Positions 1 through 56,288 of a DNA stretch of 56,288 bases are shown here, piece by piece. A model generated the notes under the pieces. It searched no databases, was not told where the DNA came from, and saw nothing but the letters and a program-made list of their open reading frames with translations. Made by a program: the position numbers and the translations under genes. Source of the DNA: a virus (lineage: Duplodnaviria; Caudoviricetes). How positions within the stretch are numbered: position 1 is the first letter of the stretch; every line of letters begins with the position of its first letter. The stretch is taken from IMG/VR virus record IMGVR_UViG_3300032893_000058, positions 1-56,288 of that record. The stretch is one strand, 5' to 3'.

Positions 1-127
1 CTGTGTGCCTGCCGATGCCTGGGCCGTACAGCCCGTGCCGCCTTCCTGTGCGCTCGTTAGCGCCCCTGTGCTCGTGTTGACGAAAATACAATAAGAGCCG
101 TTGGAACCTGAACTTGACGCCGTCAAC
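1..127. repeat. Terminal direct overlap (copy 1), identical to 56162-56288; circular-assembly overlap
   Basis: ctgtgtgcctgccgatgcc...gacgccgtcaac is present at both ends. It lies inside a continuous ORF, and 127 matches a common assembler k-mer length. Confidence 0.95.
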
Positions 128-2058
128 CCACTAATCGTGCCGCCGGCAACCGTCACAGTATTGCCGGCAACGTTGATATGGCCGGACGAAAAATTGATCG
201 CATTCAACGCCACAGTCACGTACACCGTGCCGCCACTGCCCGTACTATCAGTAATAGCAACTTGCGGCAGCGTGGTGTATGTTCCACCTGAAGCCGAACA
301 AGCCGTAATGGCATTGCCGCTTACGGTCAGGCCGACCGAACCACCGCCCGAACCGCCAAGATAATTATTGGCAGCTTGCAATGTCGCGGTCGGCGACCCG
401 CTATAACTGCCGCCCCCGGTGTTGACCGTGCAGCCCGATAACGCAACGGGTGTAACCGTGGCCACTAAGCCATCGATGATACTGGCCGTCCCAAAGAAGT
501 TCGAATCTGGTGTCGATGCCGGCACCACCGGCATTTGAGACACTGCGATTATGCCCGAAATGTCGCCGAATGCGGGCTGGCTTTGCGTGAATAACCCCGT
601 CGTCGACGTGTAGCTGTCCAAAAACTGATGCGACACTTTGGCCAGCGTAGCCGGGGGCGGGCCGCCGCTATCAGCCAGCAGCGAACCCAACGTGTTGTTC
701 CATGTCGCAATATGACCGGAAGTCGAACTTCCAGGCCCGGTGACGCCGAAGCTTGAACTTACGGAAACGGTGTTAACTGGGGGCGAACCAACCGGCCCGC
801 AGACAAGGCCCACGCCGCAAATGATGTCGCCGATCATGCCACCGAACGAGACGACGCCACCCGCGCCGCTCGAATTCGGCAATGCTTTGACGATGTAATT
901 AATCGTGATGGTTGGCTGAATGACGCCAAAATTGGCGCTAACCACGGGCGTGCCTGACCCGCCAGACGCCGCCGTACCGGTGACCGCGCTCGATGAAGCC
1001 GAAATACTTAATACACCTGGCCCAATTACAGCATTAAAACTACCACCATTGGCAACAAAAGCGGAGCTACCGCCCGCATTAAGCGGCGCATTTGCGTAAG
1101 TAATTGTCTGCGGCGCTGCCGTGCCTACTACCGTAAAATTGACGTTTGGCAAGTTGGCCTGCGCCAGCGTGGTAGTGGCAGCATCACTCTGATTGCCGCC
1201 AGCAATGGCCGGCGCTGCGGCGCTCGCGCCATAATAAGTGCTCGTCAGACGATTGGCCGCCGTGCCGCCCATTGCGTCGGCACCGGCAAACGTCCGGCCG
1301 CGCAAATCAGGTAAATTGAAAGTCGACACGCCGTTGCCATTACCCCACGGAAATACGGTAGCCGTAACCGTAGCGGTCAATGTTGCCGCCGCCGACACTG
1401 TCACCGAATTGGCGGACGGAATCGTCGCAATCGTCGTGCCGGGCGACAGGCAAGTCGCTTCAATTGGTTCACCGACCGCCATCTGCGACGTGTCAATAAA
1501 GCCGTTCAACGTGGTTGAAGACGACGTACACGAAATTCCGGTGCTGGCAATCGTGATGGCGGCCAATAATTGCGCGTAGGTCGTGCGCGACACCGGTTGC
1601 CCAGCCGCAATGAGCCAATTAGTCGGCACTGCAAATCCGGCCCACGGCATTACGGTGCCCAACGGCGCGGTATCGGTGCCGGTGGCGCCGGACGGGGCCG
1701 ATGCACCATACGCGGTGGTGATCGCGCTCCATTGTTGAACGCCGTTCGAATCCTTAACGGTCTGTTGGTAATTACCTTGGCCGTAGATGACGGCGCGGCC
1801 GGCGGCGTCCAGGACCACGGGGTCGGTATTCGGCGTCGTCTCACCGGAATCCTGCCACGTCGTCTTCGGCGTGTTGGTATTCGGAACGGTCAACGTCACT
1901 GTGCCGTTCGACAGCGGGGCGCCGTTCTGGTCGACGAACGTTTGCTTGGCATTCGGCAACAGCGCCGCGGTCTGCGCCCATGACGGCATGACGCCAAGGA
2001 TCAGCGACCAGCCAATTAGCCAAGTCGCGGTATTTAAGCGGTTCAACCAGGTTTTCAT
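1..2058 (-). CDS. Long tail fibre, 5' part (continues across the origin into 56161->53555; total about 1554 aa); N-terminal signal peptide, virion-attachment domain, tail-collar domain
   Basis: Not in the ORF track because it runs off the edge. My translation from ATG 2058 (ATGA overlap with the upstream stop) reads MKTWLNRLNTATWLIGWSLILGVMPSWA-QTAALLPNAKQTFVDQNGAPL...DPVVLDAAGRAVIYG. It has collar motifs GTVMPWAG/VSRTTYAQL/TFNLPDLRGR/QPTITINYIVK, no stop down to base 1, and is in frame with ORF 53555..56287. Confidence 0.9.
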   Translation of the reverse strand, partial: MKTWLNRLNTATWLIGWSLILGVMPSWAQTAALLPNAKQTFVDQNGAPLSNGTVTLTVPNTNTPKTTWQDSGETTPNTDPVVLDAAGRAVIYGQGNYQQTVKDSNGVQQWSAITTAYGASAPSGATGTDTAPLGTVMPWAGFAVPTNWLIAAGQPVSRTTYAQLLAAITIASTGISCTSSSTTLNGFIDTSQMAVGEPIEATCLSPGTTIATIPSANSVTVSAAATLTATVTATVFPWGNGNGVSTFNLPDLRGRTFAGADAMGGTAANRLTSTYYGASAAAPAIAGGNQSDAATTTLAQANLPNVNFTVVGTAAPQTITYANAPLNAGGSSAFVANGGSFNAVIGPGVLSISASSSAVTGTAASGGSGTPVVSANFGVIQPTITINYIVKALPNSSGAGGVVSFGGMIGDIICGVGLVCGPVGSPPVNTVSVSSSFGVTGPGSSTSGHIATWNNTLGSLLADSGGPPPATLAKVSHQFLDSYTSTTGLFTQSQPAFGDISGIIAVSQMPVVPASTPDSNFFGTASIIDGLVATVTPVALSGCTVNTGGGSYSGSPTATLQAANNYLGGSGGGSVGLTVSGNAITACSASGGTYTTLPQVAITDSTGSGGTVYVTVALNAINFSSGHINVAGNTVTVAGGTISGLTASSSGSNGSYCIFVNTSTGALTSAQEGGTGCTAQASAGTQ

Positions 2059-2471
2059 TGGTAGCTCACCGTGATGTCGCTGGCTGCGGTCGCCGTCACG
2101 ATGGTCAGCCCGGTCGTGAATGCAACATCATAAAACATCGTGACCGGTTGCGGTGACGCCGGCACTGTGATCGTGGCAATCTTGGTGCCCGACCCCGCGG
2201 TGTTGTCATAAACCGTCACCACCGTGGTCGCGACCGGCGTATTGAACGAAAGGGAATGCAGGATACCGGCCCCGGTCTTCAGCGTCGTCGTGGTGTCGGT
2301 CGTGATGTTGCCGTATTTAAATATATGAGCAACCACCAGCGGGTTGGTCTGTGAATACGGCTGCCACTTCGGATAACCGGTGCCGGGGAAGACCGGCTCT
2401 GCGGCGAAGGCTGCGACGCCGAACCAGGCGAGGACTGCGGCGACGAGCGACGTTCTGATCAGACTGAGCAT
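2055..2471 (-). CDS. Small beta-rich virion/appendage protein with signal peptide
   Basis: MLSLIRTSLVAAVLAWFGVAAFA-AE signal peptide; Thr-rich beta domain (KTGAGILHS...YDNTAGSGT...YDVAFTTGL) like small phage structural proteins; GGAGGG RBS. Confidence 0.75.
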   Translation of the reverse strand: MLSLIRTSLVAAVLAWFGVAAFAAEPVFPGTGYPKWQPYSQTNPLVVAHIFKYGNITTDTTTTLKTGAGILHSLSFNTPVATTVVTVYDNTAGSGTKIATITVPASPQPVTMFYDVAFTTGLTIVTATAASDITVSYQ

Positions 2472-2485
2472 CTTGCCCCTCCGGT

Positions 2486-2520
2486 GGAAGGAAGCGCGGG
2501 CGTTGTTCAGGCGCCCGCGC
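2486..2520 (-). terminator. Possible weak intrinsic terminator or processing hairpin
   Basis: 9-bp stem GCGCGGGCG/CGCCCGCGC (2494-2520), followed on the - strand by TTCCTTCC. Confidence 0.35.
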
Positions 2521-2555
2521 CAAGTCTAGGGAGGTTCACTTCACGCGCACTAAAT

Positions 2556-3893
2556 TCAGAGGCCAGTCCAGGCGTTGATAATGCCGGAACCAGCGTCGTC
2601 CATCAGCAAGGTCGCGGAACCCGCGGCCGGGAAGCCGGCAGACGACGTGCAATCGATCGGAACGCGGACGTTGGTGGCCGCGAAGCCGGATTGCAGCGTC
2701 GACGTGCGGGTCACGGTGCACGCGGTCTGCGCCGAGCACGCCGTAGTCGAGCACGACCCAAAGCCGGACGTGTACGACATGGTCGGGGTCTTGTACATCG
2801 GCACCGGGAACTGCAGGATGCAGGTTTCGAGCGAAGTGGTTGAGGACGTGCACGGCGCATGAACCGCACCGACCGCGCCTTCAACGATGCGATAAAAATA
2901 CTGCAGCGCATCCCTGTTTTCATCAGCCTTGGCCCGCACTTCAAACAGTGACGCGCCGGGGGCCTTTTCCAACTGGGCGCCGGTCCAGGCAAAACCGTCA
3001 GTCGCGCCGGAACCAGTCGCAGTCGGAGTGAAGCACAACATGACGCCGATTTCGGTCGCGGTCGACGGAATGGTCGCCGTGGTCGAATAACGCGCAAACG
3101 TGGTCGACAGGTTGATCGTCGTGTTGACCAGCGTCGCGATGCCGGTCCAGGCCGGCGTGATCGCAGGCGACGCCGTCCACGACTGCGTCAGACCTTCGTC
3201 GGTGCCGGTGCCAGTGATGATCACCAGGTTGGCCGTGCCGCCGTTGTCCGCGGCCAGACCCGCCAGCGCCGCCACGTAGGCCGACAGCGTGACCTGCTGG
3301 CCGGCAAGCATCGCCGACTGGGTCGCCGGCACCGCCTGCATCACGCACACCGGCTGGGTCAGCGCGCCGGAATTACGCCACACCTTCATCGCATTGGTAA
3401 AGCCGGTCGGCGGCGTCGGCGACGACGTCACGATGGCAGTGCGCCCGACGCCGGACCCAACGTTGGCGTCACAGCCCCAGCGATCCGCACTGAGCGCCGC
3501 GACGGTCATCGCCGACGTAGTGGCACAGGTCACGGTCGACGTGCCGTTGGTATTGGTGATATTGAGCGCGCCGTTACCGAGGAAATTGCGCGGCGTGCCC
3601 CAGGTCGAGCCGGCGGCCTGAGACAACGGCACCAGCACCGTTTGCGGGCCGCCCCCGGTGGTGCGGGTATCGGCCGGCACCTGTTCGAGGCCAGTCATCG
3701 GCGGGCCGGCAGGCACGGTGTTCGTGCACTGTTGCGGCGTACCGGGGCCGCCCGGCTGGTTGAATGACGAGCAATACGACGCGCCGCCGACGATGGGGAA
3801 GTTCGGCCACAATCCGGCCGCGTGAACGGCGAGCGGCACCAGCAACGCAGCAACGGCCGCCCCCGCGATAACCTTAACGTAGTTCCTATTCAT
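2556..3893 (-). CDS. Tail-fibre-type carbohydrate-binding-like protein with signal peptide, 12 Cys
   Basis: Signal peptide ...LLVPLAVHA-AG. The motifs RNFLGNG...ADRW and GAQLE...FEVR...LQYFY match the common phage tail-fibre pattern N.IING...ADRW...GVQLE.G...FE.R...CQRYY. Confidence 0.8.
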   Translation of the reverse strand: MNRNYVKVIAGAAVAALLVPLAVHAAGLWPNFPIVGGASYCSSFNQPGGPGTPQQCTNTVPAGPPMTGLEQVPADTRTTGGGPQTVLVPLSQAAGSTWGTPRNFLGNGALNITNTNGTSTVTCATTSAMTVAALSADRWGCDANVGSGVGRTAIVTSSPTPPTGFTNAMKVWRNSGALTQPVCVMQAVPATQSAMLAGQQVTLSAYVAALAGLAADNGGTANLVIITGTGTDEGLTQSWTASPAITPAWTGIATLVNTTINLSTTFARYSTTATIPSTATEIGVMLCFTPTATGSGATDGFAWTGAQLEKAPGASLFEVRAKADENRDALQYFYRIVEGAVGAVHAPCTSSTTSLETCILQFPVPMYKTPTMSYTSGFGSCSTTACSAQTACTVTRTSTLQSGFAATNVRVPIDCTSSAGFPAAGSATLLMDDAGSGIINAWTGL

Positions 3894-3923
3894 AGTCAGT
3901 CTCCCTTGCGAAAGCGCGCCGCG

Positions 3924-4217
3924 TCACTTGCCGGCCGGCGCTCCGGTTGCCGGCGCTTCATTCTTGGCCTGCGCCGCGGCCAACTGTCGTCGCAGATCGG
4001 CGATAACGCCCGCCGCCGCGAGATTCTGTTGCGAACACTGCGTGTTGTTGACGATGAGCGCACCCAGCGTGGCTTCGAGGCTCTTCTGCGTCGCCTGGGC
4101 AATATCAACCTGCGGCTGTGCCTGAACCTGTGCTGCCTCAGCCGGCGGCAAAGTGTCCGCCGCCATCGCGACCGAACTGAAGGCCAGCATCATCGCAACC
4201 AAAACTGATACACGCAT
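3924..4217 (-). CDS. Secreted coiled-coil protein (97 aa)
   Basis: True start is ATG 4217 after AGGAGAG; MRVSVLVAMMLAFSSVAMA-AD signal peptide; Gln/Ala-rich helix. Confidence 0.75.
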   Translation of the reverse strand: MRVSVLVAMMLAFSSVAMAADTLPPAEAAQVQAQPQVDIAQATQKSLEATLGALIVNNTQCSQQNLAAAGVIADLRRQLAAAQAKNEAPATGAPAGK

Positions 4218-4231
4218 CGTTCTCTCCTGGT

Positions 4232-4693
4232 TTAAACAAACTCGACTTCGATCTTGTGTGGAATCGGCTGGCCGTTCGGCCCGGAATGTTCGACCTGCTG
4301 CTTGCGGTACTTGTTGCGCCGACCGCCGAGGATCATCTGCATCAGCGCGTCGCTGTATTCCTGAACATGACCAACGCACTCACCGCCTTGATAGACTGGC
4401 TTCGACACGCCGTCGACGGCACGGCGCCGCGCCTCGTCCTCGATCACGTCGGTGCCGCGCTCGATGGCCTGCTCGACCCGCGCATTAAAATTCTGGTCCT
4501 TCCGCCATTCAAGCAGCGTCTGGCGCGAAATGTTGGCCTTGTCCGCCGCATAACCGACCGTGTAGCCTTTTTCGAGCCACGACACCACGCAGTCTTCGGC
4601 TTCCCGGCTGCGCTTGTGTTGAAACGGATTGCCGTTCGACTTGTCGCCGGTCGCCGGCATCTGAGGCTTGCGCGGAGGGCGGGGCTTCTTCAT
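4232..4693 (-). CDS. terS: Terminase small subunit (putative)
   Basis: HTH (AADKANISRQTLLEWRK) followed by IEDEARRRAVDG...YSDALM...KYR and a C-terminal VEHSGPNG.PI, typical of this TerS family. Confidence 0.7.
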   Translation of the reverse strand: MKKPRPPRKPQMPATGDKSNGNPFQHKRSREAEDCVVSWLEKGYTVGYAADKANISRQTLLEWRKDQNFNARVEQAIERGTDVIEDEARRRAVDGVSKPVYQGGECVGHVQEYSDALMQMILGGRRNKYRKQQVEHSGPNGQPIPHKIEVEFV

Positions 4694-5097
4694 GCCGGCA
4701 ATCCCAGGCTGGCATCGATCACCATCGCCGTAAACAGCGTGGCGCGCGTCTCGTTGTCCATCGGCCGCAGCACGCCGGGGTCGTCGGCCCGCAGCATGAC
4801 GAAGCCGTCATCGTCCTCACGCTTCAATAACCGGTTGACGAGAGACTGCGGCAAGCGCACCGGCTGATTACCACGATGGACGACGCGCACCACGCCTGAA
4901 GTCTGTCGGATCGGGTCGATGCCGCGGCCATCATCGGCAACCAGCAGCGTGCGAGCCAGCAGCGGGCGCTCGATCACCCGGTCACGCCGCGTGTAGCGCG
5001 TCAACAACAGGAGCACGTCAAACGAGCGTGCCGCCAGGCTGCGCCTGACGCGCTCTTCACACTGGGGTGCGGTACGGACGATGAAGAACGACGGCAT
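4690..5097 (-). CDS. NusG/RfaH-like antitermination factor (NGN domain only)
   Basis: FFIVRTAPQCEERVRRSL...ERPLLARTLLV...IRQTSGVVRVV...PVRLPQSLVNRL is an NGN pattern; start ATG 5097 after GAGGGG; first gene of the late arm; no KOW domain. Confidence 0.7.
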   Translation of the reverse strand: MPSFFIVRTAPQCEERVRRSLAARSFDVLLLLTRYTRRDRVIERPLLARTLLVADDGRGIDPIRQTSGVVRVVHRGNQPVRLPQSLVNRLLKREDDDGFVMLRADDPGVLRPMDNETRATLFTAMVIDASLGLPA

Positions 5098-5177
5098 CCA
5101 ACCCCTCAACCTAAAGTCGAGCCGTGCGGCCGGTATTTCGATTGACGCGCCGGCCCGCGACGATTGTTTCGAACCGC

Positions 5178-5208
5178 CCCATATCACGCCGCGGGGGGTT
5201 TCGTCAAG
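5178..5208 (-). promoter_or_regulatory. Putative leftward (late-arm) promoter
   Basis: CTTGACG-N18-TATGGG with TG upstream of the -10, about 80 bp before the NusG-like gene. Confidence 0.4.
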
Positions 5209-5264
5209 TTCCCGGAACCGAGGCGGCGAGGCCATGAATGTGGAGTGCGGTGAGACGGGCCTAC

Positions 5265-5511
5265 GTCCGACCTGTCGACCCGTTGATGAAAAGTCGGACG
5301 CTCTCGAGCCCCGTCCGACGCGGGTCTGTCCTACCTGTCTTATATGTAACTACTTTTTCTTCTTCTTCGGAAAGAAAAAAGGGAAGATCGCCGCGACGCC
5401 GCCCCTCCCGCGTACGCGCGCGACCCCGCCAAGTAAGACAGGTCGGACACAGGCCCGTCCCGCGGGCCTCGAGTGAGGCTGGCTTGTCTTCGAGAAGTGG
5501 ACAGGTCGGAC
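5265..5511. repeat. Large imperfect inverted repeat with four 12-bp iterons; candidate replication origin or packaging site
   Basis: GTCCGACCTGTC 5265, GTCCTACCTGTC 5328, inverse GACAGGTCGGAC 5437 and 5500, CTCGAG 5303 and 5468. All are symmetric about base 5388, in the non-coding divergence region. Confidence 0.8.
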
Positions 5512-5659
5512 TTTCGACTTGTGTCCGGGGTTCGGCTGTGTTAGCCTTACCCCCTTCGCCAAGGGGCGCGAAACCTGACCGGTCCTGGTCACAGGTTTCG
5601 CGGAGCAGTCCCCTTGGCTACTGGGCGTGACCAAAGCACATCGCTGGCCGCGACACAAG

Positions 5660-6193
5660 ATGAAAAGTGGTGAGCACCGCATGTATTTACCCCCGTCTCG
5701 CATCGACGCTCGTCGGCTTCGTTCGCCAACTTATCGTGGCATGTTATGTCCTGGTCATGGGCGAGAACGCTACACTCGTAATGGTAAGTGTGTTGTCTGC
5801 TGGGATAAAAAAGTAAGAGACGCCGACCAGCGAATATCTCGTTGCGCTTCAGTAAGCGCCAATAATGCTAAACGTAACGCTCAACCTGGCGCTTATGCGC
5901 AACGAGATATTAAACTTTTATTTGAAAAACAACGTGGCCGATGTTTGTGCGGTGTTGGTTTAAAGACCGGCTATCACGTGGACCACATCATGCCGCTTAG
6001 TCGGGGCGGCACACATTGGCCTCATAATTTACAATTGTTGTGTGAGGCGTGTAACACCAGTAAAGGCAGTAAGACAATGAAAGAGTGGAGGCCAGATTTG
6101 ACACGTGATTTAACGCCGGATGAGATCAATCCTATGCCTCCTGAAGTCGTGACTGTTGTCGTTTCAGTACGGCAAAAAGGAGCTTCTCTATGA
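5660..6193 (+). CDS. HNH endonuclease
   Basis: CLCG...HVDHIMPLSRGGTHWPHNLQLLCEACNTSKG; lower GC than the flanks; start uncertain (5627/5660/5681). Confidence 0.85.
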   Translation: MKSGEHRMYLPPSRIDARRLRSPTYRGMLCPGHGRERYTRNGKCVVCWDKKVRDADQRISRCASVSANNAKRNAQPGAYAQRDIKLLFEKQRGRCLCGVGLKTGYHVDHIMPLSRGGTHWPHNLQLLCEACNTSKGSKTMKEWRPDLTRDLTPDEINPMPPEVVTVVVSVRQKGASL

Positions 6194-6371
6194 CTTCGTT
6201 TCTTCTCGTTCTCATTATCATCGAACTCGGTATTGCTGCCTTCGTCGAGCTTATTGCTGCCGCGCCCGAATTGCCATGGCACGACTGACATGACCCTGGC
6301 CCATCACCACTGTTCTCAAGATTCCCGTGTCGCGCCGGTTCTGGCGCCGTTGACGTTCCTCGCGTTTCCTA

Positions 6372-6401
6372 CTTGACGCCCCGTCCCAGTTGCGTTACGC
6401 T
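6372..6401 (+). promoter_or_regulatory. Sigma70-type promoter upstream of primase operon
   Basis: CTTGACG-N17-TACGCT, followed by AGGGAGG RBS. Confidence 0.5.
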
Positions 6402-6436
6402 TGCGTCCTTGGTCTTTCAAATAGGGAGGGTTTTTC

Positions 6437-6610
6437 GTGCGCTATTCTTTCCGCAATACCGGCGGCACGCTGGTGACCGTTGTGGCTGACGACGAGAATC
6501 GTGCCCGCTTCCTCGCGATGGTCAAGCTGCACGGGCCGGTCCCGCCGCCCGTGCTTGGTATCATTCGCTGGACCGGCACCGGCCTCGACCTGATCGCCGC
6601 TGATGCCTAA
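6437..6610 (+). CDS. Small hypothetical protein (57 aa)
   Basis: GTG after a strong RBS; below the ORF-track cut-off; overlaps the primase start. Confidence 0.5.
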   Translation: MRYSFRNTGGTLVTVVADDENRARFLAMVKLHGPVPPPVLGIIRWTGTGLDLIAADA

Positions 6611-8837
6611 GCCGCGCCCGGTCGTCGTCGGCGCTTCTTCGCTGCCCGTGCTGCAGACGCTGGCCTGGCTGCGCCGCTTTAACTTCCGTCCCGTCGCGCT
6701 GCACCCGCGCCGCAAGGCCGCCGTGTCTCGCGCCTACGTCGATCTCGATTACAAGCCGCCGGACGACGAACTGTGGCAGCACAACGATTATGGCGTCGGC
6801 GTCGTCACCGGGCCGGCGCATTCGGGGCCGGTCGACGTCGATCTCGACTGCGAGGAAGCCGTCTATTTTGCCTCCGTGTTCTTGCCGCCGACGCCGGCCG
6901 TGTTCGGCAGAGAGTCCAAACGTGCGTCGCATTATTTATATCGTGTTGAAACGCCGACATTTGAAAAAAAAGCATTCAACGATCCGCGCAACAACGAATC
7001 CACCATCGTCGAAATGCGGGGCGATGCCGGCCATCAAACAGTGATGCCGGGCTCGATCCACGAGCAGACCGGCGAACTGATCCGCTGGGACAGCGACGAG
7101 AACCCCGACGTGCCGATGGTCGACGCCGCCGAACTCATTCGCGCCGTGCGCAAAGTCGCCGTCGCGGTGCTGGTGGTGCGTCACATCTGGCAGCCGGGCT
7201 TTCATAATTCTCCGTGTTTGAGTTTGTCCGGGCTGTTCTACTATCTTGACTGGTCGCTGGATGAAGCCGAGCAATTCATCGCCGCGGTGTGCGACTACAC
7301 CGACGATCGCGACAAGTCGCGGCTGCCCACGGTGCGCGCCACTTACAAGCGCGGCGAAGCCGGCAAGAAGGTGTCGGGTGCCGGCGTGCTGCGCAAACAA
7401 TTGAACGACGACAAGCTGGTCGATCGGCTGCTCGAGTGGGCCGGCTCGCCGTCAGTAAATTTGATCAACGATTACAATTCGCGCTGGGCGGTGGTGCCGG
7501 TCGGCGGCAAATTTCGCATTGCCGACACCGACGTGCTGCCGGGCCAGCCGCCGCTGTTCTACGGCAAGGAGGACTGGCTCAACCTGGTCGGCACCGACTT
7601 CACCGACATCGAAGGCAAGCCGGTGTTGCGCGGTAAGTTGTGGCTCACCAATCCGCGGCGCCGCGCTTACCGCGGCATCGACTTCGTGCCCGGCGCCGAC
7701 GACGGCCAGACTTTAAACCTGTGGACCGGCTGGGCGGTAGAGCCCAAGGCCGGCGACTGCAGCGCCTGGATCGAACTTTCGCGCGACGTTATTTGCGGTG
7801 GCGACAAACATTTGTTTCGCTGGCTGGCGCACTGGTTCGCCAACATCGTGCGCGAACCGTGCAACAAGTCGCTCACCGCGCTGGTTGTAATCAGTTCGCT
7901 CGAGGGCGCCGGCAAGACGCTGATGTTCGAATATTTCGGACGGATTCTCGGGCCGTCCTACGTCACCGTCACCAAGGAAAACCACATCGTCGGGCAGTTC
8001 AACCGGCATCTAGGCGGCGCGCTACTGCTACACTCCGAGGAAGCACTGTACGGTGGTGACGTCAAGCATGCCGGCATCATTCGCTCACTGATCACCGACC
8101 CGTGGCACATGATCGAGCCCAAAGGCGTCGACAGCCAGAAAGTGCGCAATTATCTGCGGCTGGCCTTGACCAGCAATAACATTCACGCGGCGCCGGCCCG
8201 GCCCAGCGACCGCCGCTACACCGTGATCGACATGAAGGAACGCCGCGCCAGCGACGATCTCATTACGCGGGTGTTGAAGGAATTGGACGGCGACGGGCCG
8301 GCGGCATTGTTCCAGGCGCTGCTCGATCTCGACTATGACCCGGCGCTCCCACGCGTCAACGTCAAGAACGACGCGCTGCTGAGCCTGAAATCGATCAACC
8401 TGCAGCCGATGGAGGCATGGTGGCTCGAGACGTTGCAGGACGGCTTGCTGCTGCCGGATTGCCTGAACTGGGCACAGAAGCCGGAAAAGGACGAGTGGCC
8501 GGAAACGGCGGCCGTGCCGGCGCTGCACGTCGCCATGGCGCTCAACCTGCGTGCCCGCAACGTGCGGTCGGTGCCGTCGGCACAGGCGCTGGCATTCAAC
8601 TTGGAGAAGTTCATCGGCCGGCCGTTTCACCGCTCGAAGCTGAGTTTCGATAATCCGCTGCTTGATGACTATCCGCCGGCAGTCAAGCAACTTAACGGCC
8701 GCATGACCAGCATCGTCAACGTGCCGGACCTGAACTCTTGCCGCGAGGCGTTCGAGCGGTTCATCGGCCAGGATTTCGACTGGCCGGACGAAGGGGAGAG
8801 GAACGATGGACGACGTGAGCCACACCGCGACTTCTGA
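6603..8837 (+). CDS. Bifunctional primase-polymerase / SF3-type (DUF5906/NrS-1-like) helicase
   Basis: Prim-Pol motifs GVVTG...DVDLD, SHYLY, QTVMPGSIH; helicase Walker A EGAGKT, Walker B HSEEA, IEPKG, TSN, DRRY. Confidence 0.9.
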   Translation: MPKPRPVVVGASSLPVLQTLAWLRRFNFRPVALHPRRKAAVSRAYVDLDYKPPDDELWQHNDYGVGVVTGPAHSGPVDVDLDCEEAVYFASVFLPPTPAVFGRESKRASHYLYRVETPTFEKKAFNDPRNNESTIVEMRGDAGHQTVMPGSIHEQTGELIRWDSDENPDVPMVDAAELIRAVRKVAVAVLVVRHIWQPGFHNSPCLSLSGLFYYLDWSLDEAEQFIAAVCDYTDDRDKSRLPTVRATYKRGEAGKKVSGAGVLRKQLNDDKLVDRLLEWAGSPSVNLINDYNSRWAVVPVGGKFRIADTDVLPGQPPLFYGKEDWLNLVGTDFTDIEGKPVLRGKLWLTNPRRRAYRGIDFVPGADDGQTLNLWTGWAVEPKAGDCSAWIELSRDVICGGDKHLFRWLAHWFANIVREPCNKSLTALVVISSLEGAGKTLMFEYFGRILGPSYVTVTKENHIVGQFNRHLGGALLLHSEEALYGGDVKHAGIIRSLITDPWHMIEPKGVDSQKVRNYLRLALTSNNIHAAPARPSDRRYTVIDMKERRASDDLITRVLKELDGDGPAALFQALLDLDYDPALPRVNVKNDALLSLKSINLQPMEAWWLETLQDGLLLPDCLNWAQKPEKDEWPETAAVPALHVAMALNLRARNVRSVPSAQALAFNLEKFIGRPFHRSKLSFDNPLLDDYPPAVKQLNGRMTSIVNVPDLNSCREAFERFIGQDFDWPDEGERNDGRREPHRDF

Positions 8838-9297
8838 TGACATCAAGACCGTGCGGCGCATGTTGTTACGCGGCGACATTCCGTTCAGCACCAAAATACC
8901 GGTAGTGGTCGGTGCGGTGCGCGCGTTGGCGGCGCAAAAGTTGACTTCTGCTGAGATCAGCCATGAACTGGGGCTGGGCGGCAACAAGAGCCAGATGATA
9001 AGTTTTTGCCGCCGCGCCAAAATTCCGCTGCAATACCCGCAGGGCGTCCATCGCATCAAGGAAGATCGAGAGCGAAATTTCAGCGTCAGGCGCAGCAGGA
9101 CCGCTTCTGCGCCGGCTCCTGCCCCGGTTTGGTTGTTGCCCACCAACGTGCCATATAGGTCGGCGGCCGGTCAACGCATCGCCAAGCGTCATCGCATGAC
9201 GCCGCGCTGCATGTGGGCCGGCTGCAGCGAAGACCCGGTGGCGCCGGGCAAGCCGTACTGCTGGGCGCACATGAAGGCCAACGGAGCAGTGACGTGA
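8806..9297 (+). CDS. GcrA-like transcription regulator
   Basis: N-terminal LTSAEISHELG.G.NKSQMI...R HTH and C-terminal CMW...C...GKPYCWAH, as in GcrA. Confidence 0.65.
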   Translation: MDDVSHTATSDDIKTVRRMLLRGDIPFSTKIPVVVGAVRALAAQKLTSAEISHELGLGGNKSQMISFCRRAKIPLQYPQGVHRIKEDRERNFSVRRSRTASAPAPAPVWLLPTNVPYRSAAGQRIAKRHRMTPRCMWAGCSEDPVAPGKPYCWAHMKANGAVT

Positions 9298-9914
9298 ACA
9301 AATCAGATAAGGCCCGACATGTTCGGCGCCGTTCTAATTACGATGAAGTCAAGGACGATTTTCCCACGCCGCCATGGGCAGTGCGCGCGTTTTTTAAATA
9401 TGTGGCGCCCTTTAATTCGGGCGCGTCGTTAATTTTTAAAGAACCGGCGGCTGGACGCGGCCACATGGTGCGCGTATTGAAGGAGCAACGGTTTAAAGTA
9501 AGCGCGTCTGATCTTGTTGATTATGGCGTTAATTTCAAGGTCGCGAATTATTTGACGTCATCGCTAAACCGATGCGACGTAGTGTTAACCAATCCACCAT
9601 ATAAGCACGCGAATGCCTTCGTGGCCAAAGCACTCAGGGAGGCAGAAGTCGGCGTTGCGATGTTGTTGCGCACCATATGGTTGGAATCCGTGACGCGTTA
9701 TGACACGTTGTTTTCTATAACGCCGCCGTCCGTTGTCGCGGTCTTTTCGCGTCGAATGCAAGCGGCACAAGGCCGCGTCGTGCGTCAAAACGGAGCGATG
9801 TTTTCGCATAGTTGGTTTTGGTGGGATTTGCGACGAAAGGACAAAACGACACGATTAATTTGGATACCGCCGCAGGCGCAAGCCGAACTCGAACGGGACG
9901 ACGATTATGACTAA
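9294..9914 (+). CDS. DNA N6-adenine (amino) methyltransferase
   Basis: DDFPTPPW, EPAAGRG SAM-binding motif, catalytic TNPPY; GTG start overlaps the upstream stop (GTGA). Confidence 0.85.
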   Translation: MNKSDKARHVRRRSNYDEVKDDFPTPPWAVRAFFKYVAPFNSGASLIFKEPAAGRGHMVRVLKEQRFKVSASDLVDYGVNFKVANYLTSSLNRCDVVLTNPPYKHANAFVAKALREAEVGVAMLLRTIWLESVTRYDTLFSITPPSVVAVFSRRMQAAQGRVVRQNGAMFSHSWFWWDLRRKDKTTRLIWIPPQAQAELERDDDYD

Positions 9915-10170
9915 GGACTGGGGCGCGCTGCGCGAGGACTTCTACGTCGGCGACGCGCACCCGGCCGACCGCCTCATTGCGATGAATTGCGGCTGCATCC
10001 TGGTGGCGCCGCGCTGCGACCAGGTGTGGGGGTCGCGCGCCGCGCTCAACACCCGGCTGTGGCACCAATGCGGCACCAAGCTGGTCGGGCCGAACCTGCT
10101 CGACTGGGTTATAGCGTCCACTTATCACTTTTACCAAGGCGAAGACGGAAGGGGGTTCAGATGGCAATGA
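9907..10170 (+). CDS. Hypothetical protein
   Basis: ORF overlapping the MTase end; phage-like codon usage. Confidence 0.55.
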   Translation: MTKDWGALREDFYVGDAHPADRLIAMNCGCILVAPRCDQVWGSRAALNTRLWHQCGTKLVGPNLLDWVIASTYHFYQGEDGRGFRWQ

Positions 10171-10266
10171 CATTGAAGCAGCAATTGGAACGTCGATGGC
10201 AGGAGGGCGGTTGTATGTCTTCGTTACGCGCCGCCCGGTGGGAATGGGTGTGGGGGGTAGTGTGGC

Positions 10267-10494
10267 TTGCCTAAGGCCGTTCCCAAGTCTGCCGCGCACC
10301 GCGTCAAGGGCGTCGAAGTCGCGCCGCCCGCCAACTTGCGCGGCAGGCTCGACCTATGGCACAAGCGCATCAACCTAATGTCCGGGGGCATGGTGTTGAT
10401 TCGCAACGGGTCCGGCATCCCGCGCGACACGCTGCGCGGCTGGATAATGGAACTGCGGCTGATGGCCGATGAAATGGAGAAGCATCTCGGCTGA
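10267..10494 (+). CDS. Hypothetical protein
   Basis: ORF within a tightly packed + strand operon. Confidence 0.5.
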   Translation: MPKAVPKSAAHRVKGVEVAPPANLRGRLDLWHKRINLMSGGMVLIRNGSGIPRDTLRGWIMELRLMADEMEKHLG

Positions 10495-10720
10495 TTTCAC
10501 GCACTTCGTCTGGCTGCGCAACGCGCGCGGCGATTTCGACCCGCAACTATGGACCGAGGACCTGACTGTGACGATGCCGGCGTCGGGCACCAAGTATCGC
10601 GGCGATTGCATGCGCCCAATTGCCGAGCGCGTCGCATTCAAGGTCGAATTGCCGTCGGACATCGGCGCGGTGACGCTCGACAGTTGCATCCGGATGTGGC
10701 CGGCGCCAGTTCGGACTTGA
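10469..10720 (+). CDS. Hypothetical protein
   Basis: ORF within a tightly packed + strand operon. Confidence 0.55.
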   Translation: MKWRSISADFTHFVWLRNARGDFDPQLWTEDLTVTMPASGTKYRGDCMRPIAERVAFKVELPSDIGAVTLDSCIRMWPAPVRT

Positions 10721-10746
10721 CAGACAGGTGCGCGGCGTGGTTGGGT
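10716..10746 (+). promoter_or_regulatory. Putative early promoter
   Basis: CTTGACA-N18-TTGGGT with extended TG; followed by CAGATAGGAG leader. Confidence 0.45.
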
Positions 10747-10766
10747 GCGGCAGATAGGAGACGCGC

Positions 10767-11018
10767 ATGACCGATCATCCCGACGCCCCCGTCATTCTGC
10801 GTATGGCTGAATATCCTTTGCAGCCCGGCCAGATGTTGCTGCTCGGCCCATTGTCATGCGCCTACTTGCGCGGCGACTGGCGCAAGGCGCCGTGGGTGAT
10901 TCCGGGTGAAAAGGCGCCGGGCGGCAAGCTGCTGCCCGACAAGTTCGTGATCGACAAGGAGGACTGGCATGGCAAGCCACAACGACGGCAAGAAGGACAA
11001 GACCGCCGCCGACGTTAA
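10767..11018 (+). CDS. Hypothetical protein
   Basis: ATG after AGGAG RBS. Confidence 0.6.
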   Translation: MTDHPDAPVILRMAEYPLQPGQMLLLGPLSCAYLRGDWRKAPWVIPGEKAPGGKLLPDKFVIDKEDWHGKPQRRQEGQDRRRR

Positions 11019-11184
11019 GTACGGGCGCGGCCATCCGGGGCGTTATTGCAAAGACTGTCACTTCTTCCTGCCGAAGCTGTTCGTGCACCCCAATGCCTGC
11101 CAACTTGTCGCCGGGCTGATTGACCCGCTGGCCTGGTGTAAACTGTTCGAGCCCAAGACCGCACCGCAAGGACGACGATCATGA
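10969..11184 (+). CDS. HiPIP-like (high-potential [4Fe-4S]) protein without export signal
   Basis: VKY...CKDCHFF...NACQLVAGLIDPLAWCKLF matches the HiPIP pattern Y..CxxC..F..C..V.G.I.P.GWC; AGGAGG RBS. Confidence 0.7.
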   Translation: MASHNDGKKDKTAADVKYGRGHPGRYCKDCHFFLPKLFVHPNACQLVAGLIDPLAWCKLFEPKTAPQGRRS

Positions 11185-11546
11185 ATTACCAATGGATGAG
11201 GGACATGAGCAACTGGGGCATAGGTAACGCCGTGCAAGAAATAAAGCCCGGCGACGAGATAAGTTGCAGCCACGCTAAATTGACGGACAGCGCCGTGTTG
11301 GTGCACGTCAATGGTGCGTGGGTCGAATTTAGGCCGCGGCAATGGAGCGACATGCAGACCACGGTTGCCGAACAGAACAAGCTGCTTGCCGCCGCCTACG
11401 CCGCGCTGCTCGAGGCGCGCGATACCTTCAACCTGGTGCAGTCGAACACGGCGCTGGCGTCGCAGCGCTCGACCGCCGCCACGCTGCCATTGACGCTCGC
11501 CATTGATGACATCGAGCGTTGGAAGCAGAAGGGCGTCAAGTCATGA
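11181..11546 (+). CDS. Hypothetical protein
   Basis: ATGA-coupled ORF with a C-terminal helix. Confidence 0.6.
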   Translation: MNYQWMRDMSNWGIGNAVQEIKPGDEISCSHAKLTDSAVLVHVNGAWVEFRPRQWSDMQTTVAEQNKLLAAAYAALLEARDTFNLVQSNTALASQRSTAATLPLTLAIDDIERWKQKGVKS

Positions 11547-11992
11547 CCTATCCGCGCGTCTGTTGGGCCGATGATCCGCGCTGTCTCGGCCGTCTCGTTA
11601 AGGAAGGCCCGGAACAGAGCGTCGTCAAGTGGGACAACGGCAACGAGACTGTCGTCATTAACAAATGGATCGAGCGCGTCGAAGATGAGCGCATACTGGG
11701 AAAGGGTGACGTGGCGGTAGCTGCGGTTGCGTCACCTAGGGTGGCGGAGCCGAGAGGCGCAGCTATTGACTCGGCTCCGCCGCCTGCGCCTAAAGAGCGC
11801 CGTGAACCTGACGAACTGGTCGAGCGGCTCAAAAAGTACGACGCCGCCGAACTCAAAAATTTCGCCGTAGTCAACGGCGTGTGGGATGACAAGTACACGT
11901 CGCTGCCGAACCCCGGCCTAGTGCGCATGAACATCATAAATCGCACCAGGGCGAAAGTGAAGAAGGGGTACAAAGTCAAATGGCCGAGATAG
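11543..11992 (+). CDS. Early protein, paralog family A (N.G..RM...RAK domain)
   Basis: C-terminus FAVVNGVW...NPGLVRMNIINRTRAKVK; ATG 11543. Confidence 0.7.
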   Translation: MTYPRVCWADDPRCLGRLVKEGPEQSVVKWDNGNETVVINKWIERVEDERILGKGDVAVAAVASPRVAEPRGAAIDSAPPPAPKERREPDELVERLKKYDAAELKNFAVVNGVWDDKYTSLPNPGLVRMNIINRTRAKVKKGYKVKWPR

Positions 11993-12142
11993 GTGAAACC
12001 CGCCGCATCCGGTTCCTGTACGGCGGGACCTGGACCCGCTGGTATGACGACACTGACGCCGCGTTGCTCGAAATGGACAACGTCGAGGTAGAAGCCGTCG
12101 AAATTCAAGAGACGATGACCAGGGCAGAATTTGAGAGACGCT

Positions 12143-12355
12143 ATGGAGATAAGTGAACTAGTGATGGAATGTCTTGACCGCGGCCCGATGACCCGACGTG
12201 AGATAGCTGTCGCATTGGGACGGGAACGTCAGAGTGCCGGTGCACTTGAAGTGGTCCTTATCAATTTGGCGCGTCGGGGTAAAGTGGTGCGGGAAGAGCG
12301 GGTTCCCGGCATAGGCAAAACTTACGCCGATCTGAAGTGGAACGCGTGCAAATAA
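12143..12355 (+). CDS. Winged-HTH DNA-binding protein
   Basis: GPMTRREIAVALG...LINLARRGKV. Confidence 0.6.
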   Translation: MEISELVMECLDRGPMTRREIAVALGRERQSAGALEVVLINLARRGKVVREERVPGIGKTYADLKWNACK

Positions 12356-12385
12356 CTTGACAAGCGTTTCGCCGCATGTTTTAGT
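12356..12385 (+). promoter_or_regulatory. Putative early promoter
   Basis: CTTGACA-N17-TTTAGT with extended TG. Confidence 0.5.
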
Positions 12386-12429
12386 TGCTCCATCGGCCGC
12401 GACCGGCCGTTCAGATAGGAGCAACTGCC

Positions 12430-13017
12430 ATGAAGATTCATCACAACACGCTGAAGAAGGCCAAGGCGCACGGGCTGATCGTCGAATGGTCGGAGCCGGA
12501 TAACGTCTTTGTTGTTAGCAAAGACGGCGATCCAGTTGTGGAAGCGAAGGACCCCAAGGACGCGCTCGATCTCGCCATTCTTGAATTGAGCGGCGGGGGT
12601 GTCGGGACAACGAAACCAAAGCCGACGACGCGCAAAGCGAAGAAGGCCGAGGCGCCGCGCAAGCGCGCCGACGACGAGGACGAGAGCGAGAATGGCGACG
12701 ACGAGGGCGACGCCTCCCGTTCGGTGGTCAAGGCCAAGTACCGCGCCCGCTATCTGCCAAACAAGGGTCACTGCGGTGACGATCTCGCCAAGAAGCTGCG
12801 CGACGCGTTCATGACCGAGAAGGATGAGGACACCGGCAAGCCGCGGCTCGATTTCGAGGCGTTCGTCGAATTCGCCAAAGCCAACGGCGTGTGGGTCGAG
12901 GGTTACCGCCGGCTGAAGGACCGCCATGGCAACCGCAATGACGGCCTGATCCGCATGAATTGCGCGAACCGCCTCCGTGCCAAGGTGCGGCGCGACAAAC
13001 ACAAGATCGTGTGGTAA
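12430..13017 (+). CDS. Early protein, paralog family A
   Basis: C-terminus FAKANGVW...NDGLIRMNCANRLRAKVR; ATG 12430 after CAGATAGGAG. Confidence 0.75.
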   Translation: MKIHHNTLKKAKAHGLIVEWSEPDNVFVVSKDGDPVVEAKDPKDALDLAILELSGGGVGTTKPKPTTRKAKKAEAPRKRADDEDESENGDDEGDASRSVVKAKYRARYLPNKGHCGDDLAKKLRDAFMTEKDEDTGKPRLDFEAFVEFAKANGVWVEGYRRLKDRHGNRNDGLIRMNCANRLRAKVRRDKHKIVW

Positions 13018-13110
13018 CATTTCGACTTGACACCATCAGGCCCGCCGTGCTTTTCCTGGCGCAGCGGGCCTAACCATGTGTGGGCTTCAGCACAAGGACA
13101 GGAGTTTGTC

Positions 13111-13572
13111 ATGGCAAAGCGTAAGACCAAAGGCGCGACCATCGATACCGGCGCCTACGATTATAAGACCCTAAAGGTCCGCGGCAAGGACGGCAAGATT
13201 CACTATTCGCGCGGCAATGCCGACGCCGTCGCCAAGGCGACGCTGTTACATTTCGCTAATGGCGGTACGCTCGACCAGGTGGTTAAGGCGAACAAGCTGG
13301 ACATCGACATTTCCGCCGCGGCGAACGCCGGCCAGGCCCGCATGACGGTTGGCGGCGTGTTGCGCGCCAAGATCAGGGCCGGCGACACGGTCAAGATCGG
13401 CTCGATTACCATCAAGTCGCTGAAACAGCACATTGACCTGCCGAAGGTCGAGGCGATCGATCCGTCACGGAAGAAGAAGGCCAAGAGCGCCAAGACCAAG
13501 AAGCCGGTCCGGCGCATCCGGCGCCGCGACGTGCCGGCCCCCGCCGAATCGCCGCAGCCCGAAGCGGCCTAA
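13111..13572 (+). CDS. Early basic protein, paralog family A
   Basis: VVKAN...NAGQARMTVGGVLRAKIR; ATG 13111 after AGGAG; CTTGACA at 13026 upstream. Confidence 0.75.
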   Translation: MAKRKTKGATIDTGAYDYKTLKVRGKDGKIHYSRGNADAVAKATLLHFANGGTLDQVVKANKLDIDISAAANAGQARMTVGGVLRAKIRAGDTVKIGSITIKSLKQHIDLPKVEAIDPSRKKKAKSAKTKKPVRRIRRRDVPAPAESPQPEAA

Positions 13573-13594
13573 AAAGTAGGCGTAGCGTAGAGTA

Positions 13595-13630
13595 GCCCCC
13601 GCGCCAGCGGCCTTCCCACGGCGCGGGGGC
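13595..13630 (+). other. GC-rich hairpin (11-bp stem), no U-tract
   Basis: GCCCCCGCGCC...GGCGCGGGGGC. Confidence 0.5.
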
Positions 13631-13656
13631 ATCAAATTCCAGATAGGAGCACGTCT

Positions 13657-13971
13657 GTGACCGTCTTCGCCGTCAATCCGACCGATAACGACATAAGCGC
13701 TGCCGCCGAGTACGGCGACGTGCATTACATCAACACCCGCTACGTCTACGGCGACGAAATCAACGACCAAAAGCTGCCGCATGAAGTCTACATGATGCTG
13801 TGGCGCGCGGCCAAGGAATTTGACCAGGACACCGATTATCTGCTGCTGATTGGCGATCATTTACAGATGGTGACGTTTGCCGCACTGGTGCAGCGGGAGC
13901 ACGGCGAATTTCGCGTGCTGCGCTGGGATCGGCAGGCTAAGGGCTACGTCGTGTGCTGGGTGAGAGGATAA
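13657..13971 (+). CDS. Conserved phage hypothetical protein (small alpha/beta)
   Basis: DISAAAEYG...DYLLLIGD...VLRWD...Y pattern; CAGATAGGAG leader. Confidence 0.7.
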   Translation: MTVFAVNPTDNDISAAAEYGDVHYINTRYVYGDEINDQKLPHEVYMMLWRAAKEFDQDTDYLLLIGDHLQMVTFAALVQREHGEFRVLRWDRQAKGYVVCWVRG

Positions 13972-13983
13972 CAGGAGAAACCG

Positions 13984-14358
13984 ATGAGCATTATCGAACA
14001 AGCGAAGACCGAACTAGCCGCGGCTAATTTTGGTGACGAGGATAGCCGAGTGATGATCGAGATACTCGAAAAGTTTTTCGACCAATGGGACAGTGGCGGC
14101 GCCGTTGCGTTTGCTACACCGGTTTTGATGCGTTTAATCGCAGGCAAGCCTATTACTGCGCTTACTGGCGATGACGGTGAATGGGTCATTCATGATCAAG
14201 AGGGCTGTTACGCTCAGAACAAGCGTTGCGGTACTGTCTTCAAAGCGACCAAAGATGGGCCGGCTTACGACATTGACGTGCCAGGCCGACCGCCCATAAT
14301 TTTTCCTTATTGGCCGATATCGGCTGAGGTAAGAATGCCGGTCGTCGAAATCGGTTAG
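13984..14358 (+). CDS. Conserved phage hypothetical protein
   Basis: AKTEL...SGG...PITALTG.D.EW...QNKRC..VF pattern; AGGAG RBS. Confidence 0.7.
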   Translation: MSIIEQAKTELAAANFGDEDSRVMIEILEKFFDQWDSGGAVAFATPVLMRLIAGKPITALTGDDGEWVIHDQEGCYAQNKRCGTVFKATKDGPAYDIDVPGRPPIIFPYWPISAEVRMPVVEIG

Positions 14359-14365
14359 GTTCCGA

Positions 14366-14395
14366 CTTGACCGCTTGTCCTTCTCGTGCTTCGCT
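14366..14395 (+). promoter_or_regulatory. Putative early promoter
   Basis: CTTGACC-N17-TTCGCT with extended TG. Confidence 0.5.
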
Positions 14396-14419
14396 ACCCG
14401 CATCATATAGGAGACACCG

Positions 14420-14956
14420 ATGCCTGCCGAAACCCTGCCGAAGTCCATTGTCAACGCGCTGCCCAGTTTTGTCAAGGTGATGGAGCACCTGGTCGCGATA
14501 TCCAAGTTGTTGCCGACGCTTGACAAGGAACTTGAGCGCGCCAAGAAGTCCGGCGCCCCGTCGCTGGCGCGGTCTTACGTCGCGCTGCACCGGATGAAGG
14601 AACGCGCCGACGAACTGCTGAAGCCGCTGTTCGGCGACGAGGGCCTTTATAAGCGCGTCAAGGAACTGGATTTTCCGGCGCTATGCGAGCAGGAGGGCAT
14701 CAAGAACGTACCGCTGGCCGAGGGCTTCCGGGTCGGCGTGTCGGCCCGCTTCCTGGCTTCGATCAAGCCCGGCAAGAAGGACGAAGCTTATCGATGGCTG
14801 CGCGAAGTTGACCTGGGCGACATCATTCAGGCCGTCGTCAACTCGTCGACGCTGAGCGCGTCACTGCGCAAGGAACTGGAAGACAATAACCGCGACATTC
14901 CGGACGAACTGTTCAATGTGGCGTTCGTGCCGAACACGTCGGTGACGAAAATATGA
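14420..14956 (+). CDS. Phage replication-module protein (commonly found upstream of phage SSB)
   Basis: ASIK...AYRWLRE..LGDII...VN..TL pattern. Confidence 0.7.
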   Translation: MPAETLPKSIVNALPSFVKVMEHLVAISKLLPTLDKELERAKKSGAPSLARSYVALHRMKERADELLKPLFGDEGLYKRVKELDFPALCEQEGIKNVPLAEGFRVGVSARFLASIKPGKKDEAYRWLREVDLGDIIQAVVNSSTLSASLRKELEDNNRDIPDELFNVAFVPNTSVTKI

Positions 14957-15105
14957 GACGCGCAGGTCGACAGCTTAGCGGCTGCTCGCAAGCCCGAGGG
15001 CTTTTCCTGCTCGTCGCTCCGCATAGGTCCTAGGGCAACTATGCGGAGCGTAAATTTGTAGTGCGTTCAGATAGGTAACTTCAACCAGCAACCAGGAGAC
15101 TTGAA

Positions 15106-16122
15106 ATGCCGAAAGCACAAGCAGCAAAGAAGTCGACCAAGCCGGCGGCGCCGCAGCGTCAGGCCGCCCAGCCCGCCCGTACCGCCACCAAGGCCGCGCA
15201 GACCGCGGCGCACCAGGGGCGCGAAGAAGAGCGCCGCCCGGTGCAGCAAGCCCAGCAGCGCGCCCAGGTTCCCGCGCGCCGCGAGCCGGCGCCGCTGCCG
15301 TCCGCTGCCGTCGTTTCCCTGCCCGCGTTCATGCGGCAGGACGCCGATCTCGGCAAGGAGAACATCGGCAAGGACGATATCGAAATTCCGCGGCTGAAAT
15401 TGATGCAAGGTTTGTCGCCGGAACTGATGGAATACGACGGCCTCAAGGCTGGCTACTTCTTCCACCCGGCGGCCGAGTTCATCTTTGACGGCCCGTTCCG
15501 CGCCGTGCCGATCTTTATGGACCAGCGCTACATCTTGTGGCGTCCGCGCGATGCCGGCGGCGGCATCTTGGCCCGCGCCGACGACGGCGTGCACTGGTCG
15601 CCGGCCGGTGGTGATTTCACCGTCCAACTCGACAAGAAGGACGGCGGTCATACCGTCAAGTGGAAGCTGGCGCCGACCGTCGCCCAGTCCGGGCTGGCTA
15701 ACTGGGGCACTATGAACCCGGCCGACCCCAACTCGCCGCCGGCCGCGACGCTGATGTATAATTTCCTGCTGGCGTTCCCGGACGAACCCGACCTGATGCC
15801 GGCGGTGCTGTCGTTCCAGCGCTCGTCGATCAAGATGGGGCGCCGGTTCAACACCAAGCTTAAGACGGTGCGCGCGCCGATCTTTGGCACCATCTGGGAA
15901 TTCCGGTCGGCGGAGGATCACAACAATTCCGGCCAGACGTTCTTCAACATCGACGTCAAGTCGGCCGGGCTGGTCGAGGACCAGGATCAATACTCGCAGT
16001 ACCGGGCGATGTACGAGACGTTCAGCCAGAAGGGCCTGAACATCAAGGATTTGGAGTCAATCGGCGATGAAGAAAGCGCAATCGGTGGCGCCCCTGACAA
16101 TACTGACAGCCCTGCTATCTAG
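15106..16122 (+). CDS. Putative phage single-stranded DNA-binding/annealing protein
   Basis: DDIEIPRLKLMQGLSPE motif, acidic C-terminus, position before PolA. Confidence 0.6.
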   Translation: MPKAQAAKKSTKPAAPQRQAAQPARTATKAAQTAAHQGREEERRPVQQAQQRAQVPARREPAPLPSAAVVSLPAFMRQDADLGKENIGKDDIEIPRLKLMQGLSPELMEYDGLKAGYFFHPAAEFIFDGPFRAVPIFMDQRYILWRPRDAGGGILARADDGVHWSPAGGDFTVQLDKKDGGHTVKWKLAPTVAQSGLANWGTMNPADPNSPPAATLMYNFLLAFPDEPDLMPAVLSFQRSSIKMGRRFNTKLKTVRAPIFGTIWEFRSAEDHNNSGQTFFNIDVKSAGLVEDQDQYSQYRAMYETFSQKGLNIKDLESIGDEESAIGGAPDNTDSPAI

Positions 16123-16128
16123 GAAGCA

Positions 16129-16620
16129 ATGAGCCGCATCGACAAACACAGTAGGCGCGAATACAATCGCGCCTACAATATCAAGAACCGGGATAAAGTC
16201 CTGGCGCAGCGTGCTGTGTATTATAAACAAAACAAGAAACGACTAAACGCCCGAAGCCGAGTTTACTATGTGGCGAATAGACAGCGCTTGCTTAAGCAAG
16301 CGCGCGTTTATGCTGAGAAAAACTTAGCTAGGATTCTGCTACGTAAGGCTAGGGAGCGTGCAAAAAAGTTTGGCCTTGAATTTAATTTGACTCTTTCCGA
16401 TATCGTTATTCCCGACATGTGTCCAGTATTTGGGCACAAGCTTTCAATGGGTGTAGGTAAAGTACATCATTTCAGTCCAACACTCGACCGAATCAATTCA
16501 TTGCGCGGTTATGTTAAGGGCAATATTGCGGTTATTTCGCAAATGGCGAATGATATGAAAGCCAACGCGACCGCTGCACAACATCGACGCATCGCAGAAT
16601 GGATGGAATCAGTGTCATGA
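16129..16620 (+). CDS. His-Me (HNH-like) homing endonuclease
   Basis: CPVFG...SPTLDRINSLRGYVKGNIAVIS..AN.MK; low GC. Confidence 0.8.
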   Translation: MSRIDKHSRREYNRAYNIKNRDKVLAQRAVYYKQNKKRLNARSRVYYVANRQRLLKQARVYAEKNLARILLRKARERAKKFGLEFNLTLSDIVIPDMCPVFGHKLSMGVGKVHHFSPTLDRINSLRGYVKGNIAVISQMANDMKANATAAQHRRIAEWMESVS

Positions 16621-16913
16621 CCCCCGATCAGTTTGAACGTCTCCAACAGCAGCTTGCCGCGCTTGAACCCGAAATCAAAAACATGGTCGGCGCGTCGCCC
16701 GGCTTCGTGCGCGACCAGATCGAGCGCATGAACAACTACGGCATCAACATTCGCGTCAGCGTCAAGCAGCAGAAGTGGCTCGACGACCTGTACCAGGAAT
16801 ACGTCGGCGAACTGGACGCGCTGCCCGGCGGCGACGGGCGCGATCTTGGTGCCGAGCGCGGCGAAGTGCTGGGCGACGACTTCAACGACAAGGACGACGA
16901 GATACCATTCTGA
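16617..16913 (+). CDS. Hypothetical protein with SSB-like acidic tail (DDEIPF)
   Basis: Ends ...DDFNDKDDEIPF; ATGA-coupled. Confidence 0.7.
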   Translation: MTPDQFERLQQQLAALEPEIKNMVGASPGFVRDQIERMNNYGINIRVSVKQQKWLDDLYQEYVGELDALPGGDGRDLGAERGEVLGDDFNDKDDEIPF

Positions 16914-16925
16914 AAGGAGAAACCC

Positions 16926-17135
16926 ATGGACTGGATTTTAATAGCGGTCGTCTCTGGTTCGATCATCGTCAGCGGACATAGCACGGAGGAAGCGTGCCTT
17001 GGTCGCGCGGCAATGTTGAAGAAAGACCAGAAAATCGAGGCCAAATGTGTGTCGTCGCCGACGAGGTACGGCAGTGTTACACTCTACGACAATGGCTGCA
17101 GAATCCTCCGTTTAGACGGATCGCCGGCTTGCTGA
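16926..17135 (+). CDS. Small Cys-containing hypothetical protein
   Basis: AAGGAG RBS; hydrophobic N-terminus. Confidence 0.55.
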   Translation: MDWILIAVVSGSIIVSGHSTEEACLGRAAMLKKDQKIEAKCVSSPTRYGSVTLYDNGCRILRLDGSPAC

Positions 17136-17285
17136 CGCAGCGCCAGTTCCGCGCCCTCAAGTGGCGCGAAGTCTACCGTGACGACCGCATCGTCGTCTTC
17201 TCAGGGGGTCTAGATGGCTTCAGCCTCGTCCACGTCAAGCAAGGCCAAAAAGTTACTAACATGTACCGTGTACGAGGACGTTGGT

Positions 17286-19214
17286 ATGACAGCCCGTCCG
17301 AAGCGGTCCTGGCCTACAACGGGCGCCCCCGACGAGACGCTGCAGACCGTGCTAAATCGGTTGAAGGACCCGACCCAGTCGACGCGCTGCCTTGACGTCG
17401 AAACGTCCGGGCTTGACTGGCGTAACAACGCCATCGTCGGCTACGTCGTCACGTTCAGCGGCGACCCGCGCGATTCCTATTACGTGCCGTTTCGCCACGC
17501 CGGTAATGCCAACGTCGGGGGTCGCGACGGTCTGAAATCGCCGACCGGCTGGGATGGCAAGCTGTTGCCGGGCGAAAAGGAACTGGTGACGGCGCTCGAC
17601 CAGCCGGGCACGCTGATGTTCGGACACAATCTGGCGTTTGATTTGCGGTTCAAGGCGCGCGTCGGCTTTAAGTTTCAACCGAAGTTCGAAGATACCATAA
17701 TCAACGAACCGCTGCTCGACGAGTATGCGACGTTCTCGCTGGTGGCCTGTGCCGCGCGCCACAACGTGCAGGCCAAGAAGGGCACCGAACTTTATGCTTA
17801 CATGGCTGACAAGCTGGGCGAGAAGAACGACAAGAACATTATGGGCCATTTCTGGCGTCTGTCCGGTGACGATCCGATGGCGGTCGAATATGCCTGCGGC
17901 GACGGCACGTCGACCTGGCAATTGCGCGACGCGCAGATGGTTGAAATTCAGGCGCAGGAATTAGGCCGCGTTCATGCTGTCGAAAGTCGCCTGATCCCGG
18001 TGCTGGCGCGCATGATGGTGCGCGGCGTCAAGGTCGACGAGGAACGCCTGGAATGGCTGATCGGGCACATCGACGATGAAGTCGAAAAACTGAAGAACGA
18101 ATTTCCGCCCGATTTCAACGCACTGTCGCCGACCGACGTGCAGGCGTGGATGGAGAAGCACGGCCATACCGACTGGCCACGCACGGCGCCGTCGCGGACC
18201 CGGCCGCAAGGCTCGCCGTCGTTCACGTCGCACTGGCTCGAGACGCACGAGGCCGGCCGCAAGATCATCAAACTACGCAAGTGGGAGAACCTCAATTCGA
18301 CCTTTTGCCATCCGCTGCGCGATCGGCACCTGTGGCACGGGCGGGTGCACTGCACCTTTAACCAGCTTCGCAACGACGAGTTCGGCACCGTGACCGGGCG
18401 ATTGTCGAGCAACGACCCCAACATGCAACAGGTGCCCAAGCACGACGAGGACTTGGGCCGGCTGTACCGGTCGGTGTTCGTGCCGGATTACGGATTGTGG
18501 GGCGAGCGCGACTACAGTCAGATCGAGCCGCGGCTGATGGCCTGGTATACGCGGGCGCGGGTGTTCCTCGACGACTATCGCAACAACCCGGACGCCGACA
18601 GCCACACCGCAGTGGCCAAGGATGCCAAGGGCGCGGCGTGGGACGACATGTCGCCGGCCGAGCAAAAGCACTTCCGCAACACTTGGGCCAAGCGCGTCAA
18701 TCAGACCGTGATCACGGGGGGCGGTAAGAACGCGCTGATCAAAAAATACAAGATGTCCGAGCAAGAAGCGATGCAGGCGCTGGTGCGCTATTTCAGGACC
18801 GTGCCTGAATTGAAGCCATTTCAGAAGAAGGCGGCGCGGTTGTTCCGCGAGCGCGGCTACGTGCGCGACGTGCTGGGGCGCCGGGCGCACTTGCGCGATC
18901 CGGACAAGGACTACACCGCGATGAACCGGCTGCTGCAGATGAGCAACGCCAGCATGCTCAAACTTAAGATGGCCGAAGTGCAGGAGTATCTGGACAGCGA
19001 GCCACAGGCGCAGGTCGAACTGCTTTTAAATTGTCACGACGCGCTGTCGTTCCAGTTTGCACTTGACAAGCGGTCGCGGGCCGCGTATGCTGAGTGCAAG
19101 CATATCATGGAGGACTTCTCAAGTGACGCGGCGATGGTCAAGATCGACCTGCCGATCAAGGTCGACGAGGGCGACGGCCCGAATTGGAGCGTCGCAACAT
19201 ACGGGGAAGATTGA
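17286..19214 (+). CDS. polA: Family A DNA polymerase with 3'-5' exonuclease, atypical motif B
   Basis: ExoI DVETSG, ExoII HNLAFD, ExoIII YACGD; TGRLSS.DPNMQQ; motif A DYSQIEPR; motif B AKRVNQTVITG; motif C HDA. Confidence 0.95.
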   Translation: MTARPKRSWPTTGAPDETLQTVLNRLKDPTQSTRCLDVETSGLDWRNNAIVGYVVTFSGDPRDSYYVPFRHAGNANVGGRDGLKSPTGWDGKLLPGEKELVTALDQPGTLMFGHNLAFDLRFKARVGFKFQPKFEDTIINEPLLDEYATFSLVACAARHNVQAKKGTELYAYMADKLGEKNDKNIMGHFWRLSGDDPMAVEYACGDGTSTWQLRDAQMVEIQAQELGRVHAVESRLIPVLARMMVRGVKVDEERLEWLIGHIDDEVEKLKNEFPPDFNALSPTDVQAWMEKHGHTDWPRTAPSRTRPQGSPSFTSHWLETHEAGRKIIKLRKWENLNSTFCHPLRDRHLWHGRVHCTFNQLRNDEFGTVTGRLSSNDPNMQQVPKHDEDLGRLYRSVFVPDYGLWGERDYSQIEPRLMAWYTRARVFLDDYRNNPDADSHTAVAKDAKGAAWDDMSPAEQKHFRNTWAKRVNQTVITGGGKNALIKKYKMSEQEAMQALVRYFRTVPELKPFQKKAARLFRERGYVRDVLGRRAHLRDPDKDYTAMNRLLQMSNASMLKLKMAEVQEYLDSEPQAQVELLLNCHDALSFQFALDKRSRAAYAECKHIMEDFSSDAAMVKIDLPIKVDEGDGPNWSVATYGED

Positions 19215-19376
19215 TGTGGTATCTTGGCGGAAAGATGCGACAGTCGAAGCAAATCGTCGCGGCGATCGACAATTTTAGTTTGTACGTTGAGCCATTCTGC
19301 GGGGCGTTATGGTCGGCTACCGCCGTAATGAAGACTTTTCCGGGGCGCCGATACCTATTAAACCATGCTTATCCGG

Positions 19377-19405
19377 TTGACACATGCAGACACTTGTGCT
19401 AGTAT
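19377..19405 (+). promoter_or_regulatory. IS inward promoter overlapping the left IR
   Basis: TTGACA-N17-TAGTAT with extended TG. Confidence 0.65.
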
Positions 19406-19450
19406 CATGGGCGTTGGTGGCGATCACGCCACCCTCCTTGGAGGGTAAAA

Positions 19451-19774
19451 ATGGCAAACGCTCTGGTACATCCGACTAAAGTTATTGATGCGATTAATTG
19501 CGCCACGGCTGCTGAAGTTATGGCCGCAATTGAGCAGATGGGCATGAGTCTCGATTTGGCTTGCACGGTTAAAGTCAGCCTCATCGAAGAAACGCTTTCT
19601 GATGGCTCTAAAGCCCAAAGCATCGTCCTTCGTTCGGAGGATGACGCCGATTTCGCGAGAAATGTCGCGGGGTTGAATGAAGATATTTTCTTCCGGGCTG
19701 ACCTGCGCCTTCTGCGGTCTACCCTTCGCGAGTATCGACGAGAGGCAATAGCCTTGGTCGAGAAGGGGGTCTGA
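19451..19774 (+). CDS. IS passenger gene 1, hypothetical
   Basis: GGAGGG RBS; lies inside the IRs. Confidence 0.65.
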   Translation: MANALVHPTKVIDAINCATAAEVMAAIEQMGMSLDLACTVKVSLIEETLSDGSKAQSIVLRSEDDADFARNVAGLNEDIFFRADLRLLRSTLREYRREAIALVEKGV

Positions 19775-19777
19775 ACC

Positions 19778-20008
19778 ATGACCAAGGCTACCGAAGGTGC
19801 GCACGAAGAAATCGACCTGTTGGGCCGTGAAATCGAGGGCCTCAATGATCAGTGCAATGAATTGGAGGCTGCCCTTCGAGAGTCGTTGAAATTGCAAAGC
19901 CACTACGCTGCGCTGCTGAATGACTATGACGGCGGCAAAAGAATGGGATTTAGCTCCGTCGAGGCGTGGCTCAATCGGCTTCGCTCTCTTAAAAGTGGGG
20001 AGGCATAG
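19778..20008 (+). CDS. IS passenger gene 2, coiled-coil hypothetical
   Basis: Lies inside the IRs; abuts the transposase start. Confidence 0.65.
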   Translation: MTKATEGAHEEIDLLGREIEGLNDQCNELEAALRESLKLQSHYAALLNDYDGGKRMGFSSVEAWLNRLRSLKSGEA

Positions 20009-21052
20009 ATGCCTCCCCATGCCGATGTTCTCCAATGGGAACATCTGCCGTTCCCCAAGTCGCTCCGGGATTTCCAGCGGCTTTTCCCGACTGATACTGC
20101 CTGCGCCCGCTGGCTTGAGGGTGCTAAGTGGCCGAAGGGCTTTGAGTGCCCGCATTGCCACGAAAAGGGCGACCCGCAACGGCTGGAATCCCGTCCGGGC
20201 GTCTTGGCTTGCCGATCCTGCCGTAAGCAAACGTCGCTGACGGTCGGCACGGTGATGGAGCGGACACATACGCCGCTCGCAACATGGTTTTGGGCGGCCT
20301 ACCTCGTTTCCAGCCTGACACCCGGCATTTCGGCCGTTCAACTGCAACGGCAGGTCGGACTTACAAGGTACGAGACGGCCTTCCAAATCCTGCACAAGCT
20401 CCGCGCTGGCATGGTGCGGCCAAACCGCGACCAGATCGGCGGCAATCTGGCGCGCGGCGATCATGTCGAGGTCGATGAATGTTATATCGGCGGCGAGACG
20501 CGCGGTAAGGGCAAAGGCGTGCACGCCGACGAAAAGACCCTGGTTGTTGCTGCGGTCGAAGTCCGCACGCGACCGGCCAAGAAGGGCGATAAGCCTATGC
20601 GGCGCGGCGGCCGATATGCTGGCCGTCTGCGGCTGGAAATCGCGCCGACACGTGGCGAGAAATCCCTCTGCGGCTTTGTGGAGGCTGCCGTCGCGCCGGG
20701 CGCAATCGTCATCACGGATGCGGCCCCGGCTTATAGGAACCTCGAAAAGCTCGGCTATGCCCATCTGCCGGTGATTGAAGGCGGCAATCCGGAAGTCGCC
20801 GAAGAATATCTGCCCATCGTCCACTTGGTTTTCAGCAACCTGAAAGCTTGGCTGCAGGGCACCCATCACGGTCGCGTCGAGCCCAAGCACCTGCAGACTT
20901 ATCTCAACGAGTTCACCTTCCGCTTTAACCGGCGGTTCTACCCATTCAACGCTTTCCGCTCGTTGCTCGGCATCGGGGCAAACGGCGAAGCTCCGACCTA
21001 TGATGGGCTCTATAGCGGGAAGTGGAAGCATCGGACGCTCGATCATGACTGA
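20009..21052 (+). CDS. tnp: IS1595-family transposase
   Basis: Zn ribbon CPHC/CRSC, HTH, VEVDECY, ITD, LPIVH (His as third catalytic residue), YLNEFTFRFNRR. Confidence 0.95.
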   Translation: MPPHADVLQWEHLPFPKSLRDFQRLFPTDTACARWLEGAKWPKGFECPHCHEKGDPQRLESRPGVLACRSCRKQTSLTVGTVMERTHTPLATWFWAAYLVSSLTPGISAVQLQRQVGLTRYETAFQILHKLRAGMVRPNRDQIGGNLARGDHVEVDECYIGGETRGKGKGVHADEKTLVVAAVEVRTRPAKKGDKPMRRGGRYAGRLRLEIAPTRGEKSLCGFVEAAVAPGAIVITDAAPAYRNLEKLGYAHLPVIEGGNPEVAEEYLPIVHLVFSNLKAWLQGTHHGRVEPKHLQTYLNEFTFRFNRRFYPFNAFRSLLGIGANGEAPTYDGLYSGKWKHRTLDHD

Positions 21053-21645
21053 TCAACCAATAGAGGCTGCATGTTCAAACCGGATAAGCATGTATTAAAC
21101 GATATAAACCCGTACTTGATAAACATGTGGCACGCCGCTTATGACGGATGGAACCCCCCGGAAAAGGTGACGGAACGCGATTATATTTATTACAATAAAA
21201 CACGCCCGATAAATGATCCAATGACAGGTTATGTTGGGTTTGCGTGGTCATTTGGGGGTAAATTCTTTGGTGGCGCGGCACGCACCAATGGCAGGATAAA
21301 AGGATCATATAAATCAACGCGCGATAAGATCGATGTCATACGCGCGAATAATGTGCGGTTCACATGCGGGCATTTTTCCTTGGTTAAACCGCAATCGCAG
21401 TCAGTTGTTTATCTGGACCCACCTTATGAGGCCCGCACCCATCAATCACATTTGAGCAAAAGGTTCAATTACGACGAATATTTTATCTACGCCGAGAATC
21501 TTGCAAAACGTCACGTGGTGATTGCTACGTCGTTTACCAACGAACGCAAATGGAAGGTGTTGCACAATTATGGCGATACTGTCGTGCGCCATCACGCCGG
21601 AAAAGCCCCCGATGGTACAATAGAGCTGCTGTTACGGGTAGGAAA

Positions 21646-22149
21646 ATGAAGGAAACCGCCATTCAAGCCATCGTCTGCGACGTGGTCAACGAGGCCGGCG
21701 GCTTCGCCATGAAGATGGACAACGCGTTCGTCGGCGGCGTGGCGGACCTGCTGATAAAATTGCCGAATTACAGGCAATTTAAAGGTTGGCGCGGTCGTGG
21801 TGACGCAGCTAGTTTTCTTGAAGTTAAGCAACGGGTCCGTCCGCGCACCGGCAATGCGACGTTCTCGCTCGACGTGACGCACCTGCAGGACAAGTTCTTG
21901 CGCCGAGCCGACGCCGCCGGCATCCCGTGCGGTGTGGCATCGTTCATGCAAGAAGGCACCGGGTCGGGGCTGAAATTGTGGCTGCACGTGATGACCTGGC
22001 GCGTCGCTAGCTACGAGGACGGTGTCGGTGCCAAAGCGTACACGACCTGTCCGGACGCACACATCCTGCTGGGGCGCAAGGGCGAGCGCGAAGGCCCGCT
22101 GCTCAGCGCACTATATGACTGGCACCAAAAATGGAGGGAAGAGCGATGA
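21646..22149 (+). CDS. PD-(D/E)xK nuclease (VRR-NUC / resolvase-like)
   Basis: MKETAIQ...GVADL...FLEVK...LQ..FL pattern. Confidence 0.7.
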   Translation: MKETAIQAIVCDVVNEAGGFAMKMDNAFVGGVADLLIKLPNYRQFKGWRGRGDAASFLEVKQRVRPRTGNATFSLDVTHLQDKFLRRADAAGIPCGVASFMQEGTGSGLKLWLHVMTWRVASYEDGVGAKAYTTCPDAHILLGRKGEREGPLLSALYDWHQKWREER

Positions 22150-22655
22150 CCTTGGGAACCGTCGACTATCGCTGCGACGAGTGCAACGCTGACTATAAGA
22201 ATTGCGGCGGTGGCGACCTGATACAATGTCCCAAGAACCGCGGCCCTAATAAAGGGTGCGGGTTGCGCATGGTGCGTCACACGGACGAAATCGTAGCCGG
22301 TAATGCCGAAACTGCGGCGCTGTTGTCGCAGCCAGAAATTACCGCCAAAGCGTCGTGGTTATTGGCCGAAGGCGGCCAGTCTTTGGCCTCCATCCTGTCC
22401 GACCGCGGCAAGACCCACGGCGATTTCGGCGACAACGCTGAAATTGCGCTGCAGATTCGCGACGTGATGCGCAGTGCCAAGCCGCACTGGTCGAACCTGT
22501 CAGCCGAGCAGCGACTGGCGCTTGAAGAGATCGCGCTCAAGATCGCCCGCATCTGTAGCGGCGGCAACTGGGAGGCGGAACACTGGCGCGACATCCAAGG
22601 CTACGCTAAGCTGGGCGAAAACGTGTGCAACAGCAGGAACGCGGCGCAAGAATGA
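22146..22655 (+). CDS. DUF6378-like protein with N-terminal Zn ribbon
   Basis: RGKTHGDF...KIARI..G....HWRDIQGYA; CxxC N-terminus. Confidence 0.7.
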   Translation: MTLGTVDYRCDECNADYKNCGGGDLIQCPKNRGPNKGCGLRMVRHTDEIVAGNAETAALLSQPEITAKASWLLAEGGQSLASILSDRGKTHGDFGDNAEIALQIRDVMRSAKPHWSNLSAEQRLALEEIALKIARICSGGNWEAEHWRDIQGYAKLGENVCNSRNAAQE

Positions 22656-22809
22656 AACTGCTTTGTTATTGGTTTGGTCATAAATGGAAATGGTCAGAGT
22701 GGTGGACACCGCCAACTGTACCGCCTAGTCCGTGTCTTTATCGCTGGAAAACGTGCCAGCGATGCGGAGAATCTTATCGTCAGCACGTTTTAAAATAGGA
22801 GATCAGATC

Positions 22810-23901
22810 ATGTGGCTCGATCAATTCTGTCAGCGCGGCAAGGCCGACGTGATCGTCGGCGGGCAATGGGGCTCGGAAGGCAAGGGCGCCGCGGCGGCCT
22901 ATCTGGCGCGGCGGTTAGCCGAAGGTTTTCGCTCCTACGATGTTTACAGCACCAATGCCGGCGCCCAGGCCGGACACACATCGGTTCACAGGGGACGCAA
23001 GCGCGTCGTGTTTCATTTGCCGACCGCGGCACTGATCGCGCGGGATCACGATTTTCCTGGACTGATCCACTTGAACGGCGGGTCGATCATCGACCCCGAC
23101 GTGTTGGAACAGGAACTTAAGGACAACGACCTGACCACCACCGACGTTCAAATTCACGCCAATGCCGCGGTGATCACGCAGGACTGCAAGGACGCCGAGG
23201 GCTTGGCTCATTCAGTGCAGACCAAGATTGCTTCGACCCGCAAGGGCGTCGGCGAGGCGCTGGCGCGCAAGGTGCTGCGATCCGGCGTGATCGCCAAGGA
23301 CCACCCGTTCCTGCGCCAGTTCGTGCGCCCGATACCGTGGCGCATGTTGAGCATTGACCGGGTCCTGGTTGAAGTGCCGCAAGGCATCGGGCTGTCGGTC
23401 GACGGGCAATTTTACCCGCACTGCACGTCGCGCAATTGCACGCTGCAGCAGGGGCTGGCCGATGCCGGCATTCACCCGCGCCAGTTCGGCGCCTCGATGT
23501 TGGTGCTGCGTACCACGCCGATCAGAGTCGGCAACATTGTCGAATCGTTGAGTATTGACACGCCATTTGGCGCGGTACGCAGTAAACCCACTGTGCTTGG
23601 CACGTCCGGCGGCTACTATGCTGACCAGCGGGAATTGTCGTGGAACGAATTAGGCGTGCCGCCGGAAATTACCACCGTGACCAAGCGCGTGCGCCGCGTG
23701 TTCTCGTTCTCGGGTCGGCAGGCGCGTGAAGCCATAATGCTGACGCGCCCTGACGTGGTACATCTGACGTTCTGCGATTACCCGGTTAACGTGGCTGAAA
23801 TCACGATCAGCATTATCAACACGGCGGAGCATTTCAGGCTTGAGCCTAAGGTGTTGTTCCAATACGGGCCGACGACTGACGACGTTCAGGAGGAAATGTG
23901 A
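22810..23901 (+). CDS. purZ: PurZ-type (PurZ0-like) adenylosuccinate-synthetase homolog
   Basis: GGQWGSEGKG (Ser where PurA has the catalytic Asp), AGHT, YPHCTSR, PIRVG, TTVTKRVRRV, LTFCD; short 363-aa form; ATG 22810 after AGGAG. Confidence 0.85.
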   Translation: MWLDQFCQRGKADVIVGGQWGSEGKGAAAAYLARRLAEGFRSYDVYSTNAGAQAGHTSVHRGRKRVVFHLPTAALIARDHDFPGLIHLNGGSIIDPDVLEQELKDNDLTTTDVQIHANAAVITQDCKDAEGLAHSVQTKIASTRKGVGEALARKVLRSGVIAKDHPFLRQFVRPIPWRMLSIDRVLVEVPQGIGLSVDGQFYPHCTSRNCTLQQGLADAGIHPRQFGASMLVLRTTPIRVGNIVESLSIDTPFGAVRSKPTVLGTSGGYYADQRELSWNELGVPPEITTVTKRVRRVFSFSGRQAREAIMLTRPDVVHLTFCDYPVNVAEITISIINTAEHFRLEPKVLFQYGPTTDDVQEEM

Positions 23902-24212
23902 GCCGCACCACGCTGTCCGACCGCCGGTTGTCAATAACGGCCAAACTGACACACATCAAGGCTGACGGCGGCGAATTGCACGTCATCGCTACCTTCGGAC
24001 TTGACAGAGGACAGGTGCGTGAAGTTTTTTGCAGTTCATTCAAGGACGGTGCCGACGTGCGGGGCCTGGTCATCGACGCCTGCGTCTGCATGTCGTTGTT
24101 GCTGCAACACGGGTATTCGGTGCGGGACCTGAAGGGCAAGTTGATCCCGGCGCCGCAGTCGGTGCTGGCGACGCTGGTCGACGCGGCGATAGAGATAGAG
24201 GGTGAAAAATGA
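23898..24212 (+). CDS. TSCPD-like domain protein (class II RNR C-terminal-like)
   Basis: G.VREVF....K.G.D...L..D.....SLLLQHG pattern. Confidence 0.65.
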   Translation: MSRTTLSDRRLSITAKLTHIKADGGELHVIATFGLDRGQVREVFCSSFKDGADVRGLVIDACVCMSLLLQHGYSVRDLKGKLIPAPQSVLATLVDAAIEIEGEK

Positions 24213-24598
24213 GCGAACCATCAGCCAGACAACAATTTGAAAATAAATACGGCGTGCCGACTGAAGTGTATTGCATGAAATGTGACAATTGTTGCTTACG
24301 TATTGACGGTTCAGTAATTTCACCTGAACGCATCCGGCCGACAGTGGCTGCTTTTGCTGTTGCTATGGAGGCCAAACTTCGCAAAAATGACCACAAGACC
24401 GCGTGGCGCGACTTGCCGGTCGAGGCGCTGTTTCGGCAGTTGCTGATTGAACTTGAGGAATTCAAGGTCGCTGACGAGTTTCTCAACGTGTCCGAGGCCC
24501 GTAAGGAACTGGTCGATCTGGCCAATTTTTGCCTCATCCTGCACGACCGTCTCGGCATGCTCGACCAGGATAAGAACCGCCATGCCCAACCAAAGTGA
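24209..24598 (+). CDS. MazG-like all-alpha NTP pyrophosphohydrolase (candidate MazZ analog)
   Basis: IELEEF...KELVDLANF (ExxE...ExxD metal motif). Confidence 0.6.
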   Translation: MSEPSARQQFENKYGVPTEVYCMKCDNCCLRIDGSVISPERIRPTVAAFAVAMEAKLRKNDHKTAWRDLPVEALFRQLLIELEEFKVADEFLNVSEARKELVDLANFCLILHDRLGMLDQDKNRHAQPK

Positions 24599-25223
24599 AC
24601 TGATCCAGATGTTTCCGCCCGAACTGCGCACGGCGTCGGTCGTGCCGCGTTGGTCGGTGTTGTGGACGCTGACGCGCGATACCATCGCCAACCACAGTTT
24701 TTATGTGGCGATATATGCGCGGTCCATCGCCCGGCTGATCAAGTGGCGCAGCTCAAATTACGCTATGTTGATATATTTGGCGTTGACCCACGATCTGGAC
24801 GAGACGATCACGGGCGATATCGTGTCGCCGATCAAGTCGGAAATCGTGGACCGCGACCGCTATGACGCGCTGGTGGCGCGCAAGATGCGCGAGCGGCTGC
24901 CTGACATCGAGGCCGAACTGTCGGTATGGGCTAATACGACTGGCCGGGGCGCCTCCTTCGGCCACGTCGGGGCGGAGCAACAATATGACGAAGCCTGGAA
25001 AATCATCGCCGTGGCCGATCGCCTTGACGCGCTGCTGTTTCTGATCGGCGAGCAGCGCATGGGCAACGGCGTCATTGCGCCGCGCATTCCGGACGCGCAA
25101 AACCGTCTGCACGCGGCGTTCATGGAACTGCCGAAGGTCAAGCAGGAACTGGAAGCATTGTGGCAGTGCGTAATGCTGCCGGTGATCCGGGAACACGGCG
25201 ACACGGGAGGGAACGGCGTTTAA
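24582..25223 (+). CDS. HD-domain nucleotide phosphohydrolase (YfbR/DatZ-like)
   Basis: VPRW...ANHSF...THDLDETITGDIVSPIK...VADRLDA; true start ATG 24582. Confidence 0.85.
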   Translation: MPNQSELIQMFPPELRTASVVPRWSVLWTLTRDTIANHSFYVAIYARSIARLIKWRSSNYAMLIYLALTHDLDETITGDIVSPIKSEIVDRDRYDALVARKMRERLPDIEAELSVWANTTGRGASFGHVGAEQQYDEAWKIIAVADRLDALLFLIGEQRMGNGVIAPRIPDAQNRLHAAFMELPKVKQELEALWQCVMLPVIREHGDTGGNGV

Positions 25224-26647
25224 TGCGCTGGCACCTGAACCACGCCGTACACGGCACGAAGCCTTGGGCCGTGCAGCATGCCTATCTCGACGCTGCGGCC
25301 GGACGCCAGCGCTACGGCAATTTTTCGCAGCAGGGGCTGGGCAAGACCGCCGACACGCTCAACGAATTCATTGACTTCGAGGACGTGGACCTGTGCGTCG
25401 TGCTGGCGCCGTCCAGCTTCATGGCCGACTGGCCGCTGGCGCCGGCCGAGTGGGGCGCCGGTTTCTTGCGCACCGGCATGTGGGGGCGCGACGACTTGCC
25501 CTTCGACTGGGACTGCGGCCTGTACTCCATCGCGCACGAGACGCTGCGCGGGTCGAAGCGCGCTCGCGACGAACTGCTGGAATTATTTGAAAAGCGACGC
25601 TGCATGCTGGTGTTCGACGAGGGCACCGGTATCAAGGATGCAAATTCAGTGTTGGCGCGGTACGTTGTCGGCGCCCTGTCCAAGGAAGCCGTATACACGC
25701 GGGTGCTCAACGGCACGCCAATAGTGCAGGACGCGCTCGACTACTTTGCACAACTGCGCCTGCTGGGCGAATGCAACGGCATGAATCCTTACGCCTTCCG
25801 CAACCGGTTTTGCCAGATGGGGGGCTTCAAGGGTAAACAGGTCAAAGGCATTCGCAACGAAGACGAATTGGGCCGCATCCTCGACCGCTGCTCGTTCCGA
25901 GCGCTGAAACGCGACTGGCGCAAGGACCTGCCGCCGCAGATCGACCAGCCCATTCATCTTGAAATGACCGACAGCCAGCGCAAGCACTATCATACGATGA
26001 TGGAAGAGTTTTATGCGCTGGTCGGCGACGACGAAGAAGTCAGCGCTGAACTGGTGTTGACCCAGCGCCTTAAACTGCAACAAATCTCATCCTGCATGCT
26101 GATGGACAAGGGTAAGGTGCACTGGCTGGAATTGCCGAAGAACAATCCGAAACTGCGCGCCGCGTTCGACCTGATGGAGACGGGCAACGGCAAGATGATC
26201 GTCGTCTATTACTTCGACCCGTCCGGCCGCATGCTGATCGAACAATTTCAAGAAGCCGGATATGCCCCGGCCTGGATCACGGGCGGCATGACGGCCGAGG
26301 ACATCGTGGTACAGAAGGCAAAGTTCAACAACGATTCGTCGTGCCGGGTGCTCATCGGACAGATTGACCAGACCAGCCGCGGTCACACGCTCGTCGGCAA
26401 GCCGGGCAACGACCGCTGCTCGCGCACCTATTATTACGAGACGGACCTGAGCCTGATGCACCGGCTGCAGATGAACGACCGCAATCATCGTGGCGAGCAG
26501 GACGAGACGTGCTACATTTACGATCCCATCGCGTCGCCAATCGACCAGTTAAACGTCGACATCTTGACGCGTAAGAAGACCCAGGCCGACGGAATGGACG
26601 AACTGGTGCGATTGATAAGGGAGCAAAAGCATGGCCGAGCAGCTTAA
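25223..26647 (+). CDS. SNF2-family helicase
   Basis: QGLGKT, VFDEG, LNGTP, Q..DRNHR; TAATG coupling. Confidence 0.9.
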   Translation: MRWHLNHAVHGTKPWAVQHAYLDAAAGRQRYGNFSQQGLGKTADTLNEFIDFEDVDLCVVLAPSSFMADWPLAPAEWGAGFLRTGMWGRDDLPFDWDCGLYSIAHETLRGSKRARDELLELFEKRRCMLVFDEGTGIKDANSVLARYVVGALSKEAVYTRVLNGTPIVQDALDYFAQLRLLGECNGMNPYAFRNRFCQMGGFKGKQVKGIRNEDELGRILDRCSFRALKRDWRKDLPPQIDQPIHLEMTDSQRKHYHTMMEEFYALVGDDEEVSAELVLTQRLKLQQISSCMLMDKGKVHWLELPKNNPKLRAAFDLMETGNGKMIVVYYFDPSGRMLIEQFQEAGYAPAWITGGMTAEDIVVQKAKFNNDSSCRVLIGQIDQTSRGHTLVGKPGNDRCSRTYYYETDLSLMHRLQMNDRNHRGEQDETCYIYDPIASPIDQLNVDILTRKKTQADGMDELVRLIREQKHGRAA

Positions 26648-26718
26648 AATCTACGAAGTGGCAAAAGACGAATTTCGCCCAGCTACGCAGGACGACATTG
26701 ATTTGGGAAGGACACGCC

Positions 26719-26982
26719 ATGAATATCGTCGACCCTGACGACGTGCCTGAGTTGCTGTGCGACGGCGCTTTCAACATTTCTGTCGCCAGAACCGGCGTTG
26801 CGACTATCACTTTCACGCACGAACGCACGGCGCCGGACGTGCTATTTCAAGGCAAGGACAACCCGGACCGTATTGTGCGCGCCCGCATTGCGATGAGCGT
26901 GCCAGTGCTTATTGCGCTTCGCAATGCGTTGAACGGCCTTGAATTCGAGCCGCCGGACAAGCCGCGGCAATTGTCGTCTTGA
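26719..26982 (+). CDS. Hypothetical protein
   Basis: AAGGA RBS; ATG 26719. Confidence 0.6.
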   Translation: MNIVDPDDVPELLCDGAFNISVARTGVATITFTHERTAPDVLFQGKDNPDRIVRARIAMSVPVLIALRNALNGLEFEPPDKPRQLSS

Positions 26983-27260
26983 TGTCGCGTCGTCCGCGCC
27001 GCTACGACTGGTTGAAGACCAAGGCGCCCGACCCGCCGATTGACGAGTATCACCTCAATGACGGTTACTACAACCCGCGCCCGGCGCCGGGCATGCCGAA
27101 GGGCTGCTCCGACTTTGTGTTTTGGCGCTGGTTCGACAGCCTGCCGCCCGAAGTCCGGGAAGTATTGAATCTAGTGCCACGGACCGGGACGGAATTTCAG
27201 TGGCTGATGAACCAGGCCGCGCAGAGATATCCCTTGACAGATGATATGACGCGTGGTTAA
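26982..27260 (+). CDS. Hypothetical protein
   Basis: TGATG coupling. Confidence 0.55.
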   Translation: MSRRPRRYDWLKTKAPDPPIDEYHLNDGYYNPRPAPGMPKGCSDFVFWRWFDSLPPEVREVLNLVPRTGTEFQWLMNQAAQRYPLTDDMTRG

Positions 27261-27262
27261 AT
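27233..27262 (+). promoter_or_regulatory. Putative early promoter
   Basis: CTTGACA-N17-TTAAAT with extended TG; CAGATAGGAG leader. Confidence 0.55.
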
Positions 27263-27288
27263 GTGGGCCTCAGATAGGAGCAGCCGAT

Positions 27289-28848
27289 ATGACCACCGGA
27301 AAACGCACCCCTTCCCCCCAGCAGCAGGCCGTCATCGACTTCGTCGCCAGCGGCGCCGGCTCTGCCTTCGTCGAGGCCGTGGCCGGCGCCGGCAAGACTA
27401 CTACGCTGGTCGACGCGCTTGGCGTCACCAAAGGTTCGGTGGCCTTCGTCGCTTACAACAAGAAGATCGCCGACGAGATCAAGGCGCGCATCGCGCCGCT
27501 CAATCTCGGCAACCGCGTGCAGGCCGGTACGTTCCATTCGTTCGGGCTGCGCACTTGGCGCCGCGCTTATCCGCAGGTGAAATGCGGGCCGGACGCCGCC
27601 AATGAGAAGGCCGAACGCACCGTCAAGGCGCTGGCCATCGGCAAGCCGCTCGAATCGTTCGTGCTCAACCTGATGTCGCTCGCCAAGCAACGCGCCATCG
27701 GGCTGTTCGGCGCCATCGACGACCAGAAGCTATACTGGGACATCATCGAGCATTTCGACATGCTGTACGACCTTGAAGACGAGAGCCTCGCGCAGCAAGG
27801 CGTCGATCTGGCGATCAAGGGGCTGCGGCTACACGCCAAGCACGCGCCTGAAATTATCGACTTCGACGACATGATCTGGATGCCGGTCATCAGCGGCATT
27901 CGCATGTGGCAGAACGACATGGTGTTCGTCGACGAGGCCCAGGACACCAACCCGGCGCGGCGTGCATTCGTGCGCAAGATGTTGAACCAGCGCACCGGCC
28001 GCGCGGTGTTCGTCGGCGACCGCCACCAGGCGATCTACGGTTTTACCGGCGCCGACAACGATGCCGTCGACCAGATCATCCGGGACTTCAAGTGCACGTC
28101 GCTGCCGCTGACTGTCACCTACCGCTGCCCGAAGGCCGTCGTCACCAAGGCGCAGGAACTGGTGTCACACATTCAGGCGCACGAGACGGCGCCGGACGGC
28201 GAAGTGCACCGGCTGTATTGGGACGAATTTGTGCAGCGTGCGACGGCGCCCGTCGGCATGACGCCCGTAGGAACTGAAGGTTGGTATGGCCTGCACCACA
28301 GCGACGCCATTCTGTGCCGCAAGACCAAGCCGCTGATCGACACCGCGTTCATGCTGATCAAAGCCGGCGTACCGTGTCACGTCGAGGGCCGCGACATCGG
28401 CACCGGGCTGATCAAGCTGATCAACAAGTTCAGCAACGCAGCGTCGCTCGACGCGATGTTGACGCGGCTCGACGCCTATGGCGAGCAGCAATGCGAGAAG
28501 CTGAAATCCAAGGGCCGCAACGGGCAGGCCGAGTCATTAATGGACCGCATCGCCTGCATCCACGTCATTGCCGACAAATTCCAGACCATCGATCAGGTCA
28601 AGACGCAGATCATGTCGCTGTTCGAGGACGACGACAATCGCAAGAAGCCGACCGTGACGTTGTCGACGGTGCACAAGTCGAAGGGCCGCGAGTGGCCGCG
28701 TGTGTTCATTCTCGGCGCCAACGCCTGGATGCCAGGGCCGTGGGCGCGGCAACAATGGGAGCAGGACCAGGAATTTAACTTGATGTACGTTGCTTACACG
28801 CGGACGCAGCGGGAACTGCACTTCATTGACGTGCCGGCCGACGCATAG
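27289..28848 (+). CDS. UvrD/Rep-like SF1 helicase
   Basis: AVAGAGKTT, VDEAQD, VGDRHQAIYGF, TYRCP, TVHKSKGREW, YVAYTR. Confidence 0.95.
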   Translation: MTTGKRTPSPQQQAVIDFVASGAGSAFVEAVAGAGKTTTLVDALGVTKGSVAFVAYNKKIADEIKARIAPLNLGNRVQAGTFHSFGLRTWRRAYPQVKCGPDAANEKAERTVKALAIGKPLESFVLNLMSLAKQRAIGLFGAIDDQKLYWDIIEHFDMLYDLEDESLAQQGVDLAIKGLRLHAKHAPEIIDFDDMIWMPVISGIRMWQNDMVFVDEAQDTNPARRAFVRKMLNQRTGRAVFVGDRHQAIYGFTGADNDAVDQIIRDFKCTSLPLTVTYRCPKAVVTKAQELVSHIQAHETAPDGEVHRLYWDEFVQRATAPVGMTPVGTEGWYGLHHSDAILCRKTKPLIDTAFMLIKAGVPCHVEGRDIGTGLIKLINKFSNAASLDAMLTRLDAYGEQQCEKLKSKGRNGQAESLMDRIACIHVIADKFQTIDQVKTQIMSLFEDDDNRKKPTVTLSTVHKSKGREWPRVFILGANAWMPGPWARQQWEQDQEFNLMYVAYTRTQRELHFIDVPADA

Positions 28849-28964
28849 GAGGAAATGATGCGCTGGGTTCTTTTTCTTTTACGCTCCGCGACTGAACTGG
28901 TCGTGGTCGTCGCGTTCCTGGTCGTGCTGGCCGGGGCGCTGGCCACGGTAACCGGCACGGTGCA

Positions 28965-29222
28965 GTGGTGACAACTACCGCACCGGTTTCGCCGCACGCA
29001 ATGACCCATTTAGACATATGGGTGCCCACCAAATTGCGCGAAGCGGCCTGGAATGCTGCTTTTAACGTGTATTTGATACGCGCCACTACGACGGACGGCA
29101 GTGAACGTAAGTGGGCGGCTGAACGGGCAGACCGCTTCTGGCCAATTTATATTCCGCGCACTTCGTACGCTGCGCTATGGTTGGAAATTCACAGCGCAGT
29201 TAAAGAAGGAAAAATCGCGTGA
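28965..29222 (+). CDS. Hypothetical protein
   Basis: ORF near the end of the + arm. Confidence 0.45.
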   Translation: MVTTTAPVSPHAMTHLDIWVPTKLREAAWNAAFNVYLIRATTTDGSERKWAAERADRFWPIYIPRTSYAALWLEIHSAVKEGKIA

Positions 29223-29611
29223 TGTCATACTGGTTCTGGCTGCTGATCACCGCGTCCGTCGTCGAGGGCGTTTATCTTGGCCTGTGTGACCTGTTCGGCC
29301 GCCCACTATGGCGAAGCATCATTTTATACCGCAACGTGCAGCGTCAGTTGCGGCGTGACTGGGACGAAGCTATGGCGAGGGCTGCTGAACTGCAAGGCGG
29401 CGACGCGCCGTCGTCGTGCCCGGCCCAGCAACTAAACCTGCCACCCCTGGCGCCGCCCGGTTCGCCGCTGCCGCCCATGGCGCCCGGCGCTGGCCCTCAT
29501 TTACTAACGCACGAAGAAGCGCGCCGTGCCGCGGATCGGCGGCAGGCAAGGTTACGAGCGGAGCGAGTTCTTCGGCCGCCCGCGCCGCGTTCTGACCGCG
29601 CCAAGCGTTGA
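29219..29611 (+). CDS. Hypothetical membrane protein (overlaps the 3' end of the convergent gene)
   Basis: N-terminal TM helix; GTGA-coupled to the upstream ORF; about 240-bp antisense overlap. Confidence 0.35.
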   Translation: MMSYWFWLLITASVVEGVYLGLCDLFGRPLWRSIILYRNVQRQLRRDWDEAMARAAELQGGDAPSSCPAQQLNLPPLAPPGSPLPPMAPGAGPHLLTHEEARRAADRRQARLRAERVLRPPAPRSDRAKR

Positions 29612-32036
29612 CCAGCCCGTGCACCGTAAACTGCTCACGCATGCTGGGCGGCAGGTAGGTCATCGGCTTGGTAACGTCCAAGTCCCATGGCTGCATTGCC
29701 GGCGCCGCCAGCGCGTTGACGCGTTCTTTTTTCGGTGTCGTCTGTGACCCGCCGACCACGTTCTGATACTGGTCACCCAAGTATTTTTCCTGTTCGAGTG
29801 CTTGAATCAGCGATTGTGCCTTGTTTTTACCCAGCGTCAATTCTAGCTTCTTGATGTTGTTCGGCGCCAACAGCTTGTTGCGCAACGTGGTGTCGCCACG
29901 CAGCGTGTCGCCCATCGCCTGCTCGATTGCCGCGCGCTGCCCAACCATGCGGGCCGACAATTCGGGGCCGCGCAACGTCGACAGTTCGTCGGCCAGTTCA
30001 TCGGCGCTCAGCCCGGATCGCCCGCCGATGAAGTCGTCGCGGCCGGCATCGATCTGGTCGAGGATCGCGGAGCGGTCGGCGAATTCGGTGCGCGCCTGCT
30101 TCCACACTTTGCCGGCATCGGTCTTCTCGATTTCATCGATCAGTTCTTGCTTCAGATTGGTAAGCTCGCGTCCCAGCGTCTTGTCGCCGCCGGTGTACGC
30201 CTGATCGATGCGCCGGTCAAGGCCGCGCTTGACGTAATCCCAGCCTTCGGCGGTCGGGAACGACTCCTGGTCGCCGGACGTGAAATAATTCTTGTTGATC
30301 GGACGCCCGCTGATGCCGCTCAGTTCCTCCGCCATGTTGAACGCGCCGGCCGCGTCGAGCCGCGGTATCAGGTCTTTCAGTTCGTCGGTCGGGTGCACCG
30401 GCATCGACCGGTATTGTTCGTACAGCGGATCGGCCGCTGCGGCGCGCGTCTCGGTCAGGAAATTCTTGAACTGATTGACATTGACGCCGGCCGGAATGCC
30501 GTAGGCGTCGGTGATCGCTTGATCGACCCGGTTGCGCTGGTCACGCGCTCGCGCCTGATACGCCTCGCGCACCACCTGCTTGCCGGGGCCGGGCGTGTCG
30601 GCGATGCCGCCCGCGATGTCGGTAAACGCCGGGTTGATGTCGCCGACGAAGCCGGACGGCCCCATGCGGGCGGCGTTCTCAGTCATCGATTGCGGCGTCT
30701 CGCCTTCCATCGCCGCGATCAGACGGTCGACGGCGTTGCCGGTAAGATTGCGCAGTGCCGCGGTCTTTGGCAACACATAGCGCCCAACTGCATTAATAGC
30801 GCCGCGGGCGCCTTCCCCCACGATGGGACCCGCGGCGCCCCCGACTGCGCCCAGTTCGGCAGCAGAGCCGGGATTCTCGCCCCGAAGAAGCGCGTCGAGG
30901 GCGCTTAGCGTCGCCCCGCCGCCTGCACCGCCCAGCACGCGGGAAGCCGCGGACGGCCCTCGCGTGCCCAGGAGCAGGCCGCCGAGCGACGTATCGGCGA
31001 CCGGCCCCAATATCATGGCTCCGCCGGTCAGGTTGGCGATGGTCGAGCCGACCGGGTTGTCGGCAGCAAATTGCTTGCTTTCGCCCTGGGCGCCGGCTAA
31101 GTTTGCAGCGTAGCGCTCACCGAATGTCGGTGCGACAGGAAGAGGCGCCTTTCCCATCCAGCCCCTCGCGACGTTGACCGCGGGTTCGATGGCCGCATTG
31201 CTGGCCGCTATCGCCTTTTGCGCCAGCGGCGCGACGACCGGCATGCCTTCAAGAATTTGACCTTCATACCCCATCGGTCCAAGCGGCGACGGCGACGGCG
31301 TCGAGGGCGCGGCTGGCGTTCCCGTCGTTGCCGGCGGCTGATTGGCCGGTGCAGCGTTGTCCAGTTTCAACCCCAGCGTCTTGGCCGTGGCGTTGATGTC
31401 GTCATCGGTGATGGCCGGCGAATTTTGCCCGGCAGCCGCCGCCGGCACGCTCACGGTCACGCCGCCGCCCGACGACACCGGAACGTAGCCGGATTTCGAT
31501 TGCGGCGCCGCCAATTCCGGGACGTTAAGCCCGAGGACCTTCGCGGTGGCAGCAGCGTCCTCGTCCGTGACTACCGGCGCCGCCGCTCCGGATTTTTCCG
31601 GTGCGTTCTGAGCCACTTTTTGGTCCTCCGGGCCGAAGAAAAATTGATGCTGTCCAATCGTGACGGACCGTCCGGACGCCCAGGAAGGCAGCGTGCCGCC
31701 GCGCCGGGCACGGACGATGGACGGGTTGAGAAAGTAGGTTGCCCCGCCGGTCGGGTCCGGTATTTCGCCCGACGCCACCTTGTCGACGACCTGCCCGACG
31801 CCCTGATATTCGGGCGAATCTGGCGCGTATGACAATAGTTGCCGCGCCCTGGTCTGCCACGGCTCGAACTGCCCCGGCGCCAACACCACTTTCGACGGCG
31901 AGCCGCCCCATTGCGGCGACTGCGCGCGATTGAATATGACGGACGCTACCGCGGCCTGACCGGCAAGTGGCTGGTCGCCGGCTTCGCCGAGCACGGTACG
32001 GATGGTCAGATCGCGATCTTGCGGCGATAGGTCCAT
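29370..32036 (-). CDS. Internal virion/ejection protein with N-terminal SleB-type cell-wall hydrolase
   Basis: RTVLGEA...AVASVIFNR...QFEPW...DPTGGATYF...IGQHQF; long Ala/Gly-rich helical body; position of P22 gp16. Confidence 0.85.
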   Translation of the reverse strand: MDLSPQDRDLTIRTVLGEAGDQPLAGQAAVASVIFNRAQSPQWGGSPSKVVLAPGQFEPWQTRARQLLSYAPDSPEYQGVGQVVDKVASGEIPDPTGGATYFLNPSIVRARRGGTLPSWASGRSVTIGQHQFFFGPEDQKVAQNAPEKSGAAAPVVTDEDAAATAKVLGLNVPELAAPQSKSGYVPVSSGGGVTVSVPAAAAGQNSPAITDDDINATAKTLGLKLDNAAPANQPPATTGTPAAPSTPSPSPLGPMGYEGQILEGMPVVAPLAQKAIAASNAAIEPAVNVARGWMGKAPLPVAPTFGERYAANLAGAQGESKQFAADNPVGSTIANLTGGAMILGPVADTSLGGLLLGTRGPSAASRVLGGAGGGATLSALDALLRGENPGSAAELGAVGGAAGPIVGEGARGAINAVGRYVLPKTAALRNLTGNAVDRLIAAMEGETPQSMTENAARMGPSGFVGDINPAFTDIAGGIADTPGPGKQVVREAYQARARDQRNRVDQAITDAYGIPAGVNVNQFKNFLTETRAAAADPLYEQYRSMPVHPTDELKDLIPRLDAAGAFNMAEELSGISGRPINKNYFTSGDQESFPTAEGWDYVKRGLDRRIDQAYTGGDKTLGRELTNLKQELIDEIEKTDAGKVWKQARTEFADRSAILDQIDAGRDDFIGGRSGLSADELADELSTLRGPELSARMVGQRAAIEQAMGDTLRGDTTLRNKLLAPNNIKKLELTLGKNKAQSLIQALEQEKYLGDQYQNVVGGSQTTPKKERVNALAAPAMQPWDLDVTKPMTYLPPSMREQFTVHGLVNAWRGQNAARAAEELAPLVTLPAADPRHGALLRALVNEGQRRAPWAAAANRAAPGVAGLVAGPGTTTARRRLAVQQPSP

Positions 32037-33535
32037 TATTGCAAGTTCACCCAGTTTTGCTTCATAGCGTAGGTCAAATCGTGCATGAAGCGCTTGCGCT
32101 CATTCGGGTCCATCTTGTCGATGTACGCCTGCCGCTCTTTCGGCGGAACGTACTGAAACTGGAAGGTGCGCGGGTCGAAGTGCGAGTTGAAATCGGCCGA
32201 GAACTGGGAATAGGTCTGCGGGCCGTTGCCGGCCTTCAGCCAATTCTGCCATTCGCGATTTTTGACCTGGATGGCGTCTTCGTTGCCCTTGAGCAGCGCG
32301 ATGATCTGCTTGTTGCCCAGCGACGACAGATATTCGTTCGGGCTGGTAGTAAACGCCGAATTGAACTTGGCATCAGTGCCGGTGCCGCCGATAGCCTGAA
32401 ACTGCGACTGCGCCAGCATCGACGCCTGCTTGTTGAACTCTTCCTGACTGGCGACCGACTTCAGGTCGAGCACGCCACCTTCAGCCTGCCACGACGGCGG
32501 CACCGGGAAATTGCGGTTGACGAACGATTTCGCCACCTTGGTCCATTCGGCGCCGGGGCCGGACGTGAATTTGCCGAGTTCGTCTTCGAGGTTGCCGAGG
32601 ATCGCCTTGCGCCCCATAGACGTATCGTTGGCGGCGAGCAGCGAGTTGGCGCCGGCCGCGCTAGCCTGTGCCAGACCTTGTGCGGCCTCAGTATAGCCGG
32701 GCGGCAACGTGGCTGCGGGGCCGGACGGAGCGCCGGGTGCGGCGCCGGGTGCAATCTGGGCGGCTCTACCGGGGGCACTTGGCACGGCAGGCTGGCCGGT
32801 CGGCCCCACGGCGCCGCCGCCCGGCACTGCCGGTTGTGCGCCGAGATATTGCGTGCCCTGCGGCGTGGCGACGGGCGTCGTCGGCGGCAAGCCCAGCGGC
32901 ACGGCAGTGCCCATGGCCGGGTTGGCTTCGGTGCCCGTCGGCACCAGCGTCATCTGGCCGCCCTGGTTGACCCACTGGTAGCGCGGCGAGTGTTGTTGCA
33001 GGATTTCGCTGGTCGTCGCCGCCTGCGTCTGAATAGCCAACGCCTTTTTCTTGATCTGCTGCGGCGTCATGCCACGGAATTGCTGCACGGCATTCATGAT
33101 CACGGGCAACGTGATGCCATAGCTCTTGGCGTTGAGAGCCGGGTCAAGTGCCGTTGCCGCCACATCATACACGTCATCCATCGTCGGGTTGTCCTTCGAC
33201 GCCAATTGCCCGAACAGATGATACGTCGTCGCCATTCGCTTTTGGAACGTCTCAAGCCCTGCCTGATCGGCGGCGTAACCGGCCGACCGTAATTGCTGCA
33301 GCGCGGTGAGCGTGGCCGGGGCCGCGGCGGCGCCGACCGGGTTTTGGCTGAGCAGGCGCAACACATTGTTGGGGTCGATCTGCCCAGTGTCCGGGTTGGC
33401 GCTTTGCTGAATGGCGCGGCCGGTGAGCAGCGGTGTGACGCTCTCCGCCGCCTTCGCCATGTCGCCGATTTGCTGAAACGCGCCCGGCGGCTGCGTCAGC
33501 TTGTTGTAGATGCTGGTGTCAATGCCGTCTGGCAT
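32036..33535 (-). CDS. Ejection (DNA transfer) protein, P22 gp20-like position
   Basis: Ala/Gln/Pro-rich protein; synteny. Confidence 0.7.
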   Translation of the reverse strand: MPDGIDTSIYNKLTQPPGAFQQIGDMAKAAESVTPLLTGRAIQQSANPDTGQIDPNNVLRLLSQNPVGAAAAPATLTALQQLRSAGYAADQAGLETFQKRMATTYHLFGQLASKDNPTMDDVYDVAATALDPALNAKSYGITLPVIMNAVQQFRGMTPQQIKKKALAIQTQAATTSEILQQHSPRYQWVNQGGQMTLVPTGTEANPAMGTAVPLGLPPTTPVATPQGTQYLGAQPAVPGGGAVGPTGQPAVPSAPGRAAQIAPGAAPGAPSGPAATLPPGYTEAAQGLAQASAAGANSLLAANDTSMGRKAILGNLEDELGKFTSGPGAEWTKVAKSFVNRNFPVPPSWQAEGGVLDLKSVASQEEFNKQASMLAQSQFQAIGGTGTDAKFNSAFTTSPNEYLSSLGNKQIIALLKGNEDAIQVKNREWQNWLKAGNGPQTYSQFSADFNSHFDPRTFQFQYVPPKERQAYIDKMDPNERKRFMHDLTYAMKQNWVNLQ

Positions 33536-34592
33536 GTGCGCCTTCCTTGACCAATCGCCGTACGCCTTGCTGGCCGCGGCGGGGGTCCTGATGTAGCAGT
33601 TCGTGCAGTCGGTTATTGGGGATGACGGTGCCGGGGCGCCGCAGCATGATCAATTCGGGGCCGTGGCGTCCGACCATGTAGCGGTCGGAATGATCGAATT
33701 TGACGGCTTCCGGGCCACGCTCGCCAACGACGATTGGCCTGCCGACCGGCGGGCGCCCGCCTCTGGCGTAATACGAGCCAGTAACGTTGAACGGATTGCC
33801 GCCCGCGCCCCCGCCACTGCCGCCGCTGTAGAAATTGCCCCCGCCACCACCGCCGCCTCCGCCACCGCCCAGCAATTGCGCCAGTGCGCCATAACCGGCC
33901 AGACTGTTGATGCCGCCCTGCGCCGCGCTGGCGACGCCGGTCGTGCCCGCGGCTGCCGCATTACCGGCGCCGACGATGTTGCCGGCGATGTTGGCGCCGG
34001 TCTGCGTCGCGTTGGACGCCAACCCGCTTGCCGCATTGGACCCGGTGTTGACCAGGTTTTGCACCGCGTTGACAGACGTGCCCAGCCCCGTCGTGCCGGC
34101 GCCGTATGCGCTCAGCATTGCCTGCAGTACATTTTGCCAGGTGTTGCTGGCCAGCCCGGTAGCATAATTAGCACTGGCAGTGGCCAGCGGGCCGCCCGGC
34201 CCGGCCAGACCTTGTGCGGCCAATGAATTGTTGACCGCCATCTGGCCCATTTGCTGCGTAAATTGATAACCGGGCGTCTGCTGTAGCGTCGACGTCATAT
34301 TCTGCGGACCGTTCAGGCCGGCGAGATTGCCGATGGCGGTCATCGCGCCGCCGGTCGGACTGGTGTAATTGGTCAATGTCGACAACAGCGTGTTGAGATT
34401 AGGAATCTGTCCGGCGCCGCCCTGGATGAACGGCTGCAGATTTTGCTGCGTGATGTCGAACATCTGGCGTTGTTCGGCAATGGCATTGTTTTCAGCCGCG
34501 ACCTGCTGTGACGATGCCTTGCCAGATGCATAAGCGCCGATGCCGGCCGCGCCCAGGGCACCCACTCCGCCGATCACTGCTGCTGCGACCAT
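33519..34592 (-). CDS. DNA pilot/ejection protein, P22 gp7-like
   Basis: Hydrophobic Gly/Ala N-terminus, LQPF..GG, PGYQF motif; start ATG 34592. Confidence 0.8.
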   Translation of the reverse strand: MVAAAVIGGVGALGAAGIGAYASGKASSQQVAAENNAIAEQRQMFDITQQNLQPFIQGGAGQIPNLNTLLSTLTNYTSPTGGAMTAIGNLAGLNGPQNMTSTLQQTPGYQFTQQMGQMAVNNSLAAQGLAGPGGPLATASANYATGLASNTWQNVLQAMLSAYGAGTTGLGTSVNAVQNLVNTGSNAASGLASNATQTGANIAGNIVGAGNAAAAGTTGVASAAQGGINSLAGYGALAQLLGGGGGGGGGGGNFYSGGSGGGAGGNPFNVTGSYYARGGRPPVGRPIVVGERGPEAVKFDHSDRYMVGRHGPELIMLRRPGTVIPNNRLHELLHQDPRRGQQGVRRLVKEGAHARRH

Positions 34593-34593
34593 C

Positions 34594-35061
34594 TCAGTCT
34601 CCAATCCACTTTACGGCGTGAATGTCTGCCGGCTCAAAACCCCACAGATCGTGCAGATATTCCATGCCTTGCGATTTACCGGCCTTCCATCCTGAATACC
34701 ACACCTTAACGTGGCGACGCTTCAATTCGCGCTCGACGCAACGCAACAGCGGAAACGCCAGGCCCCGGCCCTTCATATTTTCGACGATGTACATCATGTC
34801 CATATGCGCGGTGAGCGTCTGGCTGTAGTGTAGCCCCGGCGCGATCTGGACCGTGTAGTACGCGACGATGCCGCCGTCCTTACGCACCGTCGCCAGCGTC
34901 ATGCTGCCTTCGCGCTCACGCCGTATATACTCGCCATATTGAGGCGCGAGCGGCACTCGGTTTTGCATCAAGGCAAGATCGCGCCAATGCTGCTCGAACA
35001 GCGGCGTCAATTCCGGCAGTGCTCGCTCGAACGACTCAATCTGTGCCGTAATCATCGACAT
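34594..35061 (-). CDS. GNAT-family acetyltransferase
   Basis: DMMYIVENMKGRGLA..LL acetyl-CoA motif. Confidence 0.75.
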   Translation of the reverse strand: MSMITAQIESFERALPELTPLFEQHWRDLALMQNRVPLAPQYGEYIRREREGSMTLATVRKDGGIVAYYTVQIAPGLHYSQTLTAHMDMMYIVENMKGRGLAFPLLRCVERELKRRHVKVWYSGWKAGKSQGMEYLHDLWGFEPADIHAVKWIGD

Positions 35062-35599
35062 GTATATCTACGATCAGATGAACGCGATCATCCTTGCTGT
35101 TGTTGGATACGGAATGCTGAAGGCGGTGATTAAACCACCAGATTTCGCCTGTCAGCATCTGCACCGCCTCGTCGCCGCACTCGAATACCGAACCGGGCAG
35201 GCCCTGCAGCACGACGTGAAAGCGATTGTAGTATTCAGCATAAGGGCCTTCGTCGGCGTGCGGCGTAATCTTATCGCCGGACGCCAGCCGCGTCGCCACG
35301 ACGCGTCCCAGCCTGCTGCCCCCAACCAGCCGCATCAGGTCGAGCGCCGTGCGTTTGACGTCGGGCATCAGGTGCAGCACTTCGCGGTCGCTGGCTTCAA
35401 GATCGCCGTGCATTTCCATCAGCGACCGCCCGATAGTGACGCACGACCGCAGCAGGATGTCGTCCGACTGCGCATGCGGCGAACCGTCGAATCCGGTGCG
35501 CGTCCGGTCGGCGTTCCACCATTCAGGGTGACGTTGCAATATGTTCAACATCGGCGTCACCATGGCATTATTTTCCGAAATCTTCTGAAAGTGTCTCAT
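35036..35599 (-). CDS. Aspartyl/asparaginyl beta-hydroxylase-like 2OG-Fe(II) oxygenase
   Basis: ITPHAD...RFHVVL...GEIWWFNH...HSV.N....R.HLIVD. Confidence 0.85.
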   Translation of the reverse strand: MRHFQKISENNAMVTPMLNILQRHPEWWNADRTRTGFDGSPHAQSDDILLRSCVTIGRSLMEMHGDLEASDREVLHLMPDVKRTALDLMRLVGGSRLGRVVATRLASGDKITPHADEGPYAEYYNRFHVVLQGLPGSVFECGDEAVQMLTGEIWWFNHRLQHSVSNNSKDDRVHLIVDIHVDDYGTD

Positions 35600-35602
35600 G
35601 AC

Positions 35603-36040
35603 TTACCCCAACTGAAGCGACCGCCACTCAGTCGCGGACAACTGACTGAACACCTGTGCCTTACCAGCTGCCAACGCATATGGCGCGTTGGCGGCGCCCC
35701 CGTCGATTGAACAACCTATCGGCGGGTAAACTTTGAGCGAATTTGCACCCGCATTCCACACTCTGCTGTCGAAGCCGGTGCCGAACGCAAACAACGCGAC
35801 GCCGGTATTGGCAGCAACCGTCGTCACTTCGTTCCATTCAGCTTCAAGCTGCAACGCAGTTCCCTGCGTCGTGCCGGTCGCAGTCAGGCCCAACGCCACC
35901 AAATACGGAATGGTGGCCGCCGAGCGCGTGAATAACCCCTGCCAAAACCGCCACCACACCCATGTCGGCAGGCCGTCGGCCTGGATCAGCGGCTGTTCCG
36001 GCGTCGGCATCGATAACTGTGATTGATCAAGTTGGGGCAT
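35603..36040 (-). CDS. Tail needle/plug-position virion protein
   Basis: PTWVWWRFW N-terminus after the gp10-like gene; C-domain paralogous to 37682..38092. Confidence 0.65.
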   Translation of the reverse strand: MPQLDQSQLSMPTPEQPLIQADGLPTWVWWRFWQGLFTRSAATIPYLVALGLTATGTTQGTALQLEAEWNEVTTVAANTGVALFAFGTGFDSRVWNAGANSLKVYPPIGCSIDGGAANAPYALAAGKAQVFSQLSATEWRSLQLG

Positions 36041-36199
36041 CTTCCCACACTATGGTAAGGTTGCGTCGCGCAGCTTCGGCAATGAGCGCCTGCTGCGTGT
36101 CATACACGTTGGCCGGACGCACACCGCCCTTCCATCTGGCCGATGGGCCAAGTATCGACAGGCACCAGTTGCCGTCCTTGTTCTTGAAAGCGTAACCGT

Positions 36200-37678
36200 T
36201 CATGTTTCGCTTTCCTCGCTGTCGTCGACGTACACGCCGTTCAGCGCGGTCTTCAAGTTTTCGGCCCACGATAGTTCATAGACGCGGTCGCGGCACATGC
36301 CCAGCCGCGTGAACTGTGGACTTTCATCGAACTGACCGGTTTGGCCCATAGTGGTGGACAGCGGGTCGCTGAAGGTCCGGCCGCGGTCGTCGCTGTAGCG
36401 CATGAATAGTTGCGGGTCGTAGCTTTCTTGCGCCACTTCACCGCACTGAATGTCCACCACCATGCGCCAGTGCGTGATCCGGTTCATTTCGTCAAGCACG
36501 TGCGGGAAGCCGCGGACGCACAAGATCGGCTGGCCATTGTCGGTAAAAGTATCCATGTCAAGCTGATACAGCGCCCCGGTCTGCCAGTCCTGCGCTATTA
36601 CCATGCCGTAGGCATTGGCGTAGAACGTGGCGCGGTCGCGGTTCAGATTGCCGTCATTATCCAGCCACGCTTGCTGGTGCCATTGGCGCGTCGCCAGATC
36701 GAATGCCCACGACTTGTTGGCGGTCGGGAAATGCAGCACATAGAACGTATGACCATCCAACTGATAAGTGCCGGCGATGGCGTCAGCAAGCGTCGCGTAG
36801 CTCTGCCATTCCTGTTCGAGCGCGTGCGTCGAAATGCGTTCGACCGCGTAACCGCTCGACATCACCGCGATGCCCTGCCCCTTCAAATCCTGCGACAGCC
36901 AACACAGGCTCACGTCGAGCGACGCCAGCGAATAGGGCGCGACGCAGCCGTACGGAATGAAGGTCGACGCGACCGGGGCAAACGGAAACACCGCGCCGCC
37001 GGCCAGATACCAGGGTTCGGTCGTCAACTGGCCGATCAGCCAGATTTCGCGCTGCCGCATCGCCAACGTCGCCACGTTGTCGGCGTAGCCTGATTTCGAG
37101 GCGATGTCGAGTGCGTTAAACGACACTGAATTGAGCAGCGAAGAATAAAAATACGGGGTTCCCGGCGCGTTGAACACGAAAAAGCCGCCGTCATATTCGA
37201 CGCGCGTCGCTCCGACGAATGTTCCAGTGCCATCGACCAACGCCGCCATGTTGTTGGTCGTCATGTTGATGGTCCAACCGTTCGTCGTGTTGTCGACCAC
37301 GACGATGTCGTTGCCTACGTCCATGCCGTTGTCGGCAAAGCTGATCGGCGTGGTCTGGCCGGCGGTGACGTTGCCCAGTGCGTGGAACACCAAATTGATA
37401 TCGACGTAATAGAGCGTCGTACCGACGACGGCGTACAGATTGCCGTTAGTGGCGCGATACAGACCGCGGCCTATGCCTTGTACCGGCGGTATGGCAAGCA
37501 ATTTCTTTCCCGGCCGCGGGTAGTGCGTGACCGGAACCGGCGGCTGCGTCTGACCCAGCGTCTTGGTGCCCGGCACTGGGCTGTGGGGGTTGTCCTCAGG
37601 GTACAAGTTCACGCAGCGTTGCGCGTTCGCAATGACGCTGCGTGAACTATAAGCACCGCTGAGTAACGGTAGCAGCAT
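36200..37678 (-). CDS. Tail hub / packaged-DNA stabilization protein (P22 gp10-like)
   Basis: VNLYPE, beta-propeller-like body, GHTFYVLHFP, YSDD.G.TFS, RLG..RDRVY. Confidence 0.85.
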   Translation of the reverse strand: MLLPLLSGAYSSRSVIANAQRCVNLYPEDNPHSPVPGTKTLGQTQPPVPVTHYPRPGKKLLAIPPVQGIGRGLYRATNGNLYAVVGTTLYYVDINLVFHALGNVTAGQTTPISFADNGMDVGNDIVVVDNTTNGWTINMTTNNMAALVDGTGTFVGATRVEYDGGFFVFNAPGTPYFYSSLLNSVSFNALDIASKSGYADNVATLAMRQREIWLIGQLTTEPWYLAGGAVFPFAPVASTFIPYGCVAPYSLASLDVSLCWLSQDLKGQGIAVMSSGYAVERISTHALEQEWQSYATLADAIAGTYQLDGHTFYVLHFPTANKSWAFDLATRQWHQQAWLDNDGNLNRDRATFYANAYGMVIAQDWQTGALYQLDMDTFTDNGQPILCVRGFPHVLDEMNRITHWRMVVDIQCGEVAQESYDPQLFMRYSDDRGRTFSDPLSTTMGQTGQFDESPQFTRLGMCRDRVYELSWAENLKTALNGVYVDDSEESET

Positions 37679-37681
37679 TTG

Positions 37682-38092
37682 TTACGCCGTCTTAATGGCC
37701 GCCCATGAGCCGTTTTTACTGCAAAAAAATAGCGCCGCTTGCGTGGTTGTCAAAGCGTAAGCATTGGCCGTCGCCGCGGTGTTGATGGTGTCAGTGCCCT
37801 GACCATAAAGATCAAGCGTATGTGCACCGGCATTGTACACCATCAACGCCGTACCGGCGATCGCTTTCGGCAACAAGCAGCTATCGGCGTCAGCCGCGAC
37901 CGTGTCCACTTCTAATAGATGCACGTTAGACGGAAGCTGCAGCGCCGCCGCCTTGGTGCCGCCCGCATGTGCAGTGAAACCGTTTTGATAGGTGAAATTG
38001 ATGCCGCCGGCCAGGCCGCGGAGCCATTTCCCATCAATCAGGCCGAAGCCGATGCCCTTGGGGGCGTTACCTGAATTCTGCGTCGTCGCCAT
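37682..38092 (-). CDS. Small virion protein (paralog of 35603..36040 C-domain)
   Basis: G.TA..G....ALQL...EV.TVAA...V.NAGA..L..Y shared pattern. Confidence 0.7.
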   Translation of the reverse strand: MATTQNSGNAPKGIGFGLIDGKWLRGLAGGINFTYQNGFTAHAGGTKAAALQLPSNVHLLEVDTVAADADSCLLPKAIAGTALMVYNAGAHTLDLYGQGTDTINTAATANAYALTTTQAALFFCSKNGSWAAIKTA

Positions 38093-38146
38093 AGCTTTGC
38101 TCCTGGTTCTAAGGTTAGTCGAAGGGTGAAGACGCCTTTACGCGAA

Positions 38147-38440
38147 CTAATGCTGCTGCGGGGGCGGCGGTGCCGGCGATTGCGTCATTCCCGCCATCTG
38201 CGCTTTGAGCGCCTCGATCTCCTGGTCGCGCTCCGCCATCTGCGCTTTGAGCGCCTCGATCTGTTCTTCCGGCGTGGGTTCCGGCACGTATTCCGGCACT
38301 TTCACGGCGTCATCGTGCGTGGCGTAAAAGTCGTCTTCCTCGTGCTTGTCGCGCACGACGATGATGTTGCCGGCTGTGTCGCGGTAAGGGTGACCAGCCT
38401 CGTTGCGCGGCATCAGGGGGTAGCGTTGCGGTGCGTCCAT
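38147..38440 (-). CDS. Small head-region protein (paralog of 39195..39710)
   Basis: RYPLMP...G.P..D..G..IV.R....ED.FYA.H; AGGAGG RBS. Confidence 0.75.
   Translation of the reverse strand: MDAPQRYPLMPRNEAGHPYRDTAGNIIVVRDKHEEDDFYATHDDAVKVPEYVPEPTPEEQIEALKAQMAERDQEIEALKAQMAGMTQSPAPPPPQQH
38191..38262. repeat. Direct repeat, 30 bp identical, period 42 bp (IEALKAQMA x2)
   Basis: ccgccatctgcgctttgagcgcctcgatct at 38191 and 38233. Confidence 0.9.
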
Positions 38441-38454
38441 GTCAAGTCCTCCTG

Positions 38455-39183
38455 TTAGAATTGATCGCTCAAGATGTTATACCCCGGCGAGTTGGAAGTC
38501 AGTTCCTTTGGAATAACCAGTTCGGGAATCTGCAAATTGGCGTTCTTGATCACGTTGAGCGAGTAAGTCGCAAGCCGGTTCAATTCGGTGTCGGGCTTCA
38601 TGCCCTTGCCGTATGCCTGTCTGTACCAGCGCGCCAGATTAAATTTCATGCCCGGCAGATATTCGGCCGGAACGGTGCTCATGTCGGTGTTGAGCGTCAC
38701 TACCGGTAGCACGTCGGCAAACGACAGTCCGAGTGCGTAAAGGTTGGCCTGCGGCACCGGGTAAGCATTGACGATGGCCAGCGGATATGCGGTTTGCAAG
38801 AACACGTACTGAGTGAACGAAATGAGCGACGGCAGCGCGATGCGATCCCATTCTTCTTGCGACGACACCACCGTGACCGGTTGCCGGACCTGAAGATTGG
38901 GTGGGTAGGTCAAAATCTTGATGTAGGCCGCCTTAATGCGGTTCGGGCGCGGCGTTATGTTGTAATCACCACCGGGGCCGGCGGTGTAAGTCAGCGCGCC
39001 GGTTGCTACTTTCTCAATGGTGACCTGATCCCACACCATCCAGCGCTCGCGGTTCCAGAGCGCCAGCATATCGTTGAAGTCGGCCAGCCCGTCGCTGATA
39101 TCATCGGCCGACGCCGGACGGCCCACGCCCAGCACGCCGCTCTTCTTGAGAGCGAAGGTGATGATGTCGCGGGCCGTCGTCAT
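38455..39183 (-). CDS. Head-tail adaptor (P22 gp4-like)
   Basis: TARDII..ALK..GV..G......D..D.L...NDML..W; C-terminal YNILSD. Confidence 0.8.
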   Translation of the reverse strand: MTTARDIITFALKKSGVLGVGRPASADDISDGLADFNDMLALWNRERWMVWDQVTIEKVATGALTYTAGPGGDYNITPRPNRIKAAYIKILTYPPNLQVRQPVTVVSSQEEWDRIALPSLISFTQYVFLQTAYPLAIVNAYPVPQANLYALGLSFADVLPVVTLNTDMSTVPAEYLPGMKFNLARWYRQAYGKGMKPDTELNRLATYSLNVIKNANLQIPELVIPKELTSNSPGYNILSDQF

Positions 39184-39194
39184 GCGTCAATATC

Positions 39195-39710
39195 TCAGTC
39201 GAGCTTAGAGCCAGGCTTCGGCTTCGGTGGTTCGCTGCGCGCCAGCCCGGCGACGCCGCCCTTTGCCGGCTTGGTGTCGGGGGCCGCCGCATTCTTGGCC
39301 GGCGGATCGTCGTTTTTGGCTGGTTCGTTGCTCTTGGGGTTGCCCTTGGGGTCGTCGGCGATATCGGCCTTGGCCTTGAGCCGCGCGTTCTCGTCGCGCA
39401 GCCGCTGCAATTCGTCACGCATGTCCTCCGGATCGCGGATGCGCTCAAGTTCCGGGTGTTCGGCGTAAAACGCGTCTTCGTCGTCCGGCCCGCGCAGAAC
39501 GATGGCGCGACCGACCGAATCGAAGAACGGTTTGCCTTCCTTGGTGTGCGGCATCAGCGGATAGCGCCGGTATTCGTAAGCCGGGAATTCGTTGGGGTCC
39601 ATCTGCTTGGTCTGCGACTGAGCGATGAACTTCCGAATGTCACGCAGCGGCCCGCGGCCCTTTTGCGGGGGCGGCGCCACCTGATCACGATAACCGATTA
39701 AGCCAGTCAT
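39195..39710 (-). CDS. Head-region hypothetical protein
   Basis: AGGAGG RBS; YEYRRYPLMP motif; coiled coil and low-complexity tail. Confidence 0.75.
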   Translation of the reverse strand: MTGLIGYRDQVAPPPQKGRGPLRDIRKFIAQSQTKQMDPNEFPAYEYRRYPLMPHTKEGKPFFDSVGRAIVLRGPDDEDAFYAEHPELERIRDPEDMRDELQRLRDENARLKAKADIADDPKGNPKSNEPAKNDDPPAKNAAAPDTKPAKGGVAGLARSEPPKPKPGSKLD

Positions 39711-39723
39711 TGTACTGCCTCCT

Positions 39724-39750
39724 GCACGGGTATTGTTACCGCCCGGACGG
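39724..39750 (-). ncRNA. Putative cis-regulatory H-type pseudoknot, copy B
   Basis: CCG TC CGGG CGG TAACAATA CCCG TGC directly before AGGAGG. Confidence 0.55.
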
Positions 39751-39754
39751 GACT

Positions 39755-39787
39755 AGAAGAATGGGGCGGGCGTTATTGCCCGCCCCC
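39755..39787 (-). terminator. Intrinsic terminator after major capsid gene
   Basis: GGGGCGGGC/GCCCGCCCC stem followed by ATTCTTCT. Confidence 0.6.
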
Positions 39788-39796
39788 AACGCAACT

Positions 39797-41008
39797 TTAA
39801 ATCTTGTCCGGAACGATGCAGCCCCACTCGCCGCGCACCACCAGCGCGCCGAACAGAACATCGAGCCGGGTCACTTCCTGGTCGGTGCCGATCAGATAAT
39901 CGGTCACCGAACGCATCGACACGTTGTCGTACTTGTGACGTGCCGTGACCTTGTTCGCCGGCAATGGCAGGTCGCCGGTCGCCATCGTCACCATTTGCGG
40001 CGCGTAGCGGAACGACTTGCGATAGACCGACGACGCCACGAAATATGGCGTGATCACTGCGTTGTTGGCCGGCGACGCGGTCACGGTCTGATATTGGACC
40101 GGGTTGCCGAGATTGTCGGCCGGGATCAGCGACGGGTACACGCTCAACTGCACCGCGCCATTGGCCGCCGCCACCGTGACGACGAATTGACGAAGTTCGC
40201 CAGTGTCCAGCTTGGTAACGCGGTTCACGGCGTCGACGCCGGCAATCGTCACGATGTCGCCGACGTTGAACGTGCCGACCAGCGCGTTGATCGCGATGTT
40301 CGGTCCGGTCTGCCCGGCGCCGTTGACGGTCGCGGTCGTGGCCGTGCCGCAGGTGTGCTTGATTACGGTCTGGTCCGAGAACCAGGTCGCGCCGAGGGCC
40401 TTGTACATCGTGCCCTCGTAATATTGGTCGCTGATCGCCGTGGACGGGTTGAGCAGCCCGGACAGCGATTGCACGACGCGCGCCTCTTGACGCGGGTCGT
40501 TGATGATCTTGTGATTGACCATCGGCGCCGAGTTCAAGGCGAGCGTCGCTTGCGCGTCCAGATAAGTCCCGGAATCCGGGGTCTGAACGTTGCCGTTGCC
40601 GTCGAGACTTGCCGAGACGTTGCAGATCGCCTCGACAGTGTTGCCCATGATGGTCGACGCCACGTCGCCGGCCAGATTGTTCATCATCGGCAGCAAGATG
40701 CGCTCCGAAAAATCGTCCAACGACAGCAGCAGGTCGGCGGTCGTGAAGTTGACGTCGACGCCGTCCTGTGTCGCCATGGTGAGGACGGTCTGCTGTTCGG
40801 AAGTGTCCTGCAGATTGACTGCCGGGCCGTGACGGACGATGTAGTCGTTCGGCAGACGGATGCGCAAGGTCGAGCCGATCTTGGCATTGGTCTTACCGAA
40901 TTCCGGGTCGTACTGCTTGTCGATGTTCCGAATGTACATGTTCGAGTTGACGAACAGTTCGATCGCCTCGCGGGTAATCATGCTGATCGTCAGAAGGTTG
41001 TTGGCCAT
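39797..41008 (-). CDS. Major capsid protein (P22 coat-like)
   Basis: MANNLLT..MITRE...KIG.TL.IR.P...RLDVL.G; typical of the P22 coat family. Confidence 0.95.
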   Translation of the reverse strand: MANNLLTISMITREAIELFVNSNMYIRNIDKQYDPEFGKTNAKIGSTLRIRLPNDYIVRHGPAVNLQDTSEQQTVLTMATQDGVDVNFTTADLLLSLDDFSERILLPMMNNLAGDVASTIMGNTVEAICNVSASLDGNGNVQTPDSGTYLDAQATLALNSAPMVNHKIINDPRQEARVVQSLSGLLNPSTAISDQYYEGTMYKALGATWFSDQTVIKHTCGTATTATVNGAGQTGPNIAINALVGTFNVGDIVTIAGVDAVNRVTKLDTGELRQFVVTVAAANGAVQLSVYPSLIPADNLGNPVQYQTVTASPANNAVITPYFVASSVYRKSFRYAPQMVTMATGDLPLPANKVTARHKYDNVSMRSVTDYLIGTDQEVTRLDVLFGALVVRGEWGCIVPDKI

Positions 41009-41080
41009 GGAAATGTCTCCGTGCTGACCGTTTCAATTCGATGGCAGCGTCCATAGACCGCCTCTGAATTAAATGGACCA

Positions 41081-41139
41081 GCACGGGATAGTCAAGTTCC
41101 GCCCGGACGGAATCGCACTGCATTACCCGGCAGGACGGG
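41081..41139 (-). ncRNA. Two tandem putative pseudoknots (copies D and C) in capsid mRNA leader
   Basis: CCCG TC CTGC CGGG TAAT GCAG TGC (41139-41115) and TTCCG TC CGGG CGGAA CTTGACTAT CCCG TGC (41112-41081); compensatory changes in both stems. Confidence 0.6.
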
Positions 41140-41151
41140 CTGTTCGGTACT

Positions 41152-42033
41152 CTAGCCGGCGCGGCCCGCTTGCCGCGCCTCGAAACGGGCCTTCTTTTGC
41201 GCGGCACGCCGTGCGTACCACGTATCGTCGTCAAGTTCGTCGTTCAGCGCGGTCGGATCGCCGCGGTTGGCGCCACGCACACCCTCAGTCGGGGCCGGTG
41301 CGTCGGACGGCTTCGGGCTCGACTTCTTGGTAGGTATGCCCATCTTGACGATTTCAGCGAAGCGCTTGGCTGCCGGCAAGTCCATGATGCGCTGGTATTC
41401 TTCCGGGTTGGTGCCCAGCTTGTGCAACACTTGCGCCGGGTCATCGGCCGCCAAGATGTTGTTCATGGTGTCGATGTCGAAGCCGCCCAGCGTCGCCAAT
41501 GTGTCGGTGGCCTTCTGCCATTCGGCGCCGTAGCGCTCGCGGCCGGCGGCATCGGTATCGTTGGAACTGCGCTCAAAATTTTGCTGCGCTACTATCTTGG
41601 CCGCTTCAGCACGGACTGCGTCGGGGTCTGTAACTGGGGGGGCTTGGCGCGGGGCGGGGCGAGCCGCGGGCGCAGCCGCCGGATCGGGGGCCGCTGCGCC
41701 GCCGTCGCCAGCCGGCTGATCGCCACTGAGCCGCTGCAACATGGCGTTGGCGGCGGCGAGCGACCCTTCCAGTTCGGCGCGTTGGCGTCGCTCTTCCTGT
41801 AGCTGGGCGTGCTTGCGGCGGATTTCCTTGTCGCGCCAGTCAGGCCCGGCGCCGGCCGGGGCCGCTGCACCACCGTCGCCGGCAGCGGGATCGGCCGCCG
41901 CTGCAGCGCCACCATCGCCGGCTGCGGGATCGGTCGCCGCGCCGCCATTGTCGGCCGGCGGGTCAGCCGCAGCGCCGCCGTCATTCTCGCCCGCGTAAAA
42001 CGGCAACGTTTGCCATAGGAATTGCTTCAACAT
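41152..42033 (-). CDS. Scaffolding protein
   Basis: Immediately upstream of capsid; low-complexity repeats GGAAADPAAG(D); coiled coil; S.AP.P motif; C-terminal D..W..RR. Confidence 0.8.
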   Translation of the reverse strand: MLKQFLWQTLPFYAGENDGGAAADPPADNGGAATDPAAGDGGAAAAADPAAGDGGAAAPAGAGPDWRDKEIRRKHAQLQEERRQRAELEGSLAAANAMLQRLSGDQPAGDGGAAAPDPAAAPAARPAPRQAPPVTDPDAVRAEAAKIVAQQNFERSSNDTDAAGRERYGAEWQKATDTLATLGGFDIDTMNNILAADDPAQVLHKLGTNPEEYQRIMDLPAAKRFAEIVKMGIPTKKSSPKPSDAPAPTEGVRGANRGDPTALNDELDDDTWYARRAAQKKARFEARQAGRAG

Positions 42034-42049
42034 GTCGTCACTCCTTCAT

Positions 42050-42073
42050 GCACGGGTTTACCGCCCGGACGGT
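42050..42073 (-). ncRNA. Putative pseudoknot copy A before scaffold RBS
   Basis: ACCG TC CGGG CGGT AAA CCCG TGC, then AAGGAG RBS. Confidence 0.55.
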
Positions 42074-42300
42074 TTCGCGACTTTCTGCAAAGTCTTCATT
42101 TGTTCCTTAGCGACTACCTTGACGTCCCGCATCAAGGTCCGGTCGCATTGAATCTCGGCGGCGCGCGTCAAAGTGCGCAGCGCATCTTCGGCACGATAGC
42201 GACGCTCGCGTGCGTCCATCTGACTGCGCGAGCCGGGCGCCGTCGTCGGGACGGCGGTGGCGCTGGGGCTAATTAACCGCTGCAACCGATTTTTCGCCAT
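42058..42300 (-). CDS. Hypothetical protein
   Basis: YRAEDALRTL..A.EI..D..LM..V pattern seen in podophage head regions. Confidence 0.7.
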   Translation of the reverse strand: MAKNRLQRLISPSATAVPTTAPGSRSQMDARERRYRAEDALRTLTRAAEIQCDRTLMRDVKVVAKEQMKTLQKVAKPSGR

Positions 42301-42637
42301 AGTCGTCTTTCTCCATCTTTTGATGGACGCGTTTGCCGAATTTTTCCGAAGCGCCGCGGTCGCGGATCAGCGCTTCGGCGATCTGATCTTTCATGTAAGT
42401 CGAGACGCGCGCTTCCGGCGCCTTTAGCATTTCGACCAGCAGGCGCCGCGCCAATACCACAAAGTGAACCCACCCTGGCGGAATTTTTTTAGCCTGGTTC
42501 TCTCCTACGATTCGCCAGCCACTTTTATAATGCTTCCAAGTAGGAAAAGCAGCGCGAAAGCGCTCGCTACGATTGCGCTCGTAAAATTGACCGGCTAATT
42601 CCACGGCCATTGATTTAATGAGCGGTTCTATCGACAT
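42269..42637 (-). CDS. Hypothetical protein
   Basis: ORF in the late operon. Confidence 0.65.
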   Translation of the reverse strand: MSIEPLIKSMAVELAGQFYERNRSERFRAAFPTWKHYKSGWRIVGENQAKKIPPGWVHFVVLARRLLVEMLKAPEARVSTYMKDQIAEALIRDRGASEKFGKRVHQKMEKDDYGEKSVAAVN

Positions 42638-43124
42638 TAAGCCGCCCTTTCTTATTAAGTTTGTTCATTTGGCTTTTATACCAAGCGTCTTTCTTTAAAG
42701 TCTCTGTGGTGCGAAAATAATTACCATTAACTAATTTACACCGCAGAGACTTTGGAAGAGTAACGTGAGTCTCCCAAAATTCGATGGCTAATTTAGCCCG
42801 TTCTGCTTTAACAATTAAATACGGGTACATTTCGCACAACAAATTGTATGCAGCTTCTCCATTCCATGTTAAACGACCAGCTACCTTGCATTGGGCTGGG
42901 CGATTACATCGGTCGTTTAAATAAAAGCAACCGCCATAAACCCCGTGGATTAGCCTTAACACTGTCATATCAGTATTAACGACTGATACGCGGAGAGTGC
43001 TGCGCTTATATTTTCCTAACCGAGCAATCGTAATGTTACCTTCACCGTCAAAAAATCCGGCTAAGTATACGAGCGACAAAACTTGTCGCAATAGCCGTTT
43101 ATTTTTAGTTTTAGGTATCATCAA
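42615..43124 (-). CDS. Free-standing LAGLIDADG homing endonuclease
   Basis: YLAGFFDGEGNI...V.NTD...PYLIVK; AT-rich. Confidence 0.85.
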   Translation of the reverse strand: MMIPKTKNKRLLRQVLSLVYLAGFFDGEGNITIARLGKYKRSTLRVSVVNTDMTVLRLIHGVYGGCFYLNDRCNRPAQCKVAGRLTWNGEAAYNLLCEMYPYLIVKAERAKLAIEFWETHVTLPKSLRCKLVNGNYFRTTETLKKDAWYKSQMNKLNKKGRLNVDRTAH

Positions 43125-43327
43125 CGCTTACCACGCTTGCCGTGAAAATTTTTCTGTCCGGGCGCCGCGTGCTTCTTGCGGGCGATTTCGCCGATCACGC
43201 CGCCCGGCACACCTTCAGCCTTGAGTTGCGCCGCCCGGCCGCCGTGGCCCAGCTTGTTCGACTTGCCGCGAAACGACCCGGTCTTCCGGGTGCCGTGACG
43301 ATGCAACTTTCCTGCCGGCTGTGCCAT
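43121..43327 (-). CDS. Small basic protein
   Basis: Lys/Arg/Gly-rich; GGAGGG RBS. Confidence 0.7.
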   Translation of the reverse strand: MAQPAGKLHRHGTRKTGSFRGKSNKLGHGGRAAQLKAEGVPGGVIGEIARKKHAAPGQKNFHGKRGKR

Positions 43328-43365
43328 TTCGACGCCCTCCATGGGGGATTGTGGCGCCCCGCCGC

Positions 43366-43394
43366 AATTTATATCACGACGGGGCCGGTGTCAA
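43366..43394 (-). promoter_or_regulatory. Sigma70-type promoter for head operon
   Basis: TTGACA-N17-TAAATT on the - strand. Confidence 0.55.
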
Positions 43395-43403
43395 TTTCCG
43401 AAG

Positions 43404-43673
43404 CTATTTATTGTGCTTCGGCTCGGGTCCGATGTGCGGGTAATTCGAACCCTGCCGCGGCCCGATATTCGGGCCACGCATCGACATGCCGCCCTCATGG
43501 TGATGCGGCTCGGTGTGCGCCGAATGCATGTGCGGGCCATGATGCTCTTCGTGATGGTTCCGATGATGTGACGACACATCGGGGTGGTGATGGCCTTTGC
43601 CGTGCTTGTGACCCTCTTCGTGATGGTGATGAGTCCGAGTATGCTTGGTGTGGGGCTTCGTATGCTTCGCCAT
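43404..43673 (-). CDS. Histidine-rich small protein
   Basis: About 26 His in 89 aa; AGGAG RBS. Confidence 0.7.
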   Translation of the reverse strand: MAKHTKPHTKHTRTHHHHEEGHKHGKGHHHPDVSSHHRNHHEEHHGPHMHSAHTEPHHHEGGMSMRGPNIGPRQGSNYPHIGPEPKHNK

Positions 43674-43697
43674 GGTTGCATTCTCCTGTGGTGGTCC

Positions 43698-43847
43698 TTA
43701 GCGCCGCTTGGATTTGGTCTTGCGCCCGGCGCGACGCTGAACGGCATAGCCAATGGCCGCCGCCTGCTTGGGAGGCTTACCAGCCTCGATCTCGGTGCGA
43801 ATGTTCTGTCGCAAGGCTTTCTTGGATTTTGATTTAATGAGCGGCAT
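43698..43847 (-). CDS. Small basic phage protein (49 aa)
   Basis: My translation [49 protein letters not shown], a widespread phage head-region pattern; TGATG coupling. Confidence 0.75.
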
Positions 43848-46171
43848 CAGCGCTTCTCCTGATCTTGAAACGGATTGCCGTTAACCGGCGTGAACATGAA
43901 TGGCGAGCCGTGCATGAATAGCGGGAAGCCTTTGCGCTGCGCCACGTCCTTCATCTTGGGCGTGAGGCGAAGGACAGGAACGCGCACACCCTCAGCATCA
44001 ACATCCATGAACCGCTTGGCTGCGTCCAGGTCCTTGAAATAGCGAATTCCTTCCGGGTGCTCAACCATGAACTTATAATCGTTGGAACGCATCAAATTGG
44101 CGACGTGCGGCGCCAAATCGGGATCGTCATGCGTGCGCAAATGAAAATTGGCGGATTCGGGCGGCAGGCTCTTATATTCCACCTTAGCTCCAAACTTCTT
44201 TCCTATCGCGTTGGCCTTGTCGACCAGCATCTTGTCGTAGAATTTCTTCATGCCTTCGCCGCCGACCTTGAGATCGGGCGTGTCCAATTCAACGTTGCGG
44301 TCGCCGAATTTAAAGTCTGGCCCGGCTTTGTTGATTAATTTTTGTGCTGGTTCTTTGCCGATCACTCCTTCTAACTTATCAAGCGACTCCAAATCATGTG
44401 TCAATACAGTATGACCACCTTTGTCGTATGCGATTATATTGTACGGAAGGCGCGGATTGTTGCTAGCGCCCAGTGACACTTTGCTGAGTTTTTTGCTCAG
44501 ATCATATCGCTCCGCCTGCTGCTCGCCCGGCGTCCAGCTTATCGCGTCGTAGCCTTCACGCGCCGCCTTGGTAATGGCGCGCTTGAGAGCAAGATCGGCC
44601 CAAGTGGTCTTAAACGGAGCGTCGGGAACACCTTCCTGCATTAATTGTTGCTGAGCAGCACGAACATATTCGTCACGACGTGTCCTGTCTAGTTGGTCAA
44701 AGGTTGGTTCATCCGCTTGTTTATGATTATTCCAGAAATCAGAAGCTTTAGCTTCTATTTCTTGCTGAGTGGGCGGCGTTGTACGCCGATATCCTTGCTT
44801 CCTTCCCGCTTGGTGCCAGTCGCTCTGCACTTCTTCCAGGTGAAGGGACTTACCGACGTCGGGAATGACTCTGTCATTCATCCGCATATGGACAAGCACG
44901 TTAGGCTCGTCCCAGTGGGAAGACTGAAATATATCGCCTGTCACATGACCTGCACCTTGATGAACTAAGGCGCGTTCCAACCCCACCATTTCATTGGATT
45001 CAGCATCGGTCAGACTGCGCTGATCTGCAATGCGGGTTAGCGCGTCATAACGCGCAGTTGCGTTTTGTGCGCCATTCGGCATCGTCAACAGCAGTTCGCG
45101 ATAGTTGTCGCCGCCCGGCAACTGATAATCGGAATATTTAGGGGCGCCGCCCGCGTAATACCGCAAATTATGTTCAGCCGATTCGTGCGACCAATCAAAT
45201 AAGACGTCGGGGTTTTGCTCCTGCACTGCTTGGCGAAATTCGGAAGCTATATTGCTAGCTTCTTGCGGCGTGTTGCCTACGCCCAAAATATTATTGTTGC
45301 CATCAACCGCGTGAAACATTCCGTCGTTACGAGGTTCGACACGCACCGAAGTATTCGGATGCCATTGCCCATAAATATGGTCGGCTTCTTCTCCGATACT
45401 ATCTTCGTGTAATGGTGTTCCGCTCTTTTCCACTTCCTGTAGCTGCGGCCCGTGGCCCTGTGCGTGCGCCAGCATGTCGGACTTCGTCATGGCCTGCTTG
45501 CCGGCCGGGAAGTTGAGCCAGTCGAGTTCTTCCTGCTTGACGCCGGGTTGATTGCGTAGCCAGCCTTGCCATTGGTCGGCAGTCATTTTGTCCTGCGGCG
45601 CGCTGGTCAGCGCGTGCTCGACGGCGGAATGAAACGCGCCGCCCGCCGGCAATTCCGGTTGCACTGCTCGACCGCCGCCCATGCCTAACGCCGTTCCTTC
45701 GCGCGCCATCGCCGCCGGCATGCTACCAAGCCCGGCGAATGCCGACAAGTCCTGAACGCGCTGGACGGCAGCTTCGCTCGGGTAACCGGTGCGCGGGTCG
45801 ATTTCGGGCTGCATCGATGTGACGTTGCCGTACGGGTCGCGCGTCGTCACTTGCCCGGTTTGATACACTTCACCTGGCAACGTCAGGGCCGACCGCACCA
45901 GCCGTTCCGGCCACGTCTCGTAGCGTAGGCCATTGAGGCCGAGCAATTTGTCGAGAATGCCGCGTTGCTGGGGCTGCGGCTGGGCTTGCGTCAATTGCTG
46001 CACGGCGTTGGGCGCCCCGACCGGCTGCGGGCTAATCAGTGACCGGATATCGGTGCCGTCGCCGGGCGACGGCGGCATATAATTAGCCGGCATGATCGCA
46101 ATACGCGGCACGCCTTCCGCCGTCCGCGGAACGGTCGACCAGTCATCGTCTTGGTAATAAGCGTCGCTCAA
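43847..46171 (-). CDS. Large polyvalent-protein-type domain protein, probably virion-delivered
   Basis: [56 protein letters not shown] motifs. Confidence 0.65.
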
Positions 46172-46174
46172 ACC

Positions 46175-46624
46175 TTACTCCCAACGTATTGCGATGGCGC
46201 CGGCAATGGAACGGGCGCGGCTACGCAGCGCATGACCGTCATTACCGGATTCCACCACCCACTGGCCGTTCTGCTGGCCGACGATCTTGCCGACGTGGTG
46301 TGGCCATACTACCACGGCGCCGATGCCGACCGGTCCTGGATGGCCCCAGCGCGCCCAGTTGCGCGCGAGGTTATACGAACTACCGGGGTCGCTGCTGACC
46401 AATTGACGCATTGCCCAGCCGCACCAGGCGGCGGGCCGCGGGCCGGCGTGAGCGCTGTTCAACATGTGGAGCAGCCCGGCGCCCAGCCCTTCGGCAAAAT
46501 TGTGCGCCACGACGACATAATGATGGTGCGAACGGTGCGCGTGATGACGTGCGTGATGTCGGCCGTGCGCCGAAGCCGGCGTGGCCAACACGACGAGCAA
46601 TGCTGCGATCAAAATATGTCTCAT
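46175..46624 (-). CDS. Secreted CHAP/NlpC-like cysteine amidase
   Basis: Signal peptide ...ATPASA-H, His-rich linker, AWCGW...LARNW..WG...HHVG...SGN (Cys/His dyad). Confidence 0.7.
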   Translation of the reverse strand: MRHILIAALLVVLATPASAHGRHHARHHAHRSHHHYVVVAHNFAEGLGAGLLHMLNSAHAGPRPAAWCGWAMRQLVSSDPGSSYNLARNWARWGHPGPVGIGAVVVWPHHVGKIVGQQNGQWVVESGNDGHALRSRARSIAGAIAIRWE

Positions 46625-48981
46625 TGTGGAGTCTCCGTGCCGTTACTAATCGGGGTCGCCTGCAAAAATTCACCAGTGTCCGGGTGCTGCGTATACAAAT
46701 TGCCGTCGCCGGCCTTGACCAGCCGCCCGGCCAGATTGCCGTTGGCCTTCAGGCCGCCGCGCCACGCGCCGAGGCCGACGTCCGGAATGTCCATCGGCTC
46801 GCCGCCGCCCTGCTCCACTGCTTGCGAAATGTCTTCGCCGCCCAGCTTGGCGATGCGGTTCGGCAGGTCGATGCCGAGCATGTCAGACAACGTCTGCCTG
46901 ATCTGGTCGTCCAAGTCCTCACGCTCGCCGAGAATCTTGACCGCCTCCGCAGTACCCTTGAGCCGCCGGGTTTCAGCATCGTACGCCTCGATGTCGCGCA
47001 ACTGTTCCTTGCCGACCAGTTTGAGCCGCTTCTCGGCCAGCGACTGCATCGCTTCGCCGACTTGCTGCGTCAGTTCCTTGACCTGATTCTGCAGTTGCAT
47101 CATCATCGGCGTCGGCGCCTGATCGTCGAACAGATAAGGCTTCTCGACTTTGATCTTGCGCATCAGCCGTTCGGCGATCTTGTCGGCCAGCGGGAAGTCG
47201 GCCGAACGGAACATCAGGTCGCCGATTTCGTTGATCAGTTCCGGCGCCCCGGTCACGATCTGCACGAACGCATTCCAAGCTTCCTGACGCTGCGTGCCAT
47301 ACGCCGGGCCGACATCGGCCTCGACGATGTAACGCCCGATCTTCGGGTTAAACATCACCTGAATGGCGTCGCCGTCCTTCTTTTCGTCGATCGCCTTTTC
47401 CAGGTCAGGCTTAATCGTAATTTTGCTTTCAACGCCATCGCGCCCCATGATCTGAATGATGCGCTCACGGTCGTAAATATGCGGCACCAGGTCGAGGATG
47501 ATCATGCCGGTGTAGCGAATCGCCGCCGCCTGATGATCGACGAAATGATAAGTCGACTTCTCGGCCGGGCGCTGGCGTTCCTGAATGGCCTTACCGGAGC
47601 GCTCGTTGCCGGTGCGTCCCTCGTAAGCTTCATACTGGCCGCTTGCCATGTCCATTTCGTGATCGGCAATGCGCATGCCGTCCAAGAAAGCCGGCGACGT
47701 GCCGGGTGGTTCCGGGCGCTGCGGCATCGGGATCGGCCGATCGTTTTCGTCAAAGGCATTGACAGGCAGGTACGCGTAATTTTGTATGTTGGCCCGGTTC
47801 CACATGTCCTCGTTACCAGCAAACGCTTCCTTCGGCCCGACCCACGGCACCTTGGTCTGCAGCGCGCCAAATTCGACCTGACCCGAACTATTATAGTTGT
47901 ACATGCGCTGCGGGTCCTTGAGGCGCCGCACGTGCCCGCACCGGTAAAGCTCCCCATCGATCACGCGCTCGACGCCGACCGTGCGCACCAGTGGGATATA
48001 CTTGCCCTTCAGCTTGCGCCGGTCGACGATGACGTTGCCGACGATCTTGTACCATTCGAGCGTGCGCTTGACCACCTTGCGGCGCCGCACTTCGTTGCCG
48101 GCCTCTTCTTCCCGCTTCAGCGCGTCGATGAACTGCTTCGGCACGTCGGACCGCAAAAATACGGTGCCGGTGCCGCCTTCATCTTCCATGTAGATAAGTT
48201 CGTCGTCCTTTTCCAAGATGCGGTAATATTCGGCCTCGCGCACGCTGTCGAGCCTGATCCAGGTGTCCGGCCCGCTGAGCGTCGAGCCGGCGGCCGTGAA
48301 ATCGACGTTCGGATATTCGCGCTCCATTTCGTCCTTCGGCTTGTCGCTGAAGACGAAGCCATATCGCGCGTCCGACCCGTCAAACTGTTCGATATCCGGG
48401 TCGAGGTAGACGCCAAGCTGGTTCTTGACCGGCGCAATGTAAATGCTCTGGTTGAACCAACTGATGTCGGGACGGTCGAATTGATTAACCTCTTCGCTGT
48501 CGAACTTGGTGATGACGCGCCACCAGCCGATGCCGCCTTCGACCGCGCTTTCAAGCGAATTGTCGTAAATGGTTTGGGCCTTCGACACGTACTCGATGTG
48601 CCGGACGATGCCTTCCTGAATCTGCGCCGCGCGAAATGTCGTGTCGTCGCCGACCGGCTTGACCGTAATCGACGCCTTGTTTTCCCGTGCGTCATTGACG
48701 ATCAGATTGACCTTTTGTACCACTTTGTTGATGGTCAACGACGGGCGCTTGTTTTTTTCGCGCTCTTTTTTCAAGTCATGCGGCCATTGCCAGCCGTTGT
48801 CGGCGTCGGCGTTGGCAAACTTCACGTCGGCCTTATACAGCGTCTGAAACTGGCTTTCCCAGTCGACGCACCGGTTGAAACGCTGCTGCGCTTCCTGGAC
48901 GATCCTGTCGTCTTCGGATAATTCGAGCGACGACGTGCGCTTGTCGGTGCTCTGGTCCTTGGTCGTGGGGCGCTTGGCCAT
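46621..48981 (-). CDS. Portal protein (P22-like)
   Basis: WQW...RP.LTINK, KD.QR.YNY, SG.AI..RQ, GP.Y.TQRQE. Confidence 0.95.
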   Translation of the reverse strand: MAKRPTTKDQSTDKRTSSLELSEDDRIVQEAQQRFNRCVDWESQFQTLYKADVKFANADADNGWQWPHDLKKEREKNKRPSLTINKVVQKVNLIVNDARENKASITVKPVGDDTTFRAAQIQEGIVRHIEYVSKAQTIYDNSLESAVEGGIGWWRVITKFDSEEVNQFDRPDISWFNQSIYIAPVKNQLGVYLDPDIEQFDGSDARYGFVFSDKPKDEMEREYPNVDFTAAGSTLSGPDTWIRLDSVREAEYYRILEKDDELIYMEDEGGTGTVFLRSDVPKQFIDALKREEEAGNEVRRRKVVKRTLEWYKIVGNVIVDRRKLKGKYIPLVRTVGVERVIDGELYRCGHVRRLKDPQRMYNYNSSGQVEFGALQTKVPWVGPKEAFAGNEDMWNRANIQNYAYLPVNAFDENDRPIPMPQRPEPPGTSPAFLDGMRIADHEMDMASGQYEAYEGRTGNERSGKAIQERQRPAEKSTYHFVDHQAAAIRYTGMIILDLVPHIYDRERIIQIMGRDGVESKITIKPDLEKAIDEKKDGDAIQVMFNPKIGRYIVEADVGPAYGTQRQEAWNAFVQIVTGAPELINEIGDLMFRSADFPLADKIAERLMRKIKVEKPYLFDDQAPTPMMMQLQNQVKELTQQVGEAMQSLAEKRLKLVGKEQLRDIEAYDAETRRLKGTAEAVKILGEREDLDDQIRQTLSDMLGIDLPNRIAKLGGEDISQAVEQGGGEPMDIPDVGLGAWRGGLKANGNLAGRLVKAGDGNLYTQHPDTGEFLQATPISNGTETPQ

Positions 48982-48982
48982 C

Positions 48983-50326
48983 TTACAGGTTCATCCATCC
49001 GTTGGGGCTGTCGCCCGACCGCAGCGAACTTTCACGTTCGATGGCGGCGCCTTCGTCGCCTGTGTCCTGTTCTTTTTCCTTTTTGTTGCCCTCGCGTAGT
49101 TCTACCGCGTAATAGCCGAAGGCTTTCGCACCGTGCGACGCCCAGTTATGCTTCGGGGTCTTTGACCGCTGGTTGGTGTGCGGGTCGACGTCGTATTGGT
49201 AATGTTGCAACGACAGCACGCCTTGCGAACAGTCGACTTCATTGATGTTGATGCGCGGAAATAGCGCGCGGGTCGCGCTGATCTGATTGACTTCCGGAAT
49301 GTTCGGCACGATGCGCACGATGCCGGGCGTCGGCAACAGTGCCTTGACCTGCTTTTCGATGGTGTTGTGCACCAGCCCGCGCGCTGCTTGGTGCGCCTGC
49401 CGGGCGTCATGGGGTAACAGCACCCGCTTGATGATGTAGCCGCGGGCCTGAAGCTCTTTGATGAAGTAGCCGATGTCCTTCGCCACGTCTTCCATGTAGA
49501 AGATGGCGTTGTGATCCATGCTGATTTGCTGAAACACCCAGCAGGCGCAGGCGTCCGAATCGCCGAGATCAAATACGACGGTAACGCCGCGCCCGGCGTC
49601 GTGCTTGATGCGCGGCGACACGCGACCATCTTCGATGGCCTTGCCCAGTTCCTTGGCATAAATGGCGCCGCTTAATGCGCGCCGCGGCCTGCCTTCCCAT
49701 ACGTTCAAATATTCGTCATAGTCCTTGGCCCGCATATCGAGCATCTGGCGTTCCGACGTTTTCGGGAAGAACGGATTGTCCTTATAGTTCATGACGATGA
49801 CGATGGCGCCTTCCGGCGGGTCAATCACGAACATCTTGTAAGTATCATCGGTGACCAATTCCGGGTTGAGATCAATCCAGATTTCCGACCCCTGTTTGAA
49901 CGGTCCGGCCGGCGGGTCGCGCCGCACGGTCGGCAGCAGCACGCGCCACTTGGCCTTCGACACGTGGGCCGCTTCCATTACCCACAAGATGTCGATGCCC
50001 TCGGTCGAGCGGACCGAATTAATGTTGTTCAGGCCTGTAAATACGAACGTCGTGCCGTTGACACCCCGAATTTCGGTTTCGAGCGTCTGATAAAAACCGC
50101 CCAGTCCGATCTGCTCCGACTGCTCGGAAATGACGCGGTGCAACGAGTCCTTGATCGAGCGTTGCACTTCACGAGCACATACGATGAACAGCTTCCGGTG
50201 AGAGCCGAGAATGAGAGCGGCGCGGGCAAACGACCACGACGCCCCTTTGCTGCGCCCGCCGCAGATTACCTTGTACGGCGCGGGCGTAAAGATCGGCTTG
50301 ACTTTATCGGGAAACTGAACCTTCAA
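48983..50326 (-). CDS. terL: Terminase large subunit (PBSX-like)
   Basis: GGR P-loop region, CAREVQ.SI.DS, LLPTVR, NP, DNPFF, FDLG..D, LPHDA, H.WASH. Confidence 0.9.
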   Translation of the reverse strand: MKVQFPDKVKPIFTPAPYKVICGGRSKGASWSFARAALILGSHRKLFIVCAREVQRSIKDSLHRVISEQSEQIGLGGFYQTLETEIRGVNGTTFVFTGLNNINSVRSTEGIDILWVMEAAHVSKAKWRVLLPTVRRDPPAGPFKQGSEIWIDLNPELVTDDTYKMFVIDPPEGAIVIVMNYKDNPFFPKTSERQMLDMRAKDYDEYLNVWEGRPRRALSGAIYAKELGKAIEDGRVSPRIKHDAGRGVTVVFDLGDSDACACWVFQQISMDHNAIFYMEDVAKDIGYFIKELQARGYIIKRVLLPHDARQAHQAARGLVHNTIEKQVKALLPTPGIVRIVPNIPEVNQISATRALFPRININEVDCSQGVLSLQHYQYDVDPHTNQRSKTPKHNWASHGAKAFGYYAVELREGNKKEKEQDTGDEGAAIERESSLRSGDSPNGWMNL

Positions 50327-50682
50327 CGCGGCACCTTTTCTGCCCGCAACGTCTGAATTGCGGCTTCATGGTCCTTCACTTGCTGCTTCATTTCGTTAAA
50401 CTGCAGTATATGATCGGCAAATGAAGTCGTAATCCGCGTGAGAGCGACAGTCGTCTTATCCTGGTTTTCCGCGATCCGGCTCATGGCTTGCCAGACGCGC
50501 GTATTGTCGCCGTCGACCTTGGTCTTGATGTCGGAAAGCTGGGCCTGAGCCAGCCATAACGCAATCGCACCCAACGCACTGATGGCGAGCAACAGACCGC
50601 GCATTGCCCACGCGGCAGTGCGTTCTTTCGTCTCGGTAATCGATTTGAGCAGTGACAATGACCCGTTTCCAGCTTCCGACAT
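50323..50682 (-). CDS. Single-TM coiled-coil membrane protein (lysis region)
   Basis: TM GLLLAISALGAIALWLA followed by a coiled coil. Confidence 0.65.
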   Translation of the reverse strand: MSEAGNGSLSLLKSITETKERTAAWAMRGLLLAISALGAIALWLAQAQLSDIKTKVDGDNTRVWQAMSRIAENQDKTTVALTRITTSFADHILQFNEMKQQVKDHEAAIQTLRAEKVPR

Positions 50683-50722
50683 CGCGTATCTCCGTCTTCT
50701 TGGGTCTGACGACTACGTGCCT

Positions 50723-51433
50723 CTAGGGCACAATTGGCACCAGGGGCGCCACCGATGCCCCCGAAATGATCGCACTGACGATCTGCAGTACGGACTTTTT
50801 CGATGCGTCCGCCATGGCCGCGCAGTTAATCTGAATGTCGCCGCCGGTCTGCAGCGACTGAATAAGTTCGCTCACCTTCTCGGCGTCGGTAAAGACATGA
50901 ACTGGCGGTAGGGGCGGCGTCGTGCCGCCGGTCGTCGATGCCGGTGGATTGAGGACCGCTTGCTGCTTCTGCACCATGTTCACAACGGCGGTCCAGCACG
51001 GCGCCGTCACCTTGTTCGGCATCGCATTGGCGAGCGCCTGAGCATTTTGCAGGTCGGCCAGTGCGATGTTGTTGATGTTCTTGATCAGATTGGCGACAGC
51101 GGTTGCCGGCGTCGTCGAACCATTCTGCGCGCGGGCCGGCGTGCCGAACAGGACGAACAAGATGAACAGCGGCAACAGCAGCCAGGCCAGAACCGCCTTC
51201 GTACCGGTCGGCAGCGTCGCACTGGTCAGCGGACCGGCTTTGCTTGACGCAATGCCGGTAAGCGCCGTCAGCACGACGCCGTTGATCTGCGCGGCAAGAC
51301 CAGCAAACCATTGAACGTCGGGCGCGTATTGCGCGATGATGGGCGGCGCTTGCTGCACGCCGTAGCCGGCGATGAGAATCAAGACGTTGGTCAAAACCCC
51401 GAACCAGAACGTGAACTTGGCGTCGACTTGCAT
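50723..51433 (-). CDS. Holin-like multi-TM protein with C-terminal exported domain
   Basis: Two N-terminal TMs, a third TM ending in PARA-Q, then a helical domain with 2 Cys. Confidence 0.55.
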   Translation of the reverse strand: MQVDAKFTFWFGVLTNVLILIAGYGVQQAPPIIAQYAPDVQWFAGLAAQINGVVLTALTGIASSKAGPLTSATLPTGTKAVLAWLLLPLFILFVLFGTPARAQNGSTTPATAVANLIKNINNIALADLQNAQALANAMPNKVTAPCWTAVVNMVQKQQAVLNPPASTTGGTTPPLPPVHVFTDAEKVSELIQSLQTGGDIQINCAAMADASKKSVLQIVSAIISGASVAPLVPIVP

Positions 51434-51434
51434 T

Positions 51435-52121
51435 TTACCCTCCGTTTAGTTCCAACAGTGCAAGGCCCGCGGCCACGTCAGCGTGTGCCGCACCGAGTGA
51501 GTGGCCGGTAAAAACGACGGCATCTAGCCCGGCGAGCAGAGGCTTGATTGCCTTCCATGTCTCGGCCATGCCGATGACGAAGCCGTCCCACATTCGGCCA
51601 AACTTGTCGTGATCGACCACGCCTTCTGCCGCGTGGTCAATGCCAGTCAGATCGCGCAGCCAGTCGAGCTTGTCGTCCGAACCGCGAAACACGACATAGG
51701 CCGTTTTATCTTGGAACTTCAGCCCCCAGCACACGCCGGCCGTGACCTGGAATTCGTCCCACGTCTGCGGCGCACTGCTGTCCAGGACGTAGATGTCGCG
51801 ACACAGCCCGACGCAAAATTGGTGCTGCTCCGGAATGCAGCCGTCCTTGGCCCCGGTCACGTACAGTTCGACGTGATGCCATGCAAACATGCCCCAGTGA
51901 TCGCCGGTCGCGGGCGGTGCCGATATCAACTTCAAGTCAGTAGGGTGGCGAAAATTTAATCCGAGAATGGGCACGGTCAACGGCACATCGGTGACACGGT
52001 CGTGCTGCAGCGGCCCGGTGTAATTGCAATAAGATATGCTCTCGTCCAAACCCTTAAGTAGGGTTGCGAACACCGGGCCGCCAGGTTTTGGCTCGCCGAA
52101 GACGATGCGTTGCAGCTTCAT
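51435..52121 (-). CDS. Class-3 lipase, circularly permuted
   Basis: VVFRGS...DWLRDL...FTGHSLGAA at the C-terminus; VFGEPKPG, HDRVTDVP and WHHVELY at the N-terminus. Confidence 0.75.
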   Translation of the reverse strand: MKLQRIVFGEPKPGGPVFATLLKGLDESISYCNYTGPLQHDRVTDVPLTVPILGLNFRHPTDLKLISAPPATGDHWGMFAWHHVELYVTGAKDGCIPEQHQFCVGLCRDIYVLDSSAPQTWDEFQVTAGVCWGLKFQDKTAYVVFRGSDDKLDWLRDLTGIDHAAEGVVDHDKFGRMWDGFVIGMAETWKAIKPLLAGLDAVVFTGHSLGAAHADVAAGLALLELNGG

Positions 52122-52122
52122 C

Positions 52123-52683
52123 TTATTGTCGTGCTTTCCAGCACTCTATGACCGTGTTGAACATGGTATCTTGCGCCTCACCGAAGTCGCCGGGGTGCGC
52201 GTCTTGCCGCTTGATCGTCTCGATCTTGGTCGTCTTGTTGCCGGGCGCTGGCACGTAGGTCGCATGACCAAGGGCGCCCGTCTCAAAGATGACCGGGTTG
52301 CGGAAGCACAACGCCCGTACGACGTTCGCCGGCACGTTGACGGCGCGCGTGATGAGATCGTCGCCATCCGGGATCGACACTTCATGCATGACCGGGTCCC
52401 AGTCCGAAGGCTGAAAACCGCCAACGAAGTCGACCTTCTGCGGGTTAAGGTAGCCGGCGAAGATCGGCGCTGCGCCTGCGCCGAGGCTGGCGCCGACGAT
52501 GCCGCAAAATCCGACGAAACGGTGTAAAAAATCGTAAGTCTTCTGGCTGTCGGTATGTTGCACCAAGATCGTCTCGATTCCTTCCTTACTGAGGCGTTGC
52601 TGAAATGCGGGTAGATTGATCGGATCAGCCGCGGCGCCGAACTGCCCGAACACGACCGAAACGCGTGCAGGGACGAGGGTCAT
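52123..52683 (-). CDS. Small alpha/beta hydrolase
   Basis: Nucleophile elbow IVGASLGAG; C-terminal His (DAHPG). Confidence 0.65.
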   Translation of the reverse strand: MTLVPARVSVVFGQFGAAADPINLPAFQQRLSKEGIETILVQHTDSQKTYDFLHRFVGFCGIVGASLGAGAAPIFAGYLNPQKVDFVGGFQPSDWDPVMHEVSIPDGDDLITRAVNVPANVVRALCFRNPVIFETGALGHATYVPAPGNKTTKIETIKRQDAHPGDFGEAQDTMFNTVIECWKARQ

Positions 52684-53558
52684 TGCGTTACTCCCTGATG
52701 TTGCTTCATTGCCGCGGTAAGTGCGGCGTCGGTCTTTTCCCCGAACAGCCCGTCCGGCACCAGCTTATTGAACCGCTGGAATGAGCGCACCGCTTCACGC
52801 GTCCGGCGCCCATACGAACCGTCCACCTTCAACGCGTCGGCCGCCGGCAGATAGCAGGTGTTAAGTGCCTGCTGCACCCAGCGCGTGTCATGCGGCCCGA
52901 TCACCGAGACGCCGACTGCCGGGCCGCCGACGCCATGCGGTAACGGTTGCGGCGGCGGGACGATGGCAAGCGTGTCATGTGCCGGTAAATTATCAAACGC
53001 AAGATCGGGCCGCAACGCGATCAGCCGGCGCATCACCGGAATGATGCCAAGCTGCTTGTCGGTTTCCCGCGCGTCCCATTCGTTGTCGGCCACATATTTT
53101 CCGCGCACGTATAGGCTGGTGCCGGACCATAAATAACCGGTGCGGATGCCGTGACTGCGCGGGCCAAACCCGTTCCACGCTTCGCCCTTCCAGCACACAT
53201 AAGACCACGACCATGGCGCCGAATTGTCGTCCAGGTGATCGTACCGAATGTAAAAGATGTCGGCGTCGAACTTGGACGACCATGGCCCCTTGCCGCGCGG
53301 CACGTTGCGCGATACTCGATTCCATGGATCGCCCTGTCCGATGGCGCAGTGCGGGTTGGCATCATCCTCACGCTGATCGAGCGCTGCCAGGAACGCCGCC
53401 GGCACCTTAACCACTTCCTGCTCGCGCAGATATAAGTCCATCTTGGGCAACAGCGACTGCGCCACCTTGTCTACTTCGATGGGGCGCGTTACTTTCATTG
53501 CCGCGAGATCGGCTTCGTATTCGGGGCGCAGGACTTGATATGGGTGCTGCATGGTCAT
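52680..53558 (-). CDS. Endolysin (lysozyme-like) with C-terminal peptidoglycan-binding domain
   Basis: RE...GQGDP...VPRGKGP...E.WNG.G...YLWSGT..Y..GKYVAD...D.QLG; PG-binding VDG.YG..T..AV..FQ....L..DG..G..T. Confidence 0.85.
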   Translation of the reverse strand: MTMQHPYQVLRPEYEADLAAMKVTRPIEVDKVAQSLLPKMDLYLREQEVVKVPAAFLAALDQREDDANPHCAIGQGDPWNRVSRNVPRGKGPWSSKFDADIFYIRYDHLDDNSAPWSWSYVCWKGEAWNGFGPRSHGIRTGYLWSGTSLYVRGKYVADNEWDARETDKQLGIIPVMRRLIALRPDLAFDNLPAHDTLAIVPPPQPLPHGVGGPAVGVSVIGPHDTRWVQQALNTCYLPAADALKVDGSYGRRTREAVRSFQRFNKLVPDGLFGEKTDAALTAAMKQHQGVTQ

Positions 53559-56288
53559 TGCCAAGTTGTACTCGACATTGCACTTTGTAAGTATGACACG
53601 CCTTGCGTACCATAAAAGGTGCAGCCGGTGGTGGTGCTGGAAAATTCCAAGGCCGCCAGCGTATGAAAGCCTAACGGAGCGACGCCTTCATAGCGGCCCA
53701 CTACCTGGGTAAATTGCCCAACAAACGAACTGAACAGGAATGCGCCACTGGGCGCCGTCGTGCTGTCCAACCCGACGCCGACGGAACAATTGGTAGCAGT
53801 TCCCGCTGCCGTTTCGCCGTTGTACACCGCATCGATGGCGTCTTCTGACACGCCCTCCAAAAATTGAGTTTGCATACCGGCCGAAGCATTAACTTGGTGC
53901 CAGGAAGCAGTATTCCAGGTCCAACTGGCGGCATTATCGCCGACCATCGTCTTGATCGAAACGCGATTGTAATAATTATACAGTGCATAAAGCCCAGCTG
54001 TGGCATGGCCCCCCGACGTGCCTATCGCGCCGAATGTAAAGCTAGTCTGGCCGTTGGCCGTCGCGTATAATGAACCAAGATAAGTACCTTGGTCAGCCGC
54101 AACAGTGCCGAAATCGGTCGTCCCGCTGGCACCGCCATAACAATGTGTCAGCGAATTCTGGTTAGTCAGGAACCCCACAGTCATATTGACGTGAATTTGC
54201 GTCGTGCCGGCACCCGTGCCACGCGTGCTGGTGGTGCTCCACGCCGGACCGGCGCAGATCGCGAGCGTTCCTGAATTGTTGATCGCGAATACGTCATAAA
54301 CGCTGCCGCTGGCAATGTGCGGCGTGACGGCATCCAACCCCATCGAAATTTCGCAACTGCCGATGGCCAGGAACGTTGCCTGAGTGCCGTTGTACACCGC
54401 GACGTTCGGACCTTTATAACAATCTAAGAAGACCGTGGTCTTGGCCGATTGCGTGGTGGTCATGACCGGCGTAGCACTCTGCAGCGTCAACCGGCCTTGA
54501 CTTGCCGACAAGTTGCTCAGGACCCAGGCGGGCAGGCCGCCGGAATTTCCCAATACTTGACCTGCGCTGCCAACTGCTAGGCGCGCAAGATGCGTGCCTG
54601 AATCGCGATAATAAGTGTCGCCGGTCGCATCGGAACCTAGCGACATCGTCACTGTGCCGAGCGTGTCGGTATTTGAGGTAATGGTCTTGTTCGTCAGCGT
54701 GTCTGTCGTTGCTTTACCAACCAGCGTGTCCGTGGCCGCAGGGAACGTCAGCGTGCCGCTCGCTGTGGCGCTAGCGTTCAGCGTGGTCGAGCCACTGGAC
54801 GACCCGTTCAAAATCAAATCGCTGGAATTAAAACTCTGCGCCGCGGACCACGTCTGCGCCAGATTAAGTTCTGCAACGATGCCGGTGTTCGCAGGCAACG
54901 TTGCCGTTCCGCTTGCCGTGGCGCTGGCATTCAACGTCGTCGAGCCGCTAGACGAACCGTTCAAAACCAGGTCGCTGGAATTGAAGCTCTGCGCCGCGGA
55001 CCAGGTCTGAGCGAGATTTAATTCGGCGATTATGCCGGTGTTGGCTGGCAACGTTGCCGTACCACTGGCAACCGCAGTGGCATTCAGTATAGTGTTACCC
55101 GAGGAAGAACCGCCCAGGAACAGATTATTGGAGGCAATGACGATGTTTGAGCCGTTGCTCGTCACCCCGGCCACGCAGCCAAAGGCGCCGGCGGCGTTGT
55201 ATTGCAGCGAAAGAGCCGTAGTTGTACACGGCGTACCTGAACCGCCACTGACGTTGGTCCAACTCATCACGCCAGCCGTGGTCGAAGTCAGCGAATAACC
55301 ATTGCCGGCCGGCGGCGCCGCGGGCAACGTATAAGTGCCGCTGACGGTGGTGGGGGTGGCAAACGAAACTGAGCCGCTGTTTGCGTACAACGTCAGCGAC
55401 TGCGTCGTAAGCATTTTCTTATTATCCAGGTAATAGCCCATGGCATTACCCAGATTGTTGGTTCCGTTGCCGCACATATTGATCGTGCTGGGGCCTTGAT
55501 CGGCCATCGTCACGCCGCCACTCGGCAACGCAAACTGGCCGCAATGCGCCGTAATACCGCCAGTTTCTTCACCCGCCATCAGACCAGAGCGAATTTCAAA
55601 GCGTGGCACGACCGAAGGGACCGACAGTGCCTGCGTATCGATACCCACGGTCGAGAAGATTTGTGCGGCTTTTACGTCCTTATAGCTATTACCAGCCGTA
55701 CCGACTGACACAATCTTGTTTAGCCACTGGGTGTAGCCAAATTCCAGTGTCGTGTTACCGTTGAGCGCGAAGGCGTTGATGCCCAGCAGATAGTCACCCG
55801 ATTGTTGCGTACGTGCAGTGTTTACTCGATAGTAGGAGAGAACCGGCCCCACATCAAGCGTTGTCCCATACGGAATGGGCGTGATATCGGCGGAGAAAAT
55901 TTCCTGGAAGTTGCTGTTAGAGAAACAGCCGGTATTAAGCTTTGGCGCCCCGACAGGGCAATTGTTGGGCGGCCCTGCAGGACCAGGTAAGCCGGTCTGA
56001 TCCAGATAACTAGATGATACAATGGGAAAATCCTTCGAAGTAGTCCAGAAATCGAAGCTACCCGCCCCCGAGCGCTTCATCACGCCTTTATAGGCAATAA
56101 TGTCTGTATTAGTCGCAGGCGGGCCGCCAAAATGAGCGCTCGTCACGATTTCTGCCAGGGCCTGTGTGCCTGCCGATGCCTGGGCCGTACAGCCCGTGCC
56201 GCCTTCCTGTGCGCTCGTTAGCGCCCCTGTGCTCGTGTTGACGAAAATACAATAAGAGCCGTTGGAACCTGAACTTGACGCCGTCAAC
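53555..56288 (-). CDS. Long tail fibre, 3' part (continuation of 2058->1)
   Basis: In frame with the 5' part through the 127-bp overlap; Ser/Thr/Gly-rich; GRLTL.S.TPV.T...YN.YNRV C-terminal fibre domain. Confidence 0.9.
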   Translation of the reverse strand, partial: LTASSSGSNGSYCIFVNTSTGALTSAQEGGTGCTAQASAGTQALAEIVTSAHFGGPPATNTDIIAYKGVMKRSGAGSFDFWTTSKDFPIVSSSYLDQTGLPGPAGPPNNCPVGAPKLNTGCFSNSNFQEIFSADITPIPYGTTLDVGPVLSYYRVNTARTQQSGDYLLGINAFALNGNTTLEFGYTQWLNKIVSVGTAGNSYKDVKAAQIFSTVGIDTQALSVPSVVPRFEIRSGLMAGEETGGITAHCGQFALPSGGVTMADQGPSTINMCGNGTNNLGNAMGYYLDNKKMLTTQSLTLYANSGSVSFATPTTVSGTYTLPAAPPAGNGYSLTSTTAGVMSWTNVSGGSGTPCTTTALSLQYNAAGAFGCVAGVTSNGSNIVIASNNLFLGGSSSGNTILNATAVASGTATLPANTGIIAELNLAQTWSAAQSFNSSDLVLNGSSSGSTTLNASATASGTATLPANTGIVAELNLAQTWSAAQSFNSSDLILNGSSSGSTTLNASATASGTLTFPAATDTLVGKATTDTLTNKTITSNTDTLGTVTMSLGSDATGDTYYRDSGTHLARLAVGSAGQVLGNSGGLPAWVLSNLSASQGRLTLQSATPVMTTTQSAKTTVFLDCYKGPNVAVYNGTQATFLAIGSCEISMGLDAVTPHIASGSVYDVFAINNSGTLAICAGPAWSTTSTRGTGAGTTQIHVNMTVGFLTNQNSLTHCYGGASGTTDFGTVAADQGTYLGSLYATANGQTSFTFGAIGTSGGHATAGLYALYNYYNRVSIKTMVGDNAASWTWNTASWHQVNASAGMQTQFLEGVSEDAIDAVYNGETAAGTATNCSVGVGLDSTTAPSGAFLFSSFVGQFTQVVGRYEGVAPLGFHTLAALEFSSTTTGCTFYGTQGVSYLQSAMSSTTWQ
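54750..55120. repeat. Tandem 153-bp (51-aa) repeat, about 2.4 copies, in tail fibre
   Basis: LNA.A.ASGTATLPANTGI.AELNLAQTWSAAQSFNSSDL.LNGSSSGSTT repeated; anchors at 54774, 54927 and 55080. Confidence 0.9.
56162..56288. repeat. Terminal direct overlap (copy 2)
   Basis: Identical to 1-127. Confidence 0.95.

Follow-up and report, generated by a model that had tools for sequence, protein, structure and literature searches.

In the textbook view, tailed phages are put together entirely within the reducing cytoplasm of the host. Could parts of such a virion be exported, folded with disulfides outside the cytoplasm, and joined to the particle only at lysis? The question is raised by four consecutive late genes at the start of the 56,288-nt stretch of DNA analyzed here (the window), which a first-pass annotation had read as a cassette of exported, disulfide-rich tail-fiber and appendage proteins.

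Genome and gene layout

The window ends share a 127-bp repeat, and the record is therefore a circular, complete genome of 56,161 bp. It belongs to a P22-like podophage with a P22-like portal. The four late-gene open reading frames (ORFs) were all confirmed on the minus strand, with the starts first assigned to them (Table 1). The interval originally given for the cassette, 1 to 4217, does hold the beginnings of the four genes but includes only fiber residues 1 to 686; the fiber runs past the window start and resumes at 56161-53555, for a full length of 1554 aa.

Table 1. Coordinates of the four late genes and associated features in the window
Feature	Position	Strand	Basis
97-aa protein gene	4217-3924	-	ORF and AGGAGA Shine-Dalgarno
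97-aa protein, predicted signal peptide	residues 1-19, nt 4161-4217	-	heuristic 4.42
445-aa protein gene	3893-2556	-	ORF and Shine-Dalgarno
445-aa protein, predicted signal peptide	residues 1-25, nt 3819-3893	-	heuristic
138-aa protein gene	2471-2055	-	ORF and Shine-Dalgarno
138-aa protein, predicted signal peptide	residues ~1-23, nt 2403-2471	-	heuristic and by eye
Tail fiber residues 1-686	2058-1	-	ORF, Pfam, Cys positions, fold match
Tail fiber residues 645-1554	56288-53555	-	nt 56162-56288 repeat nt 1-127; continuation across circle
Fiber, predicted signal peptide	residues 1-28, nt 1975-2058	-	heuristic, homolog alignment
Fiber head-binding domain	residues ~31-117, nt 1708-1968	-	AF2 model and Foldseek
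Fiber collar domain PF07484	residues 134-168, nt 1555-1659	-	48.4 bits, cutoff 24
Fiber Cys pairs in residues 1-686	177/203, 414/420, 543/587, 657/677	-	sequence
Fiber Cys pairs further on	754/765, 893/916, 998/1015, 1267/1289, 1322/1360, 1478/1533	-	sequence
Hc3/gp10-like tail hub gene	36200-37678	-	PHROG 578, E 1.6e-92
Ad3/gp4-like tail hub gene	38455-39183	-	PHROG 637/12985
Lysis-like cassette directly downstream of fiber	50323..53564	-	Pfam and translations read by eye

Predicted signal peptides

Signals were called with a crude, self-made heuristic (n-, h-, and c-regions and -3/-1 residues), an untrained predictor, together with reading by eye. Applied to 29 curated late-operon proteins, the heuristic placed the four gene products—4.42 (97-aa), 4.40, 4.08, and 3.29 (fiber)—among the five top scores. 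The highest, 5.12, belonged to a 149-aa protein at 46175-46624, and the next in rank were 3.19 (a borderline 186-aa protein) and 2.94. The fiber score, the lowest of the four, is borderline alone, and it is the homologs that carry the fiber signal call. The classical signal peptides first noted on these proteins were borne out: all four N termini have a positive n-region, an uncharged hydrophobic h-region, and small residues at -3/-1, with predicted cleavage motifs AMA-A, VHA-A, AFA-A (138-aa protein, by eye; the heuristic's best site lies two residues before it), and SWA-Q (fiber). No RR of a twin-arginine (Tat) motif occurs in any of the four N termini, and a lipobox with Cys at +1 is absent from all four cleavage regions. 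Strong Shine-Dalgarno sequences (AGGAGA, GGGAGA, and GGAGG) lie upstream of the 97-, 445-, and 138-aa genes, respectively, and hundreds of homologs keep their signal peptides despite sequence drift. Sequence features and comparison with homologs together show that each of the four proteins begins with a predicted Sec-type (signal peptidase I [SPase I]) signal peptide.

In this phage, Cys makes up 1.43% of the residues of five signal-bearing proteins versus 0.31% of those of 14 proteins of the head, tail, and ejection apparatus; 7 of these 14 lack Cys altogether. The phage genome encodes no DsbA or Thioredoxin_4 family member, in line with the initial failure to see a phage Dsb gene.

A signal peptide fused to a head-binding domain

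The ATG of the fiber gene overlaps the stop of the upstream gene (ATGA) and is preceded by GGTGAG; this start-codon context speaks for the long form of the protein. An internal Met, Met24, stands 7 residues ahead of the first domain and has no Shine-Dalgarno sequence. A start at this Met was rejected, since most homologs keep the extension without such a Met, and seven related loci (L064, L065, L066, L109, L116, L118, and L127) lack any in-frame ATG, GTG, or TTG after the first start and ahead of the domain.

An AF2 model of the fiber N terminus (pLDDT 80.8) has a helix at residues 3 to 22 and low confidence at 29 to 34. Foldseek matched it to the P22 tailspike head-binding domain (1LKT, 2VKY, and in situ 8TVR/8EB7/9JG6), to Sf6 (7SG7/7UKJ), and to the cyanopodophage tail fibers of Pam1 (7EEQ) and Pan3 (9VYG), with E values of 1e-4 to 9e-3 and TM scores of 0.45 to 0.55 over 78 to 103 columns. 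What had been described as a virion-attachment domain is thus a P22-type head-binding fold, and the collar domain described behind it matched PF07484 at twice its cutoff (Table 1). The signal, an extension of 28 to 30 residues, is fused directly ahead of the head-binding domain, and the predicted cut, 2 to 3 residues before the LLPN motif, would produce an N terminus that matches the natural one of signal-less homologs. Residues 645 to 1554 make up a long shaft that is rich in Gly/Ser/Thr and contains repeated segments. Pfam, PHROG, and NCBIfam gave no family match to this shaft (53555-56288), and parts of it resemble fiber-like ORFs in loci L033/L035, L014, L043, L112, and L127. The count of 20 Cys, occurring as 10 neighboring pairs, agreed with the first-pass annotation.

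Cysteine parity follows the signal peptide in three families

A hydrophobic extension of 17 to 45 aa was present in 64 of 87 database homologs of the fiber N terminus, in 61 sequence variants; another 21 homologs start directly with the domain, and 2 were ambiguous. Mature Cys counts range from 2 to 22 and were even in 62/64 signal-bearing versus 8/21 signal-less fibers (Fisher 2e-8; binomial 2e-16). An IMG/VR replicate drawn from the best 80 of 465 relatives (67 after removal of 9 incomplete and 4 duplicate ORFs) comprised 40 signal-bearing and 27 signal-less fibers, with even counts in 38/40 and 10/27, respectively (Fisher 3e-7). As a counterpoint, odd counts did occur in 2/64 and 2/40 of the signal-bearing fibers. 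The Cys pair 177/203 was present in 62/65 and 63/63 signal-bearing but only 3/18 and 2/19 signal-less fibers. Total Cys density was alike (1.26% versus 1.17%; P = 0.39); the two groups differ in Cys parity and pairing only. These parity tests count related sequences, because signal-bearing fibers cluster on the N-terminal-domain tree, whose best topology needs at least 5 changes of signal state and whose supported branches force just 1.

The 445-aa family gave the same result: a signal was present in 117/120 members, and 117/117 of these had even mature Cys counts (6, 8, 10, or 12). Its Cys columns are gained or lost as pairs (41/56, 123/141, 183/287, 348/358, and 381/386; phi 0.93 to 1.0). 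The third family is that of the 138-aa protein, whose C-terminal domain has 2607 relatives. In the best 150 of these (11 intermediates set aside), 44 signal-bearing relatives included 38 with even nonzero Cys counts, 2 with none, and 4 with odd counts, compared with 11, 64, and 20, respectively, of 95 signal-less relatives (association of signal with Cys content, Fisher 2e-17). The suggestion that signal peptide and Cys pairs might covary thus held in three protein families.

The three smaller proteins

After its signal, the 445-aa protein consists of two jelly-roll (CBM-like) domains of the tail-fiber-tip type (AF2 model, pLDDT 81.6). PDB fold matches were CBM22/CBM4/CBM16, phage CBA120 TSP4, and the phi812 baseplate, and BFVD matches were phage tail fiber proteins (E 2.6e-26 to 1e-13; TMq up to 0.67), which substantiates the tail-fiber domain originally ascribed to it. 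Its 12 Cys, recounted with the same result, would form six disulfides. In many relatives (L005, L007, L009, L016, and L042), a 445-aa homolog stands alone just upstream of TerL with no adjoining fiber.

The 138-aa protein carries a 90-aa virus-specific beta-sandwich domain at residues ~50 to 138; its ESM Atlas neighbors fall in clusters that are 91 to 100% viral, with a CUB/MAM-like fold at low TM. The 97-aa protein continues past its signal as an Ala/Gln-rich helical region. It had no homolog but itself among 5.8 billion proteins and no Pfam or PHROG family above cutoff. A counterpoint to the disulfide-rich proteins is that this orphan has a single Cys and the 138-aa protein none. This orphan, the lectin-like 445-aa protein, and the 138-aa protein with its beta domain are probably accessory binding or assembly parts of the same periplasmic module as the fiber.

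Gene neighborhood, tail hub, and lysis genes

Gene neighborhoods were surveyed in 19 of the best 80 IMG/VR loci, and the hosts of related loci are diderm. In many of those surveyed (for example, L060, L061, L071, L075, L076, L079, and L126), the signal-bearing fiber follows two large Cys-free ejection-type proteins and is itself followed by endolysin-like, membrane, and lipobox (spanin-like) genes. The signal-bearing fiber occupies the canonical tailspike slot in these related phages, and no other fiber gene was seen in this window or at the tailspike slots of the surveyed relatives. Because P22 and Sf6 in situ structures match the fiber domain, the gp4/gp10-like hub, made of adaptor Ad3 and head closure protein Hc3 (Table 1), may, by analogy, be its docking site.

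The lysis-like cassette encodes 294-aa (PG_binding_1), 186-aa, 228-aa (Lipase_3), 236-aa, and 119-aa proteins, the last two with hydrophobic N-terminal segments by eye; homologs of the 228- and 236-aa proteins come after the signal-bearing fiber in L077. The lysis region of the window yielded no ORF with an o-spanin lipobox. This putative lysis cassette would open the inner membrane and let particles meet fibers.

Proposed assembly route and alternatives

We think it probable that the four genes specify the receptor-binding module of this P22-like podophage, that the module is produced outside the cytoplasm, and that it docks at lysis. Export and oxidative folding, as first proposed for these proteins, are well supported by comparative evidence, all of it computational, since signals are conserved, even and paired Cys track them in three families, and the fiber stands in the tailspike slot. 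The signal ahead of its fastening domain and the paired Cys make it probable that the fiber leaves the cytoplasm, folds beyond it, and reaches the particle only at lysis. Attachment to fiber-less particles at this stage is suggested by gene position, by the head-binding fold, and by the P22 tailspike, which adds to particles in vitro.

Chains would cross the membrane unfolded via host SecYEG and be cut by signal peptidase I, after which host DsbA/DsbC-type enzymes would make 10 disulfides in each fiber chain and another 6 in the jelly-roll protein of 445 aa, with the fibers trimerizing in the periplasm. Fiber-less, DNA-filled particles would build up in the cytoplasm until lysis proteins breached the inner membrane and wall, allowing the fiber N-terminal domains to dock on the gp4/gp10-like hub. 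Docking would be the final assembly step, as with P22, whose tailspike is the last protein added to the particle. The likely gain would be disulfide-stabilized fibers. Receptor or glycan binding in the infected-cell envelope might be a side effect, and the periplasmic fiber pool could double as a receptor mask in the latent period. As a counterpoint, post-lysis joining would lose efficiency through dilution. The wider proposition is one to which we give an even chance: that a large group of uncultivated podophages of diderms, from low to high GC, make heads and hubs in the cytoplasm but rely on the Sec, signal peptidase, and Dsb enzymes of the host to make their entire receptor-binding apparatus in the periplasm, the two meeting only when holin opens the inner membrane. 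Database searches found no cultured phage with such a signal-bearing fiber, and a literature search found no paper describing signal-bearing, disulfide-paired tailed-phage fibers.

It is possible, if unlikely, that the exported proteins do not belong to the virion. They would then work in the cell envelope during infection or lysogeny, with roles such as receptor masking or destruction, superinfection exclusion, keeping progeny off debris, or glycan remodeling. Pfam, PHROG, and fold searches revealed no head-binding domain in the 445-, 138-, or 97-aa protein, the 445-aa homolog often stands upstream of TerL without a fiber, and the exclusion lipoproteins Cor and Llp are encoded next to receptor-binding genes in known phages. 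An envelope role may apply above all to these three smaller proteins. The head-binding domain of the fiber, however, is conserved and of the P22 type, and in related genomes the fiber gene lies at the tailspike position, with no second fiber gene seen there or in this window. The protein also lacks a lipobox and at 1554 aa would be an expensive decoy.

We consider it quite unlikely that the proteins are not exported, with the hydrophobic N terminus serving, for example, as a transient cytoplasmic-side membrane tether or assembly helix and the Cys pairs oxidizing only after release into the environment. Hydrophobicity of the fiber h-region is modest (score 3.29), the signal calls come from an untrained heuristic, and, to our knowledge, tailed phages assemble wholly in the reducing cytoplasm in all studied cases. 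Against this, n-region, h-region, and -3/-1 features are kept across the 61 different extensions among 64, homologs can do without the extension, and Cys parity and pairing track it in three unrelated families.

It seems improbable that two forms are made, a long one that is exported and works in the envelope and a short one, translated from an internal codon (Met24 here), that stays in the cytoplasm and enters the virion. Met24 is close to the domain, and some phage depolymerases occur both free and virion bound, but Met24 lacks a Shine-Dalgarno sequence, the seven loci listed above offer no internal start, and the 20 Cys of a form kept in the cytoplasm would lack partners. That the signal peptides merely reflect ORFs drawn out upstream past the true starts, a possibility raised for the fiber at first pass and favored by the long open frames of high-GC DNA, is scarcely credible given strong ribosome-binding sites and a stop-start overlap at the long starts and an extension kept in 64/87 and 40/67 fiber and 117/120 445-aa homologs.

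If assembly in two compartments is correct, virion completion would be coupled to lysis, and host export and disulfide machinery would be essential to the phage, making Sec, LepB, and Dsb host factors and possible resistance loci. The cytoplasm would be unsuited to correct production or engineering of such fibers, and automated annotation that calls signal-bearing phage proteins nonstructural would mislabel them. The combination of a signal peptide with an even Cys count would also be a simple marker, one that could be carried over to viromes to look for further examples.

Comparison with known systems

The P22 gp9 and Sf6 tailspikes and the Pam1 and Pan3 fibers have an N-terminal head-binding fold in common with this fiber; a gp4/gp10-like hub is encoded here as in P22-type systems, and the gene slot is the same in this phage's relatives. 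The native P22 tailspike is described as having no disulfides and an N-terminal domain that binds the capsid (PMC3357383). P22-type tailspikes begin at this domain and fold in the cytoplasm, whereas here a predicted Sec-type signal precedes it and the Cys are paired.

A Sec signal and periplasmic disulfides, as proposed here, are found in Inovirus g3p, a virion receptor-binding protein. However, inoviruses extrude at the membrane without lysis, in contrast to an icosahedral tailed particle built in the cytoplasm. Tailed phages also send proteins through host Sec (SAR or signal-bearing endolysins, spanins, Cor/Llp, and Lom/Bor), some encoded beside fiber genes, and we know of none that is structural in the virion. 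Unlike these exported lysis and moron proteins, the fiber has no lipobox and no SAR-type anchor features.

Two bacterial systems also bear comparison. Pantoea stewartii WceF is a glycan-modifying protein with a tailspike-like fold, and its paper mentions "signal peptide" three times (PMC7949094); it is a host enzyme with no head-binding domain, outside phage genomes. The MAT fibers of Bdellovibrio bacteriovorus combine a signal peptide, a conserved beta-rich N-terminal domain, a phage-like trimeric fiber, and variable disulfide-containing tips (PMC10769870), the same signal-domain-fiber architecture as here. They are described as products of chromosomal genes of a predatory bacterium, on its own cell surface, and not as virion parts; they show that fibers of phage type are able to fold outside the cytoplasm after export.

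Signal peptides and start codons

Translation bore out the four minus-strand ORFs, starts, and N-termini described in the first-pass annotation, which had proposed that their products (97-, 445-, and 138-aa proteins and a tail fiber) are exported, folded with disulfides, and joined to the virion at or after lysis. Under our own simple n/h/c heuristic, which is not equivalent to SignalP, the four N-termini scored 4.42, 4.40, 4.08, and 3.29, all within the top five of 29 curated late proteins; taken on its own, the fiber signal score would be borderline. Shine-Dalgarno sequences precede the 97-, 445-, and 138-aa genes, and the fiber ATG overlaps the stop codon of the 138-aa gene. A fiber start at the internal Met24 was rejected: there is no ribosome-binding site there, Met at that position is missing in most homologues, and several homologues have no alternative start at all. 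Tat signals (no RR) and lipoprotein signals (no lipobox) were likewise rejected for the four proteins.

The highest signal peptide score of the late operon (5.12) belongs to a 149-aa protein encoded between the portal and 774-aa genes. One stretch of it is rich in His, and TIGR02594 (cell-wall peptidase-like) matches it weakly (E = 0.003, under the cut-off). We take it for a probable exported wall hydrolase; it resembles a signal-bearing His-rich protein in one related locus (L098) and has a signal-less relative in another (L066).

A signal peptide in front of a head-binding domain

The record starts and ends with the same 127 bases and is therefore circular, with 56,161 bp (an IMG/VR virus entry with terminal repeats; CheckV completeness, 100). 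The fiber gene crosses the circle junction, so annotating the linear record would give two open-ended ORFs. Read across the junction, the fiber has 1,554 residues and, as first counted, 20 cysteines; these fall into ten neighboring pairs. Near-identical repeats of ~48 residues are seen in the translation of its shaft.

Fiber residues 31 to 113 aligned by tblastn with residues 2 to 84 of tail proteins from cultured phages (Rhodoferax phage P26218, PAE2, Ralstonia phage P4282, and a Manatee Spring podovirus). Each of those proteins starts at the domain; in the Manatee Spring record, the sequence upstream looks like an extension but is interrupted by a stop codon. An AlphaFold model of the fiber N terminus (52 sequences; pLDDT 80.8) consists of a helix (residues 3 to 22), a low-confidence linker (29 to 34), and a beta domain. 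Foldseek grouped this beta domain with the tail-fiber N termini in the Pan3 and Pam1 tail machines, the head-binding domain of the P22 tailspike (crystal and in situ on the hub), and the N terminus of the Sf6 tailspike. On the strength of these matches, the "virion-attachment domain" named in the first-pass annotation is real, and the extension lies directly in front of it. PDB sequence searches with the fiber N-terminal part and the 138-aa protein gave no match, nor did NCBIfam for any of the four proteins.

Among 87 database homologues of the fiber N terminus, 64 (61 different sequences) are extended by 17 or more residues that include a hydrophobic core, 21 start at the domain, and 2 are unclear. 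The IMG/VR set, comprising the best 80 of 465 confirmed relatives less 9 incomplete and 4 duplicate ORFs, has the extension in 40/67 and none in 27/67. Aligned extensions are variable: they begin with a segment that contains K/R, continue through a hydrophobic stretch free of charges, and have small residues ahead of Gln/Ala. The domain that follows is sharply conserved. Signal-less homologues start two to three residues ahead of the same LLPN motif. Extensions were found in low-GC-style and high-GC-style proteins alike.

Cysteine parity follows the signal peptide

Signal peptide and even, paired cysteines co-vary among homologues, as the export proposal had invited one to ask. Counting cysteines after the extension, we found even numbers in 62/64 signal-bearing versus 8/21 signal-less database fibers (Fisher test, P = 2e-8) and in 38/40 versus 10/27 of the IMG/VR fibers (P = 3e-7). 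Signal-bearing and signal-less fibers differ in cysteine parity, not density (1.26% versus 1.17%). Counts in signal-bearing database fibers range from 2 to 22, and the varied even counts reflect differing C-terminal parts. The cysteines of the pair 177/203 occur in 62/65 and 63/63 signal-bearing fibers versus 3/18 and 2/19 signal-less fibers, and the pair 414/420 behaves similarly. In a tree of the 95-residue domain, itself poorly resolved, signal-bearing rows cluster, so that the sequences are not independent for signal presence; the best tree has at least 5 changes of signal state, of which supported branches force only 1, and an independent-contrast test of signal against parity had only 1 to 4 usable pairs and hence lacked power.

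The 445-aa protein has 12 cysteines, matching the first-pass count. Among the best 120 of its more than 361 relatives, the heuristic gave a clear signal for 117; the remaining three are apparently cut at the 5′ end. All 117 signal-bearing members have 6, 8, 10, or 12 mature cysteines, with co-occurring columns 41/56, 123/141, 183/287, 348/358, and 381/386 (phi, 0.93 to 1.0). In its model (pLDDT 81.6), two beta-sandwich domains come after a helix at the N terminus. PDB matches of the model were CBM22, CBM4, and CBM16 modules, tailspike 4 of CBA120, and a baseplate protein of phi812; in BFVD, it matched many annotated phage tail fiber proteins (E down to 2.6e-26).

The C terminus of the 138-aa protein is a 90-residue beta domain (homologues P0210 to P0359) with 2,607 relatives, almost purely viral, and with no Pfam, PHROG, or NCBIfam family. 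It stands alone or, often, at the C terminus of longer proteins (up to 945 aa). Among the best 150 of these relatives, with 11 intermediate ones set aside, 44 are signal bearing (38 with even nonzero cysteine counts, 2 with none, and 4 odd) and 95 are signal-less (64 with none, 11 even nonzero, and 20 odd). The 97-aa protein is an orphan for which no relatives were found.

Within the window, cysteine content is 1.43% in five signal-bearing proteins versus 0.31% in 14 head, tail, and ejection proteins. Seven of those 14 (888, 499, 361, 774, 293, 242, and 171 aa) have no cysteine.

Gene order and neighborhood

The portal resembles P22-like portals of Pseudomonas phage PAE2, Rhodoferax phage P26218, Xanthomonas phage PBR31, and others, and PHROGs assignments include the head-closure protein Hc3 (gp10-like), the adaptor Ad3 (gp4-like), and a DNA-ejection protein. 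Another ejection-type protein contains a cell-wall hydrolase domain. Late genes on the minus strand begin with a NusG-like protein and a small HTH protein of terminase-small-subunit type (by eye), followed by the 97-, 445-, and 138-aa proteins and the fiber. A lysis-like cassette comes next (a PG_binding_1 protein, a 186-aa protein, a Lipase_3 protein, and two whose N-terminal segments read as hydrophobic by eye), then TerL, the portal, the 149-aa protein, and the 774-aa protein, and finally scaffold, capsid, adaptor and hub genes, and ejection proteins. This order is unusual in that the NusG-like/HTH pair stands at the operon head, ~10 kb from TerL, with the fiber cassette and lysis-like genes between. 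A 169-aa ORF between the 774-aa and scaffold genes has a LAGLIDADG-like motif (by eye) and is a possible homing endonuclease. No tRNA genes were found in the window.

Features of the window and of related loci, with positions
Feature	Position	Strand	Basis or remark
Terminal repeat	1-127 = 56162-56288		Exact repeat
C-terminal domain of 138-aa protein	2055-2321	-	Beta domain
Unusual gene order (NusG-like/HTH pair and TerL)	4232-5235 and 48983-50326	-	NusG-like: PF02357, E = 1.2e-9
Cys-free head/tail/ejection proteins	29370-34604, 38455-39710, 41152-42033, 43847-46171	-	Cys count
169-aa ORF	42615-43124	-	Motif by eye
149-aa protein	46175-46624	-	Signal score
Lipase_3 protein	51435-52121	-	GHSLG motif
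Fiber shaft repeats (residues ~1040-1190)	53555-56161	-	Translation
Consecutive signal-bearing fiber-like proteins	L013 4400-9056; L014 3564-9032; L019-L021; L040 6108-10338		Another podophage lineage

We compared neighborhoods at 19 of the 80 IMG/VR fiber loci. In many (for example, L060, L061, L071, L075, L076, L079, and L126), a signal-bearing fiber follows two large Cys-free ejection-type proteins and precedes endolysin-like genes, small membrane proteins, and o-spanin-type lipobox proteins; further small signal-bearing proteins are often present. P22-like genomes have their tailspike gene in this position, and the neighborhood points to diderm hosts. The only two GTDB matches, both metagenome bins (named Terracidiphilus and Acidocella), are weak evidence as to the host. 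Whereas o-spanin-type lipoproteins follow the fiber in related loci, none was found among Met-started ORFs of the window's lysis-like region (50200-53700, minus strand). The Lipase_3 (class 3 lipase) protein there is a possible membrane-attacking lysis accessory, and its homologue in L077 follows the fiber and an endolysin-like gene.

Another podophage lineage has runs of two to four fiber-like proteins, each with a signal peptide and cysteines, flanked by a tail gene on one side and Cys-free ejection-type proteins on the other; what we describe is thus not confined to P22-like genomes. A homologue of the 445-aa protein lies within these runs.

Proposed assembly route and comparison with known systems

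The evidence, all of it computational, supports Sec export, cleavage, and oxidative folding of a receptor-binding module. The families searched for a phage Dsb gene (PF01323 and PF13462) are absent from the record, in agreement with the first reading. Because the fiber has a head-binding domain, occupies the corresponding genomic slot, and is the only fiber gene seen, we infer that the exported fiber joins the particle. The main alternative, in which the exported proteins serve in the envelope and do not attach to virions, is most plausible for the three smaller proteins; we consider it unlikely. If the fiber does join the particle, it would do so at lysis, given that particles would be cytoplasmic and fibers periplasmic, and given the behavior of P22 tailspikes, which bind finished heads spontaneously as the last step. 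Tailspikes were reportedly added to P22 heads in vitro by Israel, Anderson and Levine in 1967. Other cases for comparison are g3p of filamentous phage and Cor, Llp, Lom, and Bor.

No cultured phage with a signal-bearing fiber was found in 50,697 phage records, in which the fiber N-terminal part, the 445-aa protein, a low-GC homologue (P0172), a fiber-like signal-bearing L013 protein, and the 138-aa protein gave no match or matched only unrelated domains or signal-less N termini. Full-text literature outside subscription journals yielded no description of Sec-exported tail fibers or tailspikes of tailed phages. Judged from computation throughout, the fiber is a known type of protein (tailspike/tail fiber) with a possibly new assembly route. 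The native P22 tailspike is without disulfides (PMC3357383). In a survey of prophage CAZymes, from which tail fibers were left out, signal peptides occur in 5% (PMC13507307), and passages of two further papers name them only for lysis-type proteins (PMC10975493, PMC3338817). A precedent for the export of phage-like fibers is provided by the MAT fibers of Bdellovibrio, which carry a signal peptide ahead of a conserved N-terminal domain and have tips that contain disulfides (PMC10769870).

Follow-up and report, generated by a model that had tools for sequence, protein, structure and literature searches.

The 56,288-nucleotide phage sequence analysed here (the window, taken at its whole length) encodes a family A DNA polymerase, PolA, that is likely to act as replicase in a Z-genome phage and to belong to a third PurZ-linked lineage, whose nucleotide pocket would have been rebuilt stepwise. 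In our reading of the sequences, this lineage stands apart from the phiVC8-like and Wayne-like DpoZ, and the pocket appears remodelled at positions 711, 762, 766 and 883. The phage is tailed and complete at 56 kb, and the enzyme would be its replicative polymerase with proofreading; for the replacement of adenine (A) by 2-aminoadenine (Z) the genome carries a full predicted set, in which PurZ is joined by a MazZ-like pyrophosphohydrolase and a DatZ-like dATPase.

The open reading frame (P0001; 17214..19214, +) codes for 666 amino acids; Pfam, PHROG, AF2 and Foldseek identify the product as a family A DNA polymerase, and it has a 3'-5' exonuclease domain. Its start codon, M1 at 17214 or M25 at 17286, is uncertain. 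Residues 289-659 match Pfam DNA_pol_A (PF00476; E = 5.4e-53) and the protein matches phrog_17 (E = 2.7e-85). The AF2 model has a pLDDT of 89.9 and a pTM of 0.86, with residues 1-32 disordered, and its top Foldseek match is the Klenow fragment 1kfs (TM 0.83, E = 1.1e-31). In structure, PolA comes closest to Klenow and the large fragment of Bst Pol I (TM 0.82-0.84 with normalisation by target); they are about 24-25% identical to PolA, and the catalytic and exonuclease motifs all align.

With phmmer, D433, D609, R396, R488, K493, N571 and Q575 align to their Klenow counterparts. In a 34-sequence clade alignment (A1), D433, D609, K493, R488, R396, Q575 and H608 are invariant and N571 is nearly so. 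The same alignment gave the exonuclease motifs (17394..17903, +), D61/E63, D143 and Y226/D230, which we take to be Exo I, Exo II and Exo III; E63, D143, Y226 and D230 do not vary, and D61 hardly does. Motif A, placed by the Klenow alignment (D433-Y-S-Q-I-E438-P439-R; 18510..18533, +), retains the catalytic Asp D433 and the steric-gate Glu E438, which is followed by P439 where an aromatic or aliphatic residue is usual. Motif 6, placed by the Klenow alignment and A1 (N571-R-L-L-Q575-M-S-N578-A-S; 18924..18953, +), retains its Asn and Gln and has N578 where Ala or Ser is usual; Q575, N578 and A579 are invariant across the 34 sequences. We rejected the idea that PolA is a pseudogene or an inactive enzyme because its catalytic and exonuclease residues have been conserved and the structure was modelled with confidence. 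The polymerase-domain profile, the Klenow fold, the catalytic and motif 6 residues and the exonuclease motifs are all those of a family A PolA; Q497 and T501 depart from the family norm of F, Y or L at position 762 (B3) and Tyr at 766 (B4), residues that are a conserved feature of known PolA subfamilies and not a criterion of the superfamily.

The unusual residues lie in the O-helix and in motif C. The sequence-only reading had placed them at 18675-19045, from the R488 codon to just beyond A610, and had described motif B as K-R-V-N-Q-T-V-I-T-G and motif C as HDA in place of HDE. Translation confirmed both, since window:18675-18725 gives RNTWAKRVNQTVITGGG and window:19026-19052 gives LNCHDALSF. 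For the aligned residues we assumed the E. coli Pol I numbering (758-767 and 881-883). Compared with the Klenow O-helix K-A-I-N-F-G-L-I-Y-G, the O-helix/motif B of PolA (R488-N-T-W-A-K493-R-V-N-Q497-T498-V-I-T501-G-G-G; 18675..18725, +) keeps K758 (K493), N761 (N496) and G767 (G502) and carries F762Q (Q497), G763T (T498) and Y766T (T501). In motif C (H608-D609-A610; 19035..19043, +), read from the translation and the Klenow alignment, H881 and D882 correspond to H608 and D609, and E883 is replaced by A610. Klenow-type enzymes thus differ from PolA in having F762, G763, Y766, E883 and a residue other than Pro after the steric gate. A phmmer search against the PDB aligned 'akrvnqtvitgggknal' to Klenow 'akainfgliygmsafgl' with top posterior probability (E = 4.7e-33), and in the AF2 model the O-helix is continuous, a single helix spanning 481-500; residues 501-504 form a turn, after which a further helix runs from 505 to 512.

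In Klenow-type enzymes, O-helix positions 762 and 766 contribute to the lining of the pocket for the nascent base pair and sugar. We examined their conservation in 120 homologues, 47-100% identical, retrieved from a metagenomic search of 5.8 billion proteins. Residue 762 is Gln in 116/120 and Met in the other 4; residue 766 is Thr in 113/120, Ser in 6 and Ala in 1. Across 122 aligned rows, motif C is HDA in 80, HDD in 29, HDS in 13 and HDE in 0. The Q/T/non-HDE variant is a conserved signature, neither chance nor a sequencing error. A proline at 711, directly after the steric-gate Glu, co-occurs with a residue other than Tyr at 766 across the clade. The earlier statement that phage PolAs have F, Y or L at 762 and keep Y766 also holds in the excerpts available of two papers (all papers cited here and below are represented by excerpts): in 19 PolA clusters the B3 position is always F, Y or L (Czernecki 2023, PMC10201439), and the B4 tyrosine is 'otherwise strictly conserved' (Czernecki 2021, PMC8599892).

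The polymerase gene lies in a replication module, together with a PrimPol/D5-type primase-helicase (6603..8837, +; Prim-Pol, DUF5906; phrog_1156 DNA primase) and a gene for a Pam3 gp34-like protein (15106..16122, +; PF23977, 4.5e-47), which is a synteny marker 5' of PolA throughout the clade. Downstream, a nuclease-like ORF (21550..22149, +; phrog_93 endonuclease, 7.4e-05) is found between PolA and PurZ in many relatives (tblastn, dozens of loci). It is followed by a gene for a DUF6378 protein (22131..22655, +; phrog_16943, 3.3e-18; Pfam match below cutoff), directly 5' of PurZ here and at the same position in 16/79 viral-contig loci.

PurZ itself (2-aminoadenylosuccinate synthetase; 22732..23901, +; PF00709, 4.2e-26; phrog_1211, 8e-56) has its best matches among the PurZ of known Z phages. 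Its G-S-E-G-K-G aligns to G-S14-T-G-K-G of phiVC8 PurZ, with Ser at the S14 position, which is the position of the catalytic Asp of PurA. S14 is described as a hallmark of PurZ (bioRxiv 2025.10.22.683976). A MazZ-like NTP pyrophosphohydrolase comes next (24209..24598, +); this assignment is weak, resting on a BLASTP match to phiOH_p33 (35% over 63 aa, E = 6e-9), which is annotated as NTP pyrophosphohydrolase, and the ORF has no Pfam match; relatives carry positional homologues. A DatZ-like HD-domain dATP triphosphohydrolase of uncertain start codon (24447..25223, +; YfbR-like, 1.8e-17; phrog_7076, 1.1e-15) and a SNF2-family helicase (25160..26647, +; Pfam, PHROG), which ends the module formed by PolA, the Z cluster and the helicase, complete the region. 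The window thus holds a PurZ-type Ser, DatZ and, with a weak assignment, a MazZ-like protein, and the proposal made from the letters alone that PolA adjoins a PurZ cluster was upheld by Pfam, PHROG and BLASTP, which delineate a PurZ/MazZ-like/DatZ replication module. In two PurZ-negative relatives (L052, L113) the helicase follows PolA with one or two small ORFs between.

That reading had also called for a check of whether the Q/T variant co-occurs with purZ, and had held that it would fail if the variant were common in purZ-negative phages. Our PurZ search found the gene in 5/5 known PurZ phages and in 0/5 PurZ-free isolates. Among the 67 unique loci with the Q762/T766 form, PurZ is present in 52 and absent from none, the contigs of the other 15 being too short to be informative. 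In the whole deduplicated clade (108 PolA loci) PurZ is present in 78 and absent from 4, with 26 contigs too short, and 0/20 outgroup loci have it. It starts 359-3518 nt downstream of the PolA stop codon. Where a PurZ-positive locus extends 6 kb or more downstream (n = 51), DatZ was found in 46/51 and MazZ in 41/51. A Fisher test on the raw PurZ counts gave p = 1e-17; it ignores shared ancestry and we did not rely on it. The tree holds 4 changes of PurZ state, and the independent pairs for PurZ against loss of Tyr766, only 4 of them usable and too few to give the test power, returned a sign-test p of 0.5-1. Shared ancestry alone can account for the co-occurrence of Q/T and PurZ. Since very few evolutionary events stand behind the association, we treat the 'Z-adapted' polymerase as a reasonable hypothesis and not as a result.

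To place the clade we used a 78-row tree (IQ-TREE, LG+G4); it does not contain the phiJL001-like PolAs, which are reported to be the PurZ-free polymerases closest to phiVC8 DpoZ. Support was 100/99 for the enclosing clade, 100/100 for the phiVC8-like DpoZ and 100/100 for the Q/T subclade, and a FastTree run returned the same main clades. The suggestion in the sequence-only reading that the polymerase is possibly distinct from the described DpoZ clades was borne out by this phylogeny, which included DpoZ and other phage PolAs and separated the clade from both the phiVC8-like and the Wayne DpoZ. Clustering at 50% identity gives about 90 clusters for the clade, which has 108 unique PolA loci here and is almost wholly uncultured; its sole cultured member in the collections searched is Ochrobactrum phage vB_OspP_OH. 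The DNA polymerase I of that phage (QIG66084) is 32.8% identical to PolA and has the same gene order round PurZ, the NTP pyrophosphohydrolase and the HD nucleotidase; it has M762/S766 where PolA has Q/T, carries HDS and even lacks N761. In 2020 it was described only as 'DNA polymerase I', with no Z link in the excerpted text (PMC7139368). We found no description of the clade in the papers searched, but the two 'novel DpoZ' of bioRxiv 2025.10.22.683976 may belong to it, which bears on whether it is undescribed; short motif strings sought in the main text of that paper were not there.

PolA shares much with the phiVC8-like DpoZ (cluster #18 of Czernecki 2023, DpoZ-2; 7PBK). Both are proofreading PolAs of about 630-670 aa. 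The canonical Tyr that ends the O-helix is missing from both, residue 762 is non-aromatic in both, and phiVC8 itself also has a motif C lacking Glu (HDS). The phiVC8-like DpoZ are encoded beside PurZ, MazZ and DatZ, and PurZ and DatZ were found here too. It is conceivable, though improbable in our judgement, that PolA is a divergent DpoZ-2 within the existing classification. The best tree places the clade and the phiVC8-like DpoZ on one side of a branch, and every PolA from a PurZ phage among the NCBI viral genomes was assigned to a single group, DpoZ-2 (NAR 2026, PMC12884076), which may have included vB_OspP_OH. However, this branch has a support of only 59/7 and the two groups are reciprocally monophyletic (100/100 and 100/99). 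PolA is 25.6% identical to phiVC8 DpoZ, less than to PurZ-free polymerases (28.9% to that of phage R5C), and phiVC8-like isolates are at least 41% identical to each other before identity drops to about 27%. The L455/F459 pair and the helix-O insertion that define DpoZ-2 are absent: the phiVC8-like enzymes have L at B3, F at B4 and the insertion (PMC8599892), whereas PolA has Q, T and no insertion, and a Pro after the steric gate. The neighbourhood (PrimPol, gp33/gp34-like, SNF2 helicase) is also unlike theirs. For phiVC8 DpoZ a preference for Z is a measured property, for PolA a hypothesis.

The Wayne-like DpoZ (cluster #19, DpoZ-1) likewise come from phages with a PurZ-family gene, have lost the Tyr hydroxyl at B4 (F) and have HDS. 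They are F762/F766 and kin to D29-like actinophage polymerases, whereas PolA has T at 766, and Wayne DpoZ is 26% identical to PolA over 215 aa (E = 3e-5). They are linked to PurZ0 and dUTPase-type pool enzymes, not to DatZ/MazZ (PMC10201439, PMC12884076, bioRxiv 2025.10.22.683976). We rejected membership of PolA in either DpoZ group on the tree, identity and defining motifs. Because the branch uniting the clade with the phiVC8-like DpoZ has so little support, a third independent origin is unproven and a third distinct clade is what stands.

Within the clade, the basal PurZ-positive members (L032, L036, L043, L051) have canonical L762/Y766/HDE, so the odd residues are not necessary for living with a Z cluster. 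PurZ-positive L093, 73% identical to PolA, has M762/L763, and L159/L166, also PurZ-positive, have L762. PurZ-negative L052, whose record is a complete genome (CheckV 100%), and L111/L113 have Asn at 766 in place of Tyr; on each of the two occasions on which PurZ was lost within the T766 part of the tree, T766 also became Asn. The L110/L113 stem branch is long (0.56). Q762 has a single origin on the tree, the trait count being inflated by reversions.

We propose that the PolA lineage was inherited with the Z cluster in a fixed order of PrimPol, gp33/gp34-like, PolA, Z cluster and SNF2 helicase. E883 would have been lost first, HDE becoming HDS, HDA or HDD; Y766 may then have changed to Thr in concert with the Pro that immediately follows the steric-gate Glu, and F/L762 subsequently to Met and finally to Gln. 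The window PolA (Q497, T498, T501, GGG, P439, A610) would be the most derived state. It may copy Z:T DNA; as happens in cyanophage S-2L, adenine would be excluded mainly by the enzymes of the nucleotide pool (DatZ, MazZ and PurZ), and no single residue would be the switch. Whether the pocket has adapted to a substrate and a template that are Z only, probably with some preference for dZTP over dATP, we consider an even call.

It is also possible, with somewhat less than even chances, that Q/T/HDA is a lineage marker fixed by compensated drift, in a polymerase blind to dZTP versus dATP, and that PurZ, MazZ and DatZ do the exclusion of adenine. S-2L, which has the same Z-cluster logic (PrimPol with DatZ, MazZ and PurZ), achieves full substitution without a Z-specific or selective polymerase (PMC10201439), and no single active-site determinant emerged even for phiVC8 DpoZ (Czernecki 2021, PMC8599892). 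The frequent DatZ and MazZ at PurZ-positive loci with enough flank, the canonical basal members, the altered Q762 of L093 and L159/L166 despite PurZ and the missing Tyr766 of PurZ-free L052 and L111/L113 all point the same way. On the other hand, Q762/T766 are nearly invariant down to about 40% identity, which speaks for selection and not drift, both losses of PurZ are accompanied by T766 to Asn, and the Tyr hydroxyl is lost in all three PurZ-linked PolA groups.

Q497 and T501 may, as the sequence-only reading implied, be the main determinants of selectivity, reading or making room for the 2-amino group of Z at the minor-groove/sugar edge, a proposal that we find improbable. Their positions line the base-pair and sugar pocket, and Q/T always occurs with PurZ where this is testable. 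Both known DpoZ clades have convergently lost the Tyr hydroxyl (Y to F) at B4 (PMC8599892); however, the B4 change was judged unlikely to alter A/Z discrimination (Czernecki 2023, PMC10201439), PurZ-positive members with L/Y, M/T and L/T exist, and Q762 arose once. We likewise regard it as unlikely that Q497/T498/T501, P439 and A610 together form a new pocket sensing or accommodating the 2-amino group and discriminating Z from A within the active site, loss of the Tyr766 hydroxyl being a convergent hallmark of all Z-genome PolAs; for phiVC8 DpoZ, in contrast, base-pair stability and proofreading are invoked.

In Klenow and Bst Pol I, changing Tyr766 to Ser or Ala is known to give mutator alleles. 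These alleles, the residue other than Glu at 883, the presence of 3hpo (Bst Y714S bound to a G:T mismatch) among the PDB/Foldseek matches and the PrimPol gene in the window would fit a degenerate or accessory PolA (e.g. for repair only) of low activity or fidelity, with PrimPol as the real replicase, as proposed for S-2L. We consider this very improbable. The metal-binding, phosphate-binding and exonuclease residues are all conserved clade-wide, phiVC8 DpoZ is active with HDS (PMC8599892), and the PrimPol is fused to a D5-type helicase domain, like primase-helicases that serve a separate polymerase. S-2L has no PolA, whereas the window phage has a strongly conserved one; this conservation argues for an essential role, the presence of PolA in every locus being due to the construction of the search.

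So far just two PolA lineages are known as replicators of Z-DNA, and their preference for Z awaits a structural explanation. The clade adds a third natural sample of PurZ-linked PolAs that far exceeds them in size and diversity and in which the O-helix Tyr and residue 762 are replaced in a graded series (L/Y, M/N, M/T, Q/T). With the natural PurZ-loss lineages, this series is a ready-made mutational series on residues for copying Z:T pairs, and the clade could yield new enzymes for Z-DNA production. Family A polymerases can apparently work without F/Y/L762, Tyr766 and Glu883, a point of relevance to polymerase engineering and to metagenomic surveys with residue 762 as their marker.

Between PolA and the Z cluster we observed an insertion. 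The ATG of a 50-aa fragment (19214..19363, +) overlaps the PolA stop codon (ATGA); by sequence inspection, we took it to be the N-terminal fragment of a Dam-like N6-adenine methyltransferase. It is followed by an IS1595-family insertion sequence with terminal inverted repeats (19364..21093, +; DDE_Tnp_IS1595, 3.2e-33; transposase ORF at 20009-21052), flanked by the 8-bp duplication TATTAAAC (19356-19363 and 21094-21101). The element has about 66-70% nucleotide identity to ISAcr1-type copies on alphaproteobacterial plasmids (Sphingomonadales, Acidiphilium), and a scan of genome contigs gave one 3.5-kb contig in a Methylotenera MAG; both hints are too weak for naming a host. Next comes the C-terminal part of the interrupted D12-class methyltransferase (21071..21649, +; PF02086, profile positions 155-227 of 253; PHROG), of which uninterrupted homologues are present in four relatives (L093, L125, L126 and L160).

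The virus record, 56,288 bp long and bounded by direct terminal repeats, is complete. Its family A DNA polymerase (PolA), P0001, is a protein of 666 aa encoded at 17214-19214 (+); residues 289-659 match Pfam DNA_pol_A (E 5.4e-53), and PHROG 17 'DNA polymerase' is also hit (E 2.7e-85). The sequence-only reading had placed Gln and Thr at the O-helix positions of E. coli Pol I F762 and Y766, and HDA in motif C; this was borne out by translation and by a phmmer alignment with Klenow. On the + strand, we observed RDYSQIEPRLM in the motif A region (18507-18539), RNTWAKRVNQTVITGGG in the O-helix with motif B (18675-18725) and LNCHDALSF in the motif C region (19026-19052), the O-helix stretch aligning with Klenow A-K-A-I-N-F-G-L-I-Y-G-M-S at maximal posterior probability. 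In E. coli numbering, Q497, T498, T501 and A610 are F762Q, G763T, Y766T and E883A; changes at Tyr766 of Klenow give mutator enzymes. A proline, P439, lies immediately C-terminal to the steric-gate Glu. P0001 keeps the three exonuclease motifs and every other residue for catalysis or for binding DNA or dNTP; these are invariant in a 34-sequence alignment of the clade, save D61 and N571, which are nearly so. In the closest subclade of the window, the O-helix Arg R488 stands five residues ahead of K493, not four (18675-18692), through a one-residue insertion, R-N-x-x-A/G-K; the spacing is the usual one in remoter clade members.

The confident AlphaFold2 model of P0001 (mean pLDDT 89.9, pTM 0.86), computed from 34 aligned sequences, predicts a helix at 481-500, a turn at 501-504 and a helix at 505-512, as expected for helices O and O1. 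It is structurally most similar to Klenow and Bst Pol I (TM 0.82-0.84, target-normalised), and phiVC8 DpoZ (7PBK), a PolA from a phage using 2-aminoadenine (Z), ranks fifth with a TM of 0.73. Disorder in the model is confined to residues 1-32, so that translation may start at M25 or nearby. A 133-aa ORF at 16994-17395 also runs 180 nt into the annotated frame, and the real start is probably downstream of 17214.

Upstream of PolA we found a PrimPol/D5-type primase-helicase gene and genes resembling gp33 and gp34 of Pam3. On the 3' side come, in order, a Dam-like methyltransferase gene interrupted by an IS1595 element, a nuclease-like ORF (21550-22149, weak match to phrog_93), a gene for a DUF6378 protein, PurZ, a small ORF, a MazZ-like ORF, a DatZ-like gene, and SNF2 and UvrD helicase genes. 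PurZ (22732-23901) matches phrog_1211 at 8e-56, and the Ser of its G-S-E-G-K-G motif aligns with S14 of phiVC8 PurZ. The MazZ-like assignment is weak (35% over 63 aa to the pyrophosphohydrolase of Ochrobactrum phage vB_OspP_OH, E 6e-9), and the DatZ-like HD hydrolase, located between the MazZ-like ORF and the SNF2 helicase, was recognised by profile matches. Dozens of related loci keep the nuclease-like ORF in the PolA-PurZ interval. The DUF6378 gene (22131-22655, phrog_16943, below the Pfam cutoff) lies directly upstream of PurZ and has an equivalent position in 16 of the 79 loci from IMG/VR; its uncharacterised product may be a further component of the Z cluster.

We then compared related loci, 79 from IMG/VR, 80 from JGI/ENA metagenomes and that of vB_OspP_OH, the one cultured relative, seeking PurZ, DatZ and MazZ in each by tblastn. 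Removal of duplicate PolAs reduced the 161 loci to 133, with motif B covered in 131; PolAs at least 32% identical to P0001 were assigned to its clade and those at 31% or less to an outgroup, and a locus was scored as lacking PurZ only with at least 4 kb downstream, shorter ones being uninformative. Co-occurrence of the variant with purZ had been suggested as a check, and it was observed: the Q762/T766 form occurs in 67 unique loci, of which all 52 that could be scored carry PurZ, none lacks it and 15 have too little downstream sequence. For the whole clade (108 unique loci) the corresponding numbers are 78, 4 and 26, and for the outgroup, F762/Y766 in 23/23 loci, they are 0, 20 and 3. The PolA stop and the PurZ start are 359-3,518 nt apart (median 976); the longest gap is that of the window, owing to the IS and the methyltransferase. 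DatZ was detected in 46 and MazZ in 41 of the 51 PurZ-positive loci that extend 6 kb or more downstream.

The four PurZ-negative clade loci are L052, L057, L111 and L113. A whole-record search, which found PurZ in 5/5 known PurZ phages and in 0/5 PurZ-free outgroup isolates, detected none in L052, whose record is rated 100% complete; that of L057 is rated 74% complete. In the contig fragments L111 and L113, a single small ORF separates PolA from the SNF2 helicase downstream. The L052 and L111/L113 lineages are nested within the PurZ-linked clade and both have Asn766; with one or two small ORFs between PolA and the SNF2 helicase, they give the impression that the entire Z cassette was cut out or never entered. 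L113 also carries a class II ribonucleotide reductase gene upstream of PolA.

A search of 5.8 billion proteins with P0001 scored 8,000 candidates, of which 1,619 reached E <= 1e-20. The best 120 of these (47-100% identity to P0001) were aligned with MAFFT: residue 762 is Q in 116 and M in 4, and residue 766 is T in 113, S in 6 and A in 1; motif C, covered in 122/122 rows, is HDA (80), HDD (29) or HDS (13), and HDE was found in none. The variant thus marks a clade and is no singleton. Searched exhaustively, the 50%-identity representatives yielded 612 proteins at E <= 1e-30, with a score drop after roughly the first 90. Above the drop, we observed Q, M, L or rarely F at 762, T, N, Y, S and others at 766, and almost always HD[S/A/D]; below it, F/L762, Y766 (few F) and HDE. 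Outside the clade, five PolAs (P0232, P0234, P0250, P0253 and P0262) combine L762, F766 and HDE; Phe at position 766 (B4) is, in the excerpted papers, a hallmark of both known DpoZ clades (PMC8599892, PMC10201439). Thirteen clade PolAs (P0099, P0124, P0125, P0129-P0131, P0137, P0140, P0146, P0156, P0160, P0165 and P0167) are 857-987 aa long, and in HMMER their match falls into two stretches, interrupted around query residue 407-437, at motif A or shortly N-terminal to it. One of them, P0099, has Hint, intein-splicing and HNH Pfam domains, and the long forms look as though inteins or homing endonucleases had been inserted into the polymerase at its active site.

A tree was computed with IQ-TREE (LG+G4, 78 rows, 596 columns, UFBoot/SH-aLRT) using Wayne DpoZ, which has a very long branch, as the outgroup. 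The P0001 clade (58 rows, 100/99), the phiVC8-like DpoZ (phiVC8, BCSR129, DMU1, PMBT28 and VLCpiS6a; 100/100) and a canonical PurZ-free group (100/99) are separate, and the main clades are identical with FastTree and in a quick search. The phiVC8-like DpoZ and the P0001 clade unite with a support of only 59/7, so that the tree speaks neither for nor against a Z-linked ancestor common to both. The PurZ-positive branches at the base of the clade carry L762/Y766 together with HDE (L032, L036, L043 and L051) or M762/N766 (L040-L042). A fully supported M762/T766 group (L031, L033, L035 and others) takes in the vB_OspP_OH group (M/L at 762, T/S at 766), and is sister to the Q762/T766 subclade of the window (38 rows, 100/100). 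Three lineages of this subclade changed further: PurZ-positive L093, which shares 73% identity with the window, has M762/L763, the likewise PurZ-positive L159/L166 have L762, and L110/L113 (contigs without PurZ, long stem, 0.56) have M762/N766; L052, with N766, is the other PurZ-free lineage in the T/S766 part of the tree. The Pro after the steric-gate Glu tracks non-Tyr766 almost perfectly, Tyr766 members having an aromatic residue there, which suggests that the pocket was rebuilt in a coupled way, not by independent drift.

That the polymerase might differ from the described DpoZ clades had also been proposed, and the separate groups in the tree, the motifs and the identities (25.6% to phiVC8 DpoZ, 26% over 215 aa to Wayne DpoZ) agree. 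Neither the A-K-Q-x-N-L-G/S/A-M-I/V-F-N motif and helix O insertion of phiVC8-like DpoZ nor N-F-S-L-I-F-G of Wayne DpoZ is present in P0001. Identity to PolA of vB_OspP_OH, the closest isolate in the phage collection, is 32.8%, and to that of the PurZ-free phage R5C 28.9%; phiVC8-like DpoZs among isolates share at least 41%, the next drop being to about 27%. These comparisons show the clade to be distinct from both described DpoZ clades, the two groups that a 2026 NAR paper recognises in its excerpted text (PMC12884076). For its 19 PolA clusters, Czernecki 2023 reports no residue other than F, Y or L at position 762 (B3), and the word 'glutamine' is absent from the main text (PMC10201439). The polymerase and the 'adenylosuccinate synthase' of vB_OspP_OH are taken for ordinary enzymes in the phage's description of 2020 (PMC7139368). 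In the main texts of the literature searched, no PurZ-linked PolA clade of the Q/T or vB_OspP_OH type was found described. The two 'novel DpoZ homologs', phiDpoZ1 and phiDpoZ2, from aquatic metagenomes which, in the excerpt of bioRxiv 2025.10.22.683976, raise Z incorporation in E. coli might belong to it.

These data show that the nucleotide pocket was genuinely remodelled, under selection, throughout a PolA clade which has accompanied the Z cluster. Q497/T501 as the cause of Z selectivity is not established, because PurZ-positive members also have L/Y, M/N, M/T or L/T and because the PurZ state changes only four times on the tree; an independent-pairs comparison of PurZ with residue state has four pairs and no power, and a Fisher test on raw counts is no proof of a Q/T role, being confounded by ancestry. 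The literature on the B4 change and Z discrimination is suggestive but cautious. In the excerpted reports, Tyr-to-Phe at the 766-equivalent is common to both known DpoZ clades and the authors consider it unlikely to explain discrimination, no single determinant having been found in phiVC8 DpoZ (PMC8599892, PMC10201439); for S-2L, full substitution is achievable by pool enzymes alone (PMC10201439). On the best reading, P0001 would be the replicative polymerase of a Z-genome phage, with a pocket adapted to Z:T chemistry, and adenine exclusion would probably be divided between P0001 and DatZ, MazZ and PurZ, the pool enzymes being dominant.

The IS1595-family element (19364-21093) has terminal inverted repeats, a transposase gene (20009-21052) and a flanking 8-bp target duplication, TATTAAAC (19356-19363 and 21094-21101). 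It divides the gene of a Dam-like D12 N6-adenine methyltransferase, leaving an N-terminal fragment of 50 aa (19214-19363) and a C-terminal fragment (to 21649), the reading frame being unbroken through the duplication; intact homologues occur in L093, L125, L126 and L160. The PolA stop and the methyltransferase start overlap in ATGA (19212-19216), which suggests translational coupling. A disrupted adenine methylase is a curious pairing with a phage probably without adenine. Weak hints of a host come from the element, 66-70% identical to IS1595/ISAcr1 copies on plasmids of Sphingomonadales and Acidiphilium, and from L173, a 3.5-kb contig with a distant clade PolA (33%) that was binned with a Methylotenera MAG.

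What the first reader, a model, noticed from the sequence alone, without database searches (positions are those of the whole stretch)
22810..25223. Probable 2-aminoadenine (Z) genome pathway of the PurZ0 type in a P22-like alphaproteobacterial podophage
Seen: a PurA homolog with GSEGKG (Asp->Ser, the PurZ hallmark that accommodates dGMP). It retains Arg in TTVTKRVRR and T-F-x-D at the NTP-specificity site, suggesting GTP use (PurZ0/archaeal-like) rather than the ATP-type N-F-x-N. It is followed by a MazG-like pyrophosphatase and an HD hydrolase. Known: PurZ, dATPase (DatZ) and dGTPase (MazZ), with host PurB and kinases, make dZTP and remove dATP. Inference: the genome is partly or fully Z-substituted.
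Basis: partly seen in the sequence, partly recalled or inferred. Interest (0 to 1): 0.85.

Follow-up and report, generated by a model that had tools for sequence, protein, structure and literature searches.

The report
Z-base DNA gene cluster, PurZ lineage
An uncultivated 56-kb phage carries the known gene set for replacing adenine with 2-aminoadenine in its DNA; its key enzyme belongs to the ordinary PurZ branch, not PurZ0, but has a GTP-like cofactor pocket.

Summary
Window 22810-23901 encodes a 363-aa PurA homologue with GSEGKG, TTVTKRVRR and LTFCDY. After one extra 104-aa ORF come a MazG-like protein (24209-24598) and an HD hydrolase (24582-25223). The window is a complete virus record with 127-bp terminal repeats and a P22-type coat.

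The Z-genome inference is well supported by sequence. The dGMP pocket is PurZ-like. The MazG-like protein is of the MazZ-2 type. The HD protein has the DatZ W/I(V) signature. The order PolA–PurZ–MazZ–HD–SNF2 recurs in related IMG/VR loci.

The "PurZ0 type" label is not supported:
- In an ML tree the enzyme is nested in the PurZ clade (100/97).
- Grouping it with PurZ0 is rejected (AU p 9e-15).
- The genome has no dUTPase or NDT gene.

The donor-site residues (T320, D323) are indeed PurA/PurZ0-like. However, Asp and Asn alternate among close relatives, and the tree favours a secondary change. GTP use is plausible but untested.

Asp→Ser is not phage-specific: 373 stretches in cellular genomes carry it. 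An alphaproteobacterial host is only weakly indicated. No chemical evidence for Z could be obtained.

Verdict: a new member of a known kind.

The parts
22810..23901 (+). PurZ-lineage succino-2-amino-deoxyadenylate synthase homologue (363 aa). Motifs GSEGKG, TTVT loop, LTFCDY.
23898..24212 (+). 104-aa ORF between purZ and mazZ, function unknown. Only faint TSCPD / class II RNR C-terminal similarity. Not conserved: found in 1 of 80 related loci.
24209..24598 (+). MazZ-2-type MazG-like NTP pyrophosphohydrolase (129 aa) with a Cys-rich N-terminal extension. Invariant E81, E84, E100, D103.
24582..25223 (+). HD / YfbR-like phosphohydrolase, DatZ-like (213 aa). Has H..HD..D, W24 and V26.
17214..19214 (+). 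Family A DNA polymerase with 3'-5' exonuclease motifs, in the same position as DpoZ in other Z phages. Helix-O Tyr replaced by Thr.
22131..22655 (+). DUF6378-like protein just upstream of purZ. A conserved neighbour (26 of 80 related loci); function unknown.
25160..26647 (+). SNF2-family helicase directly downstream of the HD gene, conserved in synteny. Start codon not settled.
27253..28848 (+). UvrD-like helicase of the same replication module.
6603..8837 (+). Primase-polymerase (Prim-Pol plus DUF5906) of the replication module.

Best explanation
This is the 2-aminoadenine (Z) nucleotide module of a complete, uncultivated 56-kb phage with a P22-type capsid. By descent it is the PurZ / MazZ-2 / DatZ type known from vibriophage phiVC8 and Ochrobactrum phage OH. 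It is not the PurZ0 / DutZ / DmtZ type.

Proposed steps (all inferred from homology; none assayed):
1. The MazZ-2-like pyrophosphohydrolase turns dGTP into dGMP.
2. The PurZ homologue condenses dGMP with aspartate, using an NTP, to give N6-succino-2-amino-dAMP.
3. Host PurB and host kinases make dZMP and then dZTP.
4. The HD enzyme hydrolyses dATP, so that A is kept out.
5. The neighbouring PolA replicates the genome with dZTP.

One feature is unusual for the PurZ lineage. The two side chains that read the donor base are Thr320 and Asp323, as in PurA and PurZ0, instead of Asn and Asn/Gln. The enzyme therefore probably accepts GTP, alone or beside ATP (my estimate about 0.5). In that case dATP removal rests on the HD enzyme alone. 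The tree favours this pocket being a secondary change within PurZ rather than an ancestral retention.
For: Family and lineage:
- The best matches in every library are PurZ.
- Careful IQ-TREE (79 rows x 378 columns, LG+C20 PMSF): the PurZ clade of 50 rows, supported 100/97, holds the window and all five named PurZ references. The window's 16-row GSEGKG subclade (95/90) lies inside a 42-row clade (96/96).
- AU tests reject the window clade joined with PurZ0 (p 9e-15) and the window clade as basal to all GSTGKG PurZ (p 0.003).

dGMP pocket (using the residue list from passages of PMC8342488):
- Kept: G21, S22, A54, G55, H56, T57, S142, T143, R157, Q191, C205, T206, R239, V240, the TTVT loop 288-291 and R295.

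MazZ-2-type protein:
- BLASTP 6e-9 to OH p33.
- Profile against phiVC8 p26: probability 94.8%, E 4.9e-8.
- Four invariant acidic residues, as PMC8342488 describes for MazZ-2.
- AF2 model pLDDT 84.7. The top Foldseek rows are MazG/HisE proteins.

HD protein:
- PHROG 7076 'dATP triphosphohydrolase', 5.9e-16.
- The HD dyad is present in 61 of 61 aligned homologues. W-I occurs in 40 and W-V in 17 (the window is W-V) at the DatZ W20/I22 columns. The key residues are taken from bioRxiv 2025.10.22.683976 section 10.

Synteny in the 80 IMG/VR loci that were kept:
- HD downstream in 60, MazZ-2-like in 31, DUF6378-like in 26 (tallies), PolA upstream in 61 (my count of the rows).

Donor pocket:
[quoted passage not shown] The window has T320 and D323, like E. 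coli T331/D334 and the PurZ0 references (S or T, then D).
Against: - No biochemical or chemical datum exists for this phage. Only three runs hold it; all are contig-only and all may be its own source.
- The PurZ and DpoZ NCBIfam scores are below the curated cut-offs: 197.8 of 300 and 273.1 of 500.
- The HD protein matches YfbR (2.2e-6) better than DatZ 6ZPA (0.009) in the PDB sequence search.
- Foldseek found no match at E <= 0.001 for the MazG-like model; the best was 0.026.
- Pocket differences from the S-2L/phiVC8 enzymes: N49->Q53, Y203->H204, G130->A141.
- Asp->Ser also occurs in many cellular homologues of unknown function, so it is not proof of dGMP use on its own.
- Asp and Asn alternate at the donor site: 26 D against 10 N among 36 sampled near relatives, and 19 D against 60 N/Q, with 1 gap, in the 80 viral loci. 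The position may therefore be less decisive than assumed.
- The tree has a single, long outgroup (E. coli PurA, branch 2.64) and no Asp-type archaeal PurA.
- The second AU group was named after the tree had been seen.
Confidence: 0.78

Rival explanations
1. Same Z pathway, but the enzyme is a strict ATP/dATP user like phiVC8 and S-2L PurZ. On this view Thr320/Asp323 are tolerated variants, because an Asp carboxylate can also accept the adenine 6-amino hydrogen bond.
For: - The enzyme is nested in the PurZ clade.
- The adenine-stacking F321 and P354, and Y324, are kept. bioRxiv 2025.10.22.683976 section 8 lists F295 and Y298 as adenine-stabilising.
- Asp and Asn alternate among close relatives with the same gene context.
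Against: - PMC8342488 assigns exclusion of G to the amide at this very position, and that amide is lost here.
- The other adenine-reading Asn is also lost (T320).
- PurA and the PurZ0 references carry the same T/S...D pair.
- F and Y at these positions also occur in cellular GSEGKG homologues that have Asp, so they are not ATP-specific.
Confidence: 0.4
2. PurZ0-type pathway: a GTP-dependent, archaeal-like enzyme of the PurZ0 branch.
For: - The P-loop has Glu (GSEGKG; PurZ0 has GSEAKG).
- The donor motif is T..D, as in Wayne (T..D) and Ghobes (S..D).
Against: - The AU test rejects a clade of the window group with Ghobes, Wayne and L060 (delta lnL 92.8, p 9e-15).
- Identity is 31-32% to PurZ0 against 35-41% to PurZ references.
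- PDB E-values: PurZ0 7VF6 6e-22 against phiVC8 PurZ 9e-41.
- PMC12884076 reports a dutZ gene in all 98 PurZ0 genomes. Here no dUTPase or NDT gene is found in six frames of the complete genome.
- DatZ-like and MazZ-2-like genes are present instead.
Confidence: 0.03
3. Not a Z pathway. The PurA-like enzyme would be an auxiliary purine gene (IMP to adenylosuccinate, or another 6-substitution), and the HD and MazG-like proteins would be general nucleotide-pool or housekeeping enzymes.
For: - Ser-type PurA-like genes are common in cellular genomes without any phage Z module: 73 of 80 loci examined.
- The curated PurZ cut-off is not reached.
- The HD protein is about as close to YfbR as to DatZ.
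Against: - The enzyme sits inside the clade that holds all experimentally characterised PurZ.
- The TTVT loop and V240 of the deoxy-specific pocket are kept.
- The three genes co-occur in the canonical order next to a PolA in dozens of related loci.
- The DatZ W/I(V) signature is present.
Confidence: 0.06

Closest known systems
Z-cluster of Ochrobactrum phage vB_OspP_OH (MT028492) and vibriophage phiVC8 (PurZ, MazZ-2, DatZ, next to PolA/DpoZ)
   Same: - Same gene order: PolA ... PurZ, small MazG-like, HD, helicase.
- OH is the best hit among cultured phages for PurZ (39.6%, 1e-52) and for PolA (32.8%, 8e-79).
- The MazG-like protein matches OH p33 (6e-9) and phiVC8 p26 (profile probability 94.8%).
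- All belong to the same PurZ clade.
   Different: - Here the P-loop is GSEGKG, not GSTGKG, and the donor site is T-F-C-D, not N-F-x-N.
- An extra 104-aa ORF and a DUF6378-like gene flank purZ.
- The genome is 56 kb with a P22-type coat, against about 40 kb.
- The PolA helix-O residue is Thr (OH has Ser, phiVC8 has Phe).
Cyanophage S-2L Z-cluster (PurZ 7ODX, MazZ-1 7ODY, DatZ 6ZPA)
   Same: - purZ-mazZ-datZ order.
- Conserved dGMP pocket.
- HD protein with W and a hydrophobic residue at the DatZ W20/I22 columns.
   Different: - S-2L has MazZ-1, whereas the window has the MazZ-2 type.
- S-2L replicates with PrimPol only (PMC8342488 passage). The window has both a PolA and a Prim-Pol protein.
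- Donor residues are N305/Q308 in S-2L against T320/D323 here.
PurZ0 systems of actinophages (Gordonia phages Archimedes and Ghobes, Arthrobacter phage Wayne)
   Same: - Ser at the Asp13 position, Glu in the P-loop, (S/T)..D at the donor site, and the TTVT loop.
   Different: - They form a separate clade.
- They use DutZ/DmtZ/DUF5664 instead of DatZ/MazZ (PMC12884076; gene tables).
- None of those genes is found in the window.

Membership tests
PurZ (phage succino-2-amino-deoxyadenylate synthase, PurZ clade of PMC12884076) | Ser in place of the catalytic-site Asp13 of PurA | tested here: met
   Ser22 in GSEGKG aligns with phiVC8 S14, S-2L S23 and the E. coli Asp. This is not specific: 373 cellular stretches share it.
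PurZ (phage succino-2-amino-deoxyadenylate synthase, PurZ clade of PMC12884076) | Phylogenetic placement with characterised PurZ, apart from PurZ0 and PurA | tested here: met
   Clade of 50 rows supported 100/97, including phiVC8, S-2L, Acinetobacter, BCSR129 and OH. AU tests.
PurZ (phage succino-2-amino-deoxyadenylate synthase, PurZ clade of PMC12884076) | dGMP pocket: TTVT loop, V next to R (2'-OH exclusion), and S/T/Q/R contacts | tested here: met
   Kept: S142, T143, R157, Q191, C205, T206, R239, V240, T288-T291 and R295. Three substitutions: Q53, H204, A141.
PurZ (phage succino-2-amino-deoxyadenylate synthase, PurZ clade of PMC12884076) | Adenine-reading donor site N-F-x-N/Q (ATP/dATP donor) | tested here: not met
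   The window has T320-F-C-D323. I therefore file it as a PurZ-lineage enzyme by descent, not as a canonical ATP-type PurZ.
PurZ (phage succino-2-amino-deoxyadenylate synthase, PurZ clade of PMC12884076) | Curated NCBIfam NF038379 cut-off (300 bits) | tested here: not met
   197.8 bits. It is the best-scoring model, ahead of archaeal-type PurA NF003295 at 136.4 bits.
PurZ (phage succino-2-amino-deoxyadenylate synthase, PurZ clade of PMC12884076) | Catalysis: dGMP + Asp + NTP gives dSMP | not testable with these tools
   Needs an enzyme assay.
PurZ0 | Monophyly with Ghobes/Wayne/Archimedes-type enzymes | tested here: not met
   AU p 9.19e-15, delta lnL 92.8. Archimedes itself was not in the tree. 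PDB 7VF6 scores 6e-22 against 9e-41 for phiVC8 PurZ.
PurZ0 | PurA-like donor residues (S/T)..D | tested here: met
   T320/D323 against Ghobes S299/D302 and Wayne T323/D326.
PurZ0 | dutZ (dUTPase-like) in the genome, often with dmtZ (NDT-like) | tested here: not met
   No PF00692 or PF05014 match in six frames of the complete record. The dUTPase model rang in 12 of 14 control genomes.
DatZ (dATP triphosphohydrolase) | HD-domain metal site H..HD..D | tested here: met
   Invariant H, HD and D columns. HD dyad in 61 of 61 aligned homologues.
DatZ (dATP triphosphohydrolase) | Specificity residues W20 and I22 of S-2L DatZ | tested here: inconclusive
   W24 is present; position 22 is Val26, a conservative change. 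Across 61 homologues W-I occurs in 40 and W-V in 17. Whether Val keeps dATP specificity is not known.
DatZ (dATP triphosphohydrolase) | Sequence family and position next to purZ/mazZ | tested here: met
   PHROG 7076, 5.9e-16. BLASTP to S-2L DatZ 8e-7. An HD gene lies downstream of purZ in 60 of 80 related loci. The PDB sequence search ranks YfbR above DatZ.
MazZ-2 (phiVC8-like MazG-type (d)GTP pyrophosphohydrolase) | Four strictly conserved acidic metal ligands | tested here: met
   E81, E84, E100 and D103 are invariant in 20 sequences. The criterion comes from a passage of PMC8342488.
MazZ-2 (phiVC8-like MazG-type (d)GTP pyrophosphohydrolase) | Homology to named MazZ-2 proteins and a position between purZ and datZ | tested here: met
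   OH p33, 6e-9. phiVC8 p26, probability 94.8%. Gene order. The authors' MazZ-2 HMM (Figshare) was not available.
MazZ-2 (phiVC8-like MazG-type (d)GTP pyrophosphohydrolase) | MazG/HisE all-alpha fold | tested here: inconclusive
   The top Foldseek rows are 2P06, HisE 1Y6X and several MazG proteins, with probability up to 1.00. The best E is 0.026 and none is <= 0.001.
DpoZ (Z-selective family A polymerase) | Tyr to Phe in helix O, the one change shared by both DpoZ clades (PMC8599892 passage) | tested here: not met
   The window and its relatives have Thr, and OH has Ser, at the phiVC8 F459 column (MAFFT alignment). I do not file it as DpoZ, only as the PolA that occupies the position of DpoZ.
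DpoZ (Z-selective family A polymerase) | Curated NCBIfam NF038380 cut-off (500 bits) | tested here: not met
   273.1 bits. It is still the best model, ahead of Pol I at 220.7 bits.

The most novel reading that the evidence does not exclude
Within the PurZ lineage, a large uncultivated clade of ~56-kb phages has secondarily regained a PurA/PurZ0-like, GTP-accepting donor pocket (Thr/Asp, with Glu back in the P-loop). Close relatives switch between Asp and Asn. If so, the phosphate donor of Z synthesis is evolutionarily labile and is uncoupled from the PurZ0/PurZ split. This would run against a simple one-way PurA -> PurZ0 -> PurZ progression, and it would offer natural Asp/Asn pairs for testing what sets donor choice.
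Probability: 0.4. Interest if true: 0.6.

Novelty: new member of a known kind. Interest (0 to 1): 0.45.

Why it matters
Z-genome phages matter for phage–host conflict, because Z-DNA resists many restriction enzymes, and for synthetic biology.

What this window adds:
- **A new carrier lineage.** It shows a complete P22-capsid phage from an uncultivated lineage carrying the phiVC8/OH-type Z-cluster.
- **Diversity.** PurZ diversity in metagenomes is far larger than among cultured phages: 247 clusters at 50% identity score E <= 1e-30.
- **A variable donor site.** The residues said to separate ATP-type PurZ from GTP-type PurZ0 vary inside the PurZ clade itself. That gives a direct, cheap experiment (donor preference of natural Asp/Asn variants) on how the pathway evolved.
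- **A caution for annotation.** The Asp->Ser "hallmark" alone should not be used to call Z genomes. Hundreds of cellular PurA-like genes carry it in non-phage contexts.

Tried and rejected
- **PurZ0 membership.** Tested by tree, AU test and accessory genes, and rejected.
- **Ancestral retention of the donor pocket** (window clade basal to all GSTGKG PurZ). Rejected at p 0.003. The group was named after the tree had been seen.
- **Single-protein scan of IMG/VR.** It found nothing, so the scan was repeated with an alignment.
- **Evidence of DNA modification from public reads.** Only three wetland-metagenome runs hold the sequence. All are kept as contigs and all may be its own source. Read laying was therefore not run, and neither habitat nor modification is claimed from them.
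- **DUF6378-like neighbour.** No PDB sequence match. No BLAST similarity to the Acinetobacter DUF5664-DUF550 protein or to phiVC8 p23. No Foldseek match, and only generic helical-bundle matches with VIA (best Z 7.4). The hhalign comparison with the MazZ-2 profile is marginal (probability 54%). Its function is left open.
- **IS transposase as a host clue.** Best identity is 66% in a sample of 401 genomes of the class of a Bradyrhizobium genome. It is 59% in 401 genomes of the class of a Pseudomonadales genome. This is too distant to name a host.
- **PADLOC.** It knows neither the window's PurZ nor the cellular PurA-like loci.
- **Tools and papers not available.** Supplements (residue tables, MazZ-2 HMM) could not be seen.
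- **Predicted PurZ structure.** I did not fold the PurZ protein itself, so pocket statements rest on alignment to residues named in the papers.
Full report
**What the window is.** The window is a whole IMG/VR virus record of 56,288 bases, classed as having direct terminal repeats. Bases 1-127 are identical to 56162-56288. No tRNA gene is present, and GC content is about 0.59.

The minus-strand half carries a morphogenesis module:
- large terminase and portal (phrog_156);
- scaffold and major head protein (phrog_283);
- head-closure and DNA-ejection proteins;
- a tail-fibre-like protein.

The coat protein's best phage hits are Pseudomonas phage PAE2 (52%) and Acetobacter phage phiAX1 (38.5%). 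After these come records annotated 'P22 coat protein' and several named podoviruses. 'P22-like' is therefore reasonable for the capsid.

The plus-strand half is a replication module. In order it holds Prim-Pol, Pam3 gp33/gp34-like proteins, endonuclease VII, PolA, the Z genes, an SNF2 helicase and a UvrD-like helicase.

**The observation.** The ORF at 22810-23901 starts at an ATG 8 nt after TAGGAG. Its 363-aa product is a PurA homologue, and its best matches everywhere are PurZ:
- PHROG 1211, 5.9e-56;
- NCBIfam NF038379, 197.8 bits, best model but under the 300-bit cut-off;
- PDB phiVC8 PurZ 9.1e-41, S-2L PurZ 1.3e-28, P. horikoshii PurA 1.8e-23, PurZ0 7VF6 6e-22 (the identities of these entries come from passages of PMC12884076).

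Two details need correcting. First, a 104-aa ORF (23898-24212) separates purZ from the MazG-like gene (24209-24598), and the HD gene runs from 24582 to 25223. Second, the nonapeptide TTVTKRVRR is identical in the N-F-x-N-type PurZ of phages OH and BCSR129. Its Arg therefore says nothing about the donor.

**The accessory genes.**

*MazG-like protein.* It has no Pfam or NCBIfam family. The evidence that it is a MazZ-2-type enzyme is:
- a match to the MazG-like archaeal protein 2P06 (9.2e-5);
- a match to OH p33, annotated as an NTP pyrophosphohydrolase (BLASTP 6e-9);
- as a 20-sequence profile, a match to phiVC8 p26 (probability 94.8%).

PMC8342488 (passages) names the phiVC8-like variant MazZ-2, says OH has it, and says four acidic residues are strictly conserved. 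Alignment A6 has exactly four invariant acidic residues: E81, E84, E100 and D103. The AF2 model (pLDDT 84.7) finds 2P06, HisE and MazG proteins at the top of Foldseek, but none at E <= 0.001.

*HD protein.* It matches YfbR-like Pfam (9.5e-18) and PHROG 7076 'dATP triphosphohydrolase' (5.9e-16). It also matches S-2L DatZ by BLASTP at 8e-7. At the DatZ W20/I22 columns it has W24 and V26; the key residues are taken from bioRxiv 2025.10.22.683976 section 10. Among 61 aligned homologues, W-I occurs 40 times and W-V 17 times.

*Genes not found.* Six-frame searches of the complete genome find no dUTPase, NDT, DUF5664 or DUF550. The DUF550 and DUF5664 models did find their targets in the Acinetobacter and Wayne phage records.

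**Relatives and synteny.** Among cultured phages, 203 records carry a homologue, all under 60% identity. The best is Ochrobactrum phage OH at 39.6%. In metagenomes the family is very large:
- 959 proteins at E <= 1e-10 among the candidates scored, the top 120 at 50-63% identity, many on contigs of 51-67 kb;
- in the library of 50%-identity representatives, 247 clusters at E <= 1e-30.

An alignment-based scan of IMG/VR gave 245 relatives out of 251 stretches, of which the best 80 loci were kept. Searching these with the window's proteins shows a recurrent order: Pam3 gp34-like, PolA, (orf168), (DUF6378-like), PurZ, (MazZ-2-like), HD, SNF2, (UvrD). The tallies are HD in 60 loci, MazZ-2-like in 31, DUF6378-like in 26 and PolA in 61 (my count of the rows). 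The 104-aa ORF recurs only in L093.

**PurZ or PurZ0?** A FastTree of 259 rows and a careful IQ-TREE of 79 rows agree. Both were rooted on E. coli PurA. The careful tree used LG+C20 PMSF with ultrafast bootstrap and SH-aLRT supports.
- A PurZ clade of 50 rows (100/97) contains the window and phiVC8, S-2L, Acinetobacter, BCSR129 and OH.
- Its sister is a group of five Ser-type sequences, four from archaeal MAGs and one from a MAG binned as Planctomycetota (100/97).
- The PurZ0 references Ghobes and Wayne lie outside it, among cellular Ser-type groups.
- The window sits in a 16-row subclade whose members share the GSE P-loop (95/90). This subclade is inside a 42-row clade (96/96) that excludes the phiVC8/S-2L/Acinetobacter group.

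The AU test rejects a clade of the window's subclade with PurZ0 (delta lnL 92.8, p 9e-15). It also rejects placing the subclade outside all 34 GSTGKG-type PurZ (delta lnL 58.4, p 0.003); that group was named after seeing the tree.

PMC12884076 (passages) assigns DatZ and MazZ-2/DUF550 to PurZ phages, and DutZ/DmtZ/DUF5664-1 to PurZ0 phages. By descent and by gene content, this is therefore a PurZ-type system.

**The donor pocket.** PMC8342488 reports three points about S-2L PurZ:
- adenine stacks on F306 and P336;
- oxygen atoms of N305 and Q308 (N297 in phiVC8) bind the adenine 6-amino group;

The window keeps F321 and P354 but has T320 and D323.

That PurZ0 uses GTP is my recollection of the defining paper, which is not held. 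[quoted passage not shown] One sentence of PMC12884076 gives the preferences the other way round, which conflicts with that paper's own introduction.

Two findings temper the inference:
1. The position is labile. Among 36 sampled near relatives, 26 have Asp and 10 have Asn. Among the 80 viral loci, 19 have Asp, 60 have Asn or Gln and 1 has a gap, including a GSTGKG subgroup with G-F-C-D. The changes show no visible link to the presence of MazZ or HD genes.
2. The tree makes the Thr/Asp state derived within PurZ.

I put GTP acceptance at about 0.5.

**Asp->Ser is not phage-specific.** A scan of one genome per prokaryotic species, using the P-loop pattern, found 373 relatives among 398 matched stretches. 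Of the 80 loci kept:
- 67 have GSE(G/A)KG, nearly all with Asp at the donor site;
- 73 show no other gene of the phage module within 6 kb.

Their neighbours include:
- a ~670-aa protein with RNase_H_2, DUF429 and kinase-like AAA domains (Bradyrhizobium, Nostoc);
- a dCTP-deaminase-like protein (Nostoc);
- N-terminal kinase-like fusions, with DUF7002 downstream in Terriglobus (Terriglobus, Pigmentiphaga).

GSTGKG/N-F-x-N-type genes lie on 0.6-1.0-Mb contigs of Micavibrio, UBA6503 and Bdellovibrionales MAGs. The Micavibrio gene is next to a tandem MazG and the UBA6503 gene next to a Ham1 gene. PADLOC knows none of these.

**Polymerase.** The PolA scores best against NCBIfam 'phage_DpoZ_1', at 273.1 bits against a cut-off of 500; Pol I scores 220.7 bits. 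By tblastn, only OH stands out (8e-79). Acinetobacter and Vibrio DpoZ (9e-38, 8e-30) rank among phages not known to me as Z phages.

PMC8599892 gives Tyr->Phe in helix O as the one change shared by both DpoZ clades. At that column the window and its relatives have Thr, and OH has Ser. I therefore do not call this enzyme DpoZ.

**Host.** OH (an Ochrobactrum phage) is the nearest cultured relative for PurZ and PolA. The coat is nearest to that of a Pseudomonas phage. The IS transposase has 66% identity at best in the alphaproteobacterial sample and 59% in the gammaproteobacterial sample. These are hints only.

**Limits.**
- There is no chemical evidence for Z. The only runs that hold the sequence are contig-only and may be its own source.
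- The tree has one long outgroup, no Asp-type archaeal PurA and no Archimedes PurZ0.
- PurZ itself was not folded.
- Supplements and the authors' MazZ-2 HMM were not available.

Noticed in passing
window 19214-21649: An IS1595/ISXO2-family element interrupts a Dam-like D12 N6-adenine methyltransferase gene. The transposase is at 20009-21052, and 44-nt imperfect inverted repeats lie at 19351-19394 and 21062-21105. The methyltransferase N-terminus (MWYLGGK...EPFCG) lies at about 19214-19350, and the DPPY-containing part at 21071-21649. The transposase query hit none of the 80 related viral loci.
   Followed up: partly
window 22131-22655: A DUF6378-like protein with a conserved R..THGD...K(I/L)AR...D.W.DI.GYA core lies just upstream of purZ. 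It occurs in 26 of 80 related loci, and in the VP2-like locus L171 it lies downstream of the HD gene instead. No structural or functional match was found. It may be an unrecognised accessory of Z-clusters.
   Followed up: partly
window 17214-19214 (motif B / helix O): The otherwise conserved helix-O tyrosine of family A polymerases (Phe in phiVC8 and Wayne DpoZ) is Thr here and in 8 related PurZ-linked PolA sequences. It is Ser in phage OH.
   Followed up: partly
loci L028-L091 (for example L063 Terriglobus roseus, L086 Bradyrhizobium, L081 Nostoc linckia, L056 Pigmentiphaga): There are large families of cellular PurA-like genes with Ser in place of the catalytic Asp (GSEGKG) and a GTP-type Asp. 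They sit in apparent operons with a RNase_H_2+DUF429+kinase-like protein or a dCTP-deaminase-like protein, or are fused to a kinase-like domain next to DUF7002. They are not in PADLOC, and their function is unknown.
   Followed up: partly
loci L012, L014, L017 (MAGs labelled Micavibrio, Proteobacteria UBA6503, Bdellovibrionales): PurZ-type genes (GSTGKG, N-F-x-N) lie on 0.6-1.0-Mb contigs without the phage PolA/HD/SNF2 module. L012 is next to a tandem MazG and L014 next to a Ham1-family pyrophosphatase. This could be a prophage remnant, a binning artefact or a cellular Z-related pathway.
   Followed up: partly
loci L106-L108, L113, L115, L117, L119, L120: A second PurZ subgroup combines the canonical GSTGKG P-loop with G-F-C-D at the donor site. 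Asp at this position therefore arose, or persisted, in more than one PurZ lineage.
   Followed up: no
window 23898-24212: A 104-aa ORF wedged between purZ and mazZ has only faint similarity to the TSCPD domain / C-terminal region of class II ribonucleotide reductases (E 0.21; 6e-4 to 1e-3). It is present in only one related locus, L093.
   Followed up: partly
window 54727-55032: Two tandem copies of a 153-nt unit (79% identical) lie inside the 910-aa minus-strand ORF 53555-56287, which has no PHROG match.
   Followed up: no
window 9213-9914: A second DNA methyltransferase gene (phrog_799, 2.5e-52; no Pfam hit) is intact, unlike the IS-disrupted Dam-like gene.
   Followed up: no
PMC12884076, section 24: [quoted passage not shown] This is the reverse of the same paper's introduction (PurZ uses ATP) and of the bioRxiv summary. 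It is probably a slip, and worth knowing when citing.
   Followed up: yes
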